Origin: Escherichia phage PSD2002
Sequence record: OK335775.1
Length of the DNA stretch: 64,000 bases
Direction: 5' to 3' (one strand)
Shown here: positions 1 to 64,000 of the stretch, piece by piece
How positions within the stretch are numbered: the first letter of the stretch is position 1
How the letters are laid out: every line of letters starts with the position of its first letter
Program-made: the position numbers and the translations under genes
Notes under the pieces: model-generated
The model's input: only the letters and a program-made list of their open reading frames with translations
Told to the model about the DNA's origin: nothing
Database searches by the model: none

Positions 1-26
1 CTGTACAATTCAACTTTAACATTACA

Positions 27-569
27 ATGGACCCTGAAGTTCCTCGTTATTACATCGATGAGTTTATTGATACCGACGTGTCTTCAGTTGAACGTTCGAT
101 TTATACTACAGTCCTGAACCAATGCCAGAAAGACGTCCTGGTGTCACGAGGTGCGTCCTCTGATAAGATTTTTGTAGACCAAAAGGTAATTAATCCTGCA
201 GTAATTGAGCGTTACTCTGAAGGTCTAGCGCCTATTAAAATTGATGGTATTTTCCATCCATTCCGTATTTCAGATAAATGCTACCAATTCGAAAGAGTTG
301 TAGACCAAGCTGCGGCTGAAGGTTCTCGTCTTTACATCACCGACCCGAATGATTCATTTAAGCGTGAAGACTATCGTCCTGATGTAGAGATTATTAAATT
401 CAAACCGAGTAAGGTTGAATATTATCAGATTCTGAAATCAAGACCTCATATCATTTATCATGAGAATCCTGGTTTAGTATTCCATCCTGGTCTAGCTGAA
501 TTCATTTATTTCGGTGCCCACATCCATTCTGAGCACGAAATGCCAAGTTATGAGGACGTGGTCCTTTAA
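27..569 (+). CDS. Hypothetical protein; may be the 3' part of a gene that starts upstream of the window
   Basis: ORF on early-gene strand directly upstream of uvsX; no in-frame stop between window start and the ATG at 27, so the true start may lie outside the window. In T-even phages this position holds a glucosyltransferase gene, but no similarity was recognised. Confidence 0.3.
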   Translation: MDPEVPRYYIDEFIDTDVSSVERSIYTTVLNQCQKDVLVSRGASSDKIFVDQKVINPAVIERYSEGLAPIKIDGIFHPFRISDKCYQFERVVDQAAAEGSRLYITDPNDSFKREDYRPDVEIIKFKPSKVEYYQILKSRPHIIYHENPGLVFHPGLAEFIYFGAHIHSEHEMPSYEDVVL

Positions 570-646
570 CGCTGTAAATGTGAAGTGATATAATTACCCT
601 ATCTTAAAACGTGAGTAAAATATAATGATGCCTATGGAAAAATATA

Positions 647-1819
647 ATGTCTGATTTAAAATCCCGTTTGATTAAAGCTTCTACTTCTAAAATGACTGCC
701 GACCTGACCAAATCTAAATTGTTTAATGGTCGTGACGAAGTTCCTACTCGTATCCCTATGCTGAATATTGCATTAGGCGGTGCGTTGAATGCAGGCTTAC
801 AATCAGGTTTGACAATCTTTGCTGCTCCATCTAAACACTTTAAAACGTTGTTTGGACTTACCATGGTCGCGGCATATATGAAGAAATATCCAGACGCAAT
901 TTGTTTGTTCTATGACTCTGAGTTCGGTGCTTCAGAATCTTATTTCCGTTCGATGGGTGTTGATTTGGAACGTGTGGTTCATACCCCAATCCAGTCAGTC
1001 GAACAGCTTAAAGTTGATATGACCAACCAGTTAGAAGAAATTACTCGTGGCGAAAAGGTTATTATCTTTATCGACTCCATTGGTAACACCGCTTCTAAGA
1101 AAGAAACCGAAGATGCTTTGAACGAGAAAGTTGTAGGTGATATGACCCGTGCCAAGTCACTGAAATCTCTGTTCCGTATCGTAACGCCTTATCTGACCAT
1201 TAAGGATATTCCTTGCGTAGCAATTAACCATACGGCTATGGAAATTGGTGGAATGTATCCTAAAGAGATTATGGGTGGTGGTACTGGTATTCTGTACTCT
1301 GCTTCTACCGTGTTCTTTATCTCTAAACGTCAGGTTAAAGATGGTACCGAGCTCACGGGTTATGACTTCACACTGAAGGCTGAGAAATCTCGTACGGTTA
1401 AAGAGAAATCAACGTTCCCTATCACCGTTAACTTCGAAGGTGGTATCGACCCATTCAGTGGATTGCTTGAAATGGCTACTGATATTGGCTTTGTCGTGAA
1501 ACCTAAAGCTGGCTGGTATAATCGTGCATTCCTTGACGAAACCACGGGTGAAATGGTTCAAGAAGAAAAAGCATGGCGTGCTAAAGCTACTGATTGTGTT
1601 GAGTTCTGGGGACCGCTGTTTAAACATGCTCCGTTCCGTGAAGCAATCGAGAATAAGTATAAGCTTGGTGCAATTAATTCTATTAAAGAAGTTGACGATG
1701 CAGTGAACGACCTTATTAACTCTCGTGTCTCCAAGAACGTTGCTGTTAAATTAGGCGGAAATACCCAAAGCGCCGCTGATATCGAAAACGATTTAGAAGA
1801 GATGGATTTAGATGACTGA
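647..1819 (+). CDS. uvsX: UvsX RecA-like recombinase
   Basis: 390 aa; N-terminus MSDLKSRLIKASTSK and the RecA-type ATPase core closely match T4 UvsX as recalled; followed by genes 40 and 41 as in T4. Confidence 0.95.
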   Translation: MSDLKSRLIKASTSKMTADLTKSKLFNGRDEVPTRIPMLNIALGGALNAGLQSGLTIFAAPSKHFKTLFGLTMVAAYMKKYPDAICLFYDSEFGASESYFRSMGVDLERVVHTPIQSVEQLKVDMTNQLEEITRGEKVIIFIDSIGNTASKKETEDALNEKVVGDMTRAKSLKSLFRIVTPYLTIKDIPCVAINHTAMEIGGMYPKEIMGGGTGILYSASTVFFISKRQVKDGTELTGYDFTLKAEKSRTVKEKSTFPITVNFEGGIDPFSGLLEMATDIGFVVKPKAGWYNRAFLDETTGEMVQEEKAWRAKATDCVEFWGPLFKHAPFREAIENKYKLGAINSIKEVDDAVNDLINSRVSKNVAVKLGGNTQSAADIENDLEEMDLDD

Positions 1820-2141
1820 TTTATCTGATTTAGATAATTTTGTTAAAGATGCTGAAGAGGGCCCTAGTGACCCTCGTTATTATGAGAAATCATTAGATAT
1901 AATCCGTAAGTCAATGGGTTCTGTTAAGCAGGAAATTATGCTTACTTTACCCGATGGCACTGCTCACATCGTTTATGTGATGAATATTGTTATTGAGAAA
2001 GATGGAAAAGTGTCGGTTGATTTCGGAACACCTTCCGAAGACCGAAAAGAAGAGCTAGCGCTTCATGTAGAAAAATGTGTTACAATGCAAATACAAGAAG
2101 AACTGGATAAAATTAAATCTAAGAGGTGGTGGAAGTGGTAG
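1812..2141 (+). CDS. 40: Gene 40 head vertex assembly protein
   Basis: 109-aa ORF between uvsX and gene 41, overlapping both; assigned by position and size (T4 gp40 is of similar size). Confidence 0.65.
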   Translation: MTDLSDLDNFVKDAEEGPSDPRYYEKSLDIIRKSMGSVKQEIMLTLPDGTAHIVYVMNIVIEKDGKVSVDFGTPSEDRKEELALHVEKCVTMQIQEELDKIKSKRWWKW

Positions 2142-3565
2142 AAACTATTTTGGCTCAACTGCTAGGCAATAGTGATTATTTCACTAAGGTCTGGCCTTAT
2201 ATGAATGATTCTTATTTTGACCAGGGTCCTGCAAAGACCCTTTTCAAAGAAATTAAAAAACACGTCAATGAATATAATGCAGTGCCTTCTAAGAATGCAT
2301 TAAGCATTGCATTAGATAACAGTACGCTTTCAGAAGTTGAACATCAAGGCGCTAAAGAGCTTTTAAGTTCGCTGAACGCCGGGCCTGAAGACCAAGAATG
2401 GTTGGTTAAAGAGACGGAGAAATACGTTCAGAAAGCAGCGATGTATAATGCAACTTCAAAAATCATTGAAATCCAAACTAATGCCGACCTTCCGGTTGAG
2501 CAACAAAATAGAAAACTTCCAGGTATTGGTGCTATTCCAGATATCATGCGTGATGCATTATCGATTTGTTTCGATTCTGAATTAGGTCATGACTGGATGG
2601 ATGACTATGAAGAACGATTCAAAAGTTATTCCGATAAAGCACGTAAGGTTCCGTTCCGTCTTAATATTCTGAATAAGATTACTAAAGGTGGTGCCGAGTT
2701 TGGTACTGAAAACGTATTGTTGGCAGGAACAAACGTAGGTAAGTCTCTCGGTCTTTGTTCATTGGCTGCTGATTATCTTCAATCTGGTTACGATGTTCTT
2801 TATATCTCCATGGAGATGGCAGAGGAAGTATGTGCTAAGCGTATCGATGCCAACCTTCTGGATGTATCACTGGATGATATCGATGATGGCCACGTCTCGT
2901 GGCCTGAATATAAAGCTAAGATGGATAAATGGCGTTCAACTGCTACTTTAGGTCGTTTAAAGATTAAACAGTATCCTACTGGCGGTGCTAATGCCGATAC
3001 ATTCCGTGCATTATTAAACGAATACAAGCTCAAACAAAACTTTGTCCCACAGGTCGTTATCGTTGACTACTTGGCTATCTGTGCATCGTCTCGTACGAAA
3101 GTTTTCTCTGAAAACAGTTACGGATTGATTAAGATGGTTGCTGAAGAACTACGTGGACTTGCAGTAGAGAAGAAATTACTGTTGTGGACTGCAGCCCAGA
3201 CTACTCGTGGTGCGAACGTTGCAGCCGAAATCGATATGGCCGATATTGCTGAATCCTTTGGTATTGCACATACTGCAGACTTCATGTTGGGTGTGGTCGA
3301 GACAGAAGAGTTCGCTCAGATGGGTATGCAGATGGTTAAGCAGCTTAAATCTCGTTATGGCGATAAGAGCTACTACAACAAATTTAAGATTGGCGTTAAG
3401 AAAGGAAATCAACGTTGGTACGAAGTTGAAGATGATTCCAACCCAGGCCCAGTGAACACTGTTCGTGAGGCTACAGGTGAGATGAATCGCCAGGCCGAGG
3501 TCAATCGACAGACGCGTGTTAATAGAAGTGATTTGGACGATTTAGCAGCATCTATCAAATTTTAA
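2126..3565 (+). CDS. 41: Gp41 replicative DNA helicase (DnaB-like)
   Basis: 479 aa; Walker A GTNVGKS, DnaB-family architecture, N-terminal similarity to T4 gp41; position after 40. Confidence 0.95.
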   Translation: MVEVVETILAQLLGNSDYFTKVWPYMNDSYFDQGPAKTLFKEIKKHVNEYNAVPSKNALSIALDNSTLSEVEHQGAKELLSSLNAGPEDQEWLVKETEKYVQKAAMYNATSKIIEIQTNADLPVEQQNRKLPGIGAIPDIMRDALSICFDSELGHDWMDDYEERFKSYSDKARKVPFRLNILNKITKGGAEFGTENVLLAGTNVGKSLGLCSLAADYLQSGYDVLYISMEMAEEVCAKRIDANLLDVSLDDIDDGHVSWPEYKAKMDKWRSTATLGRLKIKQYPTGGANADTFRALLNEYKLKQNFVPQVVIVDYLAICASSRTKVFSENSYGLIKMVAEELRGLAVEKKLLLWTAAQTTRGANVAAEIDMADIAESFGIAHTADFMLGVVETEEFAQMGMQMVKQLKSRYGDKSYYNKFKIGVKKGNQRWYEVEDDSNPGPVNTVREATGEMNRQAEVNRQTRVNRSDLDDLAASIKF

Positions 3566-3591
3566 GGAGCTTCGGCTCCTTTTTTGTTTTT
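3566..3591 (+). terminator. Rho-independent terminator after gene 41
   Basis: GGAGC-TTCG-GCTCC hairpin followed by TTTTTTGTTTTT; immediately followed by an early promoter. Confidence 0.7.
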
Positions 3592-3595
3592 AAGG

Positions 3596-3624
3596 GTTTA
3601 CATCTCCTGTAGGCGTGATACTAT
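3596..3624 (+). promoter_or_regulatory. T-even early promoter (GTTTAC-N17-TACTAT)
   Basis: Match to the T4 early promoter consensus with sigma70-like spacing. Confidence 0.6.
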
Positions 3625-3648
3625 AGACCTATCAACTTGGAGAACAAA

Positions 3649-3966
3649 ATGAAAACCATCGACTGTAAAGCAGAATATAAAGTGTATTACCATGGAAGTT
3701 GTAGTGTCGCTAATATCGGTAATATGCTTTGTCCTCCTGAGGAAACAGGAGTTCTGTCTGAAACCGGTCGTAAGAAAAACCTAAATCGTGTGTTCTTTAC
3801 TGAAGATATCGGTTTGGCTAAGATTTATGCCGGACGTGCAGCTCGTTCAGTGGGAGGAGAACCCCGTCTTTATCGTGTAATTGCTCCGGTGGATGTGGTT
3901 TGTTTAAATGATACTAAAGGCGCTACGGTTTATCATGCTGAATGGGCCTTCTGCGAGGAAATCTAA
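3649..3966 (+). CDS. Hypothetical protein, possible minimal ART-like fold
   Basis: ATG at 3649 preceded by GGAGAA; ORF track start at 3637 is a TTG inside the 5' UTR. Contains YYHGS ... KIYAG ... EWAFCEE. Own early promoter upstream. Confidence 0.5.
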   Translation: MKTIDCKAEYKVYYHGSCSVANIGNMLCPPEETGVLSETGRKKNLNRVFFTEDIGLAKIYAGRAARSVGGEPRLYRVIAPVDVVCLNDTKGATVYHAEWAFCEEI

Positions 3967-4161
3967 ATGTCTGAATCAATTAAAGTAAAATTTGTCGGCC
4001 ATTTCGCCAACGGTGATACCGCTACCAAAGAAGCTTCAGTGCGTGAAAACGATATCGTGTGGGTGACTACCCAATTCGCTGAAGTAAATAATATTTTGGT
4101 TAAGGCGTATGTCGACGACGTAGAAGTTTATGAACATGATGCCCGTATTGAGGAAATCTAA
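3967..4161 (+). CDS. dmd: Candidate Dmd (discriminator of mRNA degradation; antitoxin against RnlA/LsoA)
   Basis: 64-aa ORF in the 41-61 interval where T4 encodes dmd; pattern VKVKFVGHF...WVTTQFAEVNNILVKAY resembles the remembered T4 Dmd sequence. Not verifiable without alignment. Confidence 0.4.
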   Translation: MSESIKVKFVGHFANGDTATKEASVRENDIVWVTTQFAEVNNILVKAYVDDVEVYEHDARIEEI

Positions 4162-4302
4162 ATGGAAGAATTTGAATGTGTAGTATGTGGTTGTTCGGTC
4201 TGTGAAGACCAGGCAGTATTTGATGCTTGGGACAACGCAACCTGTTTAGACTGTGACAGCGAATTCGAAGAAATTGCTCATAAACATGAAGGCGAGGAAT
4301 AA
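4162..4302 (+). CDS. Small Cys-rich (zinc-ribbon-like) protein
   Basis: 46-aa ORF with SD GAGGAA, fills the gap between neighbours; CVVCGC...C...CLDC cysteine pattern. Confidence 0.35.
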   Translation: MEEFECVVCGCSVCEDQAVFDAWDNATCLDCDSEFEEIAHKHEGEE

Positions 4303-4542
4303 ATGAATATCGTACTAATGAAACCAACTCCTAGCTCTTTTTGGAATAAATCTTTCGGTAAGCATAATATGTTTATCCAACGTACCGTAAACAACTGGGA
4401 ACTAGTTCTTTCAGTGGGCCACAACGATTATGAACAAGAATACGTAGAGTTCTTCGAATTTCCTGTGAAGCCCACTAAGCGTCAGATTCGTCAGACAAAA
4501 CGTAAATTCCGTAAAATTTCTTTGGAAGATTCATTAAAATAA
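4303..4542 (+). CDS. Hypothetical small protein with basic C-terminal tail
   Basis: 79 aa; SD GGCGAGGAA upstream; C-terminal PTKRQIRQTKRKFRK motif shared with ORF 5330..5551. Confidence 0.45.
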   Translation: MNIVLMKPTPSSFWNKSFGKHNMFIQRTVNNWELVLSVGHNDYEQEYVEFFEFPVKPTKRQIRQTKRKFRKISLEDSLK

Positions 4543-4543
4543 A

Positions 4544-4573
4544 GTTTACAACGGTCTATGGTAGTGATACTAT
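4544..4573 (+). promoter_or_regulatory. Early promoter upstream of spackle-like gene
   Basis: GTTTAC -35 and TACTAT -10. Confidence 0.55.
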
Positions 4574-4601
4574 GGACCTATCAACTAACGAGGAGATTGA
4601 A

Positions 4602-4895
4602 ATGAAAAAGTTATTAATCGCAGCAATTCTTACCGTAGCATCATGTGGCACAGCTCCGGTAACTGCCGGATTGGATAAAGACCTTTGTGAATGGTCTATG
4701 ACTGCAGACCAAGAATCAGTCGAACATCAGATTTATGCTGATATCATGAACATCACTAAACGTGACCGCCCTGATATGGTTAAAGAAGTGTCAGACCAAT
4801 TGGCTTCAGGTGGTGTTATGCAATATAACTATGTTTTGTATTGTGATGCCAATTTCGATAACAAAAATATCGTTAAAGAGGTGACAGGTGAATAA
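4602..4895 (+). CDS. sp: Spackle-like periplasmic protein (superinfection exclusion; inhibitor of gp5 lysozyme)
   Basis: 97 aa from ATG 4602 (SD AGGAG at 4591); N-terminal signal peptide MKKLLIAAILTVASCG; conserved DKDLCEWSMTADQ and GGVMQYNYVLYCD resemble T4 Sp as recalled; located in the 61.x cluster. Confidence 0.6.
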   Translation: MKKLLIAAILTVASCGTAPVTAGLDKDLCEWSMTADQESVEHQIYADIMNITKRDRPDMVKEVSDQLASGGVMQYNYVLYCDANFDNKNIVKEVTGE

Positions 4896-5328
4896 GATTA
4901 ACAGAAATTTAGTTATCAAAAAACTTTGTTGTAAAAATCCAAATGCACAAGCATACAGGATGTTTTGGAGCGACGACCACCAATACCTAGGTTATTTTCT
5001 TGTTGATAGCGATGATCGAATTACAATGGCTCATAAACTTCTTAACAGAGAATTAAACCATTGGCAAGAACTTATTGCGGTGAGGTCTAAATTATTTTCT
5101 CGCAATACAATGCACCAATTGGTTTATTTTTTCGCCGAAGGTATTCCTGACAAGGTTGAGTTTGATGGATTCGAATTTAAAGACATCCTCCCAGACAACG
5201 AATTGAACGACCGCGTTAATATGGACATCCCTAGCAAGTATATCAAAAACAGTCTGTTGAAAATTCTGGAAGCTCCGGTTTATTCAATAGATGACCAGAT
5301 TTTTAATGCCTTTATGAATCGAGGTTAA
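4888..5328 (+). CDS. Hypothetical protein
   Basis: 146-aa ORF beginning at GTG 4888 (start uncertain), SD AAGAGG upstream; no similarity recognised. Confidence 0.45.
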   Translation: MNKINRNLVIKKLCCKNPNAQAYRMFWSDDHQYLGYFLVDSDDRITMAHKLLNRELNHWQELIAVRSKLFSRNTMHQLVYFFAEGIPDKVEFDGFEFKDILPDNELNDRVNMDIPSKYIKNSLLKILEAPVYSIDDQIFNAFMNRG

Positions 5329-5329
5329 T

Positions 5330-5551
5330 ATGTTTGTCTTAACTCAATTCTCTAAAGCGGTGTATAGTTACTCTTGTCAGTGGGAAGTCTTTATCGATTC
5401 TCCTTCACCTAAGTACGGTGTTTTTGGTCGAGTAACTACTCAAGCTTATGTTGCACGGCCAACTAAGCGCCAGCTTCGTAAACTTAAAAAGGCCCATCGC
5501 CAACTGATTGAGAGAAGGGAACAATATGAGTGCAATGTGTACGGGCTCTAA
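5330..5551 (+). CDS. Hypothetical small protein with basic C-terminal tail
   Basis: 73 aa; PTKRQLRKLKK motif paralogous to the tail of ORF 4303..4542. Confidence 0.45.
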   Translation: MFVLTQFSKAVYSYSCQWEVFIDSPSPKYGVFGRVTTQAYVARPTKRQLRKLKKAHRQLIERREQYECNVYGL

Positions 5552-5717
5552 GATTTCTGTATTCGAATTATTCGAAGAGTATGAAATCGTATCAAAGGAC
5601 CAAGAAGCTATCCATATTATTGCCGGTGATGGTGTGACTTGGATTATCCCACTGTATCATGAAGATACCTATGAAGTCACTGATGCGAATGGTGATAAAG
5701 CTATTTTCGTAATATAA
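5526..5717 (+). CDS. Hypothetical small protein
   Basis: ATG at 5526 after GAAGGG; ORF track begins at TTG 5508. Overlaps the end of the preceding ORF. Confidence 0.35.
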   Translation: MSAMCTGSKISVFELFEEYEIVSKDQEAIHIIAGDGVTWIIPLYHEDTYEVTDANGDKAIFVI

Positions 5718-5720
5718 ATA
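5713..5720 (+). promoter_or_regulatory. Late promoter motif TATAAATA
   Basis: Exact TATAAATA upstream of the small ORF at 5735. Confidence 0.4.
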
Positions 5721-5734
5721 AGGCCAGGAGCCTA

Positions 5735-5895
5735 TGAAATCTTTTAAAGAAGTTATGAACGAAGATATGGTCGCAGGCGATGCAGGTGGTAACCCATCTA
5801 ATATTGCCTCCGGAACTACCTCAGGCGCAGTCGTCAATAAAGGGCCTGAACAAATCCCATCTAAAAAGCGTAAAGAAAAATCCGAAAACGAATGA
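5735..5895 (+). CDS. Hypothetical small protein, possibly late-expressed
   Basis: 53-aa ORF below the ORF-track cutoff; SD AGGAG at 5725 and TATAAATA at 5713-5720 directly upstream. Confidence 0.35.
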
Positions 5896-5933
5896 TATAA
5901 TGGCTCTATTAATTTAGAGCCCAAGGAAAAATA

Positions 5934-6962
5934 ATGTCATATGTCGATAGAGAATTTGCTGTACGTGCCTTGAATTACCAACCTAAATTCAGACAAGTAA
6001 CTGGTAGTGATTTTAAATTAAACTGTCGTTGTCGTGTATGTGGCGACTCCCAAAAAGATGAGAACAAAGCTCGTTTTTGGGCCTATCCGGCTAATGATGG
6101 CTCCGTAATGCTGCACTGTTTTAACTGCGACTATTCAGCAGGAATTAAGAAGTATCTATACGAATATGAGCCGGATTTATATCGAGAATATATTCTTGAG
6201 AAACATAAAGAGCAATCGTTCGGGAGACAAGCTGCACCTAAGGTGGAGATATCTGAAAAAATTAAAGCTAAGATGCCTGTCATCGAAAAGCTTAATTTCT
6301 GTGAACGATTAGATAGAATGCCGAAGGACCATCCTATTATCAAATATGTAACACTACGTTGCATTCCTGAAAACAAATGGAATCGCTTATGGTTTACTAA
6401 AGAATGGCCGGCATTGGTGAACTCTGTCAATCCAGGGACCTATTCTAAAGAAATGCCTGAGCCTCGTTTGGTTATTCCAATTTTCAATAAGAATAAACAA
6501 ATTGAAAGTTTTCAGGGTCGAGCCTTACGTAAAGATGCTCCACAAAAGTATATTACAATAAAAGCTCATGACCAAGCTACAAAAATATATGGAATGGATA
6601 CAGTTGACGAACGTCAGTTGGTGTGGGTAATGGAAGGTCCTATTGATTCATTATTCGTACCTAATGCAATAGCAATTACTGGCGGGTCGTTGGACTTGGC
6701 TATGGTTCCGTGCAAAGAAACTAGGGTTTGGGCCCTTGATAGCGAAAGCCGCCACCCAGATACTATTTCAAGAATGAAAAAGCTTATCGAGGCTGGTGAA
6801 AAAGTAGTGTTTTGGGATAAGGTCCCTTGGCCTTCTAAAGATATTAACGATATGATTAGAAAAGACGGGGCGTCGCCGGAAGCAATACTAGAATATATGA
6901 AAAGTAATTACAGTCAAGGATTAATGGCTAAATTGAGATTACAACGGTATGCTAAAATATGA
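5934..6962 (+). CDS. 61: Gp61 DNA primase
   Basis: 342 aa; N-terminal zinc-binding CRCRVCGD...CFNC and Toprim-like core; matches T4 gp61 in size and sequence as recalled. Confidence 0.95.
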   Translation: MSYVDREFAVRALNYQPKFRQVTGSDFKLNCRCRVCGDSQKDENKARFWAYPANDGSVMLHCFNCDYSAGIKKYLYEYEPDLYREYILEKHKEQSFGRQAAPKVEISEKIKAKMPVIEKLNFCERLDRMPKDHPIIKYVTLRCIPENKWNRLWFTKEWPALVNSVNPGTYSKEMPEPRLVIPIFNKNKQIESFQGRALRKDAPQKYITIKAHDQATKIYGMDTVDERQLVWVMEGPIDSLFVPNAIAITGGSLDLAMVPCKETRVWALDSESRHPDTISRMKKLIEAGEKVVFWDKVPWPSKDINDMIRKDGASPEAILEYMKSNYSQGLMAKLRLQRYAKI

Positions 6963-7714
6963 ATTATAATAAAATTTATGACGATTTGGTTAATAGGGCC
7001 CTTGAAAGGGGTCTTATTAAAGAAAATTTAAAATACTATACAGAATCTCATCATATTATACCTGAATGTATAGGTGGGCCTGATATAGATTCAAACAAAG
7101 TATTATTTACGGCAAGAGAGCATTTTATAGCTCACATATTATTGTATAAGATTTATAAGTTGCCTAAATTAATATATGCTGTGCATATGATGTGCAATTC
7201 TAGCGAAAAGCACCAAAGAAATTCTAAGATGTATGACTGGCTTAGAAAGGAGCATAAAGCAGCCTTAAGTAAGAAAATGACCGATGCTTGGAAAGCCCCT
7301 GAATTTAGGACCAAAATGGTGGCGGCCTTATACCAAAGGCACAAAGATAAGCCCGTCACAGAGGAGACTAGGGAAAAACAGTCTAATTCTCTAAAGAGGT
7401 ATTATAAAGAAAATCCTATCTCTGAAGAAGCAAAAAAGAAAAATTCAGAAGCCCAAAAACAAAGGTTTAAAGATAGGCCTCAAACAGAAGAAACAAAAAG
7501 ATTAAGGAAGGACTCATGCAGAAAAACCCAAGGCACCCCTATATGGTTATGTAATTCGAATGGGGTAGGAATAGAAAAGTTTTCTTCTGCGGCAGAAGCT
7601 AAAGAAATCTTAGGATTGTCCGGGCACACCCAAAATATATACACCGCTTGTAAGCGAAACAAAGAAACCGGGAGATTGTATAAATCCTCCGGTTTAATTT
7701 GGAAATATCAATAA
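6959..7714 (+). CDS. HNH-family homing endonuclease (Mob/I-Hmu-like)
   Basis: 251 aa; HNH core HHIIPECIGGPD...N...EHFIAH followed by a Lys/Glu-rich repeat region and a C-terminal DNA-binding-like module; start overlaps the gene 61 stop (ATGA); markedly AT-rich codon usage compared with flanking genes. Confidence 0.8.
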   Translation: MNYNKIYDDLVNRALERGLIKENLKYYTESHHIIPECIGGPDIDSNKVLFTAREHFIAHILLYKIYKLPKLIYAVHMMCNSSEKHQRNSKMYDWLRKEHKAALSKKMTDAWKAPEFRTKMVAALYQRHKDKPVTEETREKQSNSLKRYYKENPISEEAKKKNSEAQKQRFKDRPQTEETKRLRKDSCRKTQGTPIWLCNSNGVGIEKFSSAAEAKEILGLSGHTQNIYTACKRNKETGRLYKSSGLIWKYQ

Positions 7715-7720
7715 TGGCAT

Positions 7721-7921
7721 TTAAACCTGCATACCTGTAAAGAATCCAATGATGCTCAACACGTGTTCCATAGTAACCGCAGGGAGAGTAATACCCTGAC
7801 TAGCCGCAACAGGTACAACTAAAAGATTCCATAGGAACACATCTAAAGCAAGGAAGCCCATCATGAGCTTTTTATCTTTCTTGCTGGTTAATTTCCAAAT
7901 TTGGTAAAATATACTACCCAT
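7721..7921 (-). CDS. Small hydrophobic (membrane) protein, antisense to the early-gene block
   Basis: 66 aa on - strand, strong SD (AGGAGG 5 nt before ATG), TATAAATA late-promoter motif on - strand at 7943-7950; fills a 206-bp gap not covered by any + strand ORF. Confidence 0.45.
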   Translation of the reverse strand: MGSIFYQIWKLTSKKDKKLMMGFLALDVFLWNLLVVPVAASQGITLPAVTMEHVLSIIGFFTGMQV

Positions 7922-7942
7922 GTTATCCTCCTGTTAAATTAA

Positions 7943-7950
7943 TATTTATA
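7943..7950 (-). promoter_or_regulatory. Late promoter motif TATAAATA for antisense small ORF
   Basis: TATTTATA on + strand, i.e. TATAAATA on - strand, about 22 nt upstream of the - strand ATG at 7921. Confidence 0.45.
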
Positions 7951-7953
7951 TCT

Positions 7954-7977
7954 TGCTTTACAAATTAATGATATAAT
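7954..7977 (+). promoter_or_regulatory. Middle promoter (MotA box TGCTTTA + TATAAT) for gene 56
   Basis: TGCTTTA at 7954-7960, 11 bp spacer, TATAAT at 7972-7977. Confidence 0.55.
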
Positions 7978-8020
7978 TATCTAACTTATTACCTAATATG
8001 AATTGAAAAGGAAAAATATA

Positions 8021-8536
8021 ATGGCTCATTTTAACGAATGTAGTGGTTTGATTGCAGGTGTTGATAAAGCTGAGGAAGCTTATGTTAGTGCAATTACCAA
8101 AGGTATCGACCCACTGCAGGTTATGCTTGATATGCAGAAATCTTTACAGGTTCGTCTGGCTAATGACCGTGATTATTGTTACCACCCGGATAAACTGGCT
8201 ACTGCAGGTGATGTTGTTGGATGGATGCGCGAACAGAAAGACTGCATCGATGATGAATTCCGTGAACTTCTGACTTCACTTGGTGAAATGTCTAAAGGTG
8301 AGAAAGATGCTTCTGCCGTCTGGAAAAAATGGAAGGCACGTTACCCAGAAGCTCAGTCTAAACGTATTGATGAAATGAGCCCTGAAGACCAGTTGGAAAT
8401 TAAATTTGAACTTGTGGACATAATCCATTTCGTATTAAACATGGTTACAGGTCTTGGTATGACTTCTGAAGAATTGTTCAAACTTTATTATCTGAAAAAT
8501 CTTGAAAATTTCAAACGTCAGGACAATGGGTATTAA
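8021..8536 (+). CDS. 56: Gp56 dCTPase/dUTPase (dCTP pyrophosphatase)
   Basis: 171 aa from ATG 8021 (ORF track starts at TTG 8003); MAHFNEC... and long identical blocks match T4 gp56 as recalled. Confidence 0.9.
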   Translation: MAHFNECSGLIAGVDKAEEAYVSAITKGIDPLQVMLDMQKSLQVRLANDRDYCYHPDKLATAGDVVGWMREQKDCIDDEFRELLTSLGEMSKGEKDASAVWKKWKARYPEAQSKRIDEMSPEDQLEIKFELVDIIHFVLNMVTGLGMTSEELFKLYYLKNLENFKRQDNGY

Positions 8537-8540
8537 TCAG

Positions 8541-8548
8541 TATAAATA
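8541..8548 (+). promoter_or_regulatory. Late promoter TATAAATA for soc
   Basis: Exact TATAAATA about 30 nt upstream of the soc start; soc is a late gene in T4. Confidence 0.65.
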
Positions 8549-8579
8549 CACCTGTAATTAAACAACAAAGGAGTTAATT

Positions 8580-8813
8580 ATGGGTGGTTTCGTTAATATC
8601 AAAACCTTTACACATCCAGCTGGTGAAGGTAAAGAAGTTAAAGGTACTGAGGTTTCGGTCCCGTTTGAGATTTATTCAAACGAGCACCGTATTGCAGACT
8701 CTCATTATCAGACTTTCCCTTCGGCCGTTGCAGCCTATACTACTGTAGTGACTGATGCAGCCGATTGGCGAACTAAGAACGCAGCAATGTTCACGCCGAC
8801 CCCAGTAGTTTAA
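8580..8813 (+). CDS. soc: Soc small outer capsid protein
   Basis: 77 aa; VNIKTF...HYQTFPS..AAYTTV matches T4 Soc; TATAAATA late promoter at 8541-8548; terminator downstream. Confidence 0.85.
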   Translation: MGGFVNIKTFTHPAGEGKEVKGTEVSVPFEIYSNEHRIADSHYQTFPSAVAAYTTVVTDAADWRTKNAAMFTPTPVV

Positions 8814-8819
8814 TTATAA

Positions 8820-8842
8820 GGAACCTTCGGGTTCCTTTTTTG
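8820..8842 (+). terminator. Rho-independent terminator after soc
   Basis: GGAACC-TTCG-GGTTCC hairpin plus T-run. Confidence 0.7.
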
Positions 8843-8907
8843 GTTTTAAGGGTTTACTTTCTAAGAAGGTTATGTTAAGATGGTCTTATCTTATAGAGGA
8901 GAACACT

Positions 8908-9117
8908 ATGTTAAATCGTTGGATTAAACCAAATAAATCTTTGGATGAAATTATCGCTAATCATGTATTGAAAAAGTACTTTTATACTCCTTGGTATACC
9001 GAAGTTATTGTCCATTCATTTATGATGCATGAAGACGGTTCTATCGAATTTAATGCCGAAATCCGTCACGAGACTGATGATATCGATAAAGTTGAATTTA
9101 AACGAGGTTTCCTATGA
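8908..9117 (+). CDS. Hypothetical small protein
   Basis: ATG 8908 after AGAGGAG; the ORF-track start at 8872 lies in the promoter -10 region. Confidence 0.4.
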   Translation: MLNRWIKPNKSLDEIIANHVLKKYFYTPWYTEVIVHSFMMHEDGSIEFNAEIRHETDDIDKVEFKRGFL

Positions 9118-9437
9118 TTCGTTGGCTTAAGAATTTTTTCAAGACCAAACCTGGTGAAGGGGTGGTTCCTATCTCAGGTCTGAAGGAATATGTTTATGTG
9201 GGCGATGGTATGATGGAAGAAGTTATCCGTCAACCTGAAAAAGCAGGTAATGTAGGCCCGGGTGCCCTTCCTTTGAATTCTAAAAAGTTTAAAGAGCATC
9301 TAGAAGCTCGTCGCACAAGCCATATTGATACTACTCCTATTATGGTTGCGGCTGCTGTCAGTTCTTGGACTGGTGATTCTTCTTATTCGTCTTATGACTC
9401 AGGAAGCTGTGACTCATCGTCCGGCTCGTGTGATTAA
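9114..9437 (+). CDS. Hypothetical protein with Ser/Cys-rich C-terminal tail
   Basis: 107-aa ORF; C-terminus SSWTGDSSYSSYDSGSCDSSSGSCD. Confidence 0.45.
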   Translation: MIRWLKNFFKTKPGEGVVPISGLKEYVYVGDGMMEEVIRQPEKAGNVGPGALPLNSKKFKEHLEARRTSHIDTTPIMVAAAVSSWTGDSSYSSYDSGSCDSSSGSCD

Positions 9438-9637
9438 TGAAACCTTTATCATGGCTTAAAGATTGGCTGGACCGTCCTGGTGATTATCTTGATGACGGGT
9501 GGTTGGACCAAGCTAATGCAGAAATGAAACGCGAGTCCGAAGAATGGATTCTTAAAGGTATCCGTGAAGAACGCGAAAAGAAATTAGAACGCGAAGCTCT
9601 TAGAATTATGCGTGACATCTATGGGGATAAATCATGA
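9437..9637 (+). CDS. Hypothetical small protein
   Basis: 66-aa ORF in tight array with neighbours. Confidence 0.4.
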
Positions 9638-9801
9638 CTACTGAAGAGGCCGAAAAACAAGCTAAAGAGGCACTGGATTTGCTTCTTAAAATTGGTAGTA
9701 AAATGATGAAAGAAAACGAGAAATACATCCAAGAAAATAAAATTCCGGATGGTCCTTTAGTAGGTAAACTAAGAAGAGGAAATCATAATGAAAGTTTATG
9801 A
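9634..9801 (+). CDS. Hypothetical small protein
   Basis: 55-aa ORF below the track cutoff, start overlaps the previous stop; fills an otherwise non-coding interval. Confidence 0.3.
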
Positions 9802-10276
9802 ACTAGAATTCTTTGTTCGTGATTCTGCCGGACAAACGCGTCCTTATGATGCTACGGCGTGTCTTATCCTTGTCGATAATGGTACGAATTCTATAACCCA
9901 GCTAGAAACACGATTAAAAGATATTAAGCCACCAGAAAATATTCTAATGAAGGCATATCATAATAAAAATGTTGATGTTGCTGAGGGTTGTCCTTTTAGC
10001 CTGGCTGAAGCATTACATATCAAGGGTTATCGCCATCCGGACCCGTATGGCGAAGGAACAATGGACATTTTCTATAAAGATACCGATAGAATGTCCAACG
10101 AACGTCTTAAAGGTCGTACTTATCTTATTTCCGCTACCGAAGACCTTATTGAAGTTGAACGTCAGATTTGGAAGCACTTTGATATTGGATTGCGCTTTAC
10201 CATGACTGAAGACGCTATTCGTGATGCTAAGGTACGAGCTCGTATGTACGAGTACGGTCCTATCGGTGGTTACTAA
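9788..10276 (+). CDS. Hypothetical protein (occupies the mrh position of T4)
   Basis: 162-aa ORF with SD AGAGGA; assignment by position only. Confidence 0.45.
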
Positions 10277-10464
10277 TGGACTTATTTGATATGTTTGTCA
10301 TTCCGGACCCTGAGCCTGAAACAACTCAGGAGCCGCCTGTTGACCTTGTCAATGAACTTGATATGATTATACAGAAGCACGGTTTTAAGTTGCCTAAAGA
10401 TGCTCTTAGCGACCTTGCTTCTTATTACTTAGACCCTCCTCCATGGGCCCCTTGGGTAAAATAA
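10276..10464 (+). CDS. Hypothetical small acidic protein
   Basis: 62-aa ORF. Confidence 0.4.
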   Translation: MDLFDMFVIPDPEPETTQEPPVDLVNELDMIIQKHGFKLPKDALSDLASYYLDPPPWAPWVK

Positions 10465-10519
10465 AGTTTTACACCTCCTCCCTTCATGTTATAATGACCT
10501 CTAAATCACTGGAGGTCAT

Positions 10520-11089
10520 ATGAACATCGAACAAAAATGTCTTTATCAAGACCGAATCAATTCCAAATTCTCAAAACACGAACAGAATCTTTTAGAAAAA
10601 TGTCTAGATGCTAAAAAGGACCCTAACTTCCATTACGACCTTGATAAGCTAGTTCGTAAGCATGTTACTTCAGCGGTTCCGGTAGAGCTTTATCGTGGGA
10701 TTACCGCTATGGAACTTGAGCAACTTGAAGTTCTTTCTGTTGGGTGCCAGTGGTCTCCTGGCCGGGTTACTTCTTTTAGTACACAATACTCACAGGCTCG
10801 TCAGTTCGCAGGGGCATGGGAATATGGAACCAGAACCATTTTAAGTCTCAGGAATGCACCGTTCATTTTCGACTACTATAACCATGCTATCGACCTTGTT
10901 CTTGCAGGGAATGTGGATGAGCTTGAAATAGATGAAACCCGTATTGACCTCTATGATATGGTTGAAACTGAATGCGAGTTCATGGTCTCCAGCCAATCAC
11001 GATTTGAGATTGTGGAAATCGAAACCGTCAAAAGAGACCCGTACGAAATCGAGTATAAAACAATTCATTTAAAAATGTTGGATTTTTAG
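10520..11089 (+). CDS. ADP-ribosyltransferase, ModA/ModB-like
   Basis: 189 aa; R-S-E class ART signature LYRG ... SFSTQ ... ECEF in correct order and spacing; located between soc and dda where T4 encodes modA/modB. Confidence 0.6.
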   Translation: MNIEQKCLYQDRINSKFSKHEQNLLEKCLDAKKDPNFHYDLDKLVRKHVTSAVPVELYRGITAMELEQLEVLSVGCQWSPGRVTSFSTQYSQARQFAGAWEYGTRTILSLRNAPFIFDYYNHAIDLVLAGNVDELEIDETRIDLYDMVETECEFMVSSQSRFEIVEIETVKRDPYEIEYKTIHLKMLDF

Positions 11090-11143
11090 TTTACAGGCAA
11101 GGAAGCTTGTGGTACTATCTTTCTACCAACTGAGGAGAATAAT

Positions 11144-11758
11144 ATGTTATATCCGAGCCATAAATTAGCAGAATTTATCAACAACGCTAAATGCGATGAT
11201 TTCCGTGAGAATACTCAGATAGAAATTGATGAGGTGTATTCTGATTTAGAACAGAGTACCCTCTGGCAGTGCATGGAAAATAAACCAGATTGTATCCAGG
11301 AAACTCTGAACAAAATCATCCGTAAGAACCTGACTTCTGTAGTGCCTGATAAGCTCTATCGCGGCATATCTAAAAAGACTATGAAGTATCTAGAGTCCAC
11401 AATGTGTGTAGGTGCCGTAATTGAATTCGACCGAGTAATGAGCTTCTCTAAAGACTTCAACGTGGCAAGGAATTTTGCATCTTATAACTTCTATGGAACA
11501 TTTAATATCTTTTGTATTAATGATGCGCCATTTGTGTACAATTATCAGGAAGAAATCTTTAAAATGTTATGTGCTGCGCCCCCTGAAGAGTTCCCAGGCG
11601 CATTTCCTGAATCTACCCGTGTAGCAAACTTACAATTAATCAATGATGAAGATGAGATGATGTTCCCTGCGGGAACTACGCTGCGCGTAGACTCTATTGA
11701 GAGAAATCCTAAATGGAATAATTACACCATTTGGAATCTTTCCGTTCTTTCTTACTGA
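11144..11758 (+). CDS. ADP-ribosyltransferase, ModA/ModB-like paralog
   Basis: 204 aa; LYRGI ... MSFSKD ... DEDEMMF; shares the NAPF(I/V) and LYRGI blocks with the upstream ORF. Confidence 0.6.
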   Translation: MLYPSHKLAEFINNAKCDDFRENTQIEIDEVYSDLEQSTLWQCMENKPDCIQETLNKIIRKNLTSVVPDKLYRGISKKTMKYLESTMCVGAVIEFDRVMSFSKDFNVARNFASYNFYGTFNIFCINDAPFVYNYQEEIFKMLCAAPPEEFPGAFPESTRVANLQLINDEDEMMFPAGTTLRVDSIERNPKWNNYTIWNLSVLSY

Positions 11759-11827
11759 ACCACCCGGTTTAATTGAAAGGCAAAGTCCTTGATTCATTAT
11801 ACCGTCGAAAATTTAAAGCAAAAAAGT

Positions 11828-11856
11828 GTTTACTTTATCGAGTAACTTGATACTAT
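11828..11856 (+). promoter_or_regulatory. Early promoter
   Basis: GTTTAC-N17-TACTAT. Confidence 0.55.
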
Positions 11857-11882
11857 AGACATATCAACCAATCGTCCGTAAG

Positions 11883-12629
11883 ATGAGAAATATCATGACT
11901 ACTGAATTTGAGTTAAAGGTTTACAAACGTCGCGAACACACTAAAGCCTCTGCCAAAAAACGTGGTAAGGACTTTAACCTGTCTAGTAAGTATGTTCGTA
12001 GACTTCTTGAACAAAAAGTGTGTGCATATTCAGGCGAACGTTTTGATGAGAATTCAGTTAGTGATAAGATTTCATTTGAACGTTTTAATAATGATATTGG
12101 TTATATCGAAGGTAATGTAATCCCAGTTAAAGTCAAGTACAATAGCTTACGTGCTGATTTGTCTTTAGATGAATTGAAACGTGCACAGACTCGTTTAGCG
12201 TCCCGTATTTCAGGTGGTTCTAAAATGCCTAATAGTTTTAAAGTTACCCCAGATAATTATTATAAAATTCGTAAAATAGTTAAAAATATTAAAGATACCC
12301 AAAGAGGTCTTAAAAAGCGTGAAAAACGTCTTAAGGACCTTATTAAATCAGGAGCTACTGATAAGACCCCTTCCGTCATCGCGGTTAAAGCTCGTATCCA
12401 TGGTTCTAATGCTTCAATTGGTACTATGGAAAAAGGTCTTAAATCTTTAATCGGTGGGCCTGATTGGCGCGTCAAGTTTAAATTGTCTGAAGCAGAAACG
12501 CGTTACGATATGTATGATAAAATTATTCAAGGTCTGGAGCGTTTAGAACACCTTTCTTTTATTGACAAAATGAAGTTGAAAAAAGGTCTTCCACTGAATG
12601 CTTCAATTTTTTCACTGATTAGAGGTTAA
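11883..12629 (+). CDS. Hypothetical protein (srd position)
   Basis: 248-aa ORF between the ART pair and dda; own early promoter at 11828-11856; identity assigned by position only. Confidence 0.45.
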   Translation: MRNIMTTEFELKVYKRREHTKASAKKRGKDFNLSSKYVRRLLEQKVCAYSGERFDENSVSDKISFERFNNDIGYIEGNVIPVKVKYNSLRADLSLDELKRAQTRLASRISGGSKMPNSFKVTPDNYYKIRKIVKNIKDTQRGLKKREKRLKDLIKSGATDKTPSVIAVKARIHGSNASIGTMEKGLKSLIGGPDWRVKFKLSEAETRYDMYDKIIQGLERLEHLSFIDKMKLKKGLPLNASIFSLIRG

Positions 12630-12630
12630 C

Positions 12631-12930
12631 GTGATGTACTATGCATACGTATTAGTTCACAAGGACAAAGATGGATATGAAATTCCATTAGAAGAGGCAG
12701 GTGAAGTGACTTTGTATTCGACAAAGATCGGAGCCGACACAGCTCTATCTGATTATGAAATGACAACAAAAAGATATCTTCGGCTTGGACGCCTTGAAAC
12801 GGTGTGCACACCTAGAAAATGGTGGTTTGATAAGCGGGAAACTAAAACAGTATATCCTACCGAAGAACGAGCCCGAGAACTTAAATTAGTTTTAGACACT
12901 TTATATGTTAAGCGAGTAAAATTGGCATGA
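12631..12930 (+). CDS. Hypothetical protein (dda.1 position)
   Basis: 99-aa ORF immediately upstream of dda. Confidence 0.45.
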   Translation: MMYYAYVLVHKDKDGYEIPLEEAGEVTLYSTKIGADTALSDYEMTTKRYLRLGRLETVCTPRKWWFDKRETKTVYPTEERARELKLVLDTLYVKRVKLA

Positions 12931-14258
12931 TTACATTTGAAGACTTGAACATCGGCCAGAGGACGGCCTTTAAAGAAATCATTGAAGCTATTAAACGACG
13001 TAAGGGTGAATGGATTACATTGAACGGTCCAGCCGGTACAGGTAAAACAACCCTTACCAAATTTATTCTTGACCATCTAGTCAAGAATGGTGAACTCGGA
13101 GTTATTTTGACTGCACCCACTCATGCGGCCAAAAAGGTATTGTCGAAACTCGCAGGTCAAGAAGCATCAACAATCCATAGAATCTTAAAGATTAACCCTA
13201 CCACATACGAAGACCAGGACATCTTTGAACAACGCGAAGCTCCTGACTTGAGCAAATGTAACGTTCTGGTTGTTGATGAAGGCTCGATGATTGACGGTAA
13301 GCTGTTTAAGATTATCGAATCTTCAGTGCCACCATGGTGTACTGTATTAGGGATTGGCGACAGAGCTCAGCTACAGCCAGTGGAACCTGGAAGTGATGGT
13401 AGTCCACAGTTGTCTCCGTTCTTTACCCATCCAAAAATCAAGCAATTGCATTTGACCGAAGTAATGCGTAGCAATGCTCCAATCATTGAGGTTGCTACTG
13501 AAATCCGTAATGGCGGATGGTTTAGAGATTGTGTATTCGAAGGACATGGTGTCCATGGTTTTAAATCTCAAACTGCTTTAAAAGATTTTATGATGAATTA
13601 TTTTTCCATTGTAAAAGACGCGGATGCCTTATTTGAAAATAGGATGTTTGCTTATACAAATAAATCGGTTGAAAAGCTGAATAGCATTATTCGTAAAAAG
13701 CTTTATGAAACCGATGCACCTTATATCAAGGGTGAAATCCTGGTGATGCAAGAGCCTTTTATGAAGGAACTTGAATACGATGGTAAGAAATTCTCTGAAA
13801 CCATTTTTAATAACGGTCAAATGGTTCGTATTCTGGATGTGAACCACACCTCATTGTTCTTGTCTGCTAAGGATGTAGGCACTCGACAAATGATTAATTA
13901 CTGGGACCTGCAAGTAGAATCTATCGATGAAGATGATGAGTATTATGTAGAGCATTTAAAGGTTATCGATGAGGCTTCGGTTGAGAAGTTCCATTATTTC
14001 TTGGCTAGGGTTGCTACTGAATACAAAGCCATGCGTGGAACGGGTAAGAAACCTAAGTGGGCTGATTTTTGGAAAGCTAAGAGAATGTTTACTAAGGTTC
14101 GAGCTCTTCCTGTGAGCACTGTTCATAAATCCCAAGGACTTACAGTCCAAAACAGTTTCATCTATACTCCATGCATGCATATGGCTGATGCGAATTTAGC
14201 TTCACAGCTGGCTTATGTTAGTATTACTCGTGCTCGTACTGACGCCTACTACGTTTGA
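12927..14258 (+). CDS. dda: Dda SF1 DNA helicase
   Basis: 443 aa; Walker A GPAGTGKTT, helicase motifs; strong match to T4 Dda as recalled. Confidence 0.95.
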   Translation: MITFEDLNIGQRTAFKEIIEAIKRRKGEWITLNGPAGTGKTTLTKFILDHLVKNGELGVILTAPTHAAKKVLSKLAGQEASTIHRILKINPTTYEDQDIFEQREAPDLSKCNVLVVDEGSMIDGKLFKIIESSVPPWCTVLGIGDRAQLQPVEPGSDGSPQLSPFFTHPKIKQLHLTEVMRSNAPIIEVATEIRNGGWFRDCVFEGHGVHGFKSQTALKDFMMNYFSIVKDADALFENRMFAYTNKSVEKLNSIIRKKLYETDAPYIKGEILVMQEPFMKELEYDGKKFSETIFNNGQMVRILDVNHTSLFLSAKDVGTRQMINYWDLQVESIDEDDEYYVEHLKVIDEASVEKFHYFLARVATEYKAMRGTGKKPKWADFWKAKRMFTKVRALPVSTVHKSQGLTVQNSFIYTPCMHMADANLASQLAYVSITRARTDAYYV

Positions 14259-14265
14259 GGAAAAT

Positions 14266-14505
14266 ATGATTAAAGTAACTAAAGACCAATTTTATAAGTT
14301 GAAATTCGAAACCGAACATATTATTAAAGTCAACCAAAATAATATCAGCATTAGGCAAAAGGCCCATACTGTCCTGAACTCTCTTAAAGAGATTGAAAGT
14401 GATTTTATTGCAGTACAAAATCTGATGGACGACAATATCTCTTCGGTTTATATTGAAGACTACACCGTTGGCCAAATCCGAGACCTTATGAGGTACGTTA
14501 AATGA
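14266..14505 (+). CDS. Hypothetical small protein
   Basis: ATG 14266 after GAGGAAAA; the ORF-track N-terminal extension overlaps the dda C-terminus. Confidence 0.4.
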   Translation: MIKVTKDQFYKLKFETEHIIKVNQNNISIRQKAHTVLNSLKEIESDFIAVQNLMDDNISSVYIEDYTVGQIRDLMRYVK

Positions 14506-15176
14506 AAGATATAATTATTGACTTTGAAACCTTTGCCACTACTCAAAATGCAGCGGTTATCGACCTAGCCGTAATTGCTTACGACCCTAATCCAGAGGTT
14601 GTAGAAACGTTTGAAGAGCTTACTCAACGAGGCCTTCGTATTAAATTTGACCTCGCTTCTCAACGTGATAAACGACTGTTTTCTAAAAGCACGTTGCAGT
14701 GGTGGAAAGAGCAAGGGCCTGAAGCGCGTAAAAACCTGGCTCCATCTGAAATTGATGTGTCCACTTCTATTGGTCTCGGTAATTTCCTGGAATACTGCCG
14801 TAAAAACGAAGTAGACCAATGGAAATCCCAGATGTGGTGTCGTGGAATGTCCTTTGACTTTCCTATCTTAGTCGACCTTATTCGTGATGCTTATCGTTCT
14901 GAAGGGGTTCCTGAGAATGAAATCGATACCAGTAAATTAGAACCGGTTAAATTCTGGAACCAACGTGACATCCGTACAGCTATTGAAGCATATTCACTAA
15001 CTCGTGGATTGAGCATGTGTCCTCTGCCTAACGGAACATTGAACGGCTTTGTTGCTCATGACTCCATCCATGACTGTGCTAAGGATATCTTGATGCTGAA
15101 ATATGCCCAACGTTATGCCTTAGGCCTGGAAGATGTCCCTGAGAATCCGGACCCATTAAGTATAAAAAATCGATAA
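14502..15176 (+). CDS. dexA: DexA exonuclease A (DEDD family)
   Basis: 224 aa; N-terminal IIDFETFA exonuclease motif; size and position as T4 dexA. Confidence 0.8.
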   Translation: MKDIIIDFETFATTQNAAVIDLAVIAYDPNPEVVETFEELTQRGLRIKFDLASQRDKRLFSKSTLQWWKEQGPEARKNLAPSEIDVSTSIGLGNFLEYCRKNEVDQWKSQMWCRGMSFDFPILVDLIRDAYRSEGVPENEIDTSKLEPVKFWNQRDIRTAIEAYSLTRGLSMCPLPNGTLNGFVAHDSIHDCAKDILMLKYAQRYALGLEDVPENPDPLSIKNR

Positions 15177-15180
15177 AAGT

Positions 15181-15209
15181 GTTTACTTCTCCTCATGACA
15201 TGTTATTAT
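15181..15209 (+). promoter_or_regulatory. Early promoter embedded in a 10-bp inverted repeat
   Basis: GTTTAC-N17-TATTAT; arms TCTCCTCATG (15188-15197) and CATGAGGAGA (15222-15231). Confidence 0.6.
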
Positions 15210-15236
15210 CTACCCTATCAACATGAGGAGAACAAA

Positions 15237-15746
15237 ATGAAAATTTATCGAGTGGAGTCATCGTTCAGTATCTTAGATAACAGCGATGTTATAGCAATCA
15301 CTCACCAACAGTGCCGCCAATTAACACCGTATAGAGGCTCGTTTGATGAATGGAGCGAAGGTTGGTTATTAGAAGTAGGTTTCGACAAACCTAATTTTAG
15401 ACACCACCATACCAATAATAAAAATATTCCGCTACCAGGTCAAGACAAGTTGTTGGTGGAAAATTCTAATAAAAGCATTAGAACTAAGTGGAACCAGCCT
15501 GATTATGAAGGCTGTGATGATTGTATTCCAGGTTGGTTTGTTAATCTCTACCATTTTGCTTTTGCCAGCGAGTATGATATGATGCGCTGGTTCACTCGTG
15601 AAGAGCGTGAAGAATTATCTTCTAAAGGATTCTATCTTGCTGTTTACGAAATCCCTGAAGATGAGGTTGTCATTGGTAGCCGTCAATTAATGTTCCGCAA
15701 ATCCTATGCCGAACTCGTAGATTTTATTGAAATGAGAAAATTATGA
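15237..15746 (+). CDS. Hypothetical protein
   Basis: ATG 15237 after GAGGAG; early promoter 15181-15209 with flanking inverted repeat. Confidence 0.45.
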   Translation: MKIYRVESSFSILDNSDVIAITHQQCRQLTPYRGSFDEWSEGWLLEVGFDKPNFRHHHTNNKNIPLPGQDKLLVENSNKSIRTKWNQPDYEGCDDCIPGWFVNLYHFAFASEYDMMRWFTREEREELSSKGFYLAVYEIPEDEVVIGSRQLMFRKSYAELVDFIEMRKL

Positions 15747-16291
15747 AATTTAATTATAACCCTGAATATACACCAAATCCTGCAGCTAAACTGATTGATT
15801 TTGATGTTTTAAGCACTTATGTATGCCCTGTTAAACCACTGGAAATTAAGGAAACCACTATGACTACTCAGACTATCGAAATCGGCAAAACCTACAAACT
15901 GGTTGAACCTGAAATTAAAACTAAGGCCTTGATTTCCGGCCATAAAACCCTGACTGATGTTTTTGGTGAAGGCGAATTTATTGTTGAAGAATTTGCCAAA
16001 AGTGAGTGGTTCTCTAAAGCCTATATTCTCCACGGCCGTCGTTTAGACAATAACAAAATTGAGCAAACCCTGGTTTATGAAGATGAGTTCATCCTGTTCC
16101 AAGAAGTTGAAGAACAAGACCCTACCGACCTTCTGTGTGCTGCTGTGTCTATCCGTCGTCCTTTTGATAATCCTATCTGTGGTTGGGTAACAGACCAGTG
16201 GGTTGAAGACGGTGTTGAGCTGCTGAACGTTGTACATGCTGGTGATTTTAGCGTAGTACCTCGTAGTGCAGTGGTTAATGTATTGAATTAG
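15743..16291 (+). CDS. Hypothetical protein, paralog family A
   Basis: 182 aa; C-terminal block TDQWVEDGVELLNVVHAGDFSVVP shared with ORF 16365..16916. Confidence 0.5.
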   Translation: MKFNYNPEYTPNPAAKLIDFDVLSTYVCPVKPLEIKETTMTTQTIEIGKTYKLVEPEIKTKALISGHKTLTDVFGEGEFIVEEFAKSEWFSKAYILHGRRLDNNKIEQTLVYEDEFILFQEVEEQDPTDLLCAAVSIRRPFDNPICGWVTDQWVEDGVELLNVVHAGDFSVVPRSAVVNVLN

Positions 16292-16293
16292 TA

Positions 16294-16322
16294 GTTTACT
16301 TTATCGAGAGCCGTGTTATAAT
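16294..16322 (+). promoter_or_regulatory. Early promoter
   Basis: GTTTAC-N17-TATAAT with flanking inverted repeat GAGAGCC/GGCTCTC. Confidence 0.6.
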
Positions 16323-16364
16323 GGCTCTCATGGAGAATAAACTTATTAACCAAGAGAGAAAATT

Positions 16365-16916
16365 ATGATTACTATCGGTGAAATTGTTCGTGTATCCAAA
16401 GAATCTCGCTCAAAAGCCGCAGGTCGTTTTGTTGAAGTTGCTGGTATTCGTACTAATTTAGTAGGTGGAATTAAAGAAGTTAAAGTGCGTATTATTCCTA
16501 AAAATGGCCAGACTGAAACTCAATTCGCTTATGTGCATCCTAAATTCCTGGAATCAACTGAATTCACTGGACACATCGCTCCTGTAGTTGAAGAAGTTGA
16601 ATCCCATGATGGGTATGTATGTGAAAGCAATGATATCCGTGGCGTAGTAGCTCAAGACGTTGAAACTATTGACCAATCTCATGTTGGTGTTGATTTCAAA
16701 TGGAAATTAGGTAAAGGTGTCTTTTTCGTTTCACCTAAACCGTTTGAATACAATTGCAAGTATGGTCCGACTTATGAAACCACTAGTATGTCCGGTTACA
16801 TCACAGACCAATGGGTTGAAGAAGGTGTTAAGCTGTATAACATCGTGTTCCTTGGCACCTTTAAAGTAGTTCCTGAAAGTTTTATTGTTGAGTACGCTGA
16901 TATTCATTTTGCATAA
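16365..16916 (+). CDS. Hypothetical protein, paralog family A
   Basis: 183 aa; C-terminal block TDQWVEEGVKLYNIVFLGTFKVVP. Confidence 0.5.
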   Translation: MITIGEIVRVSKESRSKAAGRFVEVAGIRTNLVGGIKEVKVRIIPKNGQTETQFAYVHPKFLESTEFTGHIAPVVEEVESHDGYVCESNDIRGVVAQDVETIDQSHVGVDFKWKLGKGVFFVSPKPFEYNCKYGPTYETTSMSGYITDQWVEEGVKLYNIVFLGTFKVVPESFIVEYADIHFA

Positions 16917-16988
16917 AGTTTAAAAACAGTATACAACAGGGTAGTAGTGTGATACTATTACCCTATCAACAAATGAGAGGAAAATAAA

Positions 16989-17207
16989 ATGGCTAAAGTT
17001 ACTGTGAACTCGACTCGTGAAGAATTTGAAGATGTTCTGTTCAACCCTGATTTAATCGTGGTTCAAAAGGAACATTCTGATACGTTTTCTCATTTATCGT
17101 CGGTTTATGTATACGAAAACCAAGGTGATGAAAACCCTATCTATGCGGTGTTCCGTGAAATCACTGCTGAAGGCACCGACTTCTGGAAGGAAACTTATAA
17201 TGCTTAA
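16989..17207 (+). CDS. Hypothetical small protein
   Basis: 72-aa ORF after early promoter. Confidence 0.4.
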   Translation: MAKVTVNSTREEFEDVLFNPDLIVVQKEHSDTFSHLSSVYVYENQGDENPIYAVFREITAEGTDFWKETYNA

Positions 17208-17637
17208 TCAAGAACTTGAATTTGAAAAAGGTAAATGGTACTATTTTAAAGATGATGCGGCAGAAGCTGAATTCCGTAAGCTGAATTCCCATAATATTAG
17301 GAATCCTAATAATTCTTCTATAGCAGATATCATTGTCAATTCTGAAGGTTTTTGCCCTGTTAGATTAGCGGCAGGTTATGTGATGAACGTGGACTTGGCT
17401 TATGGTGATAACACTGATATGGTTTTATATCCAAGCGAGCGTAAATTCTTTACAGAAATGGTTGTAGTTGACAGTGAAGACGAATGGGCTGAAGATGGTT
17501 TCTCTGAAGACGAAGACCGGTCTGAAGATGCAGCTCCATTCGAACCGAGTGATTTTCCTTTAACTAAAATCACTATCTCTAATAATTCTGAAGCCTGGTC
17601 AGTTTTCCAGATGTTGAAAGCTCACTTTAAGGAATAA
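17200..17637 (+). CDS. Hypothetical protein with acidic C-terminal region
   Basis: 145 aa from ATG 17200; DSEDEWAEDGFSEDEDRSED acidic stretch. Confidence 0.45.
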   Translation: MLNQELEFEKGKWYYFKDDAAEAEFRKLNSHNIRNPNNSSIADIIVNSEGFCPVRLAAGYVMNVDLAYGDNTDMVLYPSERKFFTEMVVVDSEDEWAEDGFSEDEDRSEDAAPFEPSDFPLTKITISNNSEAWSVFQMLKAHFKE

Positions 17638-17638
17638 T

Positions 17639-17815
17639 ATGCCACTTTATGATTACAAATGCCAATCTGAAGACTGTGCAAAAGAATACGAAAAAATCAA
17701 GAAAATCTCTGAAAGAGATAATGATGTTTGTCCTGATTGCCATCGGCTGGCTGTTCGGTTAGTCTCGGCTCCTAAACATGTTAATGGCGGTTTTTACGAC
17801 CTGCTGACTAAGTGA
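17639..17815 (+). CDS. Small zinc-ribbon protein (FmdB-like CxxC...CxxC)
   Basis: 58 aa; MPLYDYKCQSEDC...CPDCH. Confidence 0.4.
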   Translation: MPLYDYKCQSEDCAKEYEKIKKISERDNDVCPDCHRLAVRLVSAPKHVNGGFYDLLTK

Positions 17816-17821
17816 GAAATT

Positions 17822-18082
17822 ATGAAATATATTAATCGTTCTATTGCAGCTCTCGTATTAGCAGTTTCTTTGGTTGGATGTACTGATGCCGATAATGCTA
17901 CCCGTGTATTGGATGCAAATGGCTACGAACAAATCCAAATCACAGGATACAACCTATTTGGCTGCTCTGAAGATGATTTCCAACGTACAGGCTTTATTGC
18001 TGTGGGTCCGACAGGTAAAAGGGTTGAAGGAACTGTTTGTTCTGGATTATTCTTTAAAAAGTCGACCATTCGATTTGATTAA
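17822..18082 (+). CDS. Putative lipoprotein
   Basis: 86 aa; signal peptide with lipobox LVGC; terminator follows. Confidence 0.5.
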   Translation: MKYINRSIAALVLAVSLVGCTDADNATRVLDANGYEQIQITGYNLFGCSEDDFQRTGFIAVGPTGKRVEGTVCSGLFFKKSTIRFD

Positions 18083-18100
18083 GGGCTTCGGCCCTTTTAT
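18083..18100 (+). terminator. Rho-independent terminator upstream of gene 39
   Basis: GGGC-TTCG-GCCC plus TTTTAT. Confidence 0.55.
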
Positions 18101-18124
18101 GCTTTAAGTGAAATGGGATAATAT
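18099..18124 (+). promoter_or_regulatory. Middle promoter (MotA box) for gene 39
   Basis: ATGCTTTA followed about 12 bp later by TAATAT. Confidence 0.5.
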
Positions 18125-18148
18125 TCTCCTACTACATGAGGAAATAAC

Positions 18149-19966
18149 ATGATTAAGAATGAAATTAAAGTACTGTCCGACATTGAACATATCAAAAAAC
18201 GTAGTGGGATGTATATTGGCTCCAGTGCTAATGAAGCTCACGGTCGATTCCTGTTTGGCAATTTTACACAGGTAAACTATGTTCCTGGACTGGTTAAATT
18301 AATTGATGAAATCATTGATAACTCTGTCGATGAAGCTATTCGTACCAATTTTAAATTCGCAAATAAAATTGATGTTCAAATTAAGAATAACCAGGTTTCA
18401 GTTTCTGATAATGGTCGTGGTATTCCACAAGCAATGGTCACAGACCAAAATGGTGAACAGATTCCAGGTCCTGTAGCTGCATGGACTATTCCAAAGGCAG
18501 GTGGTAACTTTGGAGATGACGCTGAGCGTAAGACAGGCGGCATGAATGGTGTCGGTAGTAGTTTAACTAATATCTTCTCTGTTTTGTTCACAGGCATCAC
18601 CTCTGATGGTGAGAATGAGATTACTGTTAACTGTTCAAACGGAATGGAAAACAAAGGTTGGTCTACTAAGAAATCTAAAGGTAAGGGTACTTCGGTTATA
18701 TTCACCCCAGACTTTAATCATTTCGAAGAAAATAGCCTGTCACAAATTTATCTGGATATTACATTAGACCGATTGCAAACTCTGGCCGTAGTTTATCCTG
18801 ATATTCAATTTACTTTTAATGGTAAAAAAGTAGATGGCAACTTTAAAAAGTATGCTAAGCAATTTGGTGAAGACTTTGTAATCCAAGAAACCGATAATGT
18901 TTCGATGGCGTTCACTCCTTCTCCGGATGGATTCCGTCAACTGACTTATGTAAACAATATCCACACCAAGAATGGTGGCCACCACGTTGAATGTGTATTC
19001 GATGATATTTGTGAACACCTTCTGCCAGGCATTAAAAAGAAATACCGTGGAATTGAAGTAACTAAAGCTCGTGTTAAAGAATGCCTTACGATGGTGATGT
19101 TCATTCGTGATATGAGCAACATGCGTTTTGATTCACAGACTAAAGAACGTTTGACCTCTCCTTTTGGTGAGATTCGCAATCATATCCAAATTGATGCTAA
19201 GAAAATTGCTCAAGCCATTCTTAAAGTTGATGGGTTGATTATGCCTATCGTTGAAGCTGCTTTAGCACGTAAATTAGCAGCTGAAAAGGCCGCTGAAACT
19301 AAAGCCGCTAAGAAAGCTTCTAAAGCCAAGGTCCATAAGCATATTAAAGCTAACTTATACGGCAAAGATGCTGATACAACCCTGTTCCTAACCGAAGGTG
19401 ATTCCGCTATGGGTCCTTTCATTGAAGTTCGTAATAAAGACCTTCAAGGTGGTTATCCATTACGTGGTAAGGTTATGAATACCTGGGGAATGACAGCAAC
19501 AGATATCATGAAGAACAAGGAGCTATTTGATATCTGTGCAATCACTGGATTGGTTATTGGTGAACCTGCAGAGAAAACCAACTATCGTAATATCGCCATC
19601 ATGACCGATGCCGATGTGGATGGTACTGGTTCGATTTATCCATCATTGCTAGCCTTCTTTAGTCAATGGCCTGAATTGTTCGAACAAGGCCGAGTACGTT
19701 TCTGTAAAACACCTGTAATTATTGCCCAGGTTGGTAAAGAACAGGAATGGTTCTATGATGTGCCTAGTTATACCAAAGCTAAGGACTCTCTACCAAAACA
19801 CTCCATTCGTTATATCAAAGGACTGGGTTCTCTTGAGAAGGCTGAATACCGTCGAATGATTCAAGACCCTAAATTTGATGTGGTTCAATTACCTGAAGAT
19901 TGGAAAGAACAGTTCGAAATGCTCCTTGGTAATGACCCACAACTCCGTAAGGCCTGGATGTCGTAA
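18149..19966 (+). CDS. 39: DNA topoisomerase II large (GyrB-like) subunit, fused gp39+gp60 form
   Basis: 605 aa single ORF; ATPase and Toprim regions; T4 splits this protein into 39 and 60 whereas T2-type phages encode one fused protein. Confidence 0.9.
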   Translation: MIKNEIKVLSDIEHIKKRSGMYIGSSANEAHGRFLFGNFTQVNYVPGLVKLIDEIIDNSVDEAIRTNFKFANKIDVQIKNNQVSVSDNGRGIPQAMVTDQNGEQIPGPVAAWTIPKAGGNFGDDAERKTGGMNGVGSSLTNIFSVLFTGITSDGENEITVNCSNGMENKGWSTKKSKGKGTSVIFTPDFNHFEENSLSQIYLDITLDRLQTLAVVYPDIQFTFNGKKVDGNFKKYAKQFGEDFVIQETDNVSMAFTPSPDGFRQLTYVNNIHTKNGGHHVECVFDDICEHLLPGIKKKYRGIEVTKARVKECLTMVMFIRDMSNMRFDSQTKERLTSPFGEIRNHIQIDAKKIAQAILKVDGLIMPIVEAALARKLAAEKAAETKAAKKASKAKVHKHIKANLYGKDADTTLFLTEGDSAMGPFIEVRNKDLQGGYPLRGKVMNTWGMTATDIMKNKELFDICAITGLVIGEPAEKTNYRNIAIMTDADVDGTGSIYPSLLAFFSQWPELFEQGRVRFCKTPVIIAQVGKEQEWFYDVPSYTKAKDSLPKHSIRYIKGLGSLEKAEYRRMIQDPKFDVVQLPEDWKEQFEMLLGNDPQLRKAWMS

Positions 19967-20010
19967 TAAATACGTATGGTACTAATTGGTGCCATACAAA
20001 AGGAGACTTT

Positions 20011-20172
20011 ATGAGAAAGTACTGGGTTACGCTCGTCACCGGTGAATACGGTTATATCTGGACTGATACTAGACCTCAGTTTGCAGAATACGTGACTATT
20101 ACAGTCGAGACATGGGACGGCGAAGTTTACCAAACCCGCGGACAAGTCTATAAGGTCGATTCAAGTAACTAA
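20011..20172 (+). CDS. Hypothetical small protein
   Basis: 53-aa ORF below cutoff, followed by terminator hairpin. Confidence 0.3.
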   Translation: MRKYWVTLVTGEYGYIWTDTRPQFAEYVTITVETWDGEVYQTRGQVYKVDSSN

Positions 20173-20175
20173 TAA

Positions 20176-20196
20176 GGGCCTTCGGGCCCTTTTCGG
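20176..20196 (+). terminator. Rho-independent terminator
   Basis: GGGCC-TTCG-GGCCC plus TTTTCGG. Confidence 0.6.
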
Positions 20197-20197
20197 G

Positions 20198-20221
20198 GTT
20201 TACAAAGACCCGTGGTTATGA
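20198..20221 (+). promoter_or_regulatory. Early promoter
   Basis: GTTTAC immediately after a terminator; -10-like TATGAT. Confidence 0.45.
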
Positions 20222-20244
20222 TAGGATTATCTAGAGGTGAGAAT

Positions 20245-20568
20245 ATGATTATGCAAGATAACAGTATAGTGAACACTGACAACCTGGCTCTATCCTTTAT
20301 GGAAACGGCCATTCGTAACTGTAAAGATGAAGGAGTAGTGACTACAAGCGGTAAGGGACTTGAATACCTTAAGGTTGTAAAATCTATTGCCTTAAAGATT
20401 AAAGATAACCAGGCGCTCTCTCCTGTGGTCCAGGAAAAGGTTTTAGAGATAATGTATCGCCACAGAGAGCACAAAAGTACAATGGGTTCTATGAGAAGAA
20501 TTCTGGCTGAACTAGGTTCTACCAGAGAATATGTTCAACATGAGGTAGTTAAAAATGACAAACTTTAA
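20245..20568 (+). CDS. Hypothetical protein
   Basis: ATG 20245 after AGAGGTGA. Confidence 0.45.
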   Translation: MIMQDNSIVNTDNLALSFMETAIRNCKDEGVVTTSGKGLEYLKVVKSIALKIKDNQALSPVVQEKVLEIMYRHREHKSTMGSMRRILAELGSTREYVQHEVVKNDKL

Positions 20569-20758
20569 AGTGAATATTGATTTGTTCGATAAAGCCGTCC
20601 ATAAAGAATTCCGGTTAATCCAACGATTTTTTGATATCAATGCGGCTGAGGATTTTAAAGAACGCTTTAAAGAAATCAGATATAAAATACTCAACGACAT
20701 CGCTACTAAGGACGAGCTCCTTGAAGTGGCAGACATTTTTAAACGTAACCTGAATTGA
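20555..20758 (+). CDS. Hypothetical small protein (rIIA.1 position)
   Basis: 67-aa ORF immediately upstream of rIIA. Confidence 0.4.
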   Translation: MTNFKVNIDLFDKAVHKEFRLIQRFFDINAAEDFKERFKEIRYKILNDIATKDELLEVADIFKRNLN

Positions 20759-20765
20759 GAAAAAT

Positions 20766-22976
20766 ATGATTATTGAAACCGAAAAAGAACAAATCATTGG
20801 TAATGGTGCTAAGTCCACAGGCTTTACTATTCAGGCATCGCCTAAGGTCTTTAAAATTTTGTCATCAGACCTTTATAGTAATAAAGTACGTGCCGTAGTT
20901 CGTGAACTAATTACCAACATGATTGATGCCCATATTCTAAATGGTAATAAAGAACGTTGGAAAGTACAGGTTCCTGGTAAACTGGACCCTCGCTTTGTAT
21001 GCCGTGACTTCGGGCCGGGTATGAGTGATTTCCAAATTCGTGGTGATGAAAACGAAACAGGTTTGTATAACTCTTATTTCGCGTCGTCCAAAACCGCTTC
21101 TAACGATTTCATCGGCGGCTTTGGCCTTGGTTCAAAATCTCCGTTCAGTTATACCGAAACGTTTAATATTACCTCATGGCACAATGGCGAAGTTCGCGGT
21201 TATGTAGCATATATGGATGGTGATGGCCCGCAGATTAAACCTACTTTCGTAGAACCTATGCAGCCAGGTGATAAAACAGGTATCGAAATCACGGTTCCTG
21301 TTGATGAAGAAGATTTCCGTAAGTTTGAAACTGAAGTTCGTTATATCATGCGGCCTTTCATTGGTCTTGGTGATGTAGACGGTGTTGAAGTTGATTATTT
21401 CCCTGAATTTGACGATTACCATCCTGTAACCACTACAAATTATGGCAGCTTCGAACGTTCAGGACTTTATGCAGTTTATGGTGGTATTGTTTATCCATTG
21501 GATTCCGCCTATAATAAAGGCACGTGGATGCGTACTCGCCATGATGTGGTTTATATTAAGTTCCCTATGGGTTCACTGGATATTGCTCCTTCTCGTGAAG
21601 TGATGTCTCTTGATAAACGTACGATGGAAAATATTGCAACCCGTATCGAAGCACTGGATGCAGTGGTCTTTAAAAACGATACACAGGAATGGGTTGAATC
21701 TGATAATCCACGCCATGTTTATCGTGACCTTTCTAACCTTGGTTACAGTGCTCGTGACTATCTTACCAAAAAAGGTGGAACTAGCCTGTTTACTACAGAA
21801 AAATTGACATATGAGAAATTATACCAGCGTTATACCCTTCAAAACGACCTTATTAATTTAGGTGTGGTTTACGAAGTCGTTTCAGACCCGCGTTTGAAAC
21901 GAATTAAGCCGAGTGGTAATACTTCTTCAGTAGCAGGACTTAGTAATTTATTAGGCATTAATAAGAAAGAAATCCATGTTGTTTATGATGATGAAAAAGG
22001 TCGTGTACCTCTGGTTCGAGGACTTTGGGCTCTAGCAATGGACAACAGTGCTTCGGCTAAGAAAATTGTTAAAGAGAACAATATTCCTAAATACGGAACT
22101 GACCTTATTTTTGTCGACCCAAATTCAATGTTGCAAATGCAACAACTTGAAAAGGTTAAAGAACTTTTTAAAGGTGACACAATTCATTTTTATAAAGTCT
22201 CTGAACTGAATAAAATTGTTAAGCCATGGATTCCGGTTACGGTTCGTTCGTCAGAACCGCGTCCTAAAACACCGAGTGCTTATCGTTGGTTCATTAAAGA
22301 CGGGCGCTGGCAACAAGAGACCATGTATTTGACTGCTGCCGAAGCAGAAGAAATTACAGGTTATGTTCTGTTTGGCAGTCGTTCTGATATTATGGGAATG
22401 GATGAAGCTTATGGTATCTTTGACATCAATACCACTACCATGTGTCGTATGGCTAATTTGATTGGTGCTACCGAATTCCATATCATTCGCCCTCAGATTG
22501 CCAAAAAGATTAAAAAGTTAGGCCAATGCGAATGCTTGATGGAAGCTACATTAGAAGCTTATGCTGAAGCCTTAGACGCGGTAGATGTTGATGACTACCT
22601 TGGTAGCAATACTCGAGCTCGGTATTACCTTGAAATCATTGCTAAGTTCCCTCAGCTTAATTTCATGACCAAGTATTTCAGTGATAAGCCGGTAACTGAA
22701 GCATATACTCGTCTGAGTAATTTCTATGATATATTCCGTTATATGAATTTCCATGGTTATATCACTGATGACAAGCTTTCCGTTATCAAGAAAATCTGTA
22801 ATACAACGTTTAATACGTTAACCAATAATGCTTCAAGCAACAATGATAAAATGACTGTACAGTTTGAATCTGATTACCATTTAGTTTCGGACTACATGTA
22901 TCGTCGTGGAACATCCATTACCGAGGCTTCTGTAGCTCAAATCGTTAAATTCATGAAAGCCGTGGAAGCGGCTTAA
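20766..22976 (+). CDS. rIIA: rIIA membrane-associated protein
   Basis: 736 aa; N-terminal ATPase-like region; strong match to T4 rIIA as recalled; followed by rIIB. Confidence 0.95.
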   Translation: MIIETEKEQIIGNGAKSTGFTIQASPKVFKILSSDLYSNKVRAVVRELITNMIDAHILNGNKERWKVQVPGKLDPRFVCRDFGPGMSDFQIRGDENETGLYNSYFASSKTASNDFIGGFGLGSKSPFSYTETFNITSWHNGEVRGYVAYMDGDGPQIKPTFVEPMQPGDKTGIEITVPVDEEDFRKFETEVRYIMRPFIGLGDVDGVEVDYFPEFDDYHPVTTTNYGSFERSGLYAVYGGIVYPLDSAYNKGTWMRTRHDVVYIKFPMGSLDIAPSREVMSLDKRTMENIATRIEALDAVVFKNDTQEWVESDNPRHVYRDLSNLGYSARDYLTKKGGTSLFTTEKLTYEKLYQRYTLQNDLINLGVVYEVVSDPRLKRIKPSGNTSSVAGLSNLLGINKKEIHVVYDDEKGRVPLVRGLWALAMDNSASAKKIVKENNIPKYGTDLIFVDPNSMLQMQQLEKVKELFKGDTIHFYKVSELNKIVKPWIPVTVRSSEPRPKTPSAYRWFIKDGRWQQETMYLTAAEAEEITGYVLFGSRSDIMGMDEAYGIFDINTTTMCRMANLIGATEFHIIRPQIAKKIKKLGQCECLMEATLEAYAEALDAVDVDDYLGSNTRARYYLEIIAKFPQLNFMTKYFSDKPVTEAYTRLSNFYDIFRYMNFHGYITDDKLSVIKKICNTTFNTLTNNASSNNDKMTVQFESDYHLVSDYMYRRGTSITEASVAQIVKFMKAVEAA

Positions 22977-22990
22977 TCTAAGGAAATATT

Positions 22991-23956
22991 ATGTACAATA
23001 TTAAATGTCTGGCTAAATCTGAACAAGAGAAAGTAGTTTCCCTCTATAAATCCGGTAATTATACTCAGCAAGAACTAGCTGACTGGTATGGTGTTTCGGT
23101 TGATACCATTCGTAAAGTTCTGAAAAATGATGAAGAAGCTAAACGTTCTCAAGTGGTTATTACCGGAAATGTTACGGTAACAGTTCCTAACCTGCTGGTT
23201 GTTCCTGTTGAAGCCACTATTGGCGGTTCTCGTCCTGAAATTATTTGGAATGCCAGTTCTAAATTCGTATCCATCACTGAAGGTCGTACAGTATGGAACA
23301 CTACTAATAAGAATAAACATTTCGATGCCATCGTACAGGCTCTTAAAGAATCCCGTTTCGATGATGCAATTAAACTGATTTCTATTAAAGAAGCTGTTAA
23401 AGCATTTGTTAAAGGTAACGTTCGTATTGAAGGTGGACGTCTGGTTTACCAAGGCATTGAATTGCGTTCAGGGCTGATTGACCGTATTATCACTTCAATG
23501 GAAAATGGTGAAGACTTCGAATTCTACCTGCCGTTCCTTGAAAACCTGTTAGAAAACCCAAGCGAAAAAGCTGTACAGCGTCTGTTCGACTTCCTGGTGG
23601 CAAACGACATCAAAATTACTGAAGATGGTCACTTTATTACGTGGAAGGTGGTTAACTCCGATTACACCGACTGCCGTACCGGTACGTTTGATAACTCACC
23701 AGGCAAACCGGTTAAAATGCCTCGTTCTCGTGTAAATGATGACGACGAAGTAACCTGTTCAAGTGGTCTGCACGTTTGCTCTCGTAGTTATATCAGTCAT
23801 TTTGGTAACTCAAGCTGTAAAGTGGTTTCATGTAAAGTTAACCCACGTGATGTTGTTAGTATTCCGGTCGATTACGGTGATGCTAAAATGCGTGTATGTT
23901 ATTATGAAGTTCTAGAAGACGTCACCGAACAGTTCGCAAACGAATACAAATACTAA
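22991..23956 (+). CDS. rIIB: rIIB protein
   Basis: 321 aa directly after rIIA; size and position as T4 rIIB. Confidence 0.9.
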   Translation: MYNIKCLAKSEQEKVVSLYKSGNYTQQELADWYGVSVDTIRKVLKNDEEAKRSQVVITGNVTVTVPNLLVVPVEATIGGSRPEIIWNASSKFVSITEGRTVWNTTNKNKHFDAIVQALKESRFDDAIKLISIKEAVKAFVKGNVRIEGGRLVYQGIELRSGLIDRIITSMENGEDFEFYLPFLENLLENPSEKAVQRLFDFLVANDIKITEDGHFITWKVVNSDYTDCRTGTFDNSPGKPVKMPRSRVNDDDEVTCSSGLHVCSRSYISHFGNSSCKVVSCKVNPRDVVSIPVDYGDAKMRVCYYEVLEDVTEQFANEYKY

Positions 23957-23965
23957 ATCAATAAC

Positions 23966-23981
23966 GGAGGCTTCGGCCTCC
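23966..23981 (+). other. GC hairpin with TTCG loop after rIIB (no U-tract)
   Basis: GGAGGC-TTCG-GCCTCC directly abutting the SD of the next ORF; similar hairpins at 27029-27046, 52620-52633 and 62345-62362. Confidence 0.5.
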
Positions 23982-23993
23982 TAATGAGGAATT

Positions 23994-24191
23994 ATGTTAG
24001 GTTACCAAGCACGTGTAGTTGAAGAATACGACCAGTTGGTTCTTAAAATTAACGCACTAGAAACCTTTATTGAAGGTGGTGTTTTTGAAACTCTTGATAT
24101 CCGTCAACAAGGGTTACTGATTGCACAACTGGACGCGATGGGTGCTTATGCTCATTGTTTAGAGGTTCGTATTTCTTATTTCGGTGAGTAA
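23994..24191 (+). CDS. Hypothetical small protein
   Basis: 65-aa ORF after GC hairpin and SD. Confidence 0.4.
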   Translation: MLGYQARVVEEYDQLVLKINALETFIEGGVFETLDIRQQGLLIAQLDAMGAYAHCLEVRISYFGE

Positions 24192-24192
24192 A

Positions 24193-24492
24193 ATGATTAA
24201 TTATATGAATGTCGGTGAACGCGATATCAAGATTTCTAATTTGCGTGGGTTCCATAAAGCAGGTACTGTTTATTGCGCTAAGCTCGTTAAACACCCGGGT
24301 GATGTTCATTACGCTTTTCTAGAATGCGATGAGGTGGTTGAAGGCGAGTTTCCTTTAGTAGATTCTGATACTTTAGAGCCTAACGACCGAATTTATTATG
24401 GCGAACTTCATATTCGAGGCATTTATGGTGAAGACGAACCCGGGGCTACTCCGATTGGCAGCGATGCCGACATTTACCCTGAAGACATCTGA
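24193..24492 (+). CDS. Hypothetical protein
   Basis: ATG 24193, 1 nt after the previous stop. Confidence 0.4.
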   Translation: MINYMNVGERDIKISNLRGFHKAGTVYCAKLVKHPGDVHYAFLECDEVVEGEFPLVDSDTLEPNDRIYYGELHIRGIYGEDEPGATPIGSDADIYPEDI

Positions 24493-24505
24493 TTTGACAG
24501 GTGAA

Positions 24506-24982
24506 ATGAAGGTTAAGATTAAGGATACCGTACTGTATTCCTTAAGCCAAGACCCGTCCCAAGATAAGAAAGAAGTATTGACTCGGTGTGTCATTGCAAC
24601 GTATGCCGAGTATATGGTTGCTGATTGGTTGAAAGGATATGTTAATAGTGGTCTAGAAGACCATGACGACCCTTATACCTATGCATGGGATGTTTTAGCT
24701 CATCCTATGTATTGTGGACTCCGTGTAGAGGTTAAGACCCATCAATCAGATTCTAAGTGGATTTCCTGTACTACAGGATACTCTGGTGACTTCCCTTATG
24801 GAACAGGGATTAACCTGGGTCCGCTCTTGAATCATAAAGTTGCAGACTGTATAATCATATTCGACACTTCAGTAAATGAGGCAGGCGATGTCCTGTTCAC
24901 TCCTAAGTTCTCTGGTGACAGAGAAGCCATCACAAAGCTAGTCCGTAAGAGTAATTACAACGGCTGGTATCTCGCCTTATAA
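24506..24982 (+). CDS. Hypothetical protein with D...EVK nuclease-like motif (denB position)
   Basis: 158 aa from ATG 24506 (SD AGGTGA); motif YAWDVLAH...LRVEVKTH resembles a PD-(D/E)xK core; lies where T4 has denB. Confidence 0.35.
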   Translation: MKVKIKDTVLYSLSQDPSQDKKEVLTRCVIATYAEYMVADWLKGYVNSGLEDHDDPYTYAWDVLAHPMYCGLRVEVKTHQSDSKWISCTTGYSGDFPYGTGINLGPLLNHKVADCIIIFDTSVNEAGDVLFTPKFSGDREAITKLVRKSNYNGWYLAL

Positions 24983-25058
24983 ATTTTTAAAATAAGTATT
25001 TACATACGCCATGGATGGTGTTACTATCTTCCTATCAACTACACGAGAGGAAAATATT

Positions 25059-25286
25059 ATGACTTCTATTACTTATGTTAAAGCAATCAATCGTAAAATC
25101 GAAGAATATAAATTTGAGAACGGTAAAGTGTTTCACAAGCTTACCAATATTAAAACGGGTAATGTTCAAAAAGATTGGACTGAAGTTACCACTCCTACAG
25201 TAATTAATCTTTACGGTTCTATCGAAAAGTATTGGGAATTTTTAGTAGGTTGGGCTAAACAGCATCCAAAACATTCTGTTGCTTAA
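25059..25286 (+). CDS. Hypothetical small protein
   Basis: ATG 25059 after GAGAGGAAAA; own promoter cassette. Confidence 0.4.
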   Translation: MTSITYVKAINRKIEEYKFENGKVFHKLTNIKTGNVQKDWTEVTTPTVINLYGSIEKYWEFLVGWAKQHPKHSVA

Positions 25287-25342
25287 GTTATAATGCCACG
25301 GATGGTGTTACTATCTTCCTATCAACTAATGAGGAGAACAAA

Positions 25343-25609
25343 ATGGATATCAAATTATATTACGCTAAACACAAAGTTACAGGTATGGTTGTTGCCGCTA
25401 TGTATGATGCATCAGGTGAAGGTGATGATGTTACTACAGAGTTATCTCTTTCTGAATGTAAATTTCTCCGTCCTTTAATCGCATCAAAGGAAGATTTACA
25501 AAAACTTATCGACGGTAAACTGGATAATGTTGACGGCATAGATATTCTTTATGACCTTCGTACTGCATTGCACAGGGGATTAATTGAGATAAAAGAGGTG
25601 GTGTTTTGA
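25343..25609 (+). CDS. Hypothetical small protein
   Basis: 88-aa ORF after GAGGAGAA; promoter cassette near-identical to the upstream one. Confidence 0.4.
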   Translation: MDIKLYYAKHKVTGMVVAAMYDASGEGDDVTTELSLSECKFLRPLIASKEDLQKLIDGKLDNVDGIDILYDLRTALHRGLIEIKEVVF

Positions 25610-25699
25610 GTAGCAAAATGTGGTGCCTTATTTGGATGGCCTGTATCCCAGTGATTTGCGTATGTTTTAGTTTATTGTTGTGGAAATTGGCATAAATCA

Positions 25700-25728
25700 G
25701 TATACATCTCCGTTAATCATGATACTAT
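25700..25728 (+). promoter_or_regulatory. Early promoter
   Basis: GTATAC-N17-TACTAT, with inverted repeat CATCTCC/GGAGATG. Confidence 0.5.
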
Positions 25729-25754
25729 AGACCTATCAACTAATGGAGATGATT

Positions 25755-25865
25755 ATGAAAAACTTACTTAAAGCAATTTGGAACATGTTTGTGTTGTTAA
25801 TGGTATTGAGCATTTTCCCAATCGTTTTTATGATTGACCATGTACGTGTATTCTTTAACTTCTGA
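25755..25865 (+). CDS. Hypothetical small membrane peptide
   Basis: 36-aa hydrophobic ORF after promoter 25700-25728. Confidence 0.3.
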   Translation: MKNLLKAIWNMFVLLMVLSIFPIVFMIDHVRVFFNF

Positions 25866-25875
25866 GGAAAATATT

Positions 25876-26088
25876 ATGAAACTTTTTAAAGATGTTGCAG
25901 TTGGCGAGAGCTTTGTATTACATAATGGTCAACAACTGATTCGTATTTCTCCTTTGCAAGTTGGGACCGAATTACAACCTGTTAATGCTACAGACCTTTA
26001 TGATTCAACTAAGCGCTTTTGTGTAGGACCCAGTGTACAGTGTCTTACCGTTGATGAACTGATGGCTATTTCTGTTGACGCTGAATAA
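25876..26088 (+). CDS. Hypothetical small protein
   Basis: ATG 25876 after GAGGAAAA. Confidence 0.4.
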   Translation: MKLFKDVAVGESFVLHNGQQLIRISPLQVGTELQPVNATDLYDSTKRFCVGPSVQCLTVDELMAISVDAE

Positions 26089-26098
26089 GGAAAATATT

Positions 26099-26443
26099 AT
26101 GTCTAAATTATTTTTTGGTAATCGCAACATTATGTTCTTTAAACAGATTAGCATGTCAGAAACATTTGATTTAAGTTATTCAGGCGACACAAAAGCTGTT
26201 AACCTTAAAAATTTAGCGTCTGCAGAATTTGCATTCTATCAGGACCCTGAAACTGGTTTCTACAAATTTATTAAGTTCCGCATGACTATGGACCGTGATT
26301 ATCGTGACGTTTATTATACAAGTTATGAAAGTGTTATCAATGCAATTCGTGAAGCTTATGGATTGGATTCATTATCTCTTGACCGCCTGTATAATGCAAG
26401 CCTTTACACCAGCGGATTTATTTTAGAACAGCTACAAAAATAG
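26099..26443 (+). CDS. Hypothetical protein
   Basis: 114-aa ORF after AAGGAAAA. Confidence 0.4.
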   Translation: MSKLFFGNRNIMFFKQISMSETFDLSYSGDTKAVNLKNLASAEFAFYQDPETGFYKFIKFRMTMDRDYRDVYYTSYESVINAIREAYGLDSLSLDRLYNASLYTSGFILEQLQK

Positions 26444-26471
26444 TTTACAACCTCGAGAATCATGTTATAAT
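26443..26471 (+). promoter_or_regulatory. Early promoter upstream of ndd
   Basis: GTTTAC-N17-TATAAT. Confidence 0.6.
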
Positions 26472-26520
26472 GGTTCTCGTTGACTGGATAACAAAACATT
26501 AATCTACTGAGGAAATTGAT

Positions 26521-26970
26521 ATGAATACTTATATGACTCGCCGTAACGTTCTGTCTGCTGGTGCTACTACTGTTGCTTATGTTAAGAACGGTGAATACCA
26601 AAATGGTAAACCTTCTAAAGAAATCTCTGCTCAGCCAGGCTTCTACTTCTTTGTTAAAGGCGGAGCTGATTCTCGTGTCGTAGCGGCTCGTTTTTATGTC
26701 GGTAATCAACGTTCGGCCCAAGGGCTCGACGGTATCATGGCTAACATTCGTAAGAAACGTTCTCAATCAGCTCGCACTATGGCAGTGAACGGTGTTGTGT
26801 ATGAAGTTCTTTATGTACCGGCTTCTAAGATGAAACCCCTGACTACAGGTTTTGGTAAGGGTCAAATTGCAATGGCTTTCACTCGTAATCATAGTTCCGA
26901 CCTCCAGACACTGGAAGAAATGAACCGTATGTTGGCTGATAACTTTAAATTCATCCTGCAGGCTTACTAA
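26521..26970 (+). CDS. ndd: Ndd nucleoid disruption protein
   Basis: 149 aa; C-terminal LTTGFGKGQ...[15 protein letters not shown] block matches T4 Ndd as recalled; located between rIIB and 52. Confidence 0.8.
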
Positions 26971-27057
26971 TGAGTAATTTCCATAACGAGCATGTGATGC
27001 AGTTCTATCGTAACAATCTTAAAACTAAAGGCGTCTTCGGACGCTAATGAGGAAAAT

Positions 27058-27219
27058 ATGGTTATCCTAGTTTTTATTGAACTTATTATGGCTATAGTCT
27101 GTTCAGTTTGCTTCTTTTTAGGTGTGTGGGCCCCTGGTCCGATATTCTTAAGTTTTCTGCTTATTGGTTGGGTTCTTTCTACTTTTGTCGGTTTACTTAA
27201 GACGATTAAAAATGATTAA
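27058..27219 (+). CDS. Small membrane protein
   Basis: 53-aa hydrophobic ORF after GAGGAAAA. Confidence 0.35.
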   Translation: MVILVFIELIMAIVCSVCFFLGVWAPGPIFLSFLLIGWVLSTFVGLLKTIKND

Positions 27220-27352
27220 TAAAATCCTGGGCTACTCGTTAGCCCTTGCTGCTTTATTAGTAGCGCTGTATTACGGAGTAATGTTCGGACTTATCCAAGT
27301 TGTGCTTTTTATTTCCGATGTTATTATGGCTATTCATTCACTAGTATGGTAA
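27212..27352 (+). CDS. Small membrane protein (ac-like position)
   Basis: 46-aa hydrophobic ORF immediately upstream of gene 52. Confidence 0.35.
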   Translation: MINKILGYSLALAALLVALYYGVMFGLIQVVLFISDVIMAIHSLVW

Positions 27353-27356
27353 AATT

Positions 27357-28736
27357 ATGGCTGATGTAATTGATACCCTTTTTAAACAGGCTTTAGATGT
27401 TTACGATGATTCTTTCACTCGTCGTGACTTAAAAAGTATTATCGACAACGAAGCATTGGCTTATGCAATGTATACTGTCGAAAACCGAGCCATTCCAAAT
27501 ATGATTGATGGCTTTAAACCTGTACAACGTTTTGTAGTGGCTCGTTGTCTTGATATGGCTCGTGGTAATAAAGAAAAATTCCACAAACTGGCTTCTATCG
27601 CTGGTGGTGTAGCCGACCTCGGATATCACCACGGTGAAGGTTCTGCTCAGGAAGCAGGGGCTTTGATGGCTAACACATGGAACAACAACTATCCATTGTT
27701 AGACGGCCAAGGTAACTTCGGTTCTCGATTGGTTCAAAAGGCTGCAGCCTCTCGTTATATTTTTGCTCGTATCGGAAGTAACTTTGCAAAAGTTTATAAG
27801 GACACAGAATATGCTCCGGTTCATGCGGATGTCGAACATAAGCCACCGGCTTTTTATCTGCCTATTATTCCTACTGTTCTTCTTAATGGCGTTTCCGGTA
27901 TTGCAACTGGTTATGCAACTAATATTCTTCCTCATAGTTTTGATTCTGTTAAGAAAGCTGTATTGCAAGTTCTTCAGGAAAAACGTGTAACCAAGCCTAA
28001 AGTGGCTTATCCTGAATTCCGTGGTGAAGTTGTTGAGATTGAGCCTGGTAGTTATGAGATTCGCGGAACGTATAAGTTCACATCCCGAACCCAAATGCAT
28101 ATCACGGAAATTCCATACAAATACGACCGTGAAACATATGTGGCTAAGGTATTAGACCCTCTGGAAGACAAAGGGTATATCACATATGATGACGATTGTG
28201 ATGAGAACGGTTTCGGCTTCAAGGTTAAGATTCGTAAAGAATATGAATTGCCCACTGATGAAGATAAGAAACACGAAAAACTCATGAAGGACTTCGGGTT
28301 AATTGAACGTCGTTCACAAAACCTGACTGTCATTAATGAGAAAGGTAAACTTAAGGTTTACGAAGATGCAGTTGAACTGATTCGTGATTTCGTTGAGGTC
28401 CGTAAGACCTTTGTACAGAAACGTATTGATGGTAAAATCATCGAAACCGAAGAAGCTTTCAAACTGGCACTGGCTAAAGCCACATTTATCAAAGATGTTA
28501 TTGATGGAATTGTAGTTATCCAAGGTAAGACTCGTAAGGTTTTAACCGAAGAATTGGCTGGTAATAAAGTCTACGGCGGATATGCCGATAAACTGGTTGC
28601 AATGAACATTTTCCATATCACTTCTGACGAAGCTAAGAAACTGGCTTTGGAAGCCAAGGCTAAGAAGGAAGAGCATCAATACTGGAAAACCACTGATGTT
28701 GTAACTGAGTATGTTAAAGATTTGGAGGCTCTATGA
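27357..28736 (+). CDS. 52: DNA topoisomerase II medium (GyrA-like) subunit
   Basis: 459 aa; GyrA N-terminal breakage-reunion motifs; matches T4 gp52. Confidence 0.95.
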   Translation: MADVIDTLFKQALDVYDDSFTRRDLKSIIDNEALAYAMYTVENRAIPNMIDGFKPVQRFVVARCLDMARGNKEKFHKLASIAGGVADLGYHHGEGSAQEAGALMANTWNNNYPLLDGQGNFGSRLVQKAAASRYIFARIGSNFAKVYKDTEYAPVHADVEHKPPAFYLPIIPTVLLNGVSGIATGYATNILPHSFDSVKKAVLQVLQEKRVTKPKVAYPEFRGEVVEIEPGSYEIRGTYKFTSRTQMHITEIPYKYDRETYVAKVLDPLEDKGYITYDDDCDENGFGFKVKIRKEYELPTDEDKKHEKLMKDFGLIERRSQNLTVINEKGKLKVYEDAVELIRDFVEVRKTFVQKRIDGKIIETEEAFKLALAKATFIKDVIDGIVVIQGKTRKVLTEELAGNKVYGGYADKLVAMNIFHITSDEAKKLALEAKAKKEEHQYWKTTDVVTEYVKDLEAL

Positions 28737-28837
28737 GCCTTGGAGTCGAGTTCTTATTACTCTGTATCTTTGCTGTTATTCTAGGCCTGGCGACAGGCTT
28801 AGCTATAGGTTTAATAGCAGCCCACTTTAAAAAGTAA
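28733..28837 (+). CDS. Small membrane peptide
   Basis: 34-aa hydrophobic ORF, start overlaps gene 52 stop (ATGA); terminator follows. Confidence 0.3.
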   Translation: MSLGVEFLLLCIFAVILGLATGLAIGLIAAHFKK

Positions 28838-28859
28838 GGAACCTTCGGGTTCCTTTTTT
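28838..28859 (+). terminator. Rho-independent terminator after gene 52
   Basis: GGAACC-TTCG-GGTTCC plus TTTTTT; same module as at 8820. Confidence 0.7.
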
Positions 28860-28875
28860 GGTTTAGCAAAAAAGT

Positions 28876-28904
28876 GTTTACATCTGCTTTAAACATGATA
28901 CTAT
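28876..28904 (+). promoter_or_regulatory. Early promoter upstream of motA
   Basis: GTTTAC-N17-TACTAT. Confidence 0.6.
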
Positions 28905-28939
28905 AGACCTATCAAATAAATGGTTATCGGAGATACAAA

Positions 28940-29575
28940 ATGTCTAAAATTACTTATATCATCAAAGCTTCTGAAGACGCCCTGAATGAAAAAACGGCTT
29001 CGATCTTAGTACATATCATCAAGCATAACTTCATCACTTCAGGCGAAGTCCGTGAAGCCCTGAGTGAGCAATTTAGTGCTGCGGTAGTTAACTCTAATAT
29101 CGGTGTATTAATTAAGAAAGGATTCATCGAAAAATCTGGTGACGGACTAGTGGCTACAGGTGAAGCAATGGACCTAGTTCAAAAAGCTGCTGACTTGTTC
29201 GCTTCTGAAAATGCTCCAGAGATGTTGGAAAAACGTAAAACGCGTAGTTCACGTGGTGTTACTCCTGAAATGGTAACACTGGCTGATGAAGTTAAAGCTT
29301 TATTAGAAGACCGTATCGAGATTCGTGAAATTGCTGAAAACCGTAGCAACCTTGAAGTTCGATTCGCCAAACGTACCAATGGTATTCGTCAAATTGAAGT
29401 CCGTCGTGACGGAATGATGCGCATCTTCGGTTATAATATGACCGATAAAGAAAAACAAGTGTTTACTTCCTTGAATCTTGATGTTAAGATTAAGACCGGT
29501 GGTAAGAATACTTATATCGACTTCCAAAATGTATCATCTGAAGTTATCAAAACCGTAACCAACGCAATTATCTGA
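28940..29575 (+). CDS. motA: MotA middle-transcription activator
   Basis: 211 aa; MSKITYIIKAS...NSNIGVLIKKG matches T4 MotA as recalled. Confidence 0.9.
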   Translation: MSKITYIIKASEDALNEKTASILVHIIKHNFITSGEVREALSEQFSAAVVNSNIGVLIKKGFIEKSGDGLVATGEAMDLVQKAADLFASENAPEMLEKRKTRSSRGVTPEMVTLADEVKALLEDRIEIREIAENRSNLEVRFAKRTNGIRQIEVRRDGMMRIFGYNMTDKEKQVFTSLNLDVKIKTGGKNTYIDFQNVSSEVIKTVTNAII

Positions 29576-29589
29576 CTGAGGAAATTATT

Positions 29590-29919
29590 ATGAACAAGTT
29601 TAATATTCTGTGTGAATTACAGCGTTGTAAAGAAAACACCCAAGAAGGTTGGGATATCTGGTATCACGGTGCTTATCTTGGAAGTATCATAAAGGTTAAA
29701 GTCGGTAAATACTTAATCGTCCGTAATGATTCAGGCGCTCCATACGGTTCTCGTGATACTTTTATGGCGGCATTAGGTTCTTTCGTTGATGCTGCTGGTG
29801 AGGTGTACCAAGCAGACTACAAAGAATACCAGGAATCACAACCTGTTATTCGTTCAATTGGTGTAAATAAAGCTCAACAGAAAACTTTATGGCAACGTGT
29901 TAAAGGATGGTTCAAATGA
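29590..29919 (+). CDS. Hypothetical protein
   Basis: 109-aa ORF after GAGGAAA. Confidence 0.45.
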   Translation: MNKFNILCELQRCKENTQEGWDIWYHGAYLGSIIKVKVGKYLIVRNDSGAPYGSRDTFMAALGSFVDAAGEVYQADYKEYQESQPVIRSIGVNKAQQKTLWQRVKGWFK

Positions 29920-30254
29920 TTCCGATGGAACTTAACTGGGACGGTGAAGGTCATTCCCTTAAATTGATTGAAGAACAACGTAATGATTGGGACGAGCGTG
30001 TAGCTTTGGTAAGCGGTATTAAGAAAATTTACCAACTCGATCTCCAGATTGATAACGTTTATCTTGAATTTGGTATGCAGTTATTACGATTTCTTGAGAT
30101 TATTTTTATTGAAAAGGTAAATATAACTTCGTATGGCGAGGGCCAAACAGTTAATATTAAATTATCATCCTATTATAAAGGTGATTTAATTGAAACTGCC
30201 ACCAAAATTCAAGAATTTGCTAAAGATAATGGTCATAAGGTGATTTTCAAATGA
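29907..30254 (+). CDS. Hypothetical protein
   Basis: 115-aa ORF, overlapping start. Confidence 0.45.
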
Positions 30255-30739
30255 ATCTATTAAAAGGTAAAGCATTATCCTTTAAAGACCGTATGGCTTT
30301 ATTAGATAAAGCTCTTTCTCGTGAGACGCCTGAAAGTCTAGCAGCTAAATTACGGGCTTATGGCGATTACACCGAATATACAGAAGAGGATGTTTTGGAA
30401 GAGGTTCCTGAAATCTGTTGGCAAATCGCTCATTGGTGCGAAGACCAAAAATTCCAGCGTCGAATTGTGTGTGCTGCAAACCGTTTTAAGTTAAAAGATG
30501 GTGGAACTCTGGTTATTCCTGCGACACGTCATTACTCTAAAGATATGGGTGCGGTTATCAAGGCGGTTGAAGATAAATTGGTAACACGATTTGTCTGTGA
30601 TGATGACCAAGGCTTTGTCGACCAATATGGTAATTATTGGACTCGCGAAGAAGCAATGATTATTGCGACTTATGCTAATCAAGTTCGTATTGAACGTGGT
30701 GGTAGTGAAAAAGAACTTTACTCTGAGGACCTTTACTAA
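30251..30739 (+). CDS. Hypothetical protein
   Basis: 162-aa ORF in the motA-asiA interval. Confidence 0.45.
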
Positions 30740-31020
30740 TGAATCTTAAACAACTCCAGATTGATGCAATCGAAGCCCATATTAATCATGTTAAACGACA
30801 GAATGTCACGGTGGAAGATAATTGGGGAACTTATGTAAACCAACCGGCTTGGGATGCCTTAGACCACGAATATATAAAGAATATTAGTTCTAAGACAATC
30901 CATGGTAATATGGAAGGGTTGAAGCCGTTCCTACGTGATATGTATATTGCAACTAATAAAGAAATTATCAGCTCTCTTGAATATCAATTAAGGAAATTAC
31001 GTGAACAATCTGGTAGCTAA
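30739..31020 (+). CDS. Hypothetical protein
   Basis: 93-aa ORF. Confidence 0.45.
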   Translation: MNLKQLQIDAIEAHINHVKRQNVTVEDNWGTYVNQPAWDALDHEYIKNISSKTIHGNMEGLKPFLRDMYIATNKEIISSLEYQLRKLREQSGS

Positions 31021-31109
31021 GCACGATTTCAATAAGGCTTCTGTCCATAAGGACAAGAAGAAAAATCTTAAAGAGTCTAAACGTAAGCAGAAACATAAGG
31101 GTAAAGGCT

Positions 31110-31268
31110 ATGAGTCATAACTTAGAGAATACCGTAACAGGCATGCGTACACGTGAGCAGGAGTGCTTTGAGGAATTCCTGGGAGCTGATTTTAAGTTCC
31201 AGGAACCAATAGAAGAGATGTATCAGGAATATGTTAAAAAGAACGAAGAACATGTTTACAATCCCTAA
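31110..31268 (+). CDS. Hypothetical small acidic protein
   Basis: 52-aa ORF below cutoff. Confidence 0.3.
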   Translation: MSHNLENTVTGMRTREQECFEEFLGADFKFQEPIEEMYQEYVKKNEEHVYNP

Positions 31269-31323
31269 GGATATGTTAGTATAGCCCTATCAGATAATGG
31301 CGTACTGAATTGAAGAGAATATT

Positions 31324-31599
31324 ATGACTAAAATTGAAATTGTTTCCGAAATTGCTACTATTGTTTCCATTTTGATTAAAACGGATTGTGAAGACATCAT
31401 GCAACGTCGTGATGAGTTTATTGCCTTTTTGAATGAGTTGGGTATTCGTAATGAACATGGAAAGGAACTTAATGGTTTGTCTTATAACAAATTATTTAAG
31501 TCATTAACTGAAGATGAACGTGACACTCTTATTGAGCAATTTAATGAAGGGTATGAAGATATACACCGTTACTTAATGATGTATACCTCCAATTTCTAA
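31324..31599 (+). CDS. asiA: AsiA anti-sigma70 factor
   Basis: 91 aa; ...VSILIK...FIAFLNE...NEGYEDIHRYLMMYT matches T4 AsiA as recalled; convergent with holin t. Confidence 0.85.
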   Translation: MTKIEIVSEIATIVSILIKTDCEDIMQRRDEFIAFLNELGIRNEHGKELNGLSYNKLFKSLTEDERDTLIEQFNEGYEDIHRYLMMYTSNF

Positions 31600-32249
31600 C
31601 GTGTTCGACCTAATGTCCTCCCAGCCTGACCGCACATAGACGAAAGTCTAGGAAATCCTAAATCCGGTTTGATATCATACCAGTACAACGATATCGAGCC
31701 GGCGTAGACGTTATCCAAATTAAAAAACGGGCACGAAAACATATACGTGAATTGTGTTTTCTTCTTTGTAGGAAGGAATACAGTTTCGGTACTTGATTCA
31801 AAATAGTTCCCGTTAACTCCCGCCATATATTCTACTGACGTTTTGTCAATTGGAAACCCTCCCGTATTTTTTGCGTCTACCGTTTCCGGTAATTTACCCT
31901 CGTAAGCAACCATATCCACAAAATAATTCATGTTGGTTGGTCTAAAAGAATATATTGCTGTGAAGTCTGCGCCTGAAGAAGAATGCACTATTCGGAGCTG
32001 CTCGATAGCCGCAATTTTAAATCTATTGTCCTGGTCTTGTCTAATCATTTCAGTATAAGAGGCATAAGTAGTCTCTTTATAAAAGTTTAGAATATACTCG
32101 CCTTTATACCAAACCAATGCCATAAAGAACAATAATACCACGACTAGGACCCGGGAAAAAACTACTTTCCCGGAAGAAGTATCTTTAAAAATTCTATCAA
32201 GAAGTCCAAAAAGTAGGTCTGATAATGATATTCCTACTTTTGGTTCCAT
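31596..32249 (-). CDS. t: Holin T
   Basis: 217 aa; single N-terminal TM segment with large periplasmic domain; size and position (after gene 38) as T4 t; late promoter upstream. Confidence 0.85.
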   Translation of the reverse strand: MEPKVGISLSDLLFGLLDRIFKDTSSGKVVFSRVLVVVLLFFMALVWYKGEYILNFYKETTYASYTEMIRQDQDNRFKIAAIEQLRIVHSSSGADFTAIYSFRPTNMNYFVDMVAYEGKLPETVDAKNTGGFPIDKTSVEYMAGVNGNYFESSTETVFLPTKKKTQFTYMFSCPFFNLDNVYAGSISLYWYDIKPDLGFPRLSSMCGQAGRTLGRTR

Positions 32250-32267
32250 ACTTTTCTCCTTTAAAGA

Positions 32268-32275
32268 TATTTATA
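32268..32275 (-). promoter_or_regulatory. Late promoter TATAAATA for holin t
   Basis: TATAAATA on - strand followed by SD AGGAG and the t start codon. Confidence 0.6.
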
Positions 32276-32286
32276 GCGCTTATGTA

Positions 32287-33081
32287 CTATAGCCAGGAAC
32301 CGTAGATAACACCTGTATTATGCCAAGTAGGAGAACTTCCAGCAACAGCAGCTCCTGCGCCGCCACCAGCGCCGACTTTTAGAACTTTACCACCATCAGA
32401 CCATGCATTCTGACCTGCGCCGCCAGCATCGCCACCCTGACCAGAGTGAGCATTTCCGTATTGATAACCACCTCCTGGACTATCCAAAGAAGCTCCGCCA
32501 CCTGAATATCCACCACCACCGCCTGGGCCAAATGGTCTTCCTCCACCACCGCCAATATCTTGCCAGTTTGCACCAGAGTGAGGACGATAAGCGATACCAC
32601 CGCCGCCACCGCCACCGCCGCAGATAACCCCACCATTATTAATTCTTAAACGACCGCCAATATCATTTACAATACAAGTTCCACCCAATTGGCCGTTGCC
32701 ATCGCCGCCCGAGTGGGTCCATCCACCTTGACCACCTCGGCCCCATATATGAACCCCACCACCAATATTCAATTGAACATATTCGTTTGGAGTATCCCCA
32801 TACATAAAGAACAATGGAACATCACGGGTATAAGATACTAATGTATCTGTAAGATTAAACACAATAGGCGCACTACCGGCTTCAAAGCAACGGTCGCGGA
32901 ACCATTGCCCATTAAAGTTATGGTCCCCACCTAAAGTATGAATTACTTCAACAGACCGACCGTTCATATTACTCATCCAAAACGGAATACCCATTCTCAA
33001 TCGCTGGGCGGCGCCGCCCATCCAATTTTGTCCTGTATTAGCTACTGCAGACGATCCTACCCACGGTCCTCCAACTGCCAT
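32287..33081 (-). CDS. 38: Gp38 tail-fibre adhesin, T2-type with glycine-rich motifs
   Basis: 264 aa from ATG 33081 (SD GGAGG; the ORF-track start is a TTG 12 nt upstream); conserved N-terminal domain and C-terminal polyglycine tracts (GGGGGGGG, GGGGG) separating variable segments. Confidence 0.85.
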
Positions 33082-33112
33082 ATAAACCTCCAAGGGGCCT
33101 AAGCCCCTCTTA

Positions 33113-36100
33113 TTATTTTAACAATGATTTAATTAGTGCTTTAAGTTCTTCAATCTCTGATTTCAATTCTGCTATTTCTGCAGTGTGCTCATTGATTGCA
33201 GCTGTATTTAAACCAATTACACCGTTATAGTTTAAACGAAGTAAAGCTTCACCGTCAGGGTCGCCTTCAACCAATTCAGGTAAAATAGCTTGAACTTCTT
33301 GAGCAATTAAACCAGCATTAGGTTCCCATTTCTGATTACCTTCTTCATCCAGGCCACGTTTCTGCATATAAGTGTAACCGTTAATTTTTGAAAGTGTTTG
33401 TGAAGCATTTTCAAATTTAACAAGGTCTTTTTTAACACGAATATCAGAACGAACATAAACATCACGAACAAATGTCGAATAGCTATCGTTTGCCTGAACT
33501 AAATGGCCGTGAGAAATAATTGCTCTGCCAACTTCTGTCCAAAAAGATCCATTTGAATCCCAAAGGCCCGGATGAGATTGATACATTGTACCCCAGCTTG
33601 CAATATGTACACTATTAGCAACCATATTGATTCGGCCGTCACCGCCGTGTGATAATCCTGTGTCGTTATCACCAATAGCAATACTAGGAGAGCCTAATCC
33701 ATTAACAGTACCAACACCAATTGCAGGAGTCTGGACTAAAGACGGGGCGTAAAATAAACCACTAGAGTGGAATTCGAAAATACCTACAGGACCGTTGCCA
33801 TTTTCCTGGTTACCAACACGAATTATAGCTTGTCCCCATGTTTGTGGAGTACGACGCATACCGAAATCAACACCTGATATGTATCCTTCGTTAGTAATAC
33901 CAGATTTTCCTTTGATAATCGGATAATAACTATCATTACCGACGTTGCCAAAATCCACAAATACAGGAGCTTCTAAACCCCATTGGTCACCCCATGCACC
34001 AGATTGATGAGCCACCCATTGTGCAGCCTTTATATAAAGTCGGTCCCTATTAAAATAAAAAGTATCCGACCCCTGAGGAGCTAAACCAACTTCTCCACTA
34101 TTATGAATATTAACGCCTGAATTAGTTTGGAAACTATAAAACGATAAGTTGTTATCAGCGCCGCCATTACCAACATACCAGTTATTAACGCCTGCTTTTT
34201 GTCCTTTCACATAACCAGATTCGGTTGCAGCACTGTTAATAACAATAGCATCCGAGTTTGCATTAAGAGTTAAGCGGCCTGTCATTGTGTCGCCTTCTTT
34301 AGAAACACGGCTATAGACAGCACCAAGAAGATTGGTTACATCACCGGCAGAAGTAAACGTTTTCCAGATATCAGACCAGATGTTACCATTTTTGGCAATA
34401 GTAGCTTCACCACCGCCAACCTGCACGTTATCCGGGAAATTAACTGTACCATCAGCATTAAATCTTGATGTATGACCTTGGGTCCCGTCTTCTTTGTAAT
34501 GATGCAAAACAAAAGTCCCGGAATTAATTTCAGTACCTAAAGACCAAACAGCTTTTCCTTGTAAGAATTTCTGCTTAACAATAGGATAATATTTACTTAC
34601 CGCGTCATCATCAATTTCTTGGAAAACAGGAGCTGCTTGTGCATATTGAATATCATAACCACCCGCACCGGCGCCGTGTCCACCGAATTTAATATAACCG
34701 TTTGCTGCAAAAGAAGCATAACTCAAATCTAAGTCAGGAATAACTACCTTACCATTACTTAAATCTATACTTAAAGGACGAAGTGGCCCTATATCGCCGG
34801 TTTTACCTTCACCAAAGGCGGTAGGAATAATATGTAGGCTTGTTTCTGAACGGCGGAAAATGGCGCCGTAGTCATCATTCCAAATTCTAAGAGCATTGAC
34901 AGCATTACCAGCAATAGTGCCGGAGGCGTTAACTTCTTTACCGACATTTATGCTTTCGTTTACATTCATGCCACCATTTAAATGGGCTTCAACTTTGTCA
35001 TCGGTTTTGCGCTGAATATACCACATCCAACTAGTGGCATCAGATATTTCCATTACGTTTTTGCGGTCACCAGCGACATTAGTAAAGGTATTACCCCAAA
35101 CGCTGATAGTCATATTATCAACTGAACTACTTCCTGTTGTATTTCCTCTGAACATAAGAGTCGAAGCGTTGTTGCGGCCATCAATATTAACCGAACCACC
35201 AACAACATCAATATTACCAGGAGTAACTAACAAACCACCAGCGGTGTTAACGTTTGTAGTACCCTTACCACGGAAATAGTGGTGATAATTGCCACCTTGA
35301 TAATAACCTAAAAGAGTTTGACCGTCACCATACGCGTTATTATCATGATAAGTGACAACCGTCGCCAAAGCATAGTTTTCCGACGGAGGAGTGGTTAAAT
35401 CGGTACCGTTTACAGAATAACCCATAACCATTTTTCTAAGACTGGTGGTTTCTGCAGGGCCGTACAGGAAAGTTCTCGTGCCGTTATTAACGCTGAAATA
35501 ATATCCATCCTGATGCCATTTTAACCCGGTGTCATTATCGCCAAGAGCAATTGAAGCCGTTCCTAATTCAGAATATCCTTTAGAGTCGCCTGGGGTGCCT
35601 ACAGAAATAGAATGACCAGCTTTCAATCCGCCAGACCAGGTAAACGACCAAAGATAAGCTTCTAAGCCATCTCCAGCATACCAGGTTATTCCATCACTAT
35701 CTTTAACTTCATGGAATATACGTGCTCCTACAGCATTTCGCATAACACGGAGGCGGTTAATAGCCGTTTCGCTTTCTGTCATTGGAGTGTTATTTGCTAA
35801 TGAATAGATATCATAATCGCCCGTCTTCTTCCCATTTGTAATAACTTTATCGGTCAAAATCTGAGGAGACGAAATAGATTTCCATGCTGATACTTCAGGT
35901 GAAGTAAATAGGCCACTGCCTGAAAATGCATAAGTGCTTTCGCTTGCAGTAGAATAATCCTGTACGCGAATATTAACTACTTGGTTAGTTGCTCCTGCAT
36001 TATTAGGAGAAAAAATAATACCACGCTCACGGTCATCGCCATCAAAGAAACGAAGATGAGAAGTTGAGGCACTCTTAGAAATAAGTTCACCACCGTGGGT

Positions 36101-36415
36101 CATAATCTGCCCGGCGGCAATAATATCGCGAGTTACTCGAGCAATACCATTGAGATTGAAATCACCAATTTGAGTAAATACACCATTAAGTGTATAATCA
36201 CCGGTTTGATTGTAGTTACCGGTATGAATAACATTGCCGTCAATATTACCACCTTTAGCAAAGCCAAGGTCAATGATGGCACCGGTGTCGTCTTTAGTAA
36301 AAAGTAAACGGTCCTTTAAGTTAATAGCCAGTTCGCCTTCAGCCAACTGGGCTGGTGCCGGACGTACACCAGCTACTTTACTTCTTTTAAATTGGATTTG
36401 CTTTAAAGTAGCCAT
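33113..36415 (-). CDS. 37: Gp37 long tail fibre distal subunit with C-terminal intramolecular chaperone domain
   Basis: 1100 aa; N-terminus [13 protein letters not shown] matches T4 gp37; C-terminal ~120 aa resemble the autoproteolytic intramolecular chaperone of T2-type fibres. Confidence 0.95.
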
Positions 36416-36423
36416 AATGCCTC

Positions 36424-37071
36424 TTAATAATAACCAAAATCTTGAATAGAATCTTTAATAACAATCTGGTCAAAACGAGGAACGTGTCCTGCGTCAGAGG
36501 CCGGATTCAGCGAAATAAAGTTAGGAGCAGCAAGTACTCCGGTCATTGTTTGCATGTTAGTATTATTTATTTGGACTTGTTTTGCGTTATCTACTAATGG
36601 CAATCCGACTTGGGCTTTAGTAGGGGTGTTGCCTGGGCTGAATACGCGGCCAGATTCATCGTATACCTGACGGAATAATGAATCACCCATTACGGTAAGT
36701 CGTTTAGCACCAACTGCTGTATTCGGGTCAAATATTATAAATGGAGTACCGTTTTCCGTTTCATATCCAAAAGCGCCTTTAATACGGAAAGAAGCCGTGA
36801 ACGGTGCTCCACCAGTTCTTGTTCCTAATTTAATACCGTATCCATTAGTATCATTAAAGGTCAGCCCTTTTTCAAAATACACGTTATTCTTATAATTGCC
36901 GCCGTTTGCTTTTGAAACAAAGTCGTTATCAGCGGCTTGTGGTTTATTATATTCGGTATAAACTTTATATGTTTTGTAAAGAAGGTCATTTGATACAGGC
37001 GTTAAGGGAAAATTACCTTGGTGCCATAATACTGAACCTCCTGCTGTAGAACCTAATTTTAAATCTGCCAT
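36424..37071 (-). CDS. 36: Gp36 long tail fibre distal connector
   Basis: 215 aa; N-terminus MADLKLGSTAGGSV.WHQGNFPL and C-terminus HVPRFDQIVIKDSIQDFGYY match T4 gp36. Confidence 0.85.
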   Translation of the reverse strand: MADLKLGSTAGGSVLWHQGNFPLTPVSNDLLYKTYKVYTEYNKPQAADNDFVSKANGGNYKNNVYFEKGLTFNDTNGYGIKLGTRTGGAPFTASFRIKGAFGYETENGTPFIIFDPNTAVGAKRLTVMGDSLFRQVYDESGRVFSPGNTPTKAQVGLPLVDNAKQVQINNTNMQTMTGVLAAPNFISLNPASDAGHVPRFDQIVIKDSIQDFGYY

Positions 37072-37118
37072 TTGAGTTTCCTTTGGGAGTTATAGCCTTT
37101 TATATATTTATGGCCGTA

Positions 37119-37146
37119 GAAAACGAAAAAGGAACCCGAAGGTTCC
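37119..37146 (-). terminator. Terminator between tail-fibre genes 35 and 36 (possibly bidirectional)
   Basis: GGAACC-CGAA-GGTTCC hairpin flanked by T/A runs on both sides, directly downstream of the gene 35 stop. Confidence 0.6.
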
Positions 37147-38268
37147 TTAATATTTTTCTCTAAATTCAGCGACCCAAACCTGACCAGGTTTAGTGCCTGT
37201 TTTATCATATAGCTGGGCTATGGTAGTACCCATATTTTTAGTTTCCGTACCAAAGTTCATACGAATACCGTTAACACCAAATTCAGCAGGTTTTGGCTGA
37301 GGTTCTGATTCAGATATCTCACCGAACATAACATTTCGAACTCCGCCTTGGCCAGCCGAAGCTGTTTTTCTGGCATAAAGAGTAAAGTCTGTAGTACCTT
37401 CAGGAACCATTACTACCCGTTCAAATGTCATCCATGCACCAGCAGGAACGTTGGAAGGAACGTCCATATTAACTGTCCCAGTTAAAGCACCTGAGGCATT
37501 AAAAAATCTAACAGACATCTGAGAGGTCCCGACGTCTTTTAAAGCTTGGTCATACATTAATTGAAACTTAAGGTAAAAGAATTCACCTGGCTTCATGTTA
37601 TAATCTGTTAATGGGGTGGTAGGAGATTCGGTAGGAAATCGCTTAATTTCATCTCCCTCATTGCTTAGATAAGTGCTTTCGTCTTCAACAATTCTGACAG
37701 GATATCCTGTACCACCGACGTCGCTGATATCATCAAATACCACTTCTAATGGAGTAGAAACATCTTCGACAAGCACCCCATCATTATAAAGCACATGTTC
37801 CATTACTATAGCATTCCTTCCTGAAACATAAAATGCAGAATAAGATGGCTCAAACCGGTCTATTAACCATTTAGTAGGGAATGCGGTACTTCCTGCTGCA
37901 CGGAACCAATCGATAAGTTTTTGTGAAGCATTTAATCTACCAGAAGATACTAAACAAACTATTCTATTGGCCGGTATAGAATTTATATACGTTATAAAAG
38001 CTTCAGAAATAACATCAAAATCTTTTGTAAAACTATAAGTTTTGTTAGCCACTATTTTAGGTTCAGCACTAACATCAATTTCTATAAGGTTTAATCCATT
38101 TTGAAAATTCTGGGAACCGAAGTTCCCATCTTGAAATTTAACATATGCTTTTGTGGTAGACTTAGTACAACTACCCGCTATACTAAGTTTATACCTTACA
38201 GCATTGTTTTCAGATAATGTAGGAACCTGGACATATCCTTGTCCAAATTCTGCCATAAATCTTTCCAT
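37147..38268 (-). CDS. 35: Gp35 long tail fibre hinge
   Basis: 373 aa between 34 and 36; size and position as T4 gp35. Confidence 0.8.
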   Translation of the reverse strand: MERFMAEFGQGYVQVPTLSENNAVRYKLSIAGSCTKSTTKAYVKFQDGNFGSQNFQNGLNLIEIDVSAEPKIVANKTYSFTKDFDVISEAFITYINSIPANRIVCLVSSGRLNASQKLIDWFRAAGSTAFPTKWLIDRFEPSYSAFYVSGRNAIVMEHVLYNDGVLVEDVSTPLEVVFDDISDVGGTGYPVRIVEDESTYLSNEGDEIKRFPTESPTTPLTDYNMKPGEFFYLKFQLMYDQALKDVGTSQMSVRFFNASGALTGTVNMDVPSNVPAGAWMTFERVVMVPEGTTDFTLYARKTASAGQGGVRNVMFGEISESEPQPKPAEFGVNGIRMNFGTETKNMGTTIAQLYDKTGTKPGQVWVAEFREKY

Positions 38269-38276
38269 AATACCTC

Positions 38277-41200
38277 TTATTCAATCCACTCAAACTTAAC
38301 GGATTTAGTGACCGGGTCAGGAATAATACGAACGTTACCAATACGTAACCAATCAAGGATTGTAATGTTACCCATTGTAGCGTTATCAGCAGGCAATGCA
38401 CCAACCTCTTCCGCAGAAGGAGGGTTATCTGCCGTATAGACCATAGAGAACGTAGTCCATGCGTTTTTATTTTTCTGCCAGGTACGTGTATAACGAATAG
38501 TACCACCATTCAGTCCTGTAGGATAGCACACCCAATCCTGATAACATGAATCCAATGTATTACCAAACTGAGTTAACGTACCAGGATATTTAACTTCCTT
38601 ATCACGAACAGAATAATCAAACCAAGTACCACGTAATTTCTGACCTGATGTACCGAGAACCTCGTCACCAAAACTACCGTCTTCGTTACGATAACGAATA
38701 GCCGGAGAACTAAATGCACCCGTTTCTGTCAACCAACCAGAAGCATTCCATATCTCATCAGAAACACCGGCAGGTTTAGTTTGGACCGTATCAATATTAA
38801 CCTGACGTTTAGTTTTCATCGTCCAATAACCAGGGAACAGGTTAAATGTAGCCGAATCATTGATATCGACAGACCAGAAGCCAACGGTTTCTGCAGTAGG
38901 GGCCTGCGATGCTAATGTAGGTTTAACACCAACAGAGCGGACGTATTTTTGAGCAACCAAACCATTATTTGCCGATACCTGTCCGGTGGAAACGATAGTA
39001 CCTGAAGTAGTTACGTTTTGCAATGAAGACAGAGCAGAAGCATTTAATGTAGTTGTAGAAACACCGTTAGAAGTGGTTATACCTGTGATATTAGCATTCT
39101 TAGAAATACTAATGGAACCACTATTAACAGCAAAGTCACCAGTCGTATTAAAGGTCCAGTAGAAAGATTCTAAAGAACCCGGCGATGGAAGATAATGTAT
39201 TTTAAAATCACGAGTTCCGTCGTTTACAGTGCCTAAAGAGAATGTACCTTGCCCTAAACGTTGTTTAACAATAGGATGGAACTTGGCATCCGGGGTCGAA
39301 TTTATCTCGGCAAAAATCGGAGCTAAAGTATCACCTTGAGAGTTCCAAGTACCTGCACCAGATTGGGGTCCTACAAATTTAATAGATTTACCTGAGCTAA
39401 CAGATACATCATTTTTAAAAGTAGAATTTCCAGTTACTTCTAGAGAACCTAAAATAGTGTTGCCGGTAATATTAGCCGTACTAGAAGACACTAGAGGAGC
39501 GGCCAGGTTCAATTGTTTTGTCAACGTTAAAGAACCATTAACCGTTTGGTCAACGTCTCTACGAATGAACTGGAGTGAATCTAGGCCATCCAATTTCTCG
39601 GAGTTCACAGCCGTAGCATTTATAGGTAAAAAGTTCTGTAAAGTTTTATTCATCTCGTAAGATGAAACCGCATAACCTGTTTTAGGGTAGTTAGCTGCGT
39701 TCAGAACAGTATCGTCGTTCTCATAAAGGCCTGTACCTGAGTTAAATTTAACACCAGAACCGGTAACTTTATTTCCTGAATAGGTTAAAGCACCTTCGGT
39801 TAATTTAACAAATCCACGACGAAGTGCAGTAGCTTCCCAAGTAGTTTCGGTCTGTACTACATATTTTAAACCAGAAGGGCTTACAGCCAAAACTTTAGAA
39901 GTTCCTGCGGTTGTTTCGGTATTGGTTGCAACACGAATAATACCTTCAGAACTTTCAGTAGATTTTTTAGAGTGTAATTTCAAAGGAGTGATGATGGTTT
40001 TGTCATCAGTACCAACGTTGACTTCGGTCTGGGTCGCCAGGCGAGCAGTACCACGTTGAGTCTCATTTGCTTCTCTAATATCTAGTGTATAATGGTTCCA
40101 TAAGGTTCCTGATTCAACCAAACCACTGGCTGCTGAGACAGAAGTTCTAGCAGTATCATTAAATCTTGTTTTAATTTTCAACGGAGTTGAAATAACATTA
40201 TCTAACGTACCTGCATCAAATTCTACCTGTGTTGCAATTCTAGCAATACCAGTCAATCCTTCCATAGCTTTCCTATCATTTAACGTCTTAGGCGTTACCG
40301 CACGAGTATAATCTGTTCCAGTATCAGTTTCCTGTTGCGTAGCAATTTCAATTAACCCTGTACGAGTATCAAGAGCCACACGAGCATGTAATGTTTCCGG
40401 AGAAACAGCACTGTTGGCAAATCCACTTGCCGATTGGCCTGCGTTAACTTCAGATTGGTTAGAAAGATATACCGTACCCTGTTGAACTTGGGTAGCTTTA
40501 TACTGGTCAAGAGCTTTAGGAGAAATAACCAAATTGCCTACGTTCTTATTATAAACGTTAGTACCTACGGTGTCCCTAGCAGTCGCAGGAGTGGTTCCTA
40601 CAGTAGAGGTATATGTTACAATACCTGAAAGACTTTCCGAACCCTGGCGCGCTTGTAGCTTCTTAGGAGTGATGATTGTAGTATCATCTATACCAGCATC
40701 AGTTTCAACTTGCGTAGCAATTTCAGCAACACCACGACGAGTTTCGGTTGCAGTACGTTCGTTTAATTTCTTAGGAGAAATAATCAAATCGTCCTGGAAT
40801 GCGAAGGTTGTGTCCTGGTTCACCTGAGCAGTAGTAGCAATACGAGCAATACCACGACGAGATTCAGTCGCCACACGATTAGCTAAAGTCTGCGGAGTAA
40901 TTGCCAGTTCTTTTTCAGGATTATTTTCATGGTCAACGTTTGCTTGAGTCTGGGACGCAAGGGCAATAACACCTAAACGAGCACGAGTTAAATCATCTTT
41001 AGAATCCACACGTTCTATAGTAGGAACGTTCTGGGCAACAACCCAATATTTGCCACCTGTAGTGGTGTCTTCGATATAACTCAGTTCAATAACCGGAGTA
41101 TAACTTATATCGCCATTAAAGGTCAGTACATCATTCAATACCCATTCGGTTTCTGGTGGATATTCTGAACGTTTAGGGAATTGAAGCAATTGAACAGAAG

Positions 41201-42326
41201 AAGCAATCTTATCTCCTACAGCAGCCTTAATATTTACCGTCTGAGCTTTACGGAGATAGTTCAGAGCAATCTTAACGACATCACCCTGGGCTACGCCTGT
41301 AGGTAATGTGATATTAATCGTCTGCGGCGTGGTGTTATTAGGACCAAAAACAATAACGCTTTCGTTAGCCAAGAGTTCAACATCATCGCGAATTACACGT
41401 AAGCGAGTTTGAAGGTCGCCGTCCCAAACATACCATAATTTTTCGTTAGAGTTATAAACGAAGAATCCATCGCCTGAGGTACGGAATTCCATGCTATGCT
41501 GATCAGGTTTACCTAATGCAGACGAAGCATCAAACGTTTCAACGATTAAGTGGAACTTACTTCCTAAACCATCGATATCAACGGTTTTAATCATATCACC
41601 TTGGTTCGCATACTTAGGAAGAGTAAACTTAATTACTGCACCTGAAGTATAACGACGGAGAACATTATCACCGGCTTGAGCTTGGAACTGAGCGGTGTTC
41701 GGTTCTACACGAATACCACGTTCTTCGTTACCAGCTTCCCAGAAATGCCAAAGACGGTTAGCAAAGATAAGCATGTTATAAGAAAAAGGCTTCGTAATTA
41801 AGGTCTCAGTAAACTGATTACCAAAACGAACAATTTTCTGGTTACCACCACCAGGAGCAGAACTAGACTGAACCTTTATTTCGTTATAACCAACACGTCC
41901 ACCGATATCTTTAATTACAACGGTATCGCCGTCTGTAGGGTTAGGAGGCAAGGTAAATGTAGTAAAGCTAGCAGCGGAATCCACCGCAATATATTCACCA
42001 GAAGCCAGTTGGCGTGTAGGAGATGCTACGGTAATCCATTTAGGGTCCGTACGGGTAGCGGTCCAATAACCAGGTACAAAGGTTCCTGCCGGAGCATCGA
42101 TATCGCGTTGAGCAACCCAGATACGTTGGTCATGGATTACGGCGAACCCTTTCTTATATCCACGCGTCTCGTCGTACGCCTGGATGGTGTTCTCATCTAT
42201 AAAGAATTCAACGTTGACGCCGTCGTCTAATACATTGTAATCGGCTTTGGCAACATTGATAACTTTCTCGCCTGCAGCATCGAGTCCGGATGTAGCACGG
42301 AAGGCAGGTTTTAAAATATCGGCCAT
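38277..42326 (-). CDS. 34: Gp34 long tail fibre proximal subunit
   Basis: 1349 aa; extensive identity to T4 gp34 as recalled (N-terminus, internal RGIARIATTAQVN repeats, C-terminus VKFEWIE); late promoter upstream. Confidence 0.95.
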   Translation of the reverse strand: MADILKPAFRATSGLDAAGEKVINVAKADYNVLDDGVNVEFFIDENTIQAYDETRGYKKGFAVIHDQRIWVAQRDIDAPAGTFVPGYWTATRTDPKWITVASPTRQLASGEYIAVDSAASFTTFTLPPNPTDGDTVVIKDIGGRVGYNEIKVQSSSAPGGGNQKIVRFGNQFTETLITKPFSYNMLIFANRLWHFWEAGNEERGIRVEPNTAQFQAQAGDNVLRRYTSGAVIKFTLPKYANQGDMIKTVDIDGLGSKFHLIVETFDASSALGKPDQHSMEFRTSGDGFFVYNSNEKLWYVWDGDLQTRLRVIRDDVELLANESVIVFGPNNTTPQTINITLPTGVAQGDVVKIALNYLRKAQTVNIKAAVGDKIASSVQLLQFPKRSEYPPETEWVLNDVLTFNGDISYTPVIELSYIEDTTTGGKYWVVAQNVPTIERVDSKDDLTRARLGVIALASQTQANVDHENNPEKELAITPQTLANRVATESRRGIARIATTAQVNQDTTFAFQDDLIISPKKLNERTATETRRGVAEIATQVETDAGIDDTTIITPKKLQARQGSESLSGIVTYTSTVGTTPATARDTVGTNVYNKNVGNLVISPKALDQYKATQVQQGTVYLSNQSEVNAGQSASGFANSAVSPETLHARVALDTRTGLIEIATQQETDTGTDYTRAVTPKTLNDRKAMEGLTGIARIATQVEFDAGTLDNVISTPLKIKTRFNDTARTSVSAASGLVESGTLWNHYTLDIREANETQRGTARLATQTEVNVGTDDKTIITPLKLHSKKSTESSEGIIRVATNTETTAGTSKVLAVSPSGLKYVVQTETTWEATALRRGFVKLTEGALTYSGNKVTGSGVKFNSGTGLYENDDTVLNAANYPKTGYAVSSYEMNKTLQNFLPINATAVNSEKLDGLDSLQFIRRDVDQTVNGSLTLTKQLNLAAPLVSSSTANITGNTILGSLEVTGNSTFKNDVSVSSGKSIKFVGPQSGAGTWNSQGDTLAPIFAEINSTPDAKFHPIVKQRLGQGTFSLGTVNDGTRDFKIHYLPSPGSLESFYWTFNTTGDFAVNSGSISISKNANITGITTSNGVSTTTLNASALSSLQNVTTSGTIVSTGQVSANNGLVAQKYVRSVGVKPTLASQAPTAETVGFWSVDINDSATFNLFPGYWTMKTKRQVNIDTVQTKPAGVSDEIWNASGWLTETGAFSSPAIRYRNEDGSFGDEVLGTSGQKLRGTWFDYSVRDKEVKYPGTLTQFGNTLDSCYQDWVCYPTGLNGGTIRYTRTWQKNKNAWTTFSMVYTADNPPSAEEVGALPADNATMGNITILDWLRIGNVRIIPDPVTKSVKFEWIE

Positions 42327-42358
42327 TTTATTTCCTTTTCGTTTTCAGGGTATAGAAC

Positions 42359-42366
42359 TATTTATA
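42359..42366 (-). promoter_or_regulatory. Late promoter TATAAATA for gene 34
   Basis: TATAAATA on - strand about 33 nt upstream of the gene 34 ATG. Confidence 0.6.
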
Positions 42367-42373
42367 GCAAGAT

Positions 42374-42402
42374 GTTTACTTCCTTAAAACCCGTGATATA
42401 AT
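42374..42402 (+). promoter_or_regulatory. Early promoter for rnh
   Basis: GTTTAC-N17-TATAAT; divergent from the gene 34 late promoter. Confidence 0.6.
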
Positions 42403-42433
42403 GGACCTCTCAACTACTTGAACAGAGGTTCAT

Positions 42434-43381
42434 ATGAACGATTTAGATTTTTTACTTCCTGAAGAAGACCAACAAAAAGATGGATTTTTACTCCTAGATT
42501 TCAGCCAAATCATTATGGCTGCAGCTTTCCAAGAGTTTGGTGAGAATGCTGGATTTCCTAAAGTAACTACAGCAATGCTTCGACACCTCGTGTTGAATTC
42601 AATTAAGAAAAATATTAAAGACTTTAAAAAACAGGGGTACAACCAACTGGTTATTTGTGTTGATAACTCTAAATCAGGTTATTGGCGTCGTCGCTATTCA
42701 CCTTATTATAAGAAAAACCGTGCTAAGGCTCGTGAAGAATCATTATTTGATTGGGAAGGCTTATTTACGGCAATGCATATTATTGTTGATGAGCTTGAAC
42801 ATAACATGCCTTATATTGTTATGAACATCGATACTGTCGAGGCCGATGACCATATTGCTGTTTTAACCCGTATCCTTACGGCTTTAGGCCATCCTGTTAT
42901 GATCGGTTCTTCGGATGGTGACTTTACCCAACTTCATAAATTCCCTGGGGTAAAACAATGGTCTCCAATGCAGAAAAAATTCGTCAAAACAAAATCTGGC
43001 GATTCATTATTGGATTGTGTAACCAAGGTTGTTAAAGGCGACCGTAAAGATAACGTTGCGAGTATTAAAGTTCGTGGTGATTACTGGTTGACAATGGTTG
43101 AAGGCGAACGTACTCCTAGCACTCGTGCCAAGGAACTTGAAGCAATTGCTCTTAATTATTACGACCATGATATAATTAAAACACTTCTTACTGAAGAACA
43201 ATATGAACGTTTCTGTGAAAACCAAATCTTAATTGATATGGACTTTATTCCAGATGATATTGTTGCTTTAATTACTGAAAGATATAATACGTATAACAAA
43301 CCTTCGAAATCTAAAGTTTATCCTTATTTCGTTAAATCTGGTTTGTCTAAACTAACCGCTACAGTAGCTGATTTTTATTAA
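42434..43381 (+). CDS. rnh: RNase H (5'-3' exonuclease, FEN-like)
   Basis: 315 aa; LLDFSQI, SGYWRR..YYKKNR.KAREES, EADDHIAVL, SSDGDFTQLHK motifs match T4 RNase H. Confidence 0.9.
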   Translation: MNDLDFLLPEEDQQKDGFLLLDFSQIIMAAAFQEFGENAGFPKVTTAMLRHLVLNSIKKNIKDFKKQGYNQLVICVDNSKSGYWRRRYSPYYKKNRAKAREESLFDWEGLFTAMHIIVDELEHNMPYIVMNIDTVEADDHIAVLTRILTALGHPVMIGSSDGDFTQLHKFPGVKQWSPMQKKFVKTKSGDSLLDCVTKVVKGDRKDNVASIKVRGDYWLTMVEGERTPSTRAKELEAIALNYYDHDIIKTLLTEEQYERFCENQILIDMDFIPDDIVALITERYNTYNKPSKSKVYPYFVKSGLSKLTATVADFY

Positions 43382-43391
43382 GGTGAATATA

Positions 43392-43661
43392 ATGGCTAAA
43401 GAAAAAGTGAAAGTTGAATTCAATCAAGAAGAACATGGTAACACATTGGCACAACTGATTAAGTCGGCTTCTGATACTAAATTAAAAATGGAAGCTTACG
43501 GTGACGAAATTAAAGATATCAAAGACCGTGCTAAGACTGAACTTGGTGTAGACGGTAAAATGTTTAACCAACTGTTTTCCCTGTACCATAAAGGCACTCG
43601 TGAACGTTTCGAAGACGAAAAAACTGAAGTGGTAGAACTGTATGACACAATCTTTGAATGA
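43392..43661 (+). CDS. dsbA: DsbA double-stranded DNA-binding protein (late transcription)
   Basis: 89 aa from ATG 43392; position and size as T4 dsbA. Confidence 0.75.
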   Translation: MAKEKVKVEFNQEEHGNTLAQLIKSASDTKLKMEAYGDEIKDIKDRAKTELGVDGKMFNQLFSLYHKGTRERFEDEKTEVVELYDTIFE

Positions 43662-43944
43662 TTTTGATGGAGCGGTTAATACCGCTTCCGAACCTGTCCA
43701 TGTATTGGTAAATAAACAACAGAATGGTCTCGATATTGAGGCCTTTGTTGAGGCTGAAGGTTGTAGCTACCTCGAAGCGGCTACCGCATGGTTGGAAGAG
43801 AACAGCATCCCTGAAGGTAACTTTGCTCGTTATTTGCCTGCAGGAATTATTGATAAAATTATGAACGAAGCCATTGATGATAACTTGCTTCGACCTTCAA
43901 TGGCTCGAACGCAAAAAACTAATACTCTGGATTTCTTGTTATGA
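43642..43944 (+). CDS. 33: Gp33 late-transcription co-activator
   Basis: 100 aa; SYLEA.TA.LEENSIPE...LLRPS....KTNTLDFLL matches T4 gp33 C-terminal half. Confidence 0.8.
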   Translation: MTQSLNDFDGAVNTASEPVHVLVNKQQNGLDIEAFVEAEGCSYLEAATAWLEENSIPEGNFARYLPAGIIDKIMNEAIDDNLLRPSMARTQKTNTLDFLL

Positions 43945-44594
43945 TTAAGATTCGCATGCCACCAAACAATAACCGTATGGTGAATGGTAAGAGCGTATAT
44001 TCACTATACTTAATGCTCAAACATCACTTCAATGCCAAATACGACGTTATAAAATATAACTGGGTCATGCGAATCTCTGATACGGCTTATCAAAAACGTC
44101 GTGACAAATATTTCTTTGAGAAATTGAGTGATAAATACACTTTGAAAGAGCTTGCTCTTATCTTCATGAGTAACTTGGTGGCTAACCAAGACGCATGGAT
44201 TGGCGACATCAGTGATGCTGACGCCTTAGTCTTTTACCGAGAATATATCGGTAGACTTAAAAGAATAAAACAAGTTTTTGAGGATGATATCAAAAACATC
44301 TATTATTTCAGTAAGAAAGTGGAAGTTAAAGCGCTTTCTGAAATTTTTGATTATAATAAAAAAGTTAACTCGAGCTATATTTTTAAGCTCCTTCAATCGA
44401 ATGTTATTTCATTCGAAACGTTTATTTTGCTTGATTCATTTATGGATATAATTGATAAACATGATGAACAGACCAACGATTTAGTGTGGTCTAAGTATTC
44501 GACTAAATTAAATGCTTACAAAAAAATTCTTATAGTAGATTCTATTGAGGCTCGTAAATTGTTCATTGAAACAATTAAGGGTTGTAAATTTTGA
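43941..44594 (+). CDS. 59: Gp59 helicase loader
   Basis: 217 aa between 33 and 32; size and position as T4 gp59. Confidence 0.8.
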   Translation: MIKIRMPPNNNRMVNGKSVYSLYLMLKHHFNAKYDVIKYNWVMRISDTAYQKRRDKYFFEKLSDKYTLKELALIFMSNLVANQDAWIGDISDADALVFYREYIGRLKRIKQVFEDDIKNIYYFSKKVEVKALSEIFDYNKKVNSSYIFKLLQSNVISFETFILLDSFMDIIDKHDEQTNDLVWSKYSTKLNAYKKILIVDSIEARKLFIETIKGCKF

Positions 44595-45226
44595 ATATAG
44601 TTTATAAAATGACTTGGCTTAATCGTCAGGCTAATAATATTAAGCCGTTTTCGTACATAGGTTCTAAAACTAATTGTACTTTTGAAAATGGCGTGATTAT
44701 TGACTGTAAAGGTAAAGAGTATTGGACCTCTTGCGAGCAATCAAGATTTAAAGAGGCCATCGAAGAAGAAAAACCTATTGTTGAAATTTTGGCTATAACG
44801 CCATTTGATATTGTTATTAATATTGAACGTTCAGAACAATTGGAAGTTCAAGCTAGAGATAATGATGATTATTTTAATTTGGTTTATGCCGGTGGCGGAT
44901 TTGGAGTCTTTGGATGCACTCACCCAGCCAAACGTCCTGAAGTTAGAGCCCATATGAAAGCTGCTAACTATATGAATCAACCCGATTACCGTCCTTGGAA
45001 AACTTCTAGAGCAAACCCTTTAGATTGGATGCTTAGTGATATTGCTTATACTAATTATTGTATAATTAATTCTAGTGGAAGAGCTTGTGGATGGAGGCGT
45101 CTCATTAACTCTGGTATAAATGTTAGTGAAACTACATCAAAGAGTATGATTAAACAATTTAATGAGGGTTGGATTCCTAATGATGACCCTGAATTCATTA
45201 AGTTAAAAATGCTTTATTCGAAGTGA
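44591..45226 (+). CDS. Putative GIY-YIG-like (Seg-type) homing endonuclease, possibly degenerate
   Basis: ORF between 59 and 32, where T4 carries segG; N-terminal IVYK...(15 aa)...YIGSK pattern if TTG 44591 is the start (alternative ATG 44609); AT-rich; canonical downstream Arg/His/Glu catalytic residues not clearly seen. Confidence 0.4.
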   Translation: MNIVYKMTWLNRQANNIKPFSYIGSKTNCTFENGVIIDCKGKEYWTSCEQSRFKEAIEEEKPIVEILAITPFDIVINIERSEQLEVQARDNDDYFNLVYAGGGFGVFGCTHPAKRPEVRAHMKAANYMNQPDYRPWKTSRANPLDWMLSDIAYTNYCIINSSGRACGWRRLINSGINVSETTSKSMIKQFNEGWIPNDDPEFIKLKMLYSK

Positions 45227-45234
45227 TATATAAT
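45210..45234 (+). promoter_or_regulatory. Middle promoter (MotA box) for gene 32
   Basis: TGCTTTA at 45210-45216, 12 bp spacer, TATAAT at 45229-45234; lies within the 3' end of the GIY-YIG-like ORF. Confidence 0.55.
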
Positions 45235-45324
45235 TACTTCATCTTCAAAACCTAGTTATCAAGGTAAACGTGATAACAACAACTGTTAATAAATTTATTA
45301 AATATATCAAATAAGGTAAATAAT
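45235..45324 (+). promoter_or_regulatory. Gene 32 5' leader (candidate autoregulatory translational operator)
   Basis: Extremely A/U-rich, apparently unstructured leader preceding gene 32; in T4 gp32 represses its own translation by binding such a leader. Confidence 0.45.
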
Positions 45325-46236
45325 ATGTCTATGTTTAAACGCCGTAATCCTGCTGAACTTGCTGCTCAACTGTCTGCAATGAAAGGTGGCTCTTCTTTCT
45401 CGTCTGATGACAAATCCGAATGGAAATTGAAAGATGACAATGGCGTAGGAACCGCAGTTATTCGATTCCTTCCTTCGAAAAACGAAGCTAATCCATCCCC
45501 ATTCGTTAAGCTTGTTAACCATGGTTTTAAGAAAAATGGTCAGTGGTATATCGAATCATGTACGTCTACTCATGGTGATTTCGATTCATGTCCTGTATGT
45601 AAATACATGAACCAGAATGATACCTTTAATACTAATAATGCCGAATACAAACTGATGAAACGTAAAACTTCCTTCTGGGCTAACATCCTTGTTATTAAGG
45701 ATAGTGCAGTGCCTGCTAACGAAGGTAAAGTGTTTAAATTCCGTTTCGGTCAGAAAATTATGGATAAAATCAACCAGATGGTTGAAGTTGATACCGATAT
45801 TGGTGAAGTGCCGGTTGACGTAACATGTCCGTTTGATGGTGCGAACTTCGTACTGAAATCTAAGAAAGTTGGCGACTTCAAGAACTATGACGATTCCAAA
45901 TTCATGGGTCAGTCTGAAATTCCTAACATCAATGATGAAGCTTACCAAGCTAAATTGATGGAAGAAATGCACGACCTTTCTAAACTGCTCGATTTCAAAT
46001 CATTCGAAACTAACGAAGCCAAGTTTAAGAAAGTTGTTGGTACAGCTGCTCTTGGTGGTGCTGCCGCTAAAGCTTCTGCAGCCGCTGATAAGATTGGTGA
46101 TGACCTGGACGCATTCAGTGCAGACCTTGATGCATATGATTCTAAACCATCTACACCGACTCGTTCCACTACTCCTGAGCCGTCAGTAAGTCCTTCTGAT
46201 GACGATGGTCTGGACGACCTGTTAGCTGGTCTATAA
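45325..46236 (+). CDS. 32: Gp32 single-stranded DNA-binding protein
   Basis: 303 aa; MFKRR..AELAAQ, zinc-binding C...H...C..C region, acidic C-terminal tail ending DDLLAGL; strong match to T4 gp32. Confidence 0.95.
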
Positions 46237-46252
46237 GTTATTGATTTATAAT

Positions 46253-46279
46253 GGGAAGACTTCGGTCTTCCCTTTTTGG
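46253..46279 (+). terminator. Rho-independent terminator after gene 32
   Basis: 8-bp stem GGGAAGAC-TTCG-GTCTTCCC plus TTTTTGG. Confidence 0.75.
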
Positions 46280-46288
46280 CATTTAATG

Positions 46289-46317
46289 GTTTACAACGCC
46301 TTTAAACATGATACTAT
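46289..46317 (+). promoter_or_regulatory. Early promoter cassette
   Basis: GTTTACAACGCCTTTAAACATGATACTATAGACCTATCAACTA; an identical copy begins at 46995. Confidence 0.6.
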
Positions 46318-46346
46318 AGACCTATCAACTACATGAGGAAATAAAA

Positions 46347-46730
46347 ATGGAAATCGGTAAAAAATACGAACTTCGTCCTGAGCGTATCAAAGCTTTTATT
46401 AATATCACCCCTATCAATAATAACGATATGGTGGATATTATCCAAGACAATGGTGGTTGGTTTGAAGTAAAGGATACGATGACCTCGGATGGGGATAAAT
46501 TTGTAACTAAAATCAAATGTGCGAATGGTAAGATTTTTAGTGCAGACGGGACACTAGAGGAATATTTTGAATTGCATGAAGATGAGTTCTATTGCTTCCG
46601 TGAATGTGCTGAACAAGACGAAGTTGACGAACCCGTTACTAAGGTGGGCGTGACTCAAATCCATTGCATTGTTACCGAACAGAACGTTGACCAAATCATT
46701 GAACTTTTGCAAAAAACTTTTAAGGCCTAA
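46347..46730 (+). CDS. Hypothetical protein
   Basis: 127-aa ORF after promoter cassette and GAGGAAA. Confidence 0.45.
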   Translation: MEIGKKYELRPERIKAFINITPINNNDMVDIIQDNGGWFEVKDTMTSDGDKFVTKIKCANGKIFSADGTLEEYFELHEDEFYCFRECAEQDEVDEPVTKVGVTQIHCIVTEQNVDQIIELLQKTFKA

Positions 46731-46731
46731 T

Positions 46732-46992
46732 ATGACTAAAGATGATTTCCTGGATGCAGTAGAAAAAGCCAGTGAGAAATTTGAAGTGATGGGTGTACGA
46801 GTTCATAAAGACCGAAATTACGGGCTCGATATCCAAACTTATTCATTATGGCTTGTAGGTGAACATAGTCTTGTAACCACCTTAGTTATGGGTGTTGATG
46901 CCCAACCTTTACTGGTTAAATTTAGAAGTATGGAAAAAGCTACCAAAGAAATGATTAAACTTGGTAAATGGCTTGATAAAATTCAAAAATAA
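46732..46992 (+). CDS. Hypothetical protein
   Basis: ATG 46732; the ORF-track extension overlaps the previous gene. Confidence 0.4.
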   Translation: MTKDDFLDAVEKASEKFEVMGVRVHKDRNYGLDIQTYSLWLVGEHSLVTTLVMGVDAQPLLVKFRSMEKATKEMIKLGKWLDKIQK

Positions 46993-46994
46993 AT

Positions 46995-47023
46995 GTTTAC
47001 AACGCCTTTAAACATGATACTAT
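46995..47023 (+). promoter_or_regulatory. Early promoter cassette (duplicate)
   Basis: Same sequence as the 46289 cassette. Confidence 0.6.
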
Positions 47024-47055
47024 AGACCTATCAACTAATGAGTGAGGAAAATAAA

Positions 47056-47283
47056 ATGGCTAAGGTTAATATTGATATCGTTGATTTTGAATACACTTAC
47101 GAAGTTATCCGTAATCGTTATCCTTCTTTAGTTATGACCCATATTAAAGATACCCAATTCTGTAGTATGCAAATTGAAGTCCAAGGTCCTCTTGAAGACC
47201 TTACCCGCTTTATGGCTGACGAGTATTGTGACGGTATGCACCCGGAAGACACTAAATTTTATATGGGCTTAATTCAAAAATAA
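47056..47283 (+). CDS. Hypothetical small protein
   Basis: ATG 47056 after GAGGAAA. Confidence 0.4.
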
Positions 47284-47284
47284 G

Positions 47285-47314
47285 TTTACACCAGGCTATG
47301 GTAGTGATACTATA
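47285..47314 (+). promoter_or_regulatory. Early promoter
   Basis: GTTTAC ... TACTAT with inverted repeat GGCTAT/ATAGCC. Confidence 0.55.
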
Positions 47315-47338
47315 GCCTTATCAACTAAGGAGAATAAA

Positions 47339-49037
<1,699 letters not shown>

Positions 49038-49095
49038 AAATTCAAATAATCTGTACTCTGTTTTTGGTTATTATGGTCGGACTGAATTTCATTCT

Positions 49096-49135
49096 ATAAA
49101 TATCAGTCCATGCTTAACAGGTTCTATGATAGAAT
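49096..49135 (+). promoter_or_regulatory. Promoter region for nrdA (late-like TATAAATA plus MotA-box middle promoter)
   Basis: TATAAATA at 49096-49103; TGCTTAA at 49111-49117, 12 bp, TAGAAT; inverted repeat GGTTCTAT/ATAGAACC flanks the -10. Confidence 0.5.
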
Positions 49136-49165
49136 AATTATAGAACCTAACATATTGAGGAAATT

Positions 49166-51421
49166 ATGCAAGTACAAAAAAGTAGTGGTGTATCCCAAGA
49201 TTTTGACGCACAAAAAATTATTAAAGTTCTGACTTGGGGCTGTGAAGGAACCCAAATCGACCCCTATGAATTATACGAAGAAATCAAATCCCATCTTCGT
49301 GACGGTATGACTACCAAAGATATCCAAAATCTGACTGTTAAGGTAGCAGCCAACCTTATTTCGGTTGAAGAACCTGATTACCAATATGTTGCTGCAAAGC
49401 AATTGATGTTTGCACTGCGTAAAGAAGTTTACGGCCAGTTTGAACCGCGTAGTTTTATCGACCATATTTCCTATTGCGTTAACGAAGGTAAATATGACCC
49501 CGAATTGTTGTCTCGATATTCTGCAGAAGAAATTACTTTCTTAGAATCTCATATCAAGCATGAACGTGACTTTGAATTAACCTATGCGGGTGCAATGCAG
49601 CTGAAAGAGAAATATCTGGTTAAAGATAAAACAACCGGTAAAATCTACGAAACCCCTCAGTTCGCTATCATGTGTATTGGTATGGCCTTACACCAAGACG
49701 AGCCAGGTAATCGTTTAGCACATATTATTCGTTTTTATGATGCCGTAAGTACTCGTCAGGTTTCATTACCAACTCCTATTATGGCTGGAGCACGTACACC
49801 AACCCGTCAATTTAGTTCTTGTGTGGTTATTGAAGCAGGCGACTCACTGAAATCTATTAACAAAACTGCTAGCTCAATAATTGAATACATTTCTAAACGT
49901 GCCGGTATTGGTATCAACGTTGGTATGATTCGTGCTGAAGGTTCTCGTATTGGCATGGGTGAAGTCAAACATACAGGCGTTATTCCATTCTGGAAACATT
50001 TCCAGACTGCTGTTAAATCATGTTCACAAGGTGGAATCCGTGGCGGCGCTGCTACTGCTTATTATCCTATTTGGCATTTGGAAGTTGAAAATCTGCTCGT
50101 TCTGAAAAACAACAAAGGCGTAGATGAGAACCGTATTCGTCATATGGACTACGGAATCCAGATGAACGACCTTATGATGGAACGTTTCGGTAAAAATGAT
50201 TACATCACGCTGTTTAGTCCTCATGAAATGGGTGGTGAGCTTTATTATTCTTATTTCGAAGACCAAGACCGTTTCCGTGAATTGTATGAAGCAGCTGAAA
50301 AAGACCCTAGTATTCGTAAGAAACGTATTAAAGCACGTGACCTCTTCGAATTGTTCATGACCGAACGTTCAGGCACTGCACGAATTTATCCTCAGTTCGT
50401 TGATAACACTAACAACTTCACACCATTTATTCGTGAAAAAGCTCCTATTCGACAGAGCAACTTGTGTTGTGAAATTGCTATCCCGACTACTGATGTAAAT
50501 AGTCCTGATGCTGAGGTAGGCTTGTGTACTTTGGCAGCATTCGTATTGGATAACTTCGATTGGCAGGACCAAGACAAAATCAACGAGCTCGCTGAAGTCC
50601 AGGTACGTGCACTAGATAACCTGTTGGACTACCAAGATTATCCTGTTCCTGAAGCTCTGAAGGCCAAGAAACGTCGTAACCTGGGTGTTGGTGTTACTAA
50701 CTACGCCGCTTGGTTGGCAAGCAACTTTGCTTCTTATGAAGACGCTAACGATTTAACTCACGAACTGTTTGAGAGATTACAATATGGACTTATCCGAGCA
50801 TCAATCAAGTTGGCCGAAGAAAAAGGACATTGCGAGTATTATTCAGACACTAAATGGTCTCGAGGCGAATTACCTATCGACTGGTACAATAAAAAGATTG
50901 ACCAAATCGCAGCCCCTAACTATGTTTGTGACTGGGCGTCGTTGCGGGAAGACTTGGCTAAACATGGCATCCGTAATAGCACATTATCAGCACTTATGCC
51001 GTGTGAATCAAGCAGCCAGGTTTCCAACTCTACAAACGGTATCGAACCTCCACGTGGTCCGGTAAGTATTAAAGAATCTAAAGAAGGTAACTTCCGTCAG
51101 GTAGTTCCTAATGTAGAACATAACCAAGGGCTCTACGATTACGCTTGGACCCTCGCTAAGAAAGGTAATAAACCTTATCTTACCCAAGTGGCGATTATGT
51201 TGAAATGGGTGTGTCAATCGGCATCAGCTAACACGTATTATGACCCACAGATTTTTCCAAAAGGAAAAGTTCCGATGTCTGTAATGCTTGATGACCTGCT
51301 ATATTTCTGGTATTATGGCGGAAAAAATCTCTATTATCACAATACCCGTGATGGCTCTGGTACTGATGACTATGAAATCGAAACTCCTAAAGCCGACGAT
51401 TGTGCAGCTTGTAAGCTTTAA
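49166..51421 (+). CDS. nrdA: Aerobic ribonucleotide reductase large subunit
   Basis: 751 aa; class I RNR alpha architecture; size and position as T4 nrdA. Confidence 0.95.
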   Translation: MQVQKSSGVSQDFDAQKIIKVLTWGCEGTQIDPYELYEEIKSHLRDGMTTKDIQNLTVKVAANLISVEEPDYQYVAAKQLMFALRKEVYGQFEPRSFIDHISYCVNEGKYDPELLSRYSAEEITFLESHIKHERDFELTYAGAMQLKEKYLVKDKTTGKIYETPQFAIMCIGMALHQDEPGNRLAHIIRFYDAVSTRQVSLPTPIMAGARTPTRQFSSCVVIEAGDSLKSINKTASSIIEYISKRAGIGINVGMIRAEGSRIGMGEVKHTGVIPFWKHFQTAVKSCSQGGIRGGAATAYYPIWHLEVENLLVLKNNKGVDENRIRHMDYGIQMNDLMMERFGKNDYITLFSPHEMGGELYYSYFEDQDRFRELYEAAEKDPSIRKKRIKARDLFELFMTERSGTARIYPQFVDNTNNFTPFIREKAPIRQSNLCCEIAIPTTDVNSPDAEVGLCTLAAFVLDNFDWQDQDKINELAEVQVRALDNLLDYQDYPVPEALKAKKRRNLGVGVTNYAAWLASNFASYEDANDLTHELFERLQYGLIRASIKLAEEKGHCEYYSDTKWSRGELPIDWYNKKIDQIAAPNYVCDWASLREDLAKHGIRNSTLSALMPCESSSQVSNSTNGIEPPRGPVSIKESKEGNFRQVVPNVEHNQGLYDYAWTLAKKGNKPYLTQVAIMLKWVCQSASANTYYDPQIFPKGKVPMSVMLDDLLYFWYYGGKNLYYHNTRDGSGTDDYEIETPKADDCAACKL

Positions 51422-51474
51422 TAAAATCTGATTATAATTGACTCATGGATGAGTCACTAACAAATGAGAATAAT

Positions 51475-52614
51475 ATGTCTACAGTTTTTAATACCACCCC
51501 AGTTGATGTTTTAGTCGAGCCGATGTTCTTTGGTTCAGGATTGGGTATTGCCCGTTATGATATCCAACGTCATAAAGTATTCGAAGAGCTTTGTGAAAAG
51601 CAGTTGAGTTTTTTCTGGCGTCCAGAAGAAGTCAACTTGATGATGGATGCTGCTCAATTTAATAAGCTTCCACAATTCCAACAAAATATTTTTACCAATA
51701 ACCTGAAGTATCAATCACTTCTGGATAGTATCCAAGGACGTGCTCCTTCTGCTGCACTTCAAGCCTTGATTTCAGACCCTAGCCTTGATACATGGGTGGC
51801 TACATGGACCTTTAGTGAGACTATTCACTCTCGTTCATATACCCATATCATGCGTAACCTCTATACAGACCCGTCAAAGGTATTTGATGAAATTCTGTTA
51901 GATGACGCTATTATGAAACGTGCTGAATCTATTGGACGTTATTATGATGACGTTATTAAGAAAACTCGCTATTGGCAGAATGCTTTAGAAGAATATCATG
52001 AGTTTAGCGAAGGCGTAAAACAGGCTAAATACGAACTAATGCGTTCTCTTTACCTCTGTCTGCACGTAATCAACGCCCTGGAAGCTATTCGTTTTTACGT
52101 ATCTTTCGCATGCACCTTTAACTTCCATAAAAACATGGAAATCATGGAAGGTAATGCTAAGATTATGAAGTTCATTGCACGTGATGAACAGCTTCACCTT
52201 AAAGGTACTCAGTACATTATTCGTCAACTCCAACTTGGTACTGATGGCGACGAATGGGTTAAAATTGCTCAAGAGTGCGAACAAGAAGCAGTTGATATTT
52301 TCATGGAAGTTAACCGTCAAGAAAAAGAATGGGCTGCTCACCTGTTCAAAGATGGTACTTGCCCTGGATTAAATACTCAGAACATGGGTGCTTTTGTAGA
52401 TTACCTGACAGTTTCTCGTATGAAGCAATGTGGCTTACCGTGTCCTATTACTGATGCTCCTACTCGCCATCCGTATCCTTGGATTCGCGAATACCTGAAC
52501 TCTGATTCAGTGCAGGCTGCTCCTCAGGAAGTGGAAATCAGTTCTTATCTTGTAGCACAAATTGATAACGATGTCGATGAAAAAGTAATGGCATCGTACA
52601 AGAAATATTTTTAA
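51475..52614 (+). CDS. nrdB: Aerobic ribonucleotide reductase small subunit (intron-less)
   Basis: ATG 51475 (MSTVFNTTPVDV matches T4 NrdB N-terminus; the ORF track begins at an upstream ATG 51445); uninterrupted ORF. Confidence 0.95.
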   Translation: MSTVFNTTPVDVLVEPMFFGSGLGIARYDIQRHKVFEELCEKQLSFFWRPEEVNLMMDAAQFNKLPQFQQNIFTNNLKYQSLLDSIQGRAPSAALQALISDPSLDTWVATWTFSETIHSRSYTHIMRNLYTDPSKVFDEILLDDAIMKRAESIGRYYDDVIKKTRYWQNALEEYHEFSEGVKQAKYELMRSLYLCLHVINALEAIRFYVSFACTFNFHKNMEIMEGNAKIMKFIARDEQLHLKGTQYIIRQLQLGTDGDEWVKIAQECEQEAVDIFMEVNRQEKEWAAHLFKDGTCPGLNTQNMGAFVDYLTVSRMKQCGLPCPITDAPTRHPYPWIREYLNSDSVQAAPQEVEISSYLVAQIDNDVDEKVMASYKKYF

Positions 52615-52641
52615 GGAATGGGGCTTCGGCCCCTTATTGCT

Positions 52642-53055
52642 ATGAAAGAAATCGCAGACGAATTTAGCTTTATCAAGTACGTCACCCTAGAACTCCAAGA
52701 TGACGCCAGCATTGCTCCACTCACAGTACCAAATAAACAAAATGTCATATATGCTATAGCGGTTGATGATATACTAGTCTACATCGGGAAGACTAAAAAT
52801 CTTCGTAAGCGCATCAACTACTACCGAACCGCTATTAATCGTAAGGACCAAACGTCAGATTCGACCAAGTCCATTCTGATTCATGAAGCACTAATGGCAG
52901 GTAAAAAGGTAGAGTTCTATGCACGGCAGTGCTTTAATCTGTCGATGACTAACGAACTTGGAACTATGTCAGTTGAGACCATGTCTCTTGAAGAGCCAAT
53001 GTTCATAAAGAAATTTAATCCACCTTGGAATACCCAACACCGATTAAAAGGATAA
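52642..53055 (+). CDS. denA: DenA endonuclease II (GIY-YIG family)
   Basis: ATG 52642 (MKEIADEFSFIKY); VIYAIA...YIGKTKNLRKRINYY block matches T4 endonuclease II. Confidence 0.85.
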   Translation: MKEIADEFSFIKYVTLELQDDASIAPLTVPNKQNVIYAIAVDDILVYIGKTKNLRKRINYYRTAINRKDQTSDSTKSILIHEALMAGKKVEFYARQCFNLSMTNELGTMSVETMSLEEPMFIKKFNPPWNTQHRLKG

Positions 53056-53059
53056 AGCA

Positions 53060-54208
53060 ATGATTGAATTATATGATAACTTGATGGCCCTGGTTAAAAA
53101 CTCGACTAAATCTAAGTTCTTCTTTAAAGACTTTCAGAGTGCGCTAGGAGTCAACTATCGCATCTTTAGTTATAACTATGCATCGTACAGTGATTGGTTG
53201 GAAGACGGCGCACTAGAGTGCCGAGGCATTATGTTTGAAATGGACGAGAACGGTCCAGTACGTATTGCTGCTCGTCCTATGCAAAAGTTCTTTAACCTTG
53301 ACGAAAACCCTCTGACCATCGGTCTAGATTTGTCACCAGAAAATATTGACCTCGTAATGGCTAAGGAAGATGGTTCTCTGATTTCTACATTCATGGACCG
53401 ACAGTATCTTTCTGTTAAATCTAAAGGCTCTATCCATTCATCAATGGTGCATGATTCTTTACGGTTCCTTCGTCTCCCTGAGAACGAGGCCTTTGCCGCA
53501 CGTCTAGAAGAAATCACTAAAGCTGGGTATACCTGCAACCTTGAATATGTAGCACCTACCAACCGTATCGTTCTGGCTTACCAAGAAACAAACCTCATCC
53601 TGTTGAACGTTCGTAATAATGAAACAGGTGAATATATTCCGTATGCTGAATTGTTTAAAGATGGTGCCCTGCGTAAGCATTTGGTTGAAAGTTATGAGCT
53701 CGCTGAGGGCGATTTCGTAGAAAACATCCGTAAGCAGGAAGGCATTGAAGGTTTCATCTTTGTACTGAAAGATGGTACGTTCTTTAAACTCAAAACCGCC
53801 TGGTACAGTGCACTGCATCATACCAAAGATTCCATTAACAATAACGAACGTTTGTTTGAAGTTGTAGTGGCTGGTGGTACTGATGACCTTCGTGGTCTGT
53901 TCAGTACGGATTCGTTTGCTATCGAGAAAATCGATGCCTTTGAACGTATCCATTTAGATTACTTAGAACAATCATTAGCCTTGTTAGAAGCAGCGTACTC
54001 CCAACTTAAGGGTCGCGACCGTAAGGACTACGCCGTTACTGGTCAACTAATCCTTAAGGACTTTCCAGGGTTGTTCTCTATTCTTATGCAGGCGTACGTA
54101 GGCGGCATTAATTATGATACGGTCATGGACCAGATTAACTCTGTGTTCTTGAAAAACCATAAAGCCCAAATCCCTGAAAAATATTTGAAAGAAATTGTGG
54201 TAGAGTAG
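53060..54208 (+). CDS. rnlA: RNA ligase 1
   Basis: 382 aa; YRIFSYNYASYSDW, ECRGIMFEMD, IVLAYQE, LLNVRNNETGEYI match T4 gene 63 RNA ligase. Confidence 0.85.
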   Translation: MIELYDNLMALVKNSTKSKFFFKDFQSALGVNYRIFSYNYASYSDWLEDGALECRGIMFEMDENGPVRIAARPMQKFFNLDENPLTIGLDLSPENIDLVMAKEDGSLISTFMDRQYLSVKSKGSIHSSMVHDSLRFLRLPENEAFAARLEEITKAGYTCNLEYVAPTNRIVLAYQETNLILLNVRNNETGEYIPYAELFKDGALRKHLVESYELAEGDFVENIRKQEGIEGFIFVLKDGTFFKLKTAWYSALHHTKDSINNNERLFEVVVAGGTDDLRGLFSTDSFAIEKIDAFERIHLDYLEQSLALLEAAYSQLKGRDRKDYAVTGQLILKDFPGLFSILMQAYVGGINYDTVMDQINSVFLKNHKAQIPEKYLKEIVVE

Positions 54209-54236
54209 TTTACATCTCCTCATGATGTGTTAGTAT
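54208..54236 (+). promoter_or_regulatory. Early promoter embedded in a 9-bp inverted repeat
   Basis: GTTTAC-N17-TAGTAT; arms TCTCCTCAT / ATGAGGAGA, the downstream arm being the SD. Confidence 0.6.
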
Positions 54237-54266
54237 AGACTTACCAACTAATGAGGAGAAAACAAA

Positions 54267-54767
54267 ATGAATATGCAAATGATTACTAACGAAATGGTTG
54301 TTAAGGCTTTTGGTGATTCTACTGACGGTATCCAAGTTTTTAAAGGTTCTCGTGCAGTAGGTTACCTGACCGATCTTCGTGTTACTTTAGCTAAAAATGC
54401 TAAAAAGAAAATCAAGCAAAAAGAATACTCTACCCGTTACGCTGAAGAAAAGCGTGAAGCCATGCCCGAAGCTGTTAACTCTATGGTTGAGTTTCTCCGA
54501 AACAACCTTTCCAAATACGATGCCGAGGTGTTTATTAATATTAGCCAACCTAATGTTAAAATCTCAGGCATCACTTTCTATTTGATTTGTGACCCATTAA
54601 GCGACAAGTTTAATCGCCTTGGCATTTCAAGTCCTTACCATACTGCTGAAGAATTATGTTTTATGTTTGAAACGTATAAAATTCAGTGTGAAAATCCTAA
54701 AACGGTTCTTATTAATTCCCTGTCACGTGATGACATCATCGAGATTATTACCAAATGTCTAAATTAA
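54267..54767 (+). CDS. Hypothetical protein (alc position)
   Basis: 166 aa; size and position correspond to T4 alc but similarity could not be confirmed from memory. Confidence 0.4.
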   Translation: MNMQMITNEMVVKAFGDSTDGIQVFKGSRAVGYLTDLRVTLAKNAKKKIKQKEYSTRYAEEKREAMPEAVNSMVEFLRNNLSKYDAEVFINISQPNVKISGITFYLICDPLSDKFNRLGISSPYHTAEELCFMFETYKIQCENPKTVLINSLSRDDIIEIITKCLN

Positions 54768-55108
54768 GTATTTACCTTTTAGCTGGAGCCATTGCAGTAG
54801 GTGCTTATGGTTTTATTTCGTATCAATCAAGCCGTATTGATACCCTTACCGAAGAACTGAAAACAACCCAGCAAACAGCTAAACAGAACGCTGAAGCTGT
54901 AGAGGACCTTCGTGGTCAATACTCTGATATTGAATTCCGTACTACTGAAATGAATGCCCGAATGGATAAAATTAAGGTAGAAAATGAAAAGCTCCGTAAA
55001 GATTCGAAGAAGGCGCACGTGGTGGCAAGTAAGCCAGGATTGGTCGAAAAACAAATCAACAAGTCCTTCGATTCCTTTACAGAAGACTTCAGGAGCATTA
55101 CAGAATGA
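54755..55108 (+). CDS. Putative i-spanin (Rz-like; pseT.3 position)
   Basis: 117 aa; N-terminal TM anchor followed by a coiled-coil-prone periplasmic domain; adjacent to a lipoprotein ORF. Confidence 0.55.
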   Translation: MSKLSIYLLAGAIAVGAYGFISYQSSRIDTLTEELKTTQQTAKQNAEAVEDLRGQYSDIEFRTTEMNARMDKIKVENEKLRKDSKKAHVVASKPGLVEKQINKSFDSFTEDFRSITE

Positions 55109-55395
55109 TTAAATTATCTGTAGTAGTATTATCTATTGGCTTGTTAGTTGGATGTGCCCAGGACATCCCTGTAGTGCCTAAGCAACAACTACATCCTTCG
55201 TGGCCACAACCTATCGCCGAACATAATGTTAAATGGCAGGTTAAGGTAATCGACGGTAAGGCCTGGGTTGGAATGCCATTTGAAGATTCCCAAGAACATC
55301 GTATTTGGTTGAACGACGTAAAAAGATATGTACAAGACCAGAAATCCATGTTATGTTATTATCGTTCCGGTCTAAAAGAGGAGAAGTGCAAATGA
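55105..55395 (+). CDS. Putative o-spanin lipoprotein (Rz1-like; pseT.2 position)
   Basis: 96 aa; signal peptide with lipobox LVGC. Confidence 0.55.
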   Translation: MIKLSVVVLSIGLLVGCAQDIPVVPKQQLHPSWPQPIAEHNVKWQVKVIDGKAWVGMPFEDSQEHRIWLNDVKRYVQDQKSMLCYYRSGLKEEKCK

Positions 55396-55499
55396 TTGAA
55401 GCGTGTACTGATGGATGGGATATTGTTAGATTTGGTTTTGTCTGCTTTTGTTTTGGAATTCTGATTAGTATATGTATTGGCGGTCTTTTCGGAAAGTAG
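55392..55499 (+). CDS. Small membrane peptide
   Basis: 35-aa hydrophobic ORF. Confidence 0.3.
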   Translation: MIEACTDGWDIVRFGFVCFCFGILISICIGGLFGK

Positions 55500-55528
55500 T
55501 TTACAAACTCTTGGGAGCAGAGTATAAT
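55499..55528 (+). promoter_or_regulatory. Early promoter
   Basis: GTTTAC ... TATAAT. Confidence 0.55.
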
Positions 55529-55562
55529 GCTCCTACGGATTATAAAATTTGAGGAAATTATT

Positions 55563-56041
55563 ATGACTTTACGTGATAACAGTTTTGTGGCTAAGCCTGA
55601 ATACATTTCAGGCGTTAAATCTCCTGTATTACAAAAGCTCTTAAAATTAGGGTCCTGTGCAAGTACACCGCTTGAAAAGAAGGCAACTTTCAATTTTGCT
55701 TGGGCTATTGTGGACGGTATTGATGTAGTAAGACAGGTAACTTTTTATGCTCCAGGGTCTATTGAGCCTTCGCAGATTATTAATTTGAATGGAAGTAATT
55801 ATATCACCATCCAACAATGGTATCGTATGATGCGCCCGGTTTGGGAATACCCTGAATTCATTGAAGAGTACAATGAAAAAGAACGTATTCGCGAGCTAGT
55901 AAAAAGTTTTGAATATGCGGCTAAACGCCATGGACAAATGCAATCCGCAGTAACCCTCGGTGATGTTCCTGAAAGTGTTGCTTACGAATCAGGTAAAACC
56001 CTTAAAACTTGCCGTGAAGAACTTTATAAGGAACTTGGTGT

Positions 56042-56045
<4 letters not shown>
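55563..56045 (+). CDS. Hypothetical protein
   Basis: ATG 55563 after GAGGAAA; promoter 55499-55528. Confidence 0.45.
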
Positions 56046-57245
<1,200 letters not shown>

Positions 57246-57246
<1 letters not shown>

Positions 57247-57443
57247 TGAATAATATCGAAAAGATTTTTCGTACAATCGAAGAAATTGAAAAACGTAAAT
57301 GCTTTTTCTTCGGCGTATGGCCTTTAACTGATGGACGTATTGGCCTGGATGTTATGGACTATAAAGATGAAGACAAGGTCGATGGTGGTATTTTTAAATC
57401 CGCTCCTGAACTCCTTGCCTTCTTGGAAGAACATTATGTATAA
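57246..57443 (+). CDS. Hypothetical small protein
   Basis: ATG 57246 overlapping the pseT stop. Confidence 0.4.
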
Positions 57444-57651
57444 CAAACACCACGAAGTTGAAGAAGAAGCTTATAAAGAGCTTCAGAAACTGGTAGGTCA
57501 GAATATGTCTCCTACCCTCATTAACTCACTAGCAGCCCTTCGTAATGACCTCAATGAACGTTACAAAGGCGAGTACTATGTTGAGTTCGTTCCTCTGACT
57601 GAAGTCGTTGACCGGTTTATTGTTAACGTGAAGGTCCATACTGTACACTGA
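57436..57651 (+). CDS. Hypothetical small protein
   Basis: 71-aa ORF from ATG 57436. Confidence 0.4.
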   Translation: MYNKHHEVEEEAYKELQKLVGQNMSPTLINSLAALRNDLNERYKGEYYVEFVPLTEVVDRFIVNVKVHTVH

Positions 57652-57658
57652 GGTAATT

Positions 57659-57937
57659 ATGTTCCCTACTTATTCTGAAATTGTTAAAGTAGTTTTTAGT
57701 CAGATTGTATCTGATTACCTATACGAACCTGTCAACACGTCGACTGAACTAAAGGTGCATGGTCGTTTGTCTGCTATTCTGGAAATCATGTTCCCGGATG
57801 CAGTTGATGCAATCACTGTTCAACTCACGCCTGGTGCAGCAATTGCAATTGTCCCATTTAAAATTGATAACCACATTTTGGCTATTTCATGCAAAATGGA
57901 CTTCCAGAAACAAACGGTAGTTGTCGAAGCAATTTAA
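57659..57937 (+). CDS. Hypothetical protein
   Basis: 92-aa ORF. Confidence 0.4.
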   Translation: MFPTYSEIVKVVFSQIVSDYLYEPVNTSTELKVHGRLSAILEIMFPDAVDAITVQLTPGAAIAIVPFKIDNHILAISCKMDFQKQTVVVEAI

Positions 57938-58000
57938 GTGTTTACACTATGGTAGGACTGTGGTATAGTAGTCCTACCGAAACAAATGAGGAAATCGAAA

Positions 58001-58554
58001 TGAGCCAGTTCTTTGAAGAGCGTAAGTTTTATAAGTTCGTTGGTGAATACACTAAAAACAAATTCACTAATAACGGTGCTTATGGCCTCAATACAGCTTT
58101 TGCTAAGTATGTGGGTATGAATCCGTTTGAAGTTGAAATTGATTACCATAACGGGAAGCCACGTGTAAGCCGAATTCGTGTATATGACGAGATGATGTTT
58201 GTCGACCCGAGCAAAATGACAGGTAATCCTAATGATGCAAATAGTGTTCTTTTTAATTCATCAGGCTTTTTTAGCCATGAATTCGAATACTTTATCGAAG
58301 TGGTAGACCCTAAAGAACTGCAGTTAGTTTTCCAGAACCCTGAAATCAAACCTATTAAAACTCCGGCCGATTGGAAAGTGCTTATTGTTAAAAATGGTAA
58401 GATTGAAGTTCATTCTCGCCATAACACAAAGGAACAAGCCGATCGTCAGGCTGAAGAGCTTTTGACCAGTTCGTTCCAACAAGTGTGTTATATTGTTAAA
58501 GGCGACGTTACCCAAGCTACCACTACCAAACAACTTAAGTTGGAGACCATCTAA
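58001..58554 (+). CDS. Hypothetical protein
   Basis: 184 aa from ATG 58001 after GAGGAAA; promoter 57940 upstream. Confidence 0.45.
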
Positions 58555-58787
58555 TGCTGAGCGAACAACCTATTACTGTAGAGCAGTTCCAAGTTAAAGT
58601 TAAAGAATTTGCTCAGGCCCTGATTAATAAGGTTTCTGTACGTTTTCCTGACGCAACTCTGCGAGTAATTCAGGAATCACCACGTGCGGTATTGGTTATC
58701 GTTAATCCTAAAAATGGCGGCCAGATTACCCAGTTGAAACTTGGTTCTGATGGTCTGGTCGAAGCGCAGCGAGTGTTCATAGAATGA
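58554..58787 (+). CDS. Hypothetical small protein
   Basis: 77-aa ORF, overlapping start. Confidence 0.4.
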   Translation: MLSEQPITVEQFQVKVKEFAQALINKVSVRFPDATLRVIQESPRAVLVIVNPKNGGQITQLKLGSDGLVEAQRVFIE

Positions 58788-59329
58788 AAGCAAGCACATA
58801 CCTTCAGATTGCATATCTGATTTCTCAAGAATCAAAATGTTGTTCATGGAAAGTGGGTGCGGTTATCGAAAAGAATGGTCGCATTATCTCTACAGGTTAT
58901 AACGGTTCGCCTTCCGGTGGTGTTAACTGTTGTGACCATGCTGTAGAACAGGACTGGACCCGTGTTGTGTATGACCCGACGCGAATGTCGCATAAATCCG
59001 TTCTTCTTAAAGAACACCGAATGGCTCACGCTGCATGGTCATCTAAAAATGAAATCCATGCCGAACTGAATGCTATTTTGTTTGCAGCTCGTACCGGAAG
59101 TTCTATTGATGGCGCTACGATGTACGTGACATTATCTCCGTGCGCCGATTGTGCTAAGTCTATTGCGCAGTCTGGAATTAAAACATTGGTTTATGCTGAG
59201 CTCTATGACCGAAATCCTGAAGGGTGGGACGATATCCTCCGTGAATCAGGCATCGAAGTTATCCAGTATAATCGTACAGGTCTCCGTTCTTTGAACTGGG
59301 AATCAATTCAAAACTATTGCGGTGAATAA
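58784..59329 (+). CDS. cd: dCMP deaminase
   Basis: 181 aa; cytidine/dCMP deaminase zinc motifs HAELNAI and SPCADCAK. Confidence 0.9.
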   Translation: MKASTYLQIAYLISQESKCCSWKVGAVIEKNGRIISTGYNGSPSGGVNCCDHAVEQDWTRVVYDPTRMSHKSVLLKEHRMAHAAWSSKNEIHAELNAILFAARTGSSIDGATMYVTLSPCADCAKSIAQSGIKTLVYAELYDRNPEGWDDILRESGIEVIQYNRTGLRSLNWESIQNYCGE

Positions 59330-59634
59330 TGAATATTTTATTTGAAAAACCTAAACAAGTGGTTACTGTTGATTACACAGATACATTTATTGATGCTCTT
59401 CTCCAAAAAGGTATCAAATCTATTAAAGTAGGTCCACTTTATGTTATTGAACAGCTTAAAGGCAATTCTACTGGCGAAATTTCGACTCATTCTACTAGTG
59501 ATATCGAATATGTTATCGACCAATTGGTAAATGTAAACCCAGAATTGGTATTAGTCCGTGAAGTTCGTAAAGAAACTCGTGGCGGCGAAACCAAGTATAT
59601 TGTCCGCATTGATTATATAAAAATCGAAGGCTAA
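59329..59634 (+). CDS. Hypothetical protein
   Basis: 101-aa ORF. Confidence 0.4.
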   Translation: MNILFEKPKQVVTVDYTDTFIDALLQKGIKSIKVGPLYVIEQLKGNSTGEISTHSTSDIEYVIDQLVNVNPELVLVREVRKETRGGETKYIVRIDYIKIEG

Positions 59635-59657
59635 GCATCCTAATTGAAGGAAACAAA

Positions 59658-59891
59658 ATGAAATTTCGTTTAGTTAAGTTTTCAGGTCTGAACTCAAAAG
59701 GTGAAAACCTGATAGCTTATTCAGTAGAATATAAAAAGTACTTTTTCTCTCGTTGGAAATCGTACTATAAATCCGAGTGGGTTCGCGCTGAAATGAAATA
59801 TAAAACGGTGCCTATTCTTGATAATTGCCATAGCCTATTAAGAGCTCTAAAAGAGCGTAATGCAACCACTATCAAAACTATTCTGGAATAA
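59658..59891 (+). CDS. Hypothetical small protein
   Basis: 77-aa ORF. Confidence 0.4.
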   Translation: MKFRLVKFSGLNSKGENLIAYSVEYKKYFFSRWKSYYKSEWVRAEMKYKTVPILDNCHSLLRALKERNATTIKTILE

Positions 59892-59893
59892 TT

Positions 59894-60193
59894 ATGATTT
59901 TAACCGAACAAGAAACTATTCGTCTCCGTGAAAAAGTCAAGACTATTTTGTCTGTTGGTTTTCACGAAGTCCTGTTTGAAAAAGCTGATGGTAGTGCCCG
60001 TCGTATGACTTGTACTCGCGACTTAGACCTGCTGCCGTATAAAGAAGTCCAGGCCCCTGGGCCAGAAGCCAATAAAGAATCTGTTAATTATATCAGAGTA
60101 TTTGATACCAAGGTTAATGATTGGCGCTCATTCCGTTTCGATAAGCTGATTTCTATTAACGGCCTTCAGACTGAAACTCTGCTTGTCCTGTAA
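59894..60193 (+). CDS. Hypothetical protein
   Basis: 99-aa ORF. Confidence 0.4.
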   Translation: MILTEQETIRLREKVKTILSVGFHEVLFEKADGSARRMTCTRDLDLLPYKEVQAPGPEANKESVNYIRVFDTKVNDWRSFRFDKLISINGLQTETLLVL

Positions 60194-60251
60194 TATGCTT
60201 TAAGAATAGCGTGTTATTATTAATCTATCAACAAAACAATATGGATTAAAT

Positions 60252-60575
60252 ATGGAACTTCCTATTAAAGCGGTCGGAGAATATGTTATTCTCGTTTCCG
60301 AACCAAAACAAGCCGGTGATGAAGAAACTACTGCATCTGGTATCGTTATTGGCAAACTTCATCAAGGTGAAATCCCTGAACTTTGTGAAATTTATTCTGT
60401 AGGACCTGATGTCCCTGAAGATTTTTGTGAAGTAGGCGATTTGACTCCACTTCCTGTTGGTAAGATTGCTAACGTGCCTCATCCGTTGGTTGCATTGGGT
60501 ATTAAACAACCTAAAGAAATTAAACAAAAATTCGTTACCTGTCACTATAAAGCTATTCCTTGCCTTTATAAGTGA
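60252..60575 (+). CDS. 31: Gp31 co-chaperonin (GroES analogue)
   Basis: 107 aa; [48 protein letters not shown] match T4 gp31. Confidence 0.9.
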
Positions 60576-60583
60576 TATAAATA
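60576..60583 (+). promoter_or_regulatory. Late-promoter-like TATAAATA downstream of gene 31
   Basis: Exact TATAAATA 140 nt upstream of rIII, at the start of an ORF-free structured interval. Confidence 0.35.
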
Positions 60584-60721
60584 ATAATATGGATTGGCTG
60601 CCGGACTAGTTAGTTAACCGGAGAATCCTAAGCGGTGGACTACAACTGAGAGACTTGCCGAAAGGAAGTGAAATTCAGAAGAACGTGTCCACCAATCTTT
60701 ATCTCGAATTGAGAAACTAAA

Positions 60722-60970
60722 ATGAACAAACAATTGAATCACGCTCTTGAACTGCAACGCAACGCTTGGAACAACGGTCACGAAAACTACGGCGCATCTA
60801 TTGATGTTGAGGCCGAAGCACTGGAAATCCTGCGTTATTTCAAACATCTGAATCCTGCTCAGGCTACTCTGGCTGCTGAACTGGAAGCTAAAGATGAACT
60901 GAAATTTGCTAAGCCTTTGGCTTCAGCAGCTCGTAAAGCAGTACGTCATTTTATTATTACCCTGAAGTAA
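60722..60970 (+). CDS. rIII: rIII lysis-inhibition accessory protein
   Basis: 82 aa after gene 31; size and position as T4 rIII. Confidence 0.8.
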   Translation: MNKQLNHALELQRNAWNNGHENYGASIDVEAEALEILRYFKHLNPAQATLAAELEAKDELKFAKPLASAARKAVRHFIITLK

Positions 60971-61232
60971 GTTAAATCGAGGAGCCGTCGAACTGTTTGA
61001 TTAATGATTTGCGAATCATTATAGTTTTAAGACCCCAACAGTTTTACGGTGTACCTCTTGAATGTATTTTGTACTATCACGCGTCAGAAAAAGGTTATCT
61101 GTCTAAGTCGTGGTTGGTATGATGACGAGGTTTATGGTTATCCTGTCGTTAAATATCCTAAACCTATGTTCCCCTTGAGGGCTTGCGCAGGCAACGCCAA
61201 TAAGTCCTGCATCCTAATTTAAGAGATTTAAA

Positions 61233-61394
61233 ATGGCTAAGAAAGAAGTTAAAGTAGTTGACGGTACCTCTAAACGCGCTGGTTACAAGCGTGCGTCCAA
61301 CAAGCGTATCAATCAGGTAGTTGATAAGCTTCAAGCTCGTGCTCGTGCAGTATTGCGTGCAGATGCTGCTTGCTTTGGTAAGCCTCAGGCATAA
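61233..61394 (+). CDS. Hypothetical small basic protein
   Basis: 53-aa ORF below cutoff, Lys/Arg-rich, followed by a strong terminator. Confidence 0.35.
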   Translation: MAKKEVKVVDGTSKRAGYKRASNKRINQVVDKLQARARAVLRADAACFGKPQA

Positions 61395-61399
61395 GTTAT

Positions 61400-61428
61400 G
61401 GGACTCCGAAGAGTCCCATTTTTGTTTC
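61400..61428 (+). terminator. Rho-independent terminator
   Basis: GGGACTC-CGAA-GAGTCCC plus ATTTTTGTTTC. Confidence 0.7.
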
Positions 61429-61445
61429 TAAATCTTTAAAAAAAT

Positions 61446-61474
61446 GGTGTACATCTCCGGTAGGCATGATACTA
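61446..61474 (+). promoter_or_regulatory. Early promoter cassette
   Basis: GTGTAC ... TACTAT followed by the leader ACCAAATAATACGAAAACAAACT, which is repeated at 61925. Confidence 0.5.
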
Positions 61475-61516
61475 TAGACATGTACCAAATAATACGAAAA
61501 CAAACTGGAGAATAAA

Positions 61517-61885
61517 ATGAAAATCAATCTTAACTCATATATCAAATGTAAAGACCACGACGGTTACAAAGCAATCGAAACTAAAGAAATGCAATGGCAC
61601 TTGTACAAAGAACAATTTGAATTTGTAGGTTGCATGACTCCGGAAGGTCCTTCTGATGACTTCTCTTGGAAAATTATGGTAACAAACTTTTTTACCGGTG
61701 ATACCTACGAACTGAAAACTATCATAACCGGTAAGATTCGTTGTAAGACCTATGAAGATGAAGAAACCGGTTATTCTGAAGATGTTACATGGTATCAAAA
61801 TGGTCGCACTACTGCTGATGAGTTGATTGAAAAAATGAAAGCCAAAGGTGAATTAAATTTAGATAATTGGATTAAAGTTGCATAA
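61517..61885 (+). CDS. Hypothetical protein
   Basis: 122-aa ORF after promoter 61446-61474 and GGAGAA. Confidence 0.45.
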   Translation: MKINLNSYIKCKDHDGYKAIETKEMQWHLYKEQFEFVGCMTPEGPSDDFSWKIMVTNFFTGDTYELKTIITGKIRCKTYEDEETGYSEDVTWYQNGRTTADELIEKMKAKGELNLDNWIKVA

Positions 61886-61889
61886 AACA

Positions 61890-61919
61890 GTTTACTTTGG
61901 TACAGGTTGTGTTATTATA
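61890..61919 (+). promoter_or_regulatory. Early promoter cassette
   Basis: GTTTAC ... TATTAT flanked by inverted repeat GGTACAGG/CCTGTACC, then the same leader as at 61475. Confidence 0.55.
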
Positions 61920-61967
61920 GACCTGTACCAAATAATACGAAAACAAACTAAACCAAAGGATAATAAA

Positions 61968-62333
61968 ATGAACTACATCAACTTCGAACGTAAATATGTT
62001 TCTATCGGTGCGGTTGGTTCTAACGAATACATGTGTTTATGGGAGCATAAAAACGGTTCAGTTTGCGAAATCGACCATTGGGTTTCTCCTGATTATGTTT
62101 ATATGCGATTTGAAAATGGTATCACTCTTTCAATCACTAAAGAAGGTTCTTCTTTTAAAATAGCTTTAGATGATGATTTCCGTCAACGTGATTTAGGTAC
62201 TCATCCTTGCTGGAACGGCGTTAATCGTAAGCTTCTGGTTAAAACCTGGATTCGTCACATCCTGAGCAACCGAGCTAAACCTGAACACCTGGAAGCAATC
62301 TTTGATGTAGTTCTGAACGAATTCGATATCTAA
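61968..62333 (+). CDS. Hypothetical protein
   Basis: ATG 61968 after AAGGA; promoter 61890-61919. Confidence 0.45.
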   Translation: MNYINFERKYVSIGAVGSNEYMCLWEHKNGSVCEIDHWVSPDYVYMRFENGITLSITKEGSSFKIALDDDFRQRDLGTHPCWNGVNRKLLVKTWIRHILSNRAKPEHLEAIFDVVLNEFDI

Positions 62334-62375
62334 TCTTAAAAATGGAGGCTTCGGCCTCCTTTGAGGAAAATATTA

Positions 62376-62662
62376 TGTTTATGACCACTTATTTCGATAC
62401 TCGTAAAAATTTCTGTGAAGTTGTTTTCTCTAAAGCAGGTAAAGACGTTCCTGCCGACAAACAACCTACTCGTGAATCTATTAAGGCCTATGCTGATGTT
62501 GTATGCCCTGTAGAATTCCGTACTGTTAATGGTCGTGATACCTTAGCAATCACTAAGCTCAACCGTGATATCAATATCGACCCTAGTGCCGCCCGTGAAG
62601 TCAATACCTCTGACATCTATGGTGGTAATGTTAAATCACACGGCTTTCAGATGAGGTTCTAA
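62376..62662 (+). CDS. Hypothetical protein
   Basis: ATG 62376 after GAGGAAAA. Confidence 0.4.
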
Positions 62663-62856
62663 TGCAACTATTTTTATCGCAAACAGTCCAGTTAAAAGGC
62701 GTAGGTATTCCTGGAATGATTTCCAAGGTTCTACCTGCTTTTAAATTAGGTAATGTTATTATTAAAGAAGCCTACACCGTCTTATGGGTCGATGGAACTG
62801 AAGACGTTCGCATGGGCGGTGAACTGTCTGTAATCAAATGTTTAAAGCGAGGATAA
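62662..62856 (+). CDS. Hypothetical small protein
   Basis: 64-aa ORF. Confidence 0.4.
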   Translation: MQLFLSQTVQLKGVGIPGMISKVLPAFKLGNVIIKEAYTVLWVDGTEDVRMGGELSVIKCLKRG

Positions 62857-62857
62857 T

Positions 62858-63070
62858 ATGTTTAAGAAATTGATTCAGAAATTATTAGGTACGGAAATGG
62901 TCGAAGTGACTTATCGTGTAACTGATTTATCTCCTGTGCATCCACAAGATGAACCATATACTAAAACAATTAAAATGCTGAAATCTGACGGCGGATTATC
63001 TATTAAAGACCGTCTACCTTGTTATGGTCATTGGGCTGATGTAGAGATTATCAGTGTCAAAGATATTTAA
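62858..63070 (+). CDS. Hypothetical small protein, tandem paralog 1
   Basis: 70 aa; shares EVTYRV.DLSP ... SIK(D/E)RLP ... IISVKD with the next ORF. Confidence 0.5.
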   Translation: MFKKLIQKLLGTEMVEVTYRVTDLSPVHPQDEPYTKTIKMLKSDGGLSIKDRLPCYGHWADVEIISVKDI

Positions 63071-63079
63071 GGAGTCTTC

Positions 63080-63292
63080 ATGATTAAGAAATTATTTAAA
63101 AAGCTGTTTGGCTTGGAACTGGTTGAAGTGACTTATCGTGTTATTGATTTATCACCGCCATATGCTTGCGATGAAGATGCTATTAAAACTGTTGTTATGC
63201 GAAAAACATATCGCGGGCAGTCAATTAAAGAAAGATTGCCAGATCATGGCATGTGGTATGCAACCAAGATTATCAGTGTCAAAGATGTCTGA
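63080..63292 (+). CDS. Hypothetical small protein, tandem paralog 2
   Basis: 70 aa; same conserved blocks as the preceding ORF. Confidence 0.5.
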   Translation: MIKKLFKKLFGLELVEVTYRVIDLSPPYACDEDAIKTVVMRKTYRGQSIKERLPDHGMWYATKIISVKDV

Positions 63293-63743
63293 GTTAGAAA
63301 TCAGAAGTAATTTTCCGTGGCCATCGTGTGCATTAAGTAACTTTGCTAAATGGCCTTTCGTTATGGATGGTATCCAATTTGGAGGGCTCGAAGGATTCCT
63401 CCAAGGGTGTAAGGTGAGAAATCATGAACAACAAAAACGTATATTTGGGATGTCCGGTCTGGCCGCACAACAAACTGGAAGAGCTTATGCAAGAGCTGCG
63501 GACCGTGGGACGCTTTTCTGGCTTGGAATTCCCTTTTCAAGATACTCTACATCATGGAAAGAGTTGTATACAAATGCATATTTTGAAGCAGCGCTCCAAA
63601 ACAAAGGATTCCGCGACGCATTACAAGCTACAAAGGGCAAAGTTTTAAAGCATTCGATGGCGAGTCACCTTACAGAATGTGATACAATACTAACTGAAAA
63701 AGAGTTTATCGACATCCTAAACAAATTGAGAGATTTATTATGA
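63285..63743 (+). CDS. NADAR/YbiA-like domain protein (putative N-glycosidase or ADP-ribosyl hydrolase)
   Basis: 152 aa from ATG 63285; N-terminal F.W.S.ALSNFA...F...G..F...E motif typical of NADAR/DUF1768. Confidence 0.45.
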   Translation: MSELEIRSNFPWPSCALSNFAKWPFVMDGIQFGGLEGFLQGCKVRNHEQQKRIFGMSGLAAQQTGRAYARAADRGTLFWLGIPFSRYSTSWKELYTNAYFEAALQNKGFRDALQATKGKVLKHSMASHLTECDTILTEKEFIDILNKLRDLL

Positions 63744-64000
63744 AACCAGTTATCTTAACAGATATCGATGGAGTATGTTTAAGTTGGCAGTCCGGCTTGC
63801 CTTATTTCGCACAGAAATATAATTTGCCTTTAGAACATATTTTGAATATGATTCAGGACGAACGTTTCTTATCTCCTGGTGAGCTGTTTAATTGTGATAA
63901 TGAATTAGGCGCTCGTTTAATCGAGAAGTACAATCAGTCAGATTTTATTCGTTATCTGTCTCCTTACATGGACGCATTAAAACATATCAACAAGCTCAAA
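63743..64000 (+). CDS. Hypothetical protein, 3'-truncated by window end (HAD-like N-terminus)
   Basis: ORF beginning MKPVILTDIDGV (HAD phosphatase-like DxDG motif); runs off the window. Confidence 0.4.

What the first reader, a model, noticed from the sequence alone, without database searches (positions are those of the whole stretch)
15743..16916. Paralogous ORF pair sharing a conserved C-terminal module
ORFs 15743..16291 and 16365..16916 (182 and 183 aa) differ over most of their length but end in a clearly homologous ~40-aa block (TDQWVE(D/E)GV(E/K)L.N(V/I)V..G.F.VVP.S). Each has its own early promoter (16294-16322 for the second). The shared module could be a common binding domain fused to different N-terminal specificity domains.
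Basis: seen in the sequence. Interest (0 to 1): 0.45.

Follow-up and report, generated by a model that had tools for sequence, protein, structure and literature searches.

The report
Known MotB / MotB.1 phage paralogs
The two neighbouring genes are motB.1 and motB of a T4-like (Dhakavirus) coliphage. Their shared C-terminal domain fused to different N-terminal domains is real, but it was described in print in 2021, so the finding is correct but ordinary.

Summary
ORFs 15743-16291 and 16365-16916 share a C-terminal block (34 aa, 56% identity, BLASTP E 3e-11; profile-profile probability 98.7% over 63 columns) and differ elsewhere.

The window is a JS98/QL01-like Dhakavirus. By synteny (dda-dexA-motB.2-motB.1-motB-cef-goF-39) and family models, the ORFs are motB.1 and motB. 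Pfam PF17613 already covers both.

Patterson-West et al. 2021 (PMC7827196) state that MotB and MotB.1 share a conserved CTD with different NTDs, including in Dhakavirus, and suggest a duplication. Kim et al. 2025 (PMC12152347) assign the MotB.1 NTD to an LSm-like family with GoF and Frd.2.

AlphaFold2 models made here show two small beta-barrels per protein joined by disordered segments. The shared block forms the last 3.5 strands of a five-stranded C-terminal barrel.

Only motB has its own promoter (16295-16322, embedded in a hairpin, PeSL-like). motB.1 overlaps motB.2 by ATGA and has none.

Small additions:
- The shared block is acidic, which argues against it being the DNA-binding surface.
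- A conserved short peptide motif lies in the disordered N-terminus of MotB.1.
- The T4 reference motB.1 is cut short by a 1-nt insertion inside the module.

Novelty: already known. Interest is low.

The parts
15182..15226 (+). Early-type promoter (TTTACT-16-TATTAT, TG) with its -10 inside a hairpin, upstream of motB.2. It is the probable promoter of the motB.2-motB.1 unit.
   Evidence: Promoter scan, 9/12 matches. RNA fold -15.5 kcal/mol, z -2.7. Nearly identical in JS98.
15237..15746 (+). motB.2, using the start annotated in JS98 (M15 of ORF 15195-15746). Its stop overlaps the motB.1 start (ATGA).
   Evidence: JS98 annotation. 67% identity to T4 MotB.2. phrog_1106, E 1.4e-52.
15743..16291 (+). 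motB.1 (182 aa): disordered N-terminal peptide, LSm-like barrel, then the shared C-terminal barrel.
   Evidence: phrog_2333, E 3.3e-87 over the full length. PF17613 at 36 bits on aa 141-177. JS98 motB.1 by synteny. Identical protein in phage QL01.
15791..15841 (+). Conserved short peptide motif LIDFDVLSTYVCPVKPL (aa 17-33; pattern [IVLFM]D.D[IVLT]..[MTLAI]Y) in a segment the model leaves disordered.
   Evidence: pLDDT below 50 for aa 1-42. Motif present in 117/120 MotB.1 hits and in linkers of other family architectures. 5 synonymous against 2 non-synonymous codon changes versus JS98 in aa 1-39.
15875..16108 (+). MotB.1 N-terminal domain (aa 45-122): beta-barrel with one helix, GoF-type LSm-like fold.
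   Evidence: phrog_622 (the family of the window's GoF-like ORF), E 9.6e-6 on aa 44-126. AF2 strands 50-53, 78-86, 93-100, 105-112, 119-122, pLDDT about 77. PMC12152347.
16142..16285 (+). MotB.1 C-terminal barrel (aa 134-181). The block visibly shared with MotB is aa 145-178 (nt 16175-16276).
   Evidence: BLASTP. hhalign. AF2 strands 134-137, 145-155, 158-165, 168-173, short helix, 177-181.
16295..16329 (+). motB early promoter (-35 TTTACT 16295-16300; TG; -10 TATAAT 16317-16322). The -10 sits in the loop of a 9-bp hairpin (16306-16314 / 16321-16329). PeSL-like promoter/stem-loop cassette.
   Evidence: Promoter scan, 10/12 matches. Fold of 16289-16364: -24.1 kcal/mol, z -5.8. T4 keeps the stem with different bases, GGGACC/GGTCCC. 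PeSL description in PMC4122927.
16365..16916 (+). motB (183 aa): basic KOW/SH3-like NTD (aa 1-63), acidic disordered linker (aa 64-107), C-terminal barrel (aa 108-180).
   Evidence: PF17613 at 175.5 bits (cut-off 25). phrog_1671, E 6.5e-70. 100% identical to MotB of phage vB_EcoM-E33. 49% identity to T4 MotB. AF2 model.
16788..16889 (+). Shared block in MotB (aa 142-175): end of strand 2 through strand 5 of the C-terminal barrel.
   Evidence: BLASTP. AF2 strands 136-152, 155-162, 165-170, 174-177, pLDDT 86-93.
16938..16964 (+). 12-bp hairpin in the motB-cef spacer. It overlaps a weak extended -10-like TGaTACTAT.
   Evidence: Fold -15.2 kcal/mol, z -2.9. Sequence read. Not reported by the promoter scan.

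Best explanation
The pair is motB.1 (15743-16291) and motB (16365-16916) of a JS98/QL01-like Dhakavirus. Both are early genes of the dispensable dda-39 region of T4-like phages.

Shown here:
- Both proteins consist of two small beta-barrel domains.
- The C-terminal barrels are homologous. The N-terminal domains are unrelated in sequence: basic KOW/SH3-like in MotB, GoF-type LSm-like in MotB.1.
- The module is confined to small proteins of T4-like phages and always sits at the C-terminus.
- NTD types and CTD subtypes occur in several combinations.

Inferred origin: tandem duplication followed by replacement or shuffling of the N-terminal domain. The region's genes are separated by promoter/stem-loop cassettes that have been proposed to mediate such shuffling.

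Inferred function (about 45% belief): the shared C-terminal barrel is a common partner-binding or self-association domain of SH3/Tudor-like topology, not the DNA-binding surface.
- On this reading, MotB's tight non-specific DNA binding (published for T4) resides mainly in its basic KOW-like NTD.
- MotB.1 would bring a different, possibly RNA-directed, LSm-like NTD to the same partner.

Expression: motB has its own sigma-70 early promoter. motB.1 is expressed with motB.2.
For: Identity:
- 97.8% DNA identity to Escherichia phage vB_EcoM-E33 and 91% to JS98.
- Same gene order and gene lengths as annotated in JS98.
- Pfam and PHROG matches.
- Hundreds of homologues, all already carrying PF17613.

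Homology of the CTDs.

Two-barrel architecture:
- AF2 models.
- Both CTD models have a short helix between the last two strands, as SH3-like barrels do.

Distribution: only 32 cluster representatives among 1.84 billion carry the module. The small-protein hits (43-251 aa) are phage-type proteins with the module C-terminal.

Shuffling:
- KOW NTD joined to a MotB.1-type CTD (P0249, P0253, P0254, P0257, P0259, P0260).
- Duplicated LSm-type NTD (P0245).
- A motB.2/motB.1 deletion fusion (P0264).

Charge:
- Shared block net -4 in all 22 MotB.1 representatives and -2.1 on average in 41 MotB representatives.
- MotB NTD +5.4 on average.
- The window's MotB.1 has pI 4.6.

Literature:
- Shared CTD and duplication idea (PMC7827196).
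- LSm-like NTD (PMC12152347).
- MotB DNA binding and H-NS/StpA co-purification (PMC6070864).
- PeSLs (PMC4122927).
Against: - The functional step rests on net charge and fold class only. Acidic domains can still carry a basic DNA-binding face.
- The published HHpred analysis assigned the MotB CTD to a cold-shock-like OB fold that could bind DNA.
- The MotB.1 model is of moderate confidence: mean pLDDT 65, CTD 71-77.
- No partner of the CTD is known. MotB-H-NS association was seen only in the presence of DNA.
- T4 motB.1 knock-outs have no phenotype under laboratory conditions.
Confidence: 0.75

Rival explanations
1. The shared C-terminal domain is the nucleic-acid-binding domain (a cold-shock-like OB fold, as proposed in 2021). 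Both MotB and MotB.1 would then be DNA-binding proteins, with the NTDs adding other contacts.
For: - HHpred-based assignment in PMC7827196.
- MotB binds DNA tightly and non-specifically.
- Five-stranded small barrels of the OB and SH3 types are hard to tell apart in such small domains.
Against: - The shared block is uniformly acidic: -4 in MotB.1, about -2 in MotB. The whole MotB.1 CTD is about -5 and MotB.1 has pI 4.6. The MotB NTD is strongly basic.
- The helix lies between strands 4 and 5, not between 3 and 4 as in OB folds.
Confidence: 0.3
2. The similarity is kept high by ongoing gene conversion or recombination between the two adjacent copies, rather than by selection on a common function.
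For: - A 35-nt stretch (16187-16221 against 16800-16834) differs at only 3 positions.
- Mosaic CTDs exist. P0244 mixes MotB.1-type EDGVELLNVV with MotB-type GTFKVIP.
- Deletion and fusion products such as P0264 show recombination in this region.
Against: - Over the block, third codon positions are only 47% identical, against 63% and 71% at first and second positions. That is the pattern of old divergence under purifying selection.
- The two CTD subtypes (..GVELLNVVH..PRS and ..GVKLYN[IV]VF..PES) stay distinct across genera.
Confidence: 0.1
3. Chance or compositional similarity between two unrelated ORFs.
For: None beyond the shortness of the visible block.
Against: - BLASTP E 3e-11.
- Score 109 against a shuffle maximum of 40.
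- hhalign probability 98.7%.
- Both hit PF17613 above its cut-off.
- Same predicted strand pattern in both.
Confidence: 0.01

Closest known systems
T4 MotB (Pfam PF17613 'Modifier of transcription'; phrog_1671)
   Same: ORF 16365-16916 matches over its full length (175.5 bits; 49% identity to T4 MotB). It has the same position between motB.1 and cef and the same KOW-like basic NTD plus C-terminal barrel.
   Different: The Dhakavirus protein has a roughly 20-aa longer acidic disordered linker (aa 64-107) than T4 MotB. No biochemical data exist for this ortholog.
T4 MotB.1 and its relatives ('Category 2/4' proteins of Patterson-West et al. 2021; phrog_2333)
   Same: ORF 15743-16291 occupies the same locus. 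It shares the DPTDLLC...GWVTDQW..EDGVELLNVVHAG..SVVPRS C-terminus and an LSm-like barrel NTD.
   Different: - The NTD sequence is of a different subtype from T4's. Only aa 104-154 align with T4 MotB.1.
- It carries a 42-aa N-terminal extension with a conserved peptide motif.
- Unlike the T4 reference protein (119 aa, frameshift-truncated), it has the complete module.
GoF / Frd.2 / MotB.1 LSm-like fold family (Kim et al. 2025, PMC12152347)
   Same: The MotB.1 NTD (aa 44-126) hits the same PHROG (phrog_622) as the window's GoF-like ORF 17107-17637. The predicted fold is five strands plus a helix.
   Different: GoF has a different C-terminal domain and lacks the MotB module. No third copy of the module exists in the window.
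PeSL (promoter-early stem-loop) cassettes of T4-type phages (Arbiol 2010, PMC2839356; Comeau 2014, PMC4122927)
   Same: TTTACW-N17-TAYWAT-type promoter with a stem-loop in the spacers before motB.2 and motB, in a hyperplastic region.
   Different: Here the -10 lies in the hairpin loop. I did not compare with the published PeSL alignments, and no recombination event at these sites was demonstrated.
SH3-like small beta-barrels (Tudor, KOW, PWWP, chromo; e.g. 53BP1 tandem Tudor 3lgf, PHF19 Tudor 6wau)
   Different: Sequence identity is 10-18%, so this is fold-level resemblance only. There is no evidence of an aromatic cage or methyl-lysine reading. Which barrel gave the match is unresolved.

Membership tests
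MotB (PF17613 / phrog_1671) | Full-length match to the family profile above the curated cut-off | tested here: met
   ORF 16365-16916: 175.5 bits against cut-off 25. phrog_1671 E 6.5e-70 over aa 1-183.
MotB (PF17613 / phrog_1671) | Conserved genomic position: between motB.1 and cef in the dda-39 early region | tested here: met
   Same order as the JS98 and T4 annotations. cef is PF24050 at 16989-17207.
MotB (PF17613 / phrog_1671) | Non-specific DNA binding, co-purification with H-NS/StpA, toxicity in E. coli | not testable with these tools
   Known only for T4 MotB (PMC6070864 and PMC7827196).
MotB.1 (phrog_2333; MotB.1-type CTD) | Full-length profile match and a MotB.1-type C-terminus (DPTDLLC...GWVTDQW.EDGVELLNVVH) | tested here: met
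   phrog_2333 E 3.3e-87 over aa 1-182. Invariant C-terminal columns in the 22-sequence alignment.
MotB.1 (phrog_2333; MotB.1-type CTD) | Position immediately upstream of motB and downstream of motB.2 | tested here: met
GoF/Frd.2/MotB.1 LSm-like fold family | N-terminal bent five-stranded antiparallel sheet related to the GoF NTD | tested here: met
   phrog_622 E 9.6e-6 on aa 44-126. The same PHROG scores 1.3e-24 on the GoF-like ORF. AF2 gives five strands at pLDDT about 77. Direct BLASTP against GoF is not significant, as the paper also reports.
GoF/Frd.2/MotB.1 LSm-like fold family | RNA-related activity | not testable with these tools
   Even for T4 MotB.1, no effect was seen in the reporter assay.
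Cold-shock-like OB fold (published assignment of the shared CTD) | Five-stranded barrel with OB topology (helix between strands 3 and 4); OB-fold structural neighbours | tested here: inconclusive
PeSL promoter/stem-loop cassette | Sigma-70 early promoter of TTTACW-N17-TAYWAT type combined with a stem-loop in an intergenic spacer of a hyperplastic region | tested here: met
   16295-16329 and 15182-15226. Consensus taken from PMC4122927.
PeSL promoter/stem-loop cassette | Mediates insertion, deletion or shuffling of the flanked genes | not tested
   Only indirect: varied architectures and a deletion fusion among relatives.

The most novel reading that the evidence does not exclude
The shared module is not the DNA-binding OB fold proposed in the literature. 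It is an acidic SH3/Tudor-like docking or dimerisation barrel that directs differently armed early proteins to one common partner: MotB with a basic KOW domain, and MotB.1 with an LSm-like domain plus a conserved D-x-D-phi-x-x-x-Y peptide. MotB-MotB.1 hetero-association is possible.

Published tests of T4 MotB.1 would have missed this, because the T4 reference allele lacks most of the module.
Probability: 0.3. Interest if true: 0.35.

Novelty: already known. Interest (0 to 1): 0.1.

Why it matters
The finding has little importance of its own. The paralogy and modular architecture of MotB and MotB.1 are published and already encoded in Pfam.

It is a clean example of domain shuffling among early host-takeover genes of T4-like phages.

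The side observations could help those who study MotB and MotB.1 design cleaner experiments:
- the acidic CTD;
- the conserved disordered peptide motif;
- the frameshifted motB.1 allele in the T4 reference.

Tried and rejected
- **Chance similarity:** rejected.
- **A third copy of the module in the window:** none found. The six-frame HMM scan's next-best hit has E 0.22.
- **Solved relatives by sequence:** none for MotB. One insignificant hit for MotB.1 (a protein kinase, E 0.022).
- **Own promoter for motB.1:** none between 15600 and 15743. Only a weak internal site at 15398-15425 and the site before motB.2.
- **Intrinsic terminator between the two genes:** none found. The hairpin at 16306-16329 is not followed by a T-run.
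- **Long repeat proteins from the representative search (P0261-P0263, P0266; 601-862 aa):** they match only about 25 profile positions, through a repeated tail-fibre-like GYATEQWVE.KGYLT motif. I treat them as short-motif coincidence amplified by repetition, not as carriers of the module.
- **BFVD fold search:** returned family members and a few other two-barrel phage proteins. It added nothing new.
- **First permutation script:** timed out and was rerun.
- **Alternative start of motB.1 at M40 (15860):** some records annotate this start, giving 142-143 aa. I consider it less likely than M1, for three reasons:
  - aa 1-39 are conserved;
  - changes against JS98 are mostly synonymous (5 against 2);
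  - the region contains a motif that is internal in other family members.

  Both ATGs have plausible Shine-Dalgarno sequences, so M40 is not excluded.

Full report
**What is there.** The window has two adjacent + strand ORFs exactly as described: 15743-16291 (182 aa) and 16365-16916 (183 aa). Their similarity is well above chance.
- BLASTP aligns only one segment, aa 145-178 against aa 142-175: 19/34 identical, no gaps, E 3e-11.
- The best ungapped 34-residue BLOSUM62 score is 109, against 20 +/- 5 (max 40) in 1000 shuffles.
- A profile-profile comparison of the two families extends the relationship to 63 columns with an insertion in the second protein (probability 98.7%).
- An HMM of the block finds just these two copies in all six frames of the 64-kb window.

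**Identity.**
- The region is 97.8% identical to Escherichia phage vB_EcoM-E33, about 97% to QL01 and WG01, and 91% to JS98. All are Dhakavirus, T4-like Straboviridae.
- The JS98 annotation gives the same gene order and lengths: dda, dexA.1, dexA, motB.2, motB.1 (549 nt), motB (552 nt), cef, goF-like, 39.2, 39.1, 39. T4 has the same order.
- The second ORF is a full-length MotB: PF17613 at 175.5 bits, phrog_1671 at E 6.5e-70, and 49% identity to T4 MotB.
- The first ORF is MotB.1: phrog_2333 at E 3.3e-87. It also passes the PF17613 cut-off through its C-terminus alone (36 bits, aa 141-177).
- All 239 and 122 database relatives found are phage-type proteins that already carry PF17613.
- The exact MotB.1 protein is in phage QL01.

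**Already published.**
- Patterson-West et al. 2021 (PMC7827196) aligned 102 MotB homologues from Tequatrovirus, Gaprivervirus, Dhakavirus and Mosigvirus.
  - They suggest that one gene arose by duplication of the other.
  - They note that 40 other genomes have both genes.
  - They assign the MotB NTD to a KOW motif and the CTD to a cold-shock-like OB fold, either of which might bind DNA.
- Kim et al. 2025 (PMC12152347) place the MotB.1 NTD in an LSm-like fold family with GoF and Frd.2.
- Only these two papers in the held library mention MotB.1.

**Anatomy from models made here.**
- *MotB* (41-sequence alignment, mean pLDDT 71):
  - a four-strand N-terminal barrel, aa 7-57;
  - a disordered linker, aa 66-107;
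  - a confident C-terminal barrel (pLDDT 86-93) with strands 118-130, 136-152, 155-162, 165-170, a short helix, then 174-177.
- *MotB.1* (22 sequences, mean pLDDT 65):
  - a disordered N-terminus, aa 1-42;
  - a barrel with one helix, aa 50-122;
  - a smaller C-terminal barrel with strands 134-137, 145-155, 158-165, 168-173, a short helix, then 177-181.
- The visibly shared block is thus the end of strand 2 through strand 5 of one domain. The upstream hairpin is long in MotB and short in MotB.1, which explains the insertion in the profile alignment.
- With the helix between the last two strands, this favours an SH3-like rather than an OB topology for the CTD. The searches used whole two-domain models, so this stays unproven.
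- The MotB.1 NTD hits phrog_622, the family of the neighbouring GoF-like ORF (17107-17637), at E 9.6e-6. This independently supports the LSm-like/GoF link.
- Within 2 kb, MotB.1 therefore shares one domain with MotB and the other with GoF.

**Distribution and shuffling.**
- A profile of the CTD searched against 1.84 billion cluster representatives finds only 32 proteins, 21 of them at E up to 1e-10.
- The small-protein hits (43-251 aa) have the module at the C-terminus.
- The architectures include:
  - KOW-type NTD with a MotB.1-type CTD (P0249, P0253, P0254, P0257, P0259, P0260);
  - a duplicated LSm-type NTD (P0245);
  - an extra N-terminal domain (245-251-aa forms);
  - mosaic CTDs (P0244);
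  - a 43-aa deletion fusion of the MotB.2 N-terminus to the last 29 residues of MotB.1 (P0264).
- Four long repeat proteins matched only through a short GYATEQWVE repeat and are dismissed.

**Expression signals.**
- Its -10 sits in the loop of a 9-bp hairpin. The 76-nt spacer folds at -24.1 kcal/mol, z -5.8.
- T4 keeps a stem at the same place with different bases.
- The same promoter-in-hairpin design precedes motB.2 (15182-15226). A hairpin also follows motB (16938-16964).
- These elements fit the PeSL promoter/stem-loop cassettes described for T4-type phages and proposed to mediate modular shuffling (PMC4122927).
- motB.1 has no spacer. Its ATG overlaps the motB.2 stop (ATGA), so it is most likely co-transcribed and translationally coupled with motB.2.

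**Mechanism.**
- Shown: homology of the CTDs, unrelated NTDs, the two-barrel layout, and early-promoter context.
- Published for T4 MotB:
  - tight non-specific DNA binding;
  - DNA-dependent co-purification with H-NS/StpA;
  - toxicity in E. coli;
  - a two-fold burst-size benefit.
- New here, the charge distribution:
  - the shared block carries net -4 in all 22 MotB.1 representatives and -2.1 on average in 41 MotB representatives;
  - the MotB NTD averages +5.4;
  - the window's MotB.1 has pI 4.6.
- My best reading (about 45%) is that the basic KOW-like NTD carries MotB's DNA binding, and that the shared acidic barrel is a docking or self-association domain common to both proteins.
- The published alternative, that the CTD is itself a nucleic-acid-binding OB fold, remains possible (about 30%).
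- Gene conversion as the cause of the similarity is unlikely. Third codon positions are only 47% identical across the block, and the two CTD subtypes stay distinct across genera.

**Verdict.** The feature is already known. Interest is low.

Noticed in passing
L002 (T4 NC_000866.4) 5143-5400, minus strand; corresponds to window 16190-16291: The T4 reference motB.1 (119 aa, the '13.8 kDa protein') is truncated by a single extra G (ATTGGAAGATGG against ATTGAAGATGG) right after WVTDQWI.
- The remaining 29 codons of the module (LEDGVELLNVVHAGEYSVVPRSAVVAILN*) are intact in the next frame.
- Near-identical intact 144-aa orthologues exist (T4_ev151, FL23).
- The 119-aa form is on only 2 contigs.
- The held main text of the 2025 study of T4 MotB.1 contains no occurrence of 'frameshift' or 'truncat'; that study's motB.1 amber-mutant sequences are defined on NC_000866.4 coordinates and its MotB.1 runs as a 13.8-kDa monomer.
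   Followed up: partly
window 15791-15841 (MotB.1 aa 17-33): A conserved short peptide motif, [IVLFM]D.D[IVLT]..[MTLAI]Y followed by a proline a few residues on, lies in a segment the model leaves disordered.
- It is present in 117/120 MotB.1 hits.
- In other family members it sits in the linker between a KOW-type NTD and the CTD.
- It is absent from the 120 MotB hits and occurs nowhere else in the window.
- It looks like a short linear binding motif. Neither MotB.1 paper was searched for this motif, and it is not mentioned in the sections I read.
   Followed up: partly
window 15182-15226, 16295-16329, 16938-16964: Early-type promoters whose -10 element lies in or next to the loop of a stable hairpin (PeSL-like cassettes) flank motB.2, motB and cef. 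At the motB site, T4 keeps the stem with different bases.
   Followed up: partly
window 15743 versus 15860: The start codon of motB.1 is annotated inconsistently in public records: 182 aa from M1, or 142-143 aa from M40. Both ATGs have a plausible Shine-Dalgarno sequence. Conservation of aa 1-39 favours M1.
   Followed up: partly
window 17107-17637 (probable start near 17218), overlapping cef 16989-17207: This is a GoF-like ORF (phrog_622, E 1.3e-24; 30% identity to T4 GoF). The mechanical ORF start at 17107 overlaps cef by about 100 nt. By alignment with JS98 and T4, the real start is probably the internal ATG (MLNQELEF...).
   Followed up: no
P0012, P0067, P0082-P0088, P0278-P0280 (relatives, 245-251 aa): Some close relatives of this MotB.1 carry a 68-aa insertion right after the first 13 residues (MNTFDPNAKYIVTP[...]KQLIDFDV). 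This adds a further N-terminal domain. The short form in the window looks like its deletion derivative, or the reverse.
   Followed up: no
window 16554-16685 (MotB aa 64-107): The Dhakavirus MotB has an acidic, disordered linker (net -9) about 20 aa longer than in T4 MotB. Part of it (SHDGYVCESNDIRG) faintly resembles the DG[YF]V.D.D[VI] context of the MotB.1-type peptide motif.
   Followed up: no

Follow-up and report, generated by a model that had tools for sequence, protein, structure and literature searches.

In bacteriophage T4, what is a single gene in its relatives T2 and T6 is divided between genes 39 and 60, which together encode the large subunit of the phage type II DNA topoisomerase, whereas in Escherichia phage PSD2002 one open reading frame (ORF) covers both. 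The question raised by this locus is whether the gene has always been in one piece, or whether it was once split as in T4 and later restored. The topoisomerase II of T2 and T6 consists of two subunits (gp39 and gp52), and among type IIA enzymes that of T4 alone has three (PMC11461880). It has been described that the MobA element splits Topo2L, with repeated insertion at one site in six phage clades, and that uninterrupted 'parental' Topo2L genes are 96-99% identical to split ones (Manning & Atkins, bioRxiv 10.1101/2022.08.31.505936). For an Aeromonas phage clade, a 'hit-and-run' loss of the element has been proposed, in which the genes keep insert-derived C- and N-terminal extensions (CTE/NTE) (Manning & Atkins, bioRxiv 10.1101/2022.08.31.505936).

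The locus was analysed in its window, that is, the whole 64-kb stretch of DNA under study. The ORF at 18149..19966 is almost certainly gene 39 of a T4-like coliphage of the Dhakavirus (JS98-like) type, intact and never interrupted, and its product is the type IIA topoisomerase subunit that contains the ATPase, transducer and Toprim domains.

The gene 39 product and its surroundings

The features on which the following sections draw are given here by window position, with the means by which each was recognised.

18081..18096, + strand: GC-rich hairpin with a UUCG loop and a T run after it, in the interval from gene 39.1 to gene 39 (pattern scan, a consensus match only)
18138..18141, + strand: Shine-Dalgarno sequence GAGG, 7 nt 5' of the ATG (read directly from the sequence, …CATGAGGAAATAAC followed by ATG)
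18149..19966, + strand: gene 39, DNA topoisomerase II large (GyrB/ParE-like) subunit, 605 aa (Pfam, PHROGs, megablast, T6 structure match)
18308..18556, + strand: GHKL ATP-binding motifs, namely the N-box EIIDNSVD (aa 54-61), G1 DNGRGIP (aa 87-93) and G2 GMNGVG (aa 131-136) (motif search)
19136..19144, + strand: QTK loop of the transducer domain, aa 330-332 (motif search)
19394..19408, + strand: Toprim EGDSA with the catalytic Glu, aa 416-420, located on gp39 in T4 (motif search, T4 gp39 alignment)
aa 437-441 of the ORF: PLRGK (motif search)
19568..19582, + strand: equivalent of the T4 gp39/gp60 break, aa 474-478 (A-E-K-T-N), the site of the MobA element in T4 (blastp end-points, T2 junction alignment)
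19607..19624, + strand: Toprim metal-binding DxDxDG, here DADVDG, aa 487-492 (motif search, T4 and T2 alignments)
27357..28736, + strand: gene 52 homologue, the GyrA/ParC-like DNA-cleavage partner of gp39 (Pfam DNA_topoisoIV at aa 44-448, E 6.3e-75)

In the ORF list of the window, gene 39 is one ATG-started ORF. The family phrog_543 ('DNA topoisomerase II large subunit') matched aa 1-605 of its product with an E of 2.9e-281, and with a full-length match of this kind to a 605-aa ORF a chance match is not an issue. Two Pfam domains scored above the cut-off, HATPase_c on aa 47-189 (E 2.4e-10) and DNA_gyraseB (PF00204) on aa 250-385 (E 2.7e-13), and two remained below it, Toprim on aa 411-519 (18.4 against 23.1 bits) and TOPRIM_C on aa 521-583 (21.6 against 29 bits). 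These sub-threshold scores are what would be expected for this divergent phage clade, and they are outweighed by the motifs and by the full-length alignments to solved structures. The T6 gp39 structure 8ylu_C matched aa 1-605 with 1088 bits, and 8yo3_C, a PDB entry in which T4 gp39 and gp60 were artificially fused, matched the ORF in two stretches. Furthermore, the Toprim region of the ORF aligned without gaps to T4 gp39/gp60, to T2 gp39 and to the T6 structure. The features that mark a large subunit (GHKL ATPase, QTK transducer, Toprim motifs, full-length collinearity and a gp52 partner) were thus all present.

ATP-dependent DNA relaxation is an activity demonstrated for the T4 and T6 homologues (PMC11461880). 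By close homology with the T6 and T2 enzyme, two copies of the 605-aa protein and two of the gene 52 product would assemble into an A2B2 heterotetramer, in which the GHKL domains would bind and hydrolyse ATP and thereby close the N-gate. The Toprim domain, through the Glu of EGDSA and the acidic cluster DADVD, would hold the Mg2+ that is used together with the gp52 tyrosine for cleavage of the G-segment, and passage of the T-segment would then relax DNA during phage replication, as judged from the homologues.

The gene lies in a T4-like order (dexA, motB.2, motB.1, motB, cef, goF, 39.2, 39.1, 39, rIIA.1, rIIA), with uvsX, gp41, gp61 and dda upstream of gene 39 and motA downstream. GC content was even across the ORF (0.36-0.43), with no step at the position of the T4 interruption. 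The hairpin that precedes the gene (AAGGGC-TTCG-GCCCTT, as stem, loop and stem) looks like a candidate terminator or RNA-stabilising element; the pattern scan for promoters and terminators gave no enrichment relative to shuffled sequence, terminator-like sites included. Scans of the whole window for tRNAs and Rfam families gave no matches.

In T4 and T2, just about 55 bp lie between gene 39 and rIIA.1, whereas the window has two extra small ORFs in this interval:

20011..20172, + strand: ORF of 53 aa, phrog_4369
20212..20568, + strand: ORF of 118 aa, Pfam DUF7367, phrog_5382

Both are kept in about 50 Dhakavirus records and have partial homologues in other T4-like genera. The DUF7367 ORF was considered as a relocated T4 gp60.1 and rejected, as no similarity was found; both small ORFs are unrelated to that protein.

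The positions of the T4 interruptions

For comparison with the split gene, T4 proteins were taken from NC_000866, gene 60 being joined across its 50-nt gap according to the annotation, and aligned by blastp; T2 gp39 (605 aa) was taken from AP018813, positions 2447..4264. T4 gp39 aa 1-473 corresponded to ORF aa 1-474 at 77% identity, with one gap near aa 301, and T4 gp60 aa 32-159 to ORF aa 478-605, likewise at 77% identity (E 1e-73) and ungapped. Only 3 residues of the ORF join the two matching parts. Neither the 43 residues at the C-terminal end of T4 gp39 nor the 31 at the start of gp60, all of which the T4 insert encodes, had a counterpart in the ORF. T2 gp39, in turn, was collinear from end to end (ORF aa 1-605 against T2 aa 1-604) at 78.2% identity, with a single 1-aa gap far from the junction. 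The sequences at the junction read as follows.

Window ORF: GEPAEKTNYRNIAIMTDADVDGTGS
T2 gp39: GEKAENLNYHNIAIMTDADHDGLGS
T4 gp39: GEKA, followed by the tail that the insert encodes
T4 gp60: head encoded by the insert, followed by NYANVAIMTDADHDG, the gap of 50 nt and LGS

These alignments bear out the central claims of an earlier note on this DNA, which had read the ORF as covering T4 genes 39 and 60 in one continuous frame, with no bypass element or endonuclease insert, in the unsplit state of T2. The note had taken the gp60-equivalent part to be 90 aa long; it is in fact the C-terminal 128 aa, and their identity to gp60 argues against the C-terminus being an unrelated sequence.

The site of insertion in T4 lies within the Toprim domain, after EGDSA and before DxDxD, in agreement with the published description. 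In T4, the codons that correspond to ORF aa 474 and 478 are separated by a 1012-nt insert. It contains a decayed HNH endonuclease (mobA/60.1) together with the sequences for the 43-aa gp39 tail and the 31-aa gp60 head, all of them absent from the window gene. The second T4 interruption, the 50-nt coding gap after the glycine of DADHDG, lies downstream of the 1012-nt insert and is likewise absent from the window gene. Here Gly492 (GGT, nt 19622-19624) is the equivalent of the T4 gene 60 take-off codon Gly46 (GGA). In T4 the take-off context is GAT GGA, 50 nt, and then TTA GGT, whereas in the window the sequence continues from DADVDG straight in frame as GAT GGT ACT GGT TCG ATT. The frame is therefore continuous through both of the T4 interruption points, and the features of the T4-type split with bypass (an endonuclease between the halves, terminal extensions and a gap of about 50 nt) are all lacking from the window gene, which otherwise shares with T4 gp39 and gp60 the enzyme, its motifs and 77% identity to the topoisomerase-derived parts of both.

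With T2/T6 gp39 the likeness is closer in architecture, extending to the length of 605 aa, the domain order, the catalytic motifs, the uninterrupted Toprim domain, the gp52 partner and the neighbourhood (39.2, 39.1, 39 … rIIA.1, rIIA). The differences are the amino acid identity of about 78%, the genus (Tequatrovirus against Dhakavirus) and the 1-aa indel near aa 301.

Remnants of an insertion, which the earlier note had proposed to look for at the junction, were then sought directly, and none was found. The T4 gp39 tail, the gp60 head and gp60.1 (by tblastn) and the 1012-nt insert DNA (by blastn) gave only chance-level matches in the 64-kb window, none of which fell inside the ORF, and tblastn with the T4 mobA fragment and with the intact 272-aa MobA of phage e11/2 gave no match in 18149..19966. 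The one real match of the T4 mobA fragment in the window, at 7031..7102, lies outside gene 39 and reflects the HNH domain shared with an unrelated endonuclease.

That an ancestor of this phage carried the MobA element and later lost it, so that a single ORF was restored by secondary re-fusion ('hit and run'), is very improbable. Genes re-fused in this manner do exist (Manning & Atkins, bioRxiv 10.1101/2022.08.31.505936), but the published examples keep extension sequences, and CTE/NTE residues retained at the MobA site, the feature by which a re-fused Topo2L is recognised, are absent from the window gene: the ORF is as long as T2 gp39, it shows no length difference from it between aa 466 and 500, and it has no CTE/NTE similarity, including none to the tails encoded by the T4 insert. 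A perfectly precise loss, for instance through recombination with a relative that has the uninterrupted gene, would go unseen in these comparisons. No local dip in identity or composition was seen at the junction, and in 60-nt windows DNA identity to T2 was 67-72% there against about 73% gene-wide, with no divergence scar.

The preferred reading is accordingly that of a gene which was never split: in T4, the MobA homing-endonuclease element entered the Toprim domain, dividing the coding sequence between genes 39 and 60 and introducing the 50-nt bypass gap, and the phage of the window never acquired the element. The gene is of the parental type, from a genus without known MobA invasion.

Relatives and the frequency of the uninterrupted gene

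A megablast search of GenBank phages returned vB_EcoM-E33 at 98.8% DNA identity and LHE83, IME540, PSD9, QL01, WG01, MX01 and IME08 at 93-98.7%, in each case with the gene annotated as topoisomerase II large subunit. The taxonomy of the relatives checked was Dhakavirus, and gene 39 of this genus (PSD9, vB_EcoM-E33, LHE83, QL01, WG01, IME08, JS98, Bp7) is effectively the same gene, at 90-98.8% nucleotide identity and uninterrupted throughout. When a 401-nt probe that includes both points of interruption in T4 (19400..19800) was used, all 50 matching records (50/50) gave one continuous piece, and none of these relatives had CTE/NTE-like residues, which further argues against re-fusion. A decaying or non-functional copy of gene 39, with topoisomerase function supplied elsewhere, is excluded on sequence grounds by a reading frame open from end to end with intact ATPase and Toprim motifs, by a protein 100% identical in the independently isolated Shigella phage PSD9, by the presence of the gene at the same locus in about 50 relatives and by that of the partner gp52 gene in the same genome. 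Incidentally, no second GyrB-like gene was noticed in the window.

The state of the gene was also followed beyond the genus. A tblastn search with the ORF matched 2200 phage records, and in 1954 of these one place accounted for 80% or more of the query. Sixty rows of this search were sampled at even spacing. Among them, T4, one Aeromonas phage and two Acinetobacter phages had matches in several pieces with an annotated homing endonuclease between them, and a small number of records from very distant phages (of Campylobacter, Yersinia and Klebsiella) matched in two pieces with no annotated endonuclease. The split locus measures 2854-2855 bp not only in T4 but also in the Acinetobacter phages fHyAci03 and KARL-1 and the Aeromonas phage 50AhydR13PP; these near-equal spans fit the published picture, in which a single conserved mobile element has inserted at one site in clades that are far apart. 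T4 cassette DNA was present at a coverage of at least 80% in 41 records, from T4 and close relatives, and in part in Salmonella S16, Proteus and Acinetobacter phages, with none from Dhakavirus among the matches listed (40 of 136). Overall, about 1950 phage records with an uninterrupted gene compare with roughly 40-60 that have a T4-type cassette.

Several expectations of the earlier note have to be revised in this light. Its term 'fused' is misleading, as the uninterrupted gene is the ancestral state, never split, in about 1950 of 2200 phage records. The uninterrupted state had also been expected to help place the phage, which it does not do, because most phages, in Straboviridae and outside that family, share it; it is nucleotide identity, at 98.8%, that points to Dhakavirus as the genus to which the phage belongs. 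Finally, the gene had been proposed as a useful comparator for the origin of the T4 split. It is a poor one, since T2 gp39 is 98% identical to T4 gp39 aa 1-473, and genes of the T2/T6 type, at about 98% identity to T4 over this region, are far better suited. Closer uninterrupted relatives of T4 therefore exist for studying how the split and the bypass arose, and the two-subunit T6 form has solved structures (the PDB entries for the T2/T6 two-subunit form are 8YLU, 8YO1, 8YO5, 8YO7, 8YOD, 8YON and 9IMJ). It is already known that this is the ordinary state of a well-known gene, with the T4 split as the exception, and the contrast between parental and MobA-split genes has been published. The significance of the locus beyond its correct annotation is slight, as it adds one more example of a common ancestral state.

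With regard to annotation, JS98, JS10, Bp7 and EcWhh-1 label the full-length gene 'topoisomerase II large subunit N-terminal region', a name carried over from the split T4 gene. Other labels in use are 'parE' (UGJNEcP3, UGJNEcP4), 'DNA primase-helicase subunit' (ESCO10) and 'hypothetical protein' (T2 AP018813, AnYang MK234886). The proper label is full-length DNA topoisomerase II large subunit, not 'N-terminal region'.

One megablast match, to phage 04086 (OR842557), was in two pieces and was considered as an interrupted gene 39. This was rejected, as the two pieces arise from a tandem duplication and not from a break at the junction. The duplicated segment, of about 186 bp, corresponds to window positions 18005..18190 and comprises the 3' end of 39.1, the hairpin between the two genes and the 42 nt with which gene 39 begins; its copies lie at about 2857..3042 and 3045..3230 of the stretch examined, and gene 39 is not interrupted there. 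The duplication may be an assembly artefact or real.

Possible MobA susceptibility and other HNH endonucleases

Over the 45 nt equivalent to the homR/nick region, the window matched T2 at 34 positions (34/45, 76%), and T4 homR matched T2 at 33 (33/45, 73%). According to the published account, homR polymorphisms alone do not stop nicking by MobA (Bonocora et al. 2011, via Manning & Atkins, bioRxiv 10.1101/2022.08.31.505936). The copy of the nick region that is encoded by the T4 insert is reportedly nickable unless the bypass insert is present. Given the similarity over the 45 nt and the failure of homR changes to block nicking, the window gene may be cleavable by MobA. We tentatively suggest, as a possibility that is rather less probable than its opposite, that gene 39 of Dhakavirus is a MobA target which is naive yet open to cleavage, and that the absence of the element from the 50 sampled genomes would stem from lack of opportunity or from exclusion in mixed infection and not from immunity. 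If this were true, Dhakavirus phages would provide a clean recipient in which to watch the cassette enter a new genus.

The window does carry a mobile insert of about 780 bp elsewhere, in the region of the primase gene:

5934..6962: primase gene 61
6959..7714, + strand: free-standing HNH homing-endonuclease ORF, 251 aa (phrog_655, E 3.6e-52), directly after gene 61 and overlapping its stop
6959..7737: the mobile insert that contains this ORF

Among 51 near-level relatives only Bp7 has this insert (98.4% identity), the rest matching in two pieces. In the comparison with QL01, the match breaks at window positions 6958|7738, and identity in the downstream flank is just 75.6%. The HNH ORF was considered as a relocated MobA and rejected, as its likeness to MobA is confined to the N-terminal nuclease domain (44% over 104 aa) and the remainder is unrelated.

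A last observation concerns the MobA gene of T4 itself, for which T4 positions 2971..3351 were compared with e11/2 positions 1610..2428 (positions in the stretches examined). T4 gp60.1 (126 aa) is nearly identical, but for a few substitutions, to the C-terminal part of MobA from phage e11/2, where the protein is intact (272 aa) and its gene is labelled MobE, and the 37-aa T4 ORF annotated as 'mobA' is an N-terminal fragment of an e11/2-type MobA. As gp60.1 and 'mobA' are pieces of one MobA, T4 carries a single decayed MobA gene that has been annotated as two ORFs.

Follow-up and report, generated by a model that had tools for sequence, protein, structure and literature searches.

A probable Dhakavirus counterpart of the variable early T-even region between rIIB and ndd in Escherichia phage PSD2002

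The interval between rIIB and ndd of Escherichia phage PSD2002 (sequence record OK335775.1) is very likely the form that the well-known variable early region of T-even phages takes in Dhakavirus: a series of small accessory genes on one strand whose turnover is driven by repeated cassettes. This reading comes from sequence comparisons of a stretch of 64,000 nucleotides, referred to here as the window. In it, rIIB occupies positions 22991–23956, the interval positions 23994–26443, and ndd positions 26521–26970. The window is Dhakavirus (JS98-like) DNA and is 97.4% identical here to phage QL01. Because it consists of a predicted anti-Thoeris sponge of a known family, the nuclease DenB, and seven small conserved genes that are exchanged at repeated cassettes, the locus is largely ordinary but offers a few leads.

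Gene content of the interval

The rIIB-ndd interval contains nine genes, all on the + strand, as are all features described below. The original prediction listed eight ORFs of 36–158 residues. These eight exist at the listed positions, with products of 65, 99, 158, 75, 88, 36, 70, and 114 residues, but a ninth gene encoding 29 residues (ORF5b) was missed, and the 158-residue product (DenB) is likely to be 185 residues long. None of the ORFs had been considered recognisable, and this does not hold: there are homologues of DenB.1/Sequestin, DenB, Ndd.6, Ndd.4, and Ndd.1, a DUF7418 protein, and PHROG families for ORF5 and ORF8. Two of the nine genes have a known function, ORF1 (DenB.1) and ORF3 (DenB). 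By homology, DenB and the Sequestin-family ORF1 bear out the expectation that host-nuclease and exclusion functions reside in this interval. The ORFs are not all well characterised T4 proteins, as ORF2, ORF4, ORF5, and ORF8 lack an intact T4 counterpart.

Comparison with relatives gives pN/pS values of 0.0–0.45 across the ORFs, which indicates purifying selection, with too few differences in ORF4 for a conclusion. The G+C content is 0.34–0.36 in the variable half of the interval versus 0.39–0.44 in ORF1–3. Apart from ORF1, no ORF matched a known anti-defence family in Pfam, PHROG, NCBIfam, or PADLOC; for the interval proteins, NCBIfam returned just one sub-threshold chance match and PADLOC none. 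Searches of PDB sequences gave no significant match with single-sequence queries of ORF1, ORF2, DenB (158-residue form), and ORF8, or with family-profile queries of DUF7418, ORF5, and Ndd.1. Rfam gave no match at E values up to 1 for positions 22900–27400. ORF2, ORF4, ORF5, ORF7, and ORF8, together with the membrane peptides ORF5b and ORF6, are probably dispensable host-interaction factors.

A C(UUCG)G tetraloop hairpin, GGAGGCUUCGGCCUCC, is located between the rIIB stop codon and ORF1 (23966–23981), with a fold energy of –12.2 kcal/mol (z = –2.2). It is not followed by a T-run and is therefore not an intrinsic terminator on the + strand. It may stabilise the mRNA, by analogy with the intercistronic CUUCGG hairpins of T4.

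ORF1 (23994–24191) encodes an acidic protein of 65 residues (pI 4.5) that matches Pfam PF21825 with 70.9 bits (cut-off 24.8) over model positions 3–60 of 61; its length fits a stand-alone Sequestin of roughly 60–80 residues. It corresponds in position to T4 DenB.1 and is 56% identical to it. T4 DenB.1 is in turn the protein called Y16O, because the published Y16O primers correspond to the two ends of T4 denB.1. Work from 2025 demonstrated that Y16O blocks type I Thoeris, and the Sequestin family to which it belongs sequesters 3'cADPR; 10 of the 13 members tested were active, and the remaining three did not inhibit Thoeris (bioRxiv 10.1101/2025.07.12.664507). In SequestinB the ligand is contacted by Arg-7, Glu-11, Gln-45, and Arg-59, and the Glu, Gln, and Arg are essential (bioRxiv 10.1101/2025.07.12.664507). 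When residues are paired by position, with the N terminus of SequestinB taken from its primer sequence, all four are present in ORF1, and they are kept in T4 DenB.1, JS10, and VR5. The pN/pS of ORF1 is 0–0.21. Dhakavirus phages go unmentioned in the supplements of that study (bioRxiv 10.1101/2025.07.12.664507). ORF1 is thus expected to be a 3'cADPR sponge against type I Thoeris; as predicted from its sequence, it would form an antiparallel homodimer, sequester 3'cADPR, and disarm the defence.

ORF2 (24193–24492) starts 1 nucleotide past the ORF1 stop codon and encodes an acidic protein of 99 residues (pI 4.4). It matches DUF7418 (PF24193) over its full length with 140.4 bits (gathering score 27, E = 2.9e-41) and belongs to phrog_2237; its pN/pS is about 0.1. 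DUF7418 occurs in 728 phage records, and at every locus inspected its gene is situated immediately 5' of denB. The pair is found in six T4-like genera and in several unclassified T4-like phages, and in most such phages the DUF7418 gene overlaps the denB start by 20–68 nucleotides.

ORF3 encodes the endonuclease IV DenB (phrog_1360, E = 3e-80), with 72% identity to T4 DenB over 158 residues. The coding region most likely extends from 24425 to 24982 and specifies 185 residues, rather than the 158 that are obtained from an internal ATG at 24506. Across genera, both the ATG at 24425 and the stretch NPGL..RL...PTFTL near the N terminus are kept, the 27 N-terminal residues are also conserved, and the internal methionine is absent in several genera. 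With this start, ORF2 and denB overlap by 68 nucleotides in different frames. DenB is a dC-specific single-strand DNA endonuclease that aids the destruction of host DNA, the phage's own DNA being shielded by modified cytosine, and it is the trigger sensed by retron Eco2. Residues required for its activity are Ser-176, identified by loss of function in T4, and Gly-71, Gly-180, and Trp-181, identified in T2 escape mutants. All four are present here in the 185-residue numbering, and the homologue would likewise cut dC-containing single-strand DNA and help to destroy host DNA.

We consider it rather doubtful that the interval holds an undescribed factor; if it does, DUF7418 is the best candidate and the ORF4 family the second. 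One possibility is that DUF7418 modulates the toxic DenB nuclease or acts as its "safety catch". If so, it might also shape the tripping of nuclease-sensing defences such as retron Eco2.

ORF4 (25059–25286) is an optional module encoding a basic protein of 75 residues (pI 9.4) from a rare family. It was found in 6 of 50,697 phage records and in about 7% of the records of related phages. The protein forms one 90% cluster, with two further 50% clusters among 1.84 billion representatives, and the family, both extra clusters included, is always encoded just downstream of denB. In IMG/VR the only relative is that of QL01, and a JGI metagenome scan yielded none. Three long matches from the exhaustive search (P0016–P0018) proved to be repeat artefacts. 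AlphaFold2 gives a confident model (pLDDT 91.6), for which a WGR domain and the XRCC4-SAS-6 head fold were considered as candidate likenesses.

ORF5 (25343–25609) encodes an acidic protein of 88 residues (phrog_2390; pN/pS 0.02–0.2). In Mosigvirus, Tequatrovirus OE5505, Gaprivervirus, and Citrobacter phage Ursula the corresponding position holds a homologue, and in T4 it does not. Phage E33 has a paralogue (36% identity, E = 7e-15) at the position of ORF4. Long N-terminal extensions of ORF4 and ORF5 in some records (MDGVTIFLS...) start within the promoter cassette and are artefacts. The TTG start codon of ORF5b (25606–25695) overlaps the ORF5 stop codon (TTGA) and is an ATG in JS10, Mosigvirus, and Tequatrovirus. 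Its product is a single-span membrane peptide of 29 residues (phrog_8851, E = 4e-16; Kyte-Doolittle mean 2.65) with 48% identity to T4 Ndd.6. ORF6 (25755–25865) encodes the 36-residue peptide that had been called a membrane peptide from the outset, and we agree: it has one hydrophobic span, with a 19-residue Kyte-Doolittle mean of 2.36, and is 61% identical to T4 Ndd.4 (phrog_3098, E = 4e-21).

ORF7 (25876–26088) encodes an acidic Ndd.1 homologue of 70 residues, 51% identical to the T4 protein (phrog_2183, E = 3e-29), with two Dhakavirus allele classes at 99% and about 55%. ORF8 (26099–26443; 114 residues, phrog_10053) is found in 92 phage records and also has two allele classes, at or above 93% and about 55%. 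Word-indexed homologue searches with ORF5 and ORF8 recovered close relatives only. The AlphaFold2 model of ORF8 from eight sequences is of low confidence (pLDDT 59.5), and with it Foldseek found nothing in the PDB at E = 0.001 or better. One record labels an ORF8 homologue as a KTSC domain; this was rejected, as eight members showed no Pfam KTSC match at E values up to 10.

Promoter cassettes and turnover of modules

The window contains 16 copies of an early-promoter cassette, where 0.27 would be expected by chance, and every copy is on the + strand. The copies share a GTTTACA –35 element, a spacer of about 16 nucleotides, a TGnTACTAT extended –10 element, and the leader CCTATCAACTA. Three of them lie in the 2.45 kb of the interval, about five times the window average (Poisson estimate, p of about 0.02). 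The ORF4 cassette (24999–25041) is complete, with TTTACA at 24999–25004, the TGn-extended –10 element TACTAT at 25022–25027, and the leader CTTCCTATCAACTA, and has an A/T-rich stretch upstream. The ORF5 cassette (25295–25328) is partial: it retains the extended –10 element (25309) and the leader, and the 3' end of ORF4 takes the place of a recognisable –35 element. The ORF6 cassette (25700–25742) consists of GTATACA, a 16-nucleotide spacer, TACTAT at 25723–25728, and the leader AGACCTATCAACTA. No hairpin or terminator-like site adjoins the cassettes at 24999, 25295, and 25700; two other cassettes of the window follow a T-run that resembles the end of a terminator.

ORF7 and ORF8 share a ribosome-binding cassette, AGGAAAATATTATG, that has no promoter; the ORF7 copy reads GAGGAAAATATTATG. 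An early-promoter cassette therefore precedes three of the eight listed ORFs (ORF4, ORF5, and ORF6), not most of them as was first thought. The ndd promoter (26444–26471), a near-consensus early promoter with TTTACA, a 16-nucleotide spacer, TATAAT, and TG, bounds the variable interval on the right. A MotA-type middle promoter near 25279 was discarded by eye, as its TGCTTA box is just 4 nucleotides from TATAAT and too close, and two weak sigma-70 matches (24372 and 24827) are no better than chance. From this layout, the small accessory genes of the interval would be expressed as soon as infection begins. ORF1–3 would be transcribed from upstream, through the stable hairpin. Each copy of the early-promoter cassette would serve the genes that follow it: ORF4 for the first, ORF5 and ORF5b for the second, and ORF6 to ORF8 for the third.

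The loci of 10 Dhakavirus and 7 other T4-like phages keep the same gene order and differ by whole-gene insertions or deletions and by divergent alleles. This presence/absence comparison, in which the breaks fall within repeated cassettes, confirms that the interval is hyperplastic. A 34-nucleotide direct repeat (25008–25041 and 25295–25328), the downstream copy of which is the ORF5 cassette, brackets ORF4. Bp7, WG01, and dhabil lack the ORF4 module, and their two alignment blocks overlap by 33–34 nucleotides exactly at this repeat. Phages without ORF4 have a single chimeric cassette whose left half corresponds to that of the ORF4 copy and whose right half to that of the ORF5 copy. In dhabil an extra module with a 63-residue ORF is present at the ORF6 cassette, and in JS10 an extra 48-residue ORF lies between 19-nucleotide repeats of the ribosome-binding cassette; for all these events, insertion and deletion are indistinguishable from present-day sequences. 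Alleles at ORF2, ORF7, and ORF8 are combined independently of one another, and one ORF8 allele is common to different genera: in Gaprivervirus VR26 it is 94% identical, yet denB is just 48% identical. Homologous recombination would thus add, remove, and swap modules. It would act between the 34-nucleotide promoter repeats, which run from the –10 element to within the leader, and likewise between copies of the ribosome-binding cassette. By analogy, the mechanism would be the one described for PeSL elements of other T4-type phages.

The cassettes might instead be kept purely as promoters and ribosome-binding sites, with the insertions and deletions arising by illegitimate recombination or nuclease-driven gene conversion. 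Their presence throughout the window, at sites beyond the variability comparison as well, would fit such a role, as would the lack of a PeSL stem-loop at the three interval cassettes. Set against this, three independent events (the ORF4 module, the dhabil module, and the 48-residue ORF of JS10) end inside direct repeats of 19–34 nucleotides, a single chimeric repeat remains in the shorter genome, and crossovers of the same type produce mini-circles in RB49 and phi1. Moreover, the ORF list, Pfam, and PHROG reveal no homing endonuclease gene in the interval. We therefore judge a purely regulatory role to be improbable and favour recombination at the repeats.

As to the genes themselves, the entire set could be a dedicated counter-defence island, each small ORF neutralising a particular bacterial immune system. 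ORF1 is in a proven anti-Thoeris family, host-conflict genes (rIIA/B, DenB, Ndd, and Stp) fill the neighbourhood, and the genes, being small, early, variable, and divergent in their alleles, show typical anti-defence traits. We nevertheless find this unlikely, because the other ORFs match no known anti-defence family, two products are tiny membrane peptides, and the low pN/pS gives no sign of positive selection. In addition, the T4 52-rIIB block can be deleted with normal growth on laboratory strains, and the only phenotype described in the relevant paper concerns lipid synthesis, in that phage-induced stimulation of phospholipid synthesis is abolished. At the other extreme, the small ORFs besides DenB and DenB.1 might be non-functional filler or annotation artefacts: no function is known for them, most relatives lack ORF4, and T4 has lost DUF7418 and ORF5 with no obvious harm. 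This is highly improbable, since every frame is under purifying selection, same-position homologues with 28–64% identity exist in several genera, the start codon of the 29-residue peptide is conserved, and the ORF4 fold is confident. A variable early region of small accessory genes remains the preferred reading.

The interval adds a Dhakavirus example to the established picture in which the host-interaction genes of T4-type phages change fast, are grouped in a few variable early regions, and are reshuffled at repeated regulatory cassettes. For JS98-like therapeutic coliphages, two annotations should be corrected: DenB.1 to a Sequestin-family anti-Thoeris sponge, and DenB to a 185-residue protein whose gene overlaps that of DUF7418. 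Several database records also omit the Ndd.6-like peptide and some mini-ORFs flanked by cassettes. As candidates we rank DUF7418, as a possible DenB partner, ahead of the ORF4 family, ORF5, Ndd.1, and ORF8.

Comparison with T4 and with PeSL elements

The T4 arrangement rIIB-denB.1-denB-ndd.6...ndd.1-ndd has the same flanking genes, strand, and order as the interval. Identities to the T4 proteins are 56% for DenB.1, 72% for DenB, 48% for Ndd.6, 61% for Ndd.4, 51% for Ndd.1, and 62% for Ndd, and Ndd.6, Ndd.4, and Ndd.1 are colinear. T4 differs in lacking ORF4, ORF5, and ORF8, and its DUF7418 is only a 37-residue in-frame relic. In the window-to-T4 direction, the interval gave no match to T4 ndd.5, ndd.3, ndd.2a, or ndd.2. 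ORF1 shares with the Sequestins, including T4 Y16O/DenB.1, its length, the PF21825 domain, the slot beside rIIB, and the Arg/Glu/Gln/Arg pocket; it differs from the tested T4 protein at 44% of residues, and its role is a predicted one. DenB resembles the T4 and T2 endonuclease IV in its 72% identity, in the 185-residue architecture with the N-terminal stretch, and in the four key residues. However, T4 denB does not overlap an intact DUF7418 gene, whereas the denB described here and that of most other genera do.

In T4-type phages, PeSL crossovers have been mapped between the –10 element and the SD/ATG (Arbiol 2010, PMC2839356; Comeau 2014, PMC4122927). An exchange of ndd.4/.5 between T4 and PST has been reported in the rIIB-ndd interval, and mini-circles from the same crossover type were demonstrated in RB49 and phi1 (PMC2839356; PMC4122927). 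The JS98 group is not analysed in these papers; JS98 is absent from PMC4122927 and is mentioned once in PMC2839356. As with the PeSL of RB49/phi1, T4/PST, and KVP40/nt-1, the repeated early-promoter cassettes described here are concentrated in variable regions, and they likewise carry an early sigma-70-type promoter in many copies. In both systems two cassettes bracket a rare gene where a sister phage has one chimeric cassette, and the junctions fall in the cassette between the –10 element and the SD/ATG. The definition of a PeSL includes a stem-loop, in contrast to the three interval cassettes, which have none. Unlike in PeSL, the conserved core here consists of the –10 element and the transcribed leader CCTATCAACTA, and junctions are also marked by the promoter-less ribosome-binding repeat AGGAAAATATTATG.

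Identity and gene content of the rIIB-ndd interval

A similarity search with region 23900–26600 matched 84 phage records. The named matches are members of Dhakavirus, the JS98-like T4-type coliphages, together with VR26, now placed in Gaprivervirus, and the top match is phage QL01 (97.4%, full length). The interval is neighbored by rIIA, rIIB, ndd, stp, and the gene of topoisomerase gp52. From these relatives and flanking genes, it is therefore the Dhakavirus counterpart of T4 rIIB-denB.1-denB-ndd.6...ndd.1-ndd. It is a typical T-even variable early region.

The eight short ORFs originally predicted between rIIB and ndd are all present, with the positions and sizes predicted, and a ninth gene was found at 25606–25695 (ORF5b). 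The ORFs do not all match well-characterized T4 proteins: two of the nine genes have a described function, three are further T4 homologues, and four are without an intact T4 counterpart. The original prediction, which singled out this set as the best place in the window to seek undescribed anti-defense or host-shutoff factors, is confirmed in part as an observation and supported in part as an interpretation. When compared with nine Dhakavirus loci, every reading frame of the interval shows purifying selection (pN/pS 0.0–0.45), but the values for ORF4 (0–0.17) are weak evidence because it differs from its relatives by just 1–5 nt. The G+C content of the variable half (0.34–0.36) is lower than that of ORF1–ORF3 (0.39–0.44).

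ORF1 (23994–24191) scores 70.9 bits against Pfam family PF21825 (cut-off 24.8) and shares 56% identity with T4 DenB.1, which occupies the same position. Among precomputed Pfam names, PF21825 carries the newer name "Sequestin". According to the 2025 preprint in which the family was defined, Sequestins are helical proteins of 60–80 amino acids, the dimers of which sequester 3'cADPR and disable type I Thoeris; when the T4 member Y16O (64 amino acids) was knocked in, a Thoeris-sensitive phage became resistant (bioRxiv 10.1101/2025.07.12.664507). The published Y16O primers match T4 denB.1 at both ends. The residues Arg-7, Glu-11, Gln-45, and Arg-59, at positions named for SequestinB, are present in ORF1 and conserved in T4 DenB.1. 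The family match, the orthology with T4 DenB.1/Y16O, and the retained residues thus place ORF1, at the level of sequence, in a described anti-defense family as a Sequestin member. One of the two described functions in the interval is anti-defense, published in 2025.

The start of DenB and its pairing with DUF7418

ORF3 (24425–24982) is DenB, as indicated by the match to phrog_1360 (E 3e-80) and 72% identity to the T4 protein. DenB cuts single-stranded dC-containing DNA in host DNA breakdown, and it was recently shown to nick the msDNA of retron Eco2 and so to trigger this retron. Residues Ser-176, Gly-71, Gly-180, and Trp-181, mutation of which weakens DenB or lets T2 escape retron Eco2, are kept in ORF3. 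The original prediction had this gene as an ORF of 158 amino acids; the ORF is real, but its start is very probably at 24425, which gives 185 amino acids as in T4. T4, Dhakavirus, Mosigvirus, Karamvirus, and phage Ursula all retain the upstream ATG and the peptide xxNPGLxRLxxxPTFTLxxxDLTxE, Jiaodavirus does so more loosely, and several phages with this N-terminal peptide have no internal methionine. In JS10 and VR5, moreover, nearly every substitution in the overlap with ORF2 is non-synonymous for ORF2, as would be the case if denB were the constrained frame. With a start at 24425, denB and DUF7418 thus share 68 nt of dual-coding sequence (24425–24492), where the 3' end of the DUF7418 gene overlaps the 5' end of denB; Dhakavirus and T4 have this overlap and the upstream ATG in common. 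The shorter DenB of 158 amino acids is annotated in some records, including JS10, Bp7, and OE5505.

ORF2 (24193–24492) is a DUF7418 protein (E 2.9e-41), found in 728 phage records as compared with 1092 for DenB. DUF7418 lies directly upstream of denB in every locus inspected, namely in Dhakavirus, Mosigvirus, Jiaodavirus, Karamvirus, Tequatrovirus OE5505, Gaprivervirus, Citrobacter phage Ursula, Klebsiella kv_tblp2, and one metagenomic contig. The denB start, annotated or inferred, overlaps DUF7418 by 20–68 nt in most of them. In T4 (NC_000866, ~167,602–167,715), the denB.1-denB spacer and the first annotated denB codons contain an ORF of 37 amino acids, MIYMNIGDSDIKESLNAENESWVTETISDSDIYPIEQ, which is absent from the RefSeq annotation and represents an in-frame, internally deleted relic of DUF7418. 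The protein is intact in Tequatrovirus OE5505 (109 amino acids) and in most other T4-like phages. T4 DenB works without DUF7418, which is therefore dispensable for DenB catalysis, and a regulatory or protective link between the two proteins is possible. The DUF7418-denB pair is one of two leads from the interval; the other is the family of ORF4.

Small genes between denB and ndd

ORF4 (25059–25286) has no match in any family library. Six of 50,697 phage records contain it (QL01, LQ5, KIT01, and UGJNEcP3/4 among them), and in a set of 5.8 billion proteins it is represented by one 90% cluster. When 1.84 billion representatives were searched exhaustively with HMMER, two further genuine relatives emerged, of 75 and 73 amino acids (54–57% identical); on their metagenomic T4-like contigs, both genes immediately follow denB. 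The ORF4 family is therefore rare, and its position is kept. The other three HMMER matches were repeat artefacts. With a three-sequence input, the best AlphaFold2 model reached a pLDDT of 91.6 and a pTM of 0.79 (67–75 for the other four models), and its predicted topology consists of four strands, two helices, and a final strand. The BFVD model for the QL01 copy, which is independent of this one, superposes with a TM of 0.89.

ORF5 (25343–25609) belongs to phrog_2390 and ORF8 (26099–26443) to phrog_10053, and ORF6 (25755–25865) and ORF7 (25876–26088) are homologues of Ndd.4 and Ndd.1. ORF5b encodes a hydrophobic peptide of 29 amino acids homologous to T4 Ndd.6 (phrog_8851, E 4e-16, 48% identity). 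The gene begins with a TTG that overlaps the stop of ORF5, and this start codon is ATG in JS10, one Mosigvirus, and one Tequatrovirus; an internal methionine is not conserved. A ~3.4-kb deletion in T4, lying between gene 52 and rIIB and removing denB and ndd.1–ndd.6, is viable on laboratory strains and abolishes the phage-induced stimulation of phospholipid synthesis. This phenotype fits dispensable host-interaction genes, and it is a hint of a possible envelope role for the membrane peptides.

Directly past ndd (26521–26970) there is an ORF of 25 amino acids (26970–27047), at the position where JS10 annotates stp, which in T4 activates PrrC, an anticodon nuclease of the host. Before gene 52 are two adjacent small hydrophobic ORFs (27058–27352) of 53 and ~46 amino acids (ATG at 27212 for the latter), both annotated in Bp7 as 52.1-like membrane proteins. 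They contain a 35-nt repeat, 71% identical (27061–27095 and 27299–27333).

Promoter cassettes and gene shuffling

The 64-kb window contains 16 copies of the motif TACTAT-NNN-CCTATCAACTA, compared with 0.27 expected, each of them on the plus strand (3619, 4568, 11113, 11851, 16953, 25022, 25309, 25723, 28899, 31277, 42397, 46312, 47018, 47308, 54231, and 60215). Aligned cassette copies share an A/T-rich stretch, GTTTACA, a ~16-nt spacer, a TGn-extended -10, and a conserved leader, behind which lies a Shine-Dalgarno sequence of the GGAG type. Beyond the -35 and -10 elements, the transcribed leader (aga)CCTATCAACTA of these early promoters is also conserved among the copies. Most ORFs had been predicted to carry their own early-promoter cassette, but one precedes just three: that of ORF4 is complete, that of ORF5 has no recognizable -35, and that of ORF6 has GTATACA. 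A near-consensus promoter of its own lies before ndd. Between rIIB and ORF1 is a C(UUCG)G hairpin that lacks a T-run, and ORF2 starts 1 nt past the ORF1 stop. ORF4, ORF7, and ORF8 share a ribosome-binding cassette, AGGAAAATATTATG, with six copies in the window (0.07 expected).

Gene order is identical across 19 loci, but the contents of the slots differ. The ORF4 module comprises 287 bp between direct repeats of 34 nt (25008–25041 and 25295–25328, 97% identical) and is missing in Bp7, WG01, and dhabil. Comparison with these three phages gives two alignment blocks that overlap by 33–34 nt exactly at the repeat, and their single cassette combines the left half of the upstream copy with the right half of the downstream copy. 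In E33, the ORF4 slot (1457–1714) is filled by a paralogue of ORF5 (36% identity, E 7e-15), and dhabil has an extra promoter cassette with an ORF of 63 amino acids (1874–2065) at the ORF6 cassette. JS10 contains an unannotated ORF of 48 amino acids, MGNRIYKVKLHGKVITTVSFNFYISADCARDILIEEGYSEYIQIEEVL, between ndd.4 and ndd.1 (~2617–2763); it is bracketed by 19-nt direct repeats, TTCTGAGGAAAATATTATG, of the ribosome-binding cassette, so this cassette also appears to be a recombination joint.

ORF2, ORF7, and ORF8 each fall into two allele classes, ~95–99% and ~41–60% identical to the window, which assort independently among otherwise similar phages. ORF8 is 94% identical to VR26 (3930–4274), a Gaprivervirus, although VR26 denB and DUF7418 are only 48% and 34% identical, which points to a recent exchange of this single gene between the genera.

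The most useful new points from the interval are at the annotation level, namely where DenB starts, the presence of an Ndd.6-like peptide, and the Sequestin name; the shuffling mechanism is of an already known kind. Promoter-early stem-loop (PeSL) cassettes (PMC2839356; PMC4122927) include a stem-loop by definition, and none was found at the three cassettes of the interval. The pattern of insertion and deletion is that described for the PeSL cassettes of RB49 and phi1, where a rare gene that lies between two cassettes in one phage gives way to a single cassette in its partner; that study placed the crossovers between the -10 and the SD/ATG and also detected excised mini-circles (PMC2839356). 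For T4 and PST, an exchange of ndd.4/.5 has been reported in the same rIIB-ndd interval (PMC4122927).

Follow-up and report, generated by a model that had tools for sequence, protein, structure and literature searches.

Does the open reading frame that lies at the denB position of a T4-like coliphage encode endonuclease IV, and where does its coding sequence begin? These questions are raised by a stretch of 64,000 nucleotides from Escherichia phage PSD2002 (OK335775.1), referred to here as the window, in whose coordinates positions are given unless another record is named. A sequence-only reading of the window had noted a 158-residue frame in the place where T4 encodes endonuclease IV (DenB), recognized in it the arrangement of acidic and basic residues typical of PD-(D/E)xK nucleases, and proposed that it was either DenB in a divergent form or another nuclease.

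The biochemistry of T4 endonuclease IV was published in 2006-2007 (PMC1635256, PMC2175332). The enzyme has 185 residues (21.1 kDa), is active with Mg2+, Mn2+, Co2+ or Ca2+, and acts specifically on single-stranded DNA, which it cuts 5' of dC, favouring TCA. It shows no activity towards DNA containing glucosylated hydroxymethylcytosine (hmC), and its expression kills E. coli (PMC1635256). Polarised cleavage depends critically on Ser176 (PMC2175332). A 2023 preprint traced the triggering of retron Ec67 (Eco2) to DenB, and the T2 enzyme cleaves the msDNA of retron Eco2 upstream of dC; the T2 escape mutations G71R (described as 'near the active site', and abolishing dC cleavage), G180E and W181* fall at conserved residues (PMC12916289, NSMB 2026). 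The PD-(D/E)xK motif of DenB was reported in 2025 on the basis of a structural alignment (PMC12405507).

Here we present a computational analysis of the PSD2002 gene. We conclude, with a probability of about 0.9, that it is a denB orthologue encoding endonuclease IV with a PD-(D/E)xK fold, and that it most likely starts at position 24425.

Results

The frame is open on the plus strand from an ATG at 24506 to a TAA at 24980-24982, and comprises 158 codons and the stop. Family scans, taken with the annotation of phages Bp7 and T4, gave the gene order rIIA-rIIB-denB.1-(DUF7418)-denB-...-ndd-52, which is the order in T4, the DUF7418 gene aside (Table 1). The denB position claimed for the frame was thus borne out, with rIIA, rIIB and denB.1 lying upstream and ndd and gene 52 downstream. 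The family of the denB.1 homologue, PF21825, is common to T4-like and crAss-like phages, and its function is unknown.

Across positions 23900-27400 the nearest relative was phage QL01 (97.9%), and Bp7 matched at 97.1%. Our comparisons place PSD2002 in the genus Dhakavirus, as a T4-like coliphage of the QL01/Bp7 group. The interval between denB and ndd (25000-26520) contains several small open reading frames. It is longer than in Bp7, which is shorter by ∼290 nt between these genes, and QL01 matches better there, which marks the interval as variable and given over to small early genes. A scan for promoters and terminators around denB returned five sites, against 4.5 expected from shuffled sequences, and thus no excess. 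One promoter-like site (TTTACA-17-TACTAT, with TG upstream) lies at 24999-25027, between the denB stop codon and the next small frame; such sites are no commoner in the region than in shuffles, and we list it as a lead only.

Table 1. Coordinates of the denB gene of PSD2002, its candidate functional residues and its genomic surroundings.
Feature	Position	Strand	Remarks
gp56 dCTPase	8021-8533		100% identical to Bp7
rIIA	20766-22976		phrog_612, E = 1e-231
rIIB	22991-23956		
denB.1 homologue (synteny marker)	23994-24191	+	PF21825 'crAss001_48 related protein', E = 8e-20; named denB.1 in Bp7 and T4
DUF7418 / phrog_2237 gene, function unknown	24193-24492	+	PF24193, E = 3e-41; Bp7 annotation EpBp7_0139
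Shine-Dalgarno GAGG	24416-24419	+	Precedes the 24425 ATG by 5 nt
denB (endonuclease IV), full-length reading, 185 aa and stop	24425-24982	+	First 27 aa alignable with the N-terminus of T4 DenB
Out-of-frame overlap of DUF7418 3' end and denB 5' end, 68 nt	24425-24492	+	
158-aa frame of the sequence-only reading	24506-24982	+	Starts from Met28, internal to the full-length protein; equals Bp7 annotation EpBp7_0140
Glu62 (Glu35 of the 158-aa frame)	24608-24610	+	Invariant acidic residue, helix 48-68; candidate metal ligand
Gly71	24635-24637	+	Invariant; equivalent of inactivating T2 DenB G71R (PMC12916289)
Asp89 (Asp62 of the 158-aa frame)	24689-24691	+	'D' of PD-(D/E)xK, immediately before strand 90-91; invariant
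Glu102-Val103-Lys104 (E75-V-K77 of the 158-aa frame)	24728-24736	+	'(D/E)xK' element inside strand 100-106; invariant
Ser176	24950-24952	+	Invariant; T4 counterpart crucial for polarised dC-specific cleavage (PMC2175332)
Gly180-Trp181	24962-24967	+	Equivalents of T2 DenB escape mutations G180E and W181*; predicted DNA-binding surface (PMC12916289)
Small ORFs between denB and ndd	25056-25286; 25343-25609; 25834-26088; 26075-26443		First, no family; second, phrog_2390
ndd	26521-26970		Pfam Phage_T4_Ndd, E = 8e-69
Gene 52, topoisomerase II medium subunit	27357-28736		
denB as annotated in Bp7 (locus L001)	HQ829472 69399-69875		
denB as annotated in QL01 (locus L008)	NC_028847 168528-169046		
denB as annotated in CLB_P2 (locus L006)	OL770107 88541-89098		

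We then compared the protein with known families. It was assigned to phrog_1360 ('DenB-like DNA endonuclease IV') with E = 3.2e-80. A tblastn search of 50,697 phage records matched 1089 of them, 1086 over 80% or more of the query; the 158-residue frame was 100% identical to denB of Bp7 and ∼72% identical to T4 denB over residues 1-158 (E = 4e-75). In its 185-residue form the protein shared 71% identity with T4-type DenB, with zero gaps. All homologues carried a precomputed PF26887.1 tag. When the 158- and 194-residue readings were scanned locally against Pfam-A and NCBIfam there were no matches, the PF26887 model evidently being absent from the copy of Pfam scanned. The DenB family proved narrow: searched exhaustively with a profile, 1.84 billion representative proteins yielded only 27 clusters, of which 15 had E <= 1e-30. 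PSD2002 DenB is not particularly divergent from that of T4. Of the two identities proposed beforehand, DenB therefore stands, given the phrog_1360 match and the identity to T4 DenB, while the qualifier 'divergent' and the option of a different nuclease do not.

The start of the gene required closer attention, as near-identical Dhakaviruses are annotated with denB proteins of 158 (Bp7), 172 (QL01) and 185 residues (CLB_P2). No stop interrupts the frame from 24398 on, and it contains in-frame ATGs at 24398, 24425, 24464 and 24506. The 27 residues ahead of the Met encoded at 24506, MVKTNPGLLRLAAMPTFTLKTSDLTGE, gave a gap-free alignment with the T4 DenB N-terminus, MQKTNPGLQRLFQIPTFTLSNSNLTSE. The start lies well upstream of position 28 in 48 of 50 homologues, and the Met aligned with 24425 is the start in 39 of the 50. 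When the raw DNA of 47 IMG/VR loci was searched with tblastn, the match began at residue 1 in most; an ATG was found at, or no more than 3 codons from, the position homologous to 24425 in all 46 loci analysed, preceded by a Shine-Dalgarno-like purine motif in 41. In seven annotated loci GAGG, AGAGG or AAGGA is kept ahead of this long start. The AlphaFold2 model predicted an ordered N-terminus, with a helix at residues 6-12, a strand at 17-19, and pLDDT values of 78, 94 and 90 in the first three blocks of ten residues. Moreover, recombinant T4 enzyme made from the long start, with a sequence beginning MQKTNPG, was active (PMC1635256). Taken together, these comparisons indicate that denB most likely starts at 24425, 81 nt upstream of 24506, and encodes 185 residues as in T4. 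The frame and stop codon of the 158-residue reading hold, but its 5' end was probably placed 81 nt too far downstream, resulting in an N-terminally truncated protein. The two remaining ATGs were rejected: neither 24464 (172 residues; QL01 RefSeq, cluster P0001) nor 24398 (194 residues; absent in Bp7) is aligned with the conserved first Met of the family.

Two other readings of the 5' end were weighed. The 158-residue protein could be the sole product, the in-frame sequence upstream then amounting to no more than the end of the DUF7418 gene in a different reading frame. GenBank does give 158 residues in Bp7 and in Tequatrovirus CM8, a partial Shine-Dalgarno sequence, AGGTGA, directly precedes the 24506 ATG, and initiation there avoids the 68-nt overlap between the two genes. 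However, no conserved Shine-Dalgarno sequence was found ahead of the short start in T4, a20 or CM8, and Met28 occurs in only 8 of the 50 homologues, nearly all of which begin upstream. The N-terminal motif N-P-G-L/W-x-R-L... is kept in lineages in which the overlap is lacking or limited to 17 nt (loci L033, L046, L050 and L042-L049); on this ground we rejected the explanation that the motif is conserved through DUF7418 coding. The predicted order of the N-terminus and the activity of the T4 enzyme made from the long start also count against a sole short product, which we consider quite improbable. Slightly better placed, though still unlikely, is the production of both forms, the 185-residue protein from 24425 and a variant with altered activity or regulation from the internal ATG at 24506. 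Met28 is common to Dhakavirus, Tequatrovirus and Mosigvirus, and in Dhakavirus it is accompanied by a nearby purine-rich stretch; internal starts are used in some other genes of T4. Arguing against this are the lack of family-wide conservation of Met28 and the Shine-Dalgarno-like element at 24506, which has a spacing of only ∼2 nt and is absent in T4 and a20, and two DenB species are not reported in the studies of the T4 and T2 enzymes or in related work (PMC2175332, PMC12916289, PMC12405507, PMC1635256). We thus retain 24425 as the most likely start.

We next considered the motif, for which an Asp followed about 15 residues later by Glu-Val-Lys in a hydrophobic, strand-like context had been described. 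The translation contains YAWDVLAHPMYCGLRVEVKTH, in which Asp62 is followed 13 residues on by Glu75-Val-Lys77 (numbering of the 158-residue frame) within a hydrophobic stretch, so that the pattern and its context are present with a somewhat shorter spacing. Hereafter residues are numbered in the 185-residue form, from which the numbers of the 158-residue frame follow by subtracting 27. As a bare pattern, the arrangement was not above chance. The loose form D-x(8-30)-[DE]-x-K was found in 41 of the 58 long plus-strand frames of the window and in 75% of shuffles of the PSD2002 protein; a stricter form requiring the hydrophobic context was found in 7 of the 58 and in 7% of shuffles. The motif is meaningful only through its invariance among homologues and its position in the predicted fold.

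Conservation of the motif residues was clear. E62, G71, D89, R100, E102, V103, K104, S176 and G180 were invariant in the 50-member alignment. Of the six most remote relatives returned by the exhaustive profile search (19-27% identity), five kept E62, D89 and E102-x-K104; the sixth, cluster P0072, is without the segment that bears these residues. G71, S176, G180 and W181, the residues supported by work on the T4 and T2 enzymes, are all present in the PSD2002 protein.

An AlphaFold2 model built on the 50-member alignment had a mean pLDDT of 90.5 and a pTM of 0.87. It placed E62 on a helix spanning residues 48-68, D89 just before a strand at 90-91, and E102-V-K104 within a strand at 100-106. The predicted placement of D89, E102 and K104 is canonical for a restriction-endonuclease-like core, with the Asp at the start of strand 2 and the (D/E)-x-K on strand 3, and the model contains the core alpha-beta-beta-beta-alpha-beta fold. 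From their secondary-structure positions, we infer that E62, D89, E102 and K104 would cluster. A Foldseek search of viral predicted structures (BFVD) returned DenB homologues first and remote phage proteins after them, including entries labelled 'Restriction endonuclease' and 'PD(D/E)XK endonuclease domain-containing protein', and one distant relative (P0073) had a sub-threshold Pfam match to Hjc. Foldseek against the PDB gave nothing significant, and searches of PDB sequences with phmmer and with a 50-sequence profile (hmmsearch) gave only noise, the best E-values of 0.09-0.11 belonging to unrelated proteins such as LSP1/PIL1. The model and the BFVD matches point to a restriction-endonuclease-like fold, in line with the nuclease fold that had been anticipated. 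Neither of the two outcomes named beforehand as counting against the proposal, a lack of any predicted nuclease fold and motif residues that vary among homologues, was obtained.

The possibility that the D...ExK pattern is coincidental, and that DenB has some other fold or active site, appears very improbable. The residues are invariant down to ∼20% identity, and their predicted locations (helix 1, strand 2, strand 3) match those of the canonical core; G71R, which adjoins the site, inactivates the enzyme (PMC12916289); and the PD-(D/E)xK assignment was published independently (PMC12405507). Together with the invariant motif residues and their predicted placement, that assignment upholds the proposal of a PD-(D/E)xK-type nuclease. 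The chance that a different nuclease merely fills the denB slot as a non-orthologous replacement is lower still. Gene content between rIIB and ndd differs among T4-like phages, which would leave room for such a replacement, but the full-length identity to T4 DenB and the phrog_1360 match rule it out.

With the start at 24425, the 5' end of denB overlaps the 3' end of the DUF7418 gene out of frame (Table 1). The overlaps annotated in Mosigvirus a20, Jiaodavirus 15882-1, Dhakavirus CLB_P2 and Tequatrovirus pSe_SNUABM_01 measure 65-68 nt, a length that recurs in 35 of 46 IMG/VR loci, the range across lineages being 17-80 nt. DUF7418 adjoins denB in most of the loci examined, and the pair is kept in ∼700 phage records and in 34-36 of the 46 IMG/VR DenB loci. 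T4 is without DUF7418, yet keeps the DenB N-terminus. Our literature search returned no paper mentioning DUF7418. In Aeromonas phage PS49 (PP212877; positions 1209-1781 of locus L057) a DenB orthologue with 65% identity over 185 residues is labelled 'hypothetical protein'; it directly follows a DUF7418 gene, with a 4-nt overlap as annotated.

Discussion

The results support the presence in PSD2002 of an orthologue of T4 endonuclease IV that shares its slot after rIIB and denB.1, aligns with it without gaps at ∼72% identity and, if started at 24425, has the same length. G71, S176, G180, W181, E62, D89, E102 and K104 are all shared with the T4 protein, and ∼28% of residues differ. In PSD2002 and most of the subfamily, unlike T4, the 5' end of denB overlaps DUF7418, a gene absent from T4. 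Within Dhakavirus, DenB of Bp7, QL01 and CLB_P2 is 94-100% identical and encoded at the same locus, and the annotation alone differs. We detected no sequence similarity between PSD2002 DenB and type II PD-(D/E)xK restriction endonucleases (R.SwaI, NhoI, MspI, PvuII, EcoRV) or Hjc resolvases. DenB is a compact, single-domain protein that, by orthology with the T4 enzyme, would read a single base (dC) in single-stranded DNA and not a duplex site. In discriminating against cytosine-containing DNA, DenB has a partner in T4 endonuclease II, DenA (PMC1635256; PMC8056088). DenA is unrelated to DenB, has 136 residues, and acts on double-stranded DNA; it is needed for host DNA breakdown, whereas DenB is not (PMC1635256).

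We propose that PSD2002 DenB acts as a small, single-domain, Mg2+-dependent nuclease with a PD-(D/E)xK (restriction-endonuclease-like) fold. The site that binds metal and activates water would be made up of Glu62 (first long helix), Asp89 (beginning of the second core strand), and Glu102 and Lys104 (third strand); these catalytic roles are assigned by us from conservation and predicted position. In the papers on DenB consulted here, point mutants of E62, D89, E102 or K104 are not reported; G71R, adjoining the site, is the only one reported as inactive. Ser176 and the C-terminal G180-W181 region may help to position single-stranded DNA. By orthology with T4 endonuclease IV, the enzyme would cleave single-stranded DNA at the phosphodiester bond 5' of deoxycytidine, preferably in TCA-like contexts, and such cleavage would block the replication of cytosine-containing DNA, whether that of the host or unmodified phage DNA.

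Replacement of its cytosines by modified hydroxymethylcytosine would protect the DNA of the phage itself, and we infer this form of self-protection for PSD2002. The window encodes a gp56 dCTPase (Table 1). It begins inside a phrog_3891 gene (3-566), followed by uvsX (647-1810), and the region corresponding to Bp7 40677-45388 (10678-15389 of locus L009) lies just upstream of it. In Bp7 this region carries a gene of the thymidylate-synthase family at the gene-42 position, together with genes for an NTP-transferase/kinase fusion (567 aa), a phosphoheptose-isomerase-like protein and a thymidylate-kinase-like protein, all annotated as 'hypothetical'. It holds sugar-nucleotide genes where T4 has gene 42 and beta-gt, which encodes the glucosyltransferase. 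Judged by its position, the gene-42-like gene of Bp7 would encode a dCMP hydroxymethylase and not a thymidylate synthase. The gene set suggests a modification of hmC with a sugar other than glucose, and is consistent with a genome of sugar-decorated hmC.

The conserved overlap of DUF7418 and denB may mark a functional two-gene module, through translational coupling or through modulation of the toxic DenB by the DUF7418 protein, which could affect, for example, its timing or targeting, or shield it from defences that sense DenB, such as retron Eco2. We offer this as a speculative idea, with the odds well against it. What the analysis shows is the conserved linkage and overlap, and the fact that T4 manages without DUF7418 argues against an essential partnership.

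The PD-(D/E)xK assignment of DenB being published (PMC12405507), the suggestion of this nuclease type from the PSD2002 sequence was correct and not new. Both the DenB identity and the motif were already known; the probable upstream start is the only new point, and the overlapping DUF7418-denB pair is the only remaining one with some potential for novelty. For annotation, near-identical Dhakaviruses carry three different denB starts and some orthologues are labelled 'hypothetical protein'; the comparison favours a protein of 185 residues and an overlap with DUF7418. DenB is a determinant of the fate of host DNA. Since all residues hit by the published T2 escape mutations, missense and nonsense, (G71, G180 and W181) are kept, PSD2002 can be expected to be a DenB-positive phage of the type that triggers Eco2, which is relevant to work on phage defence and phage therapy.
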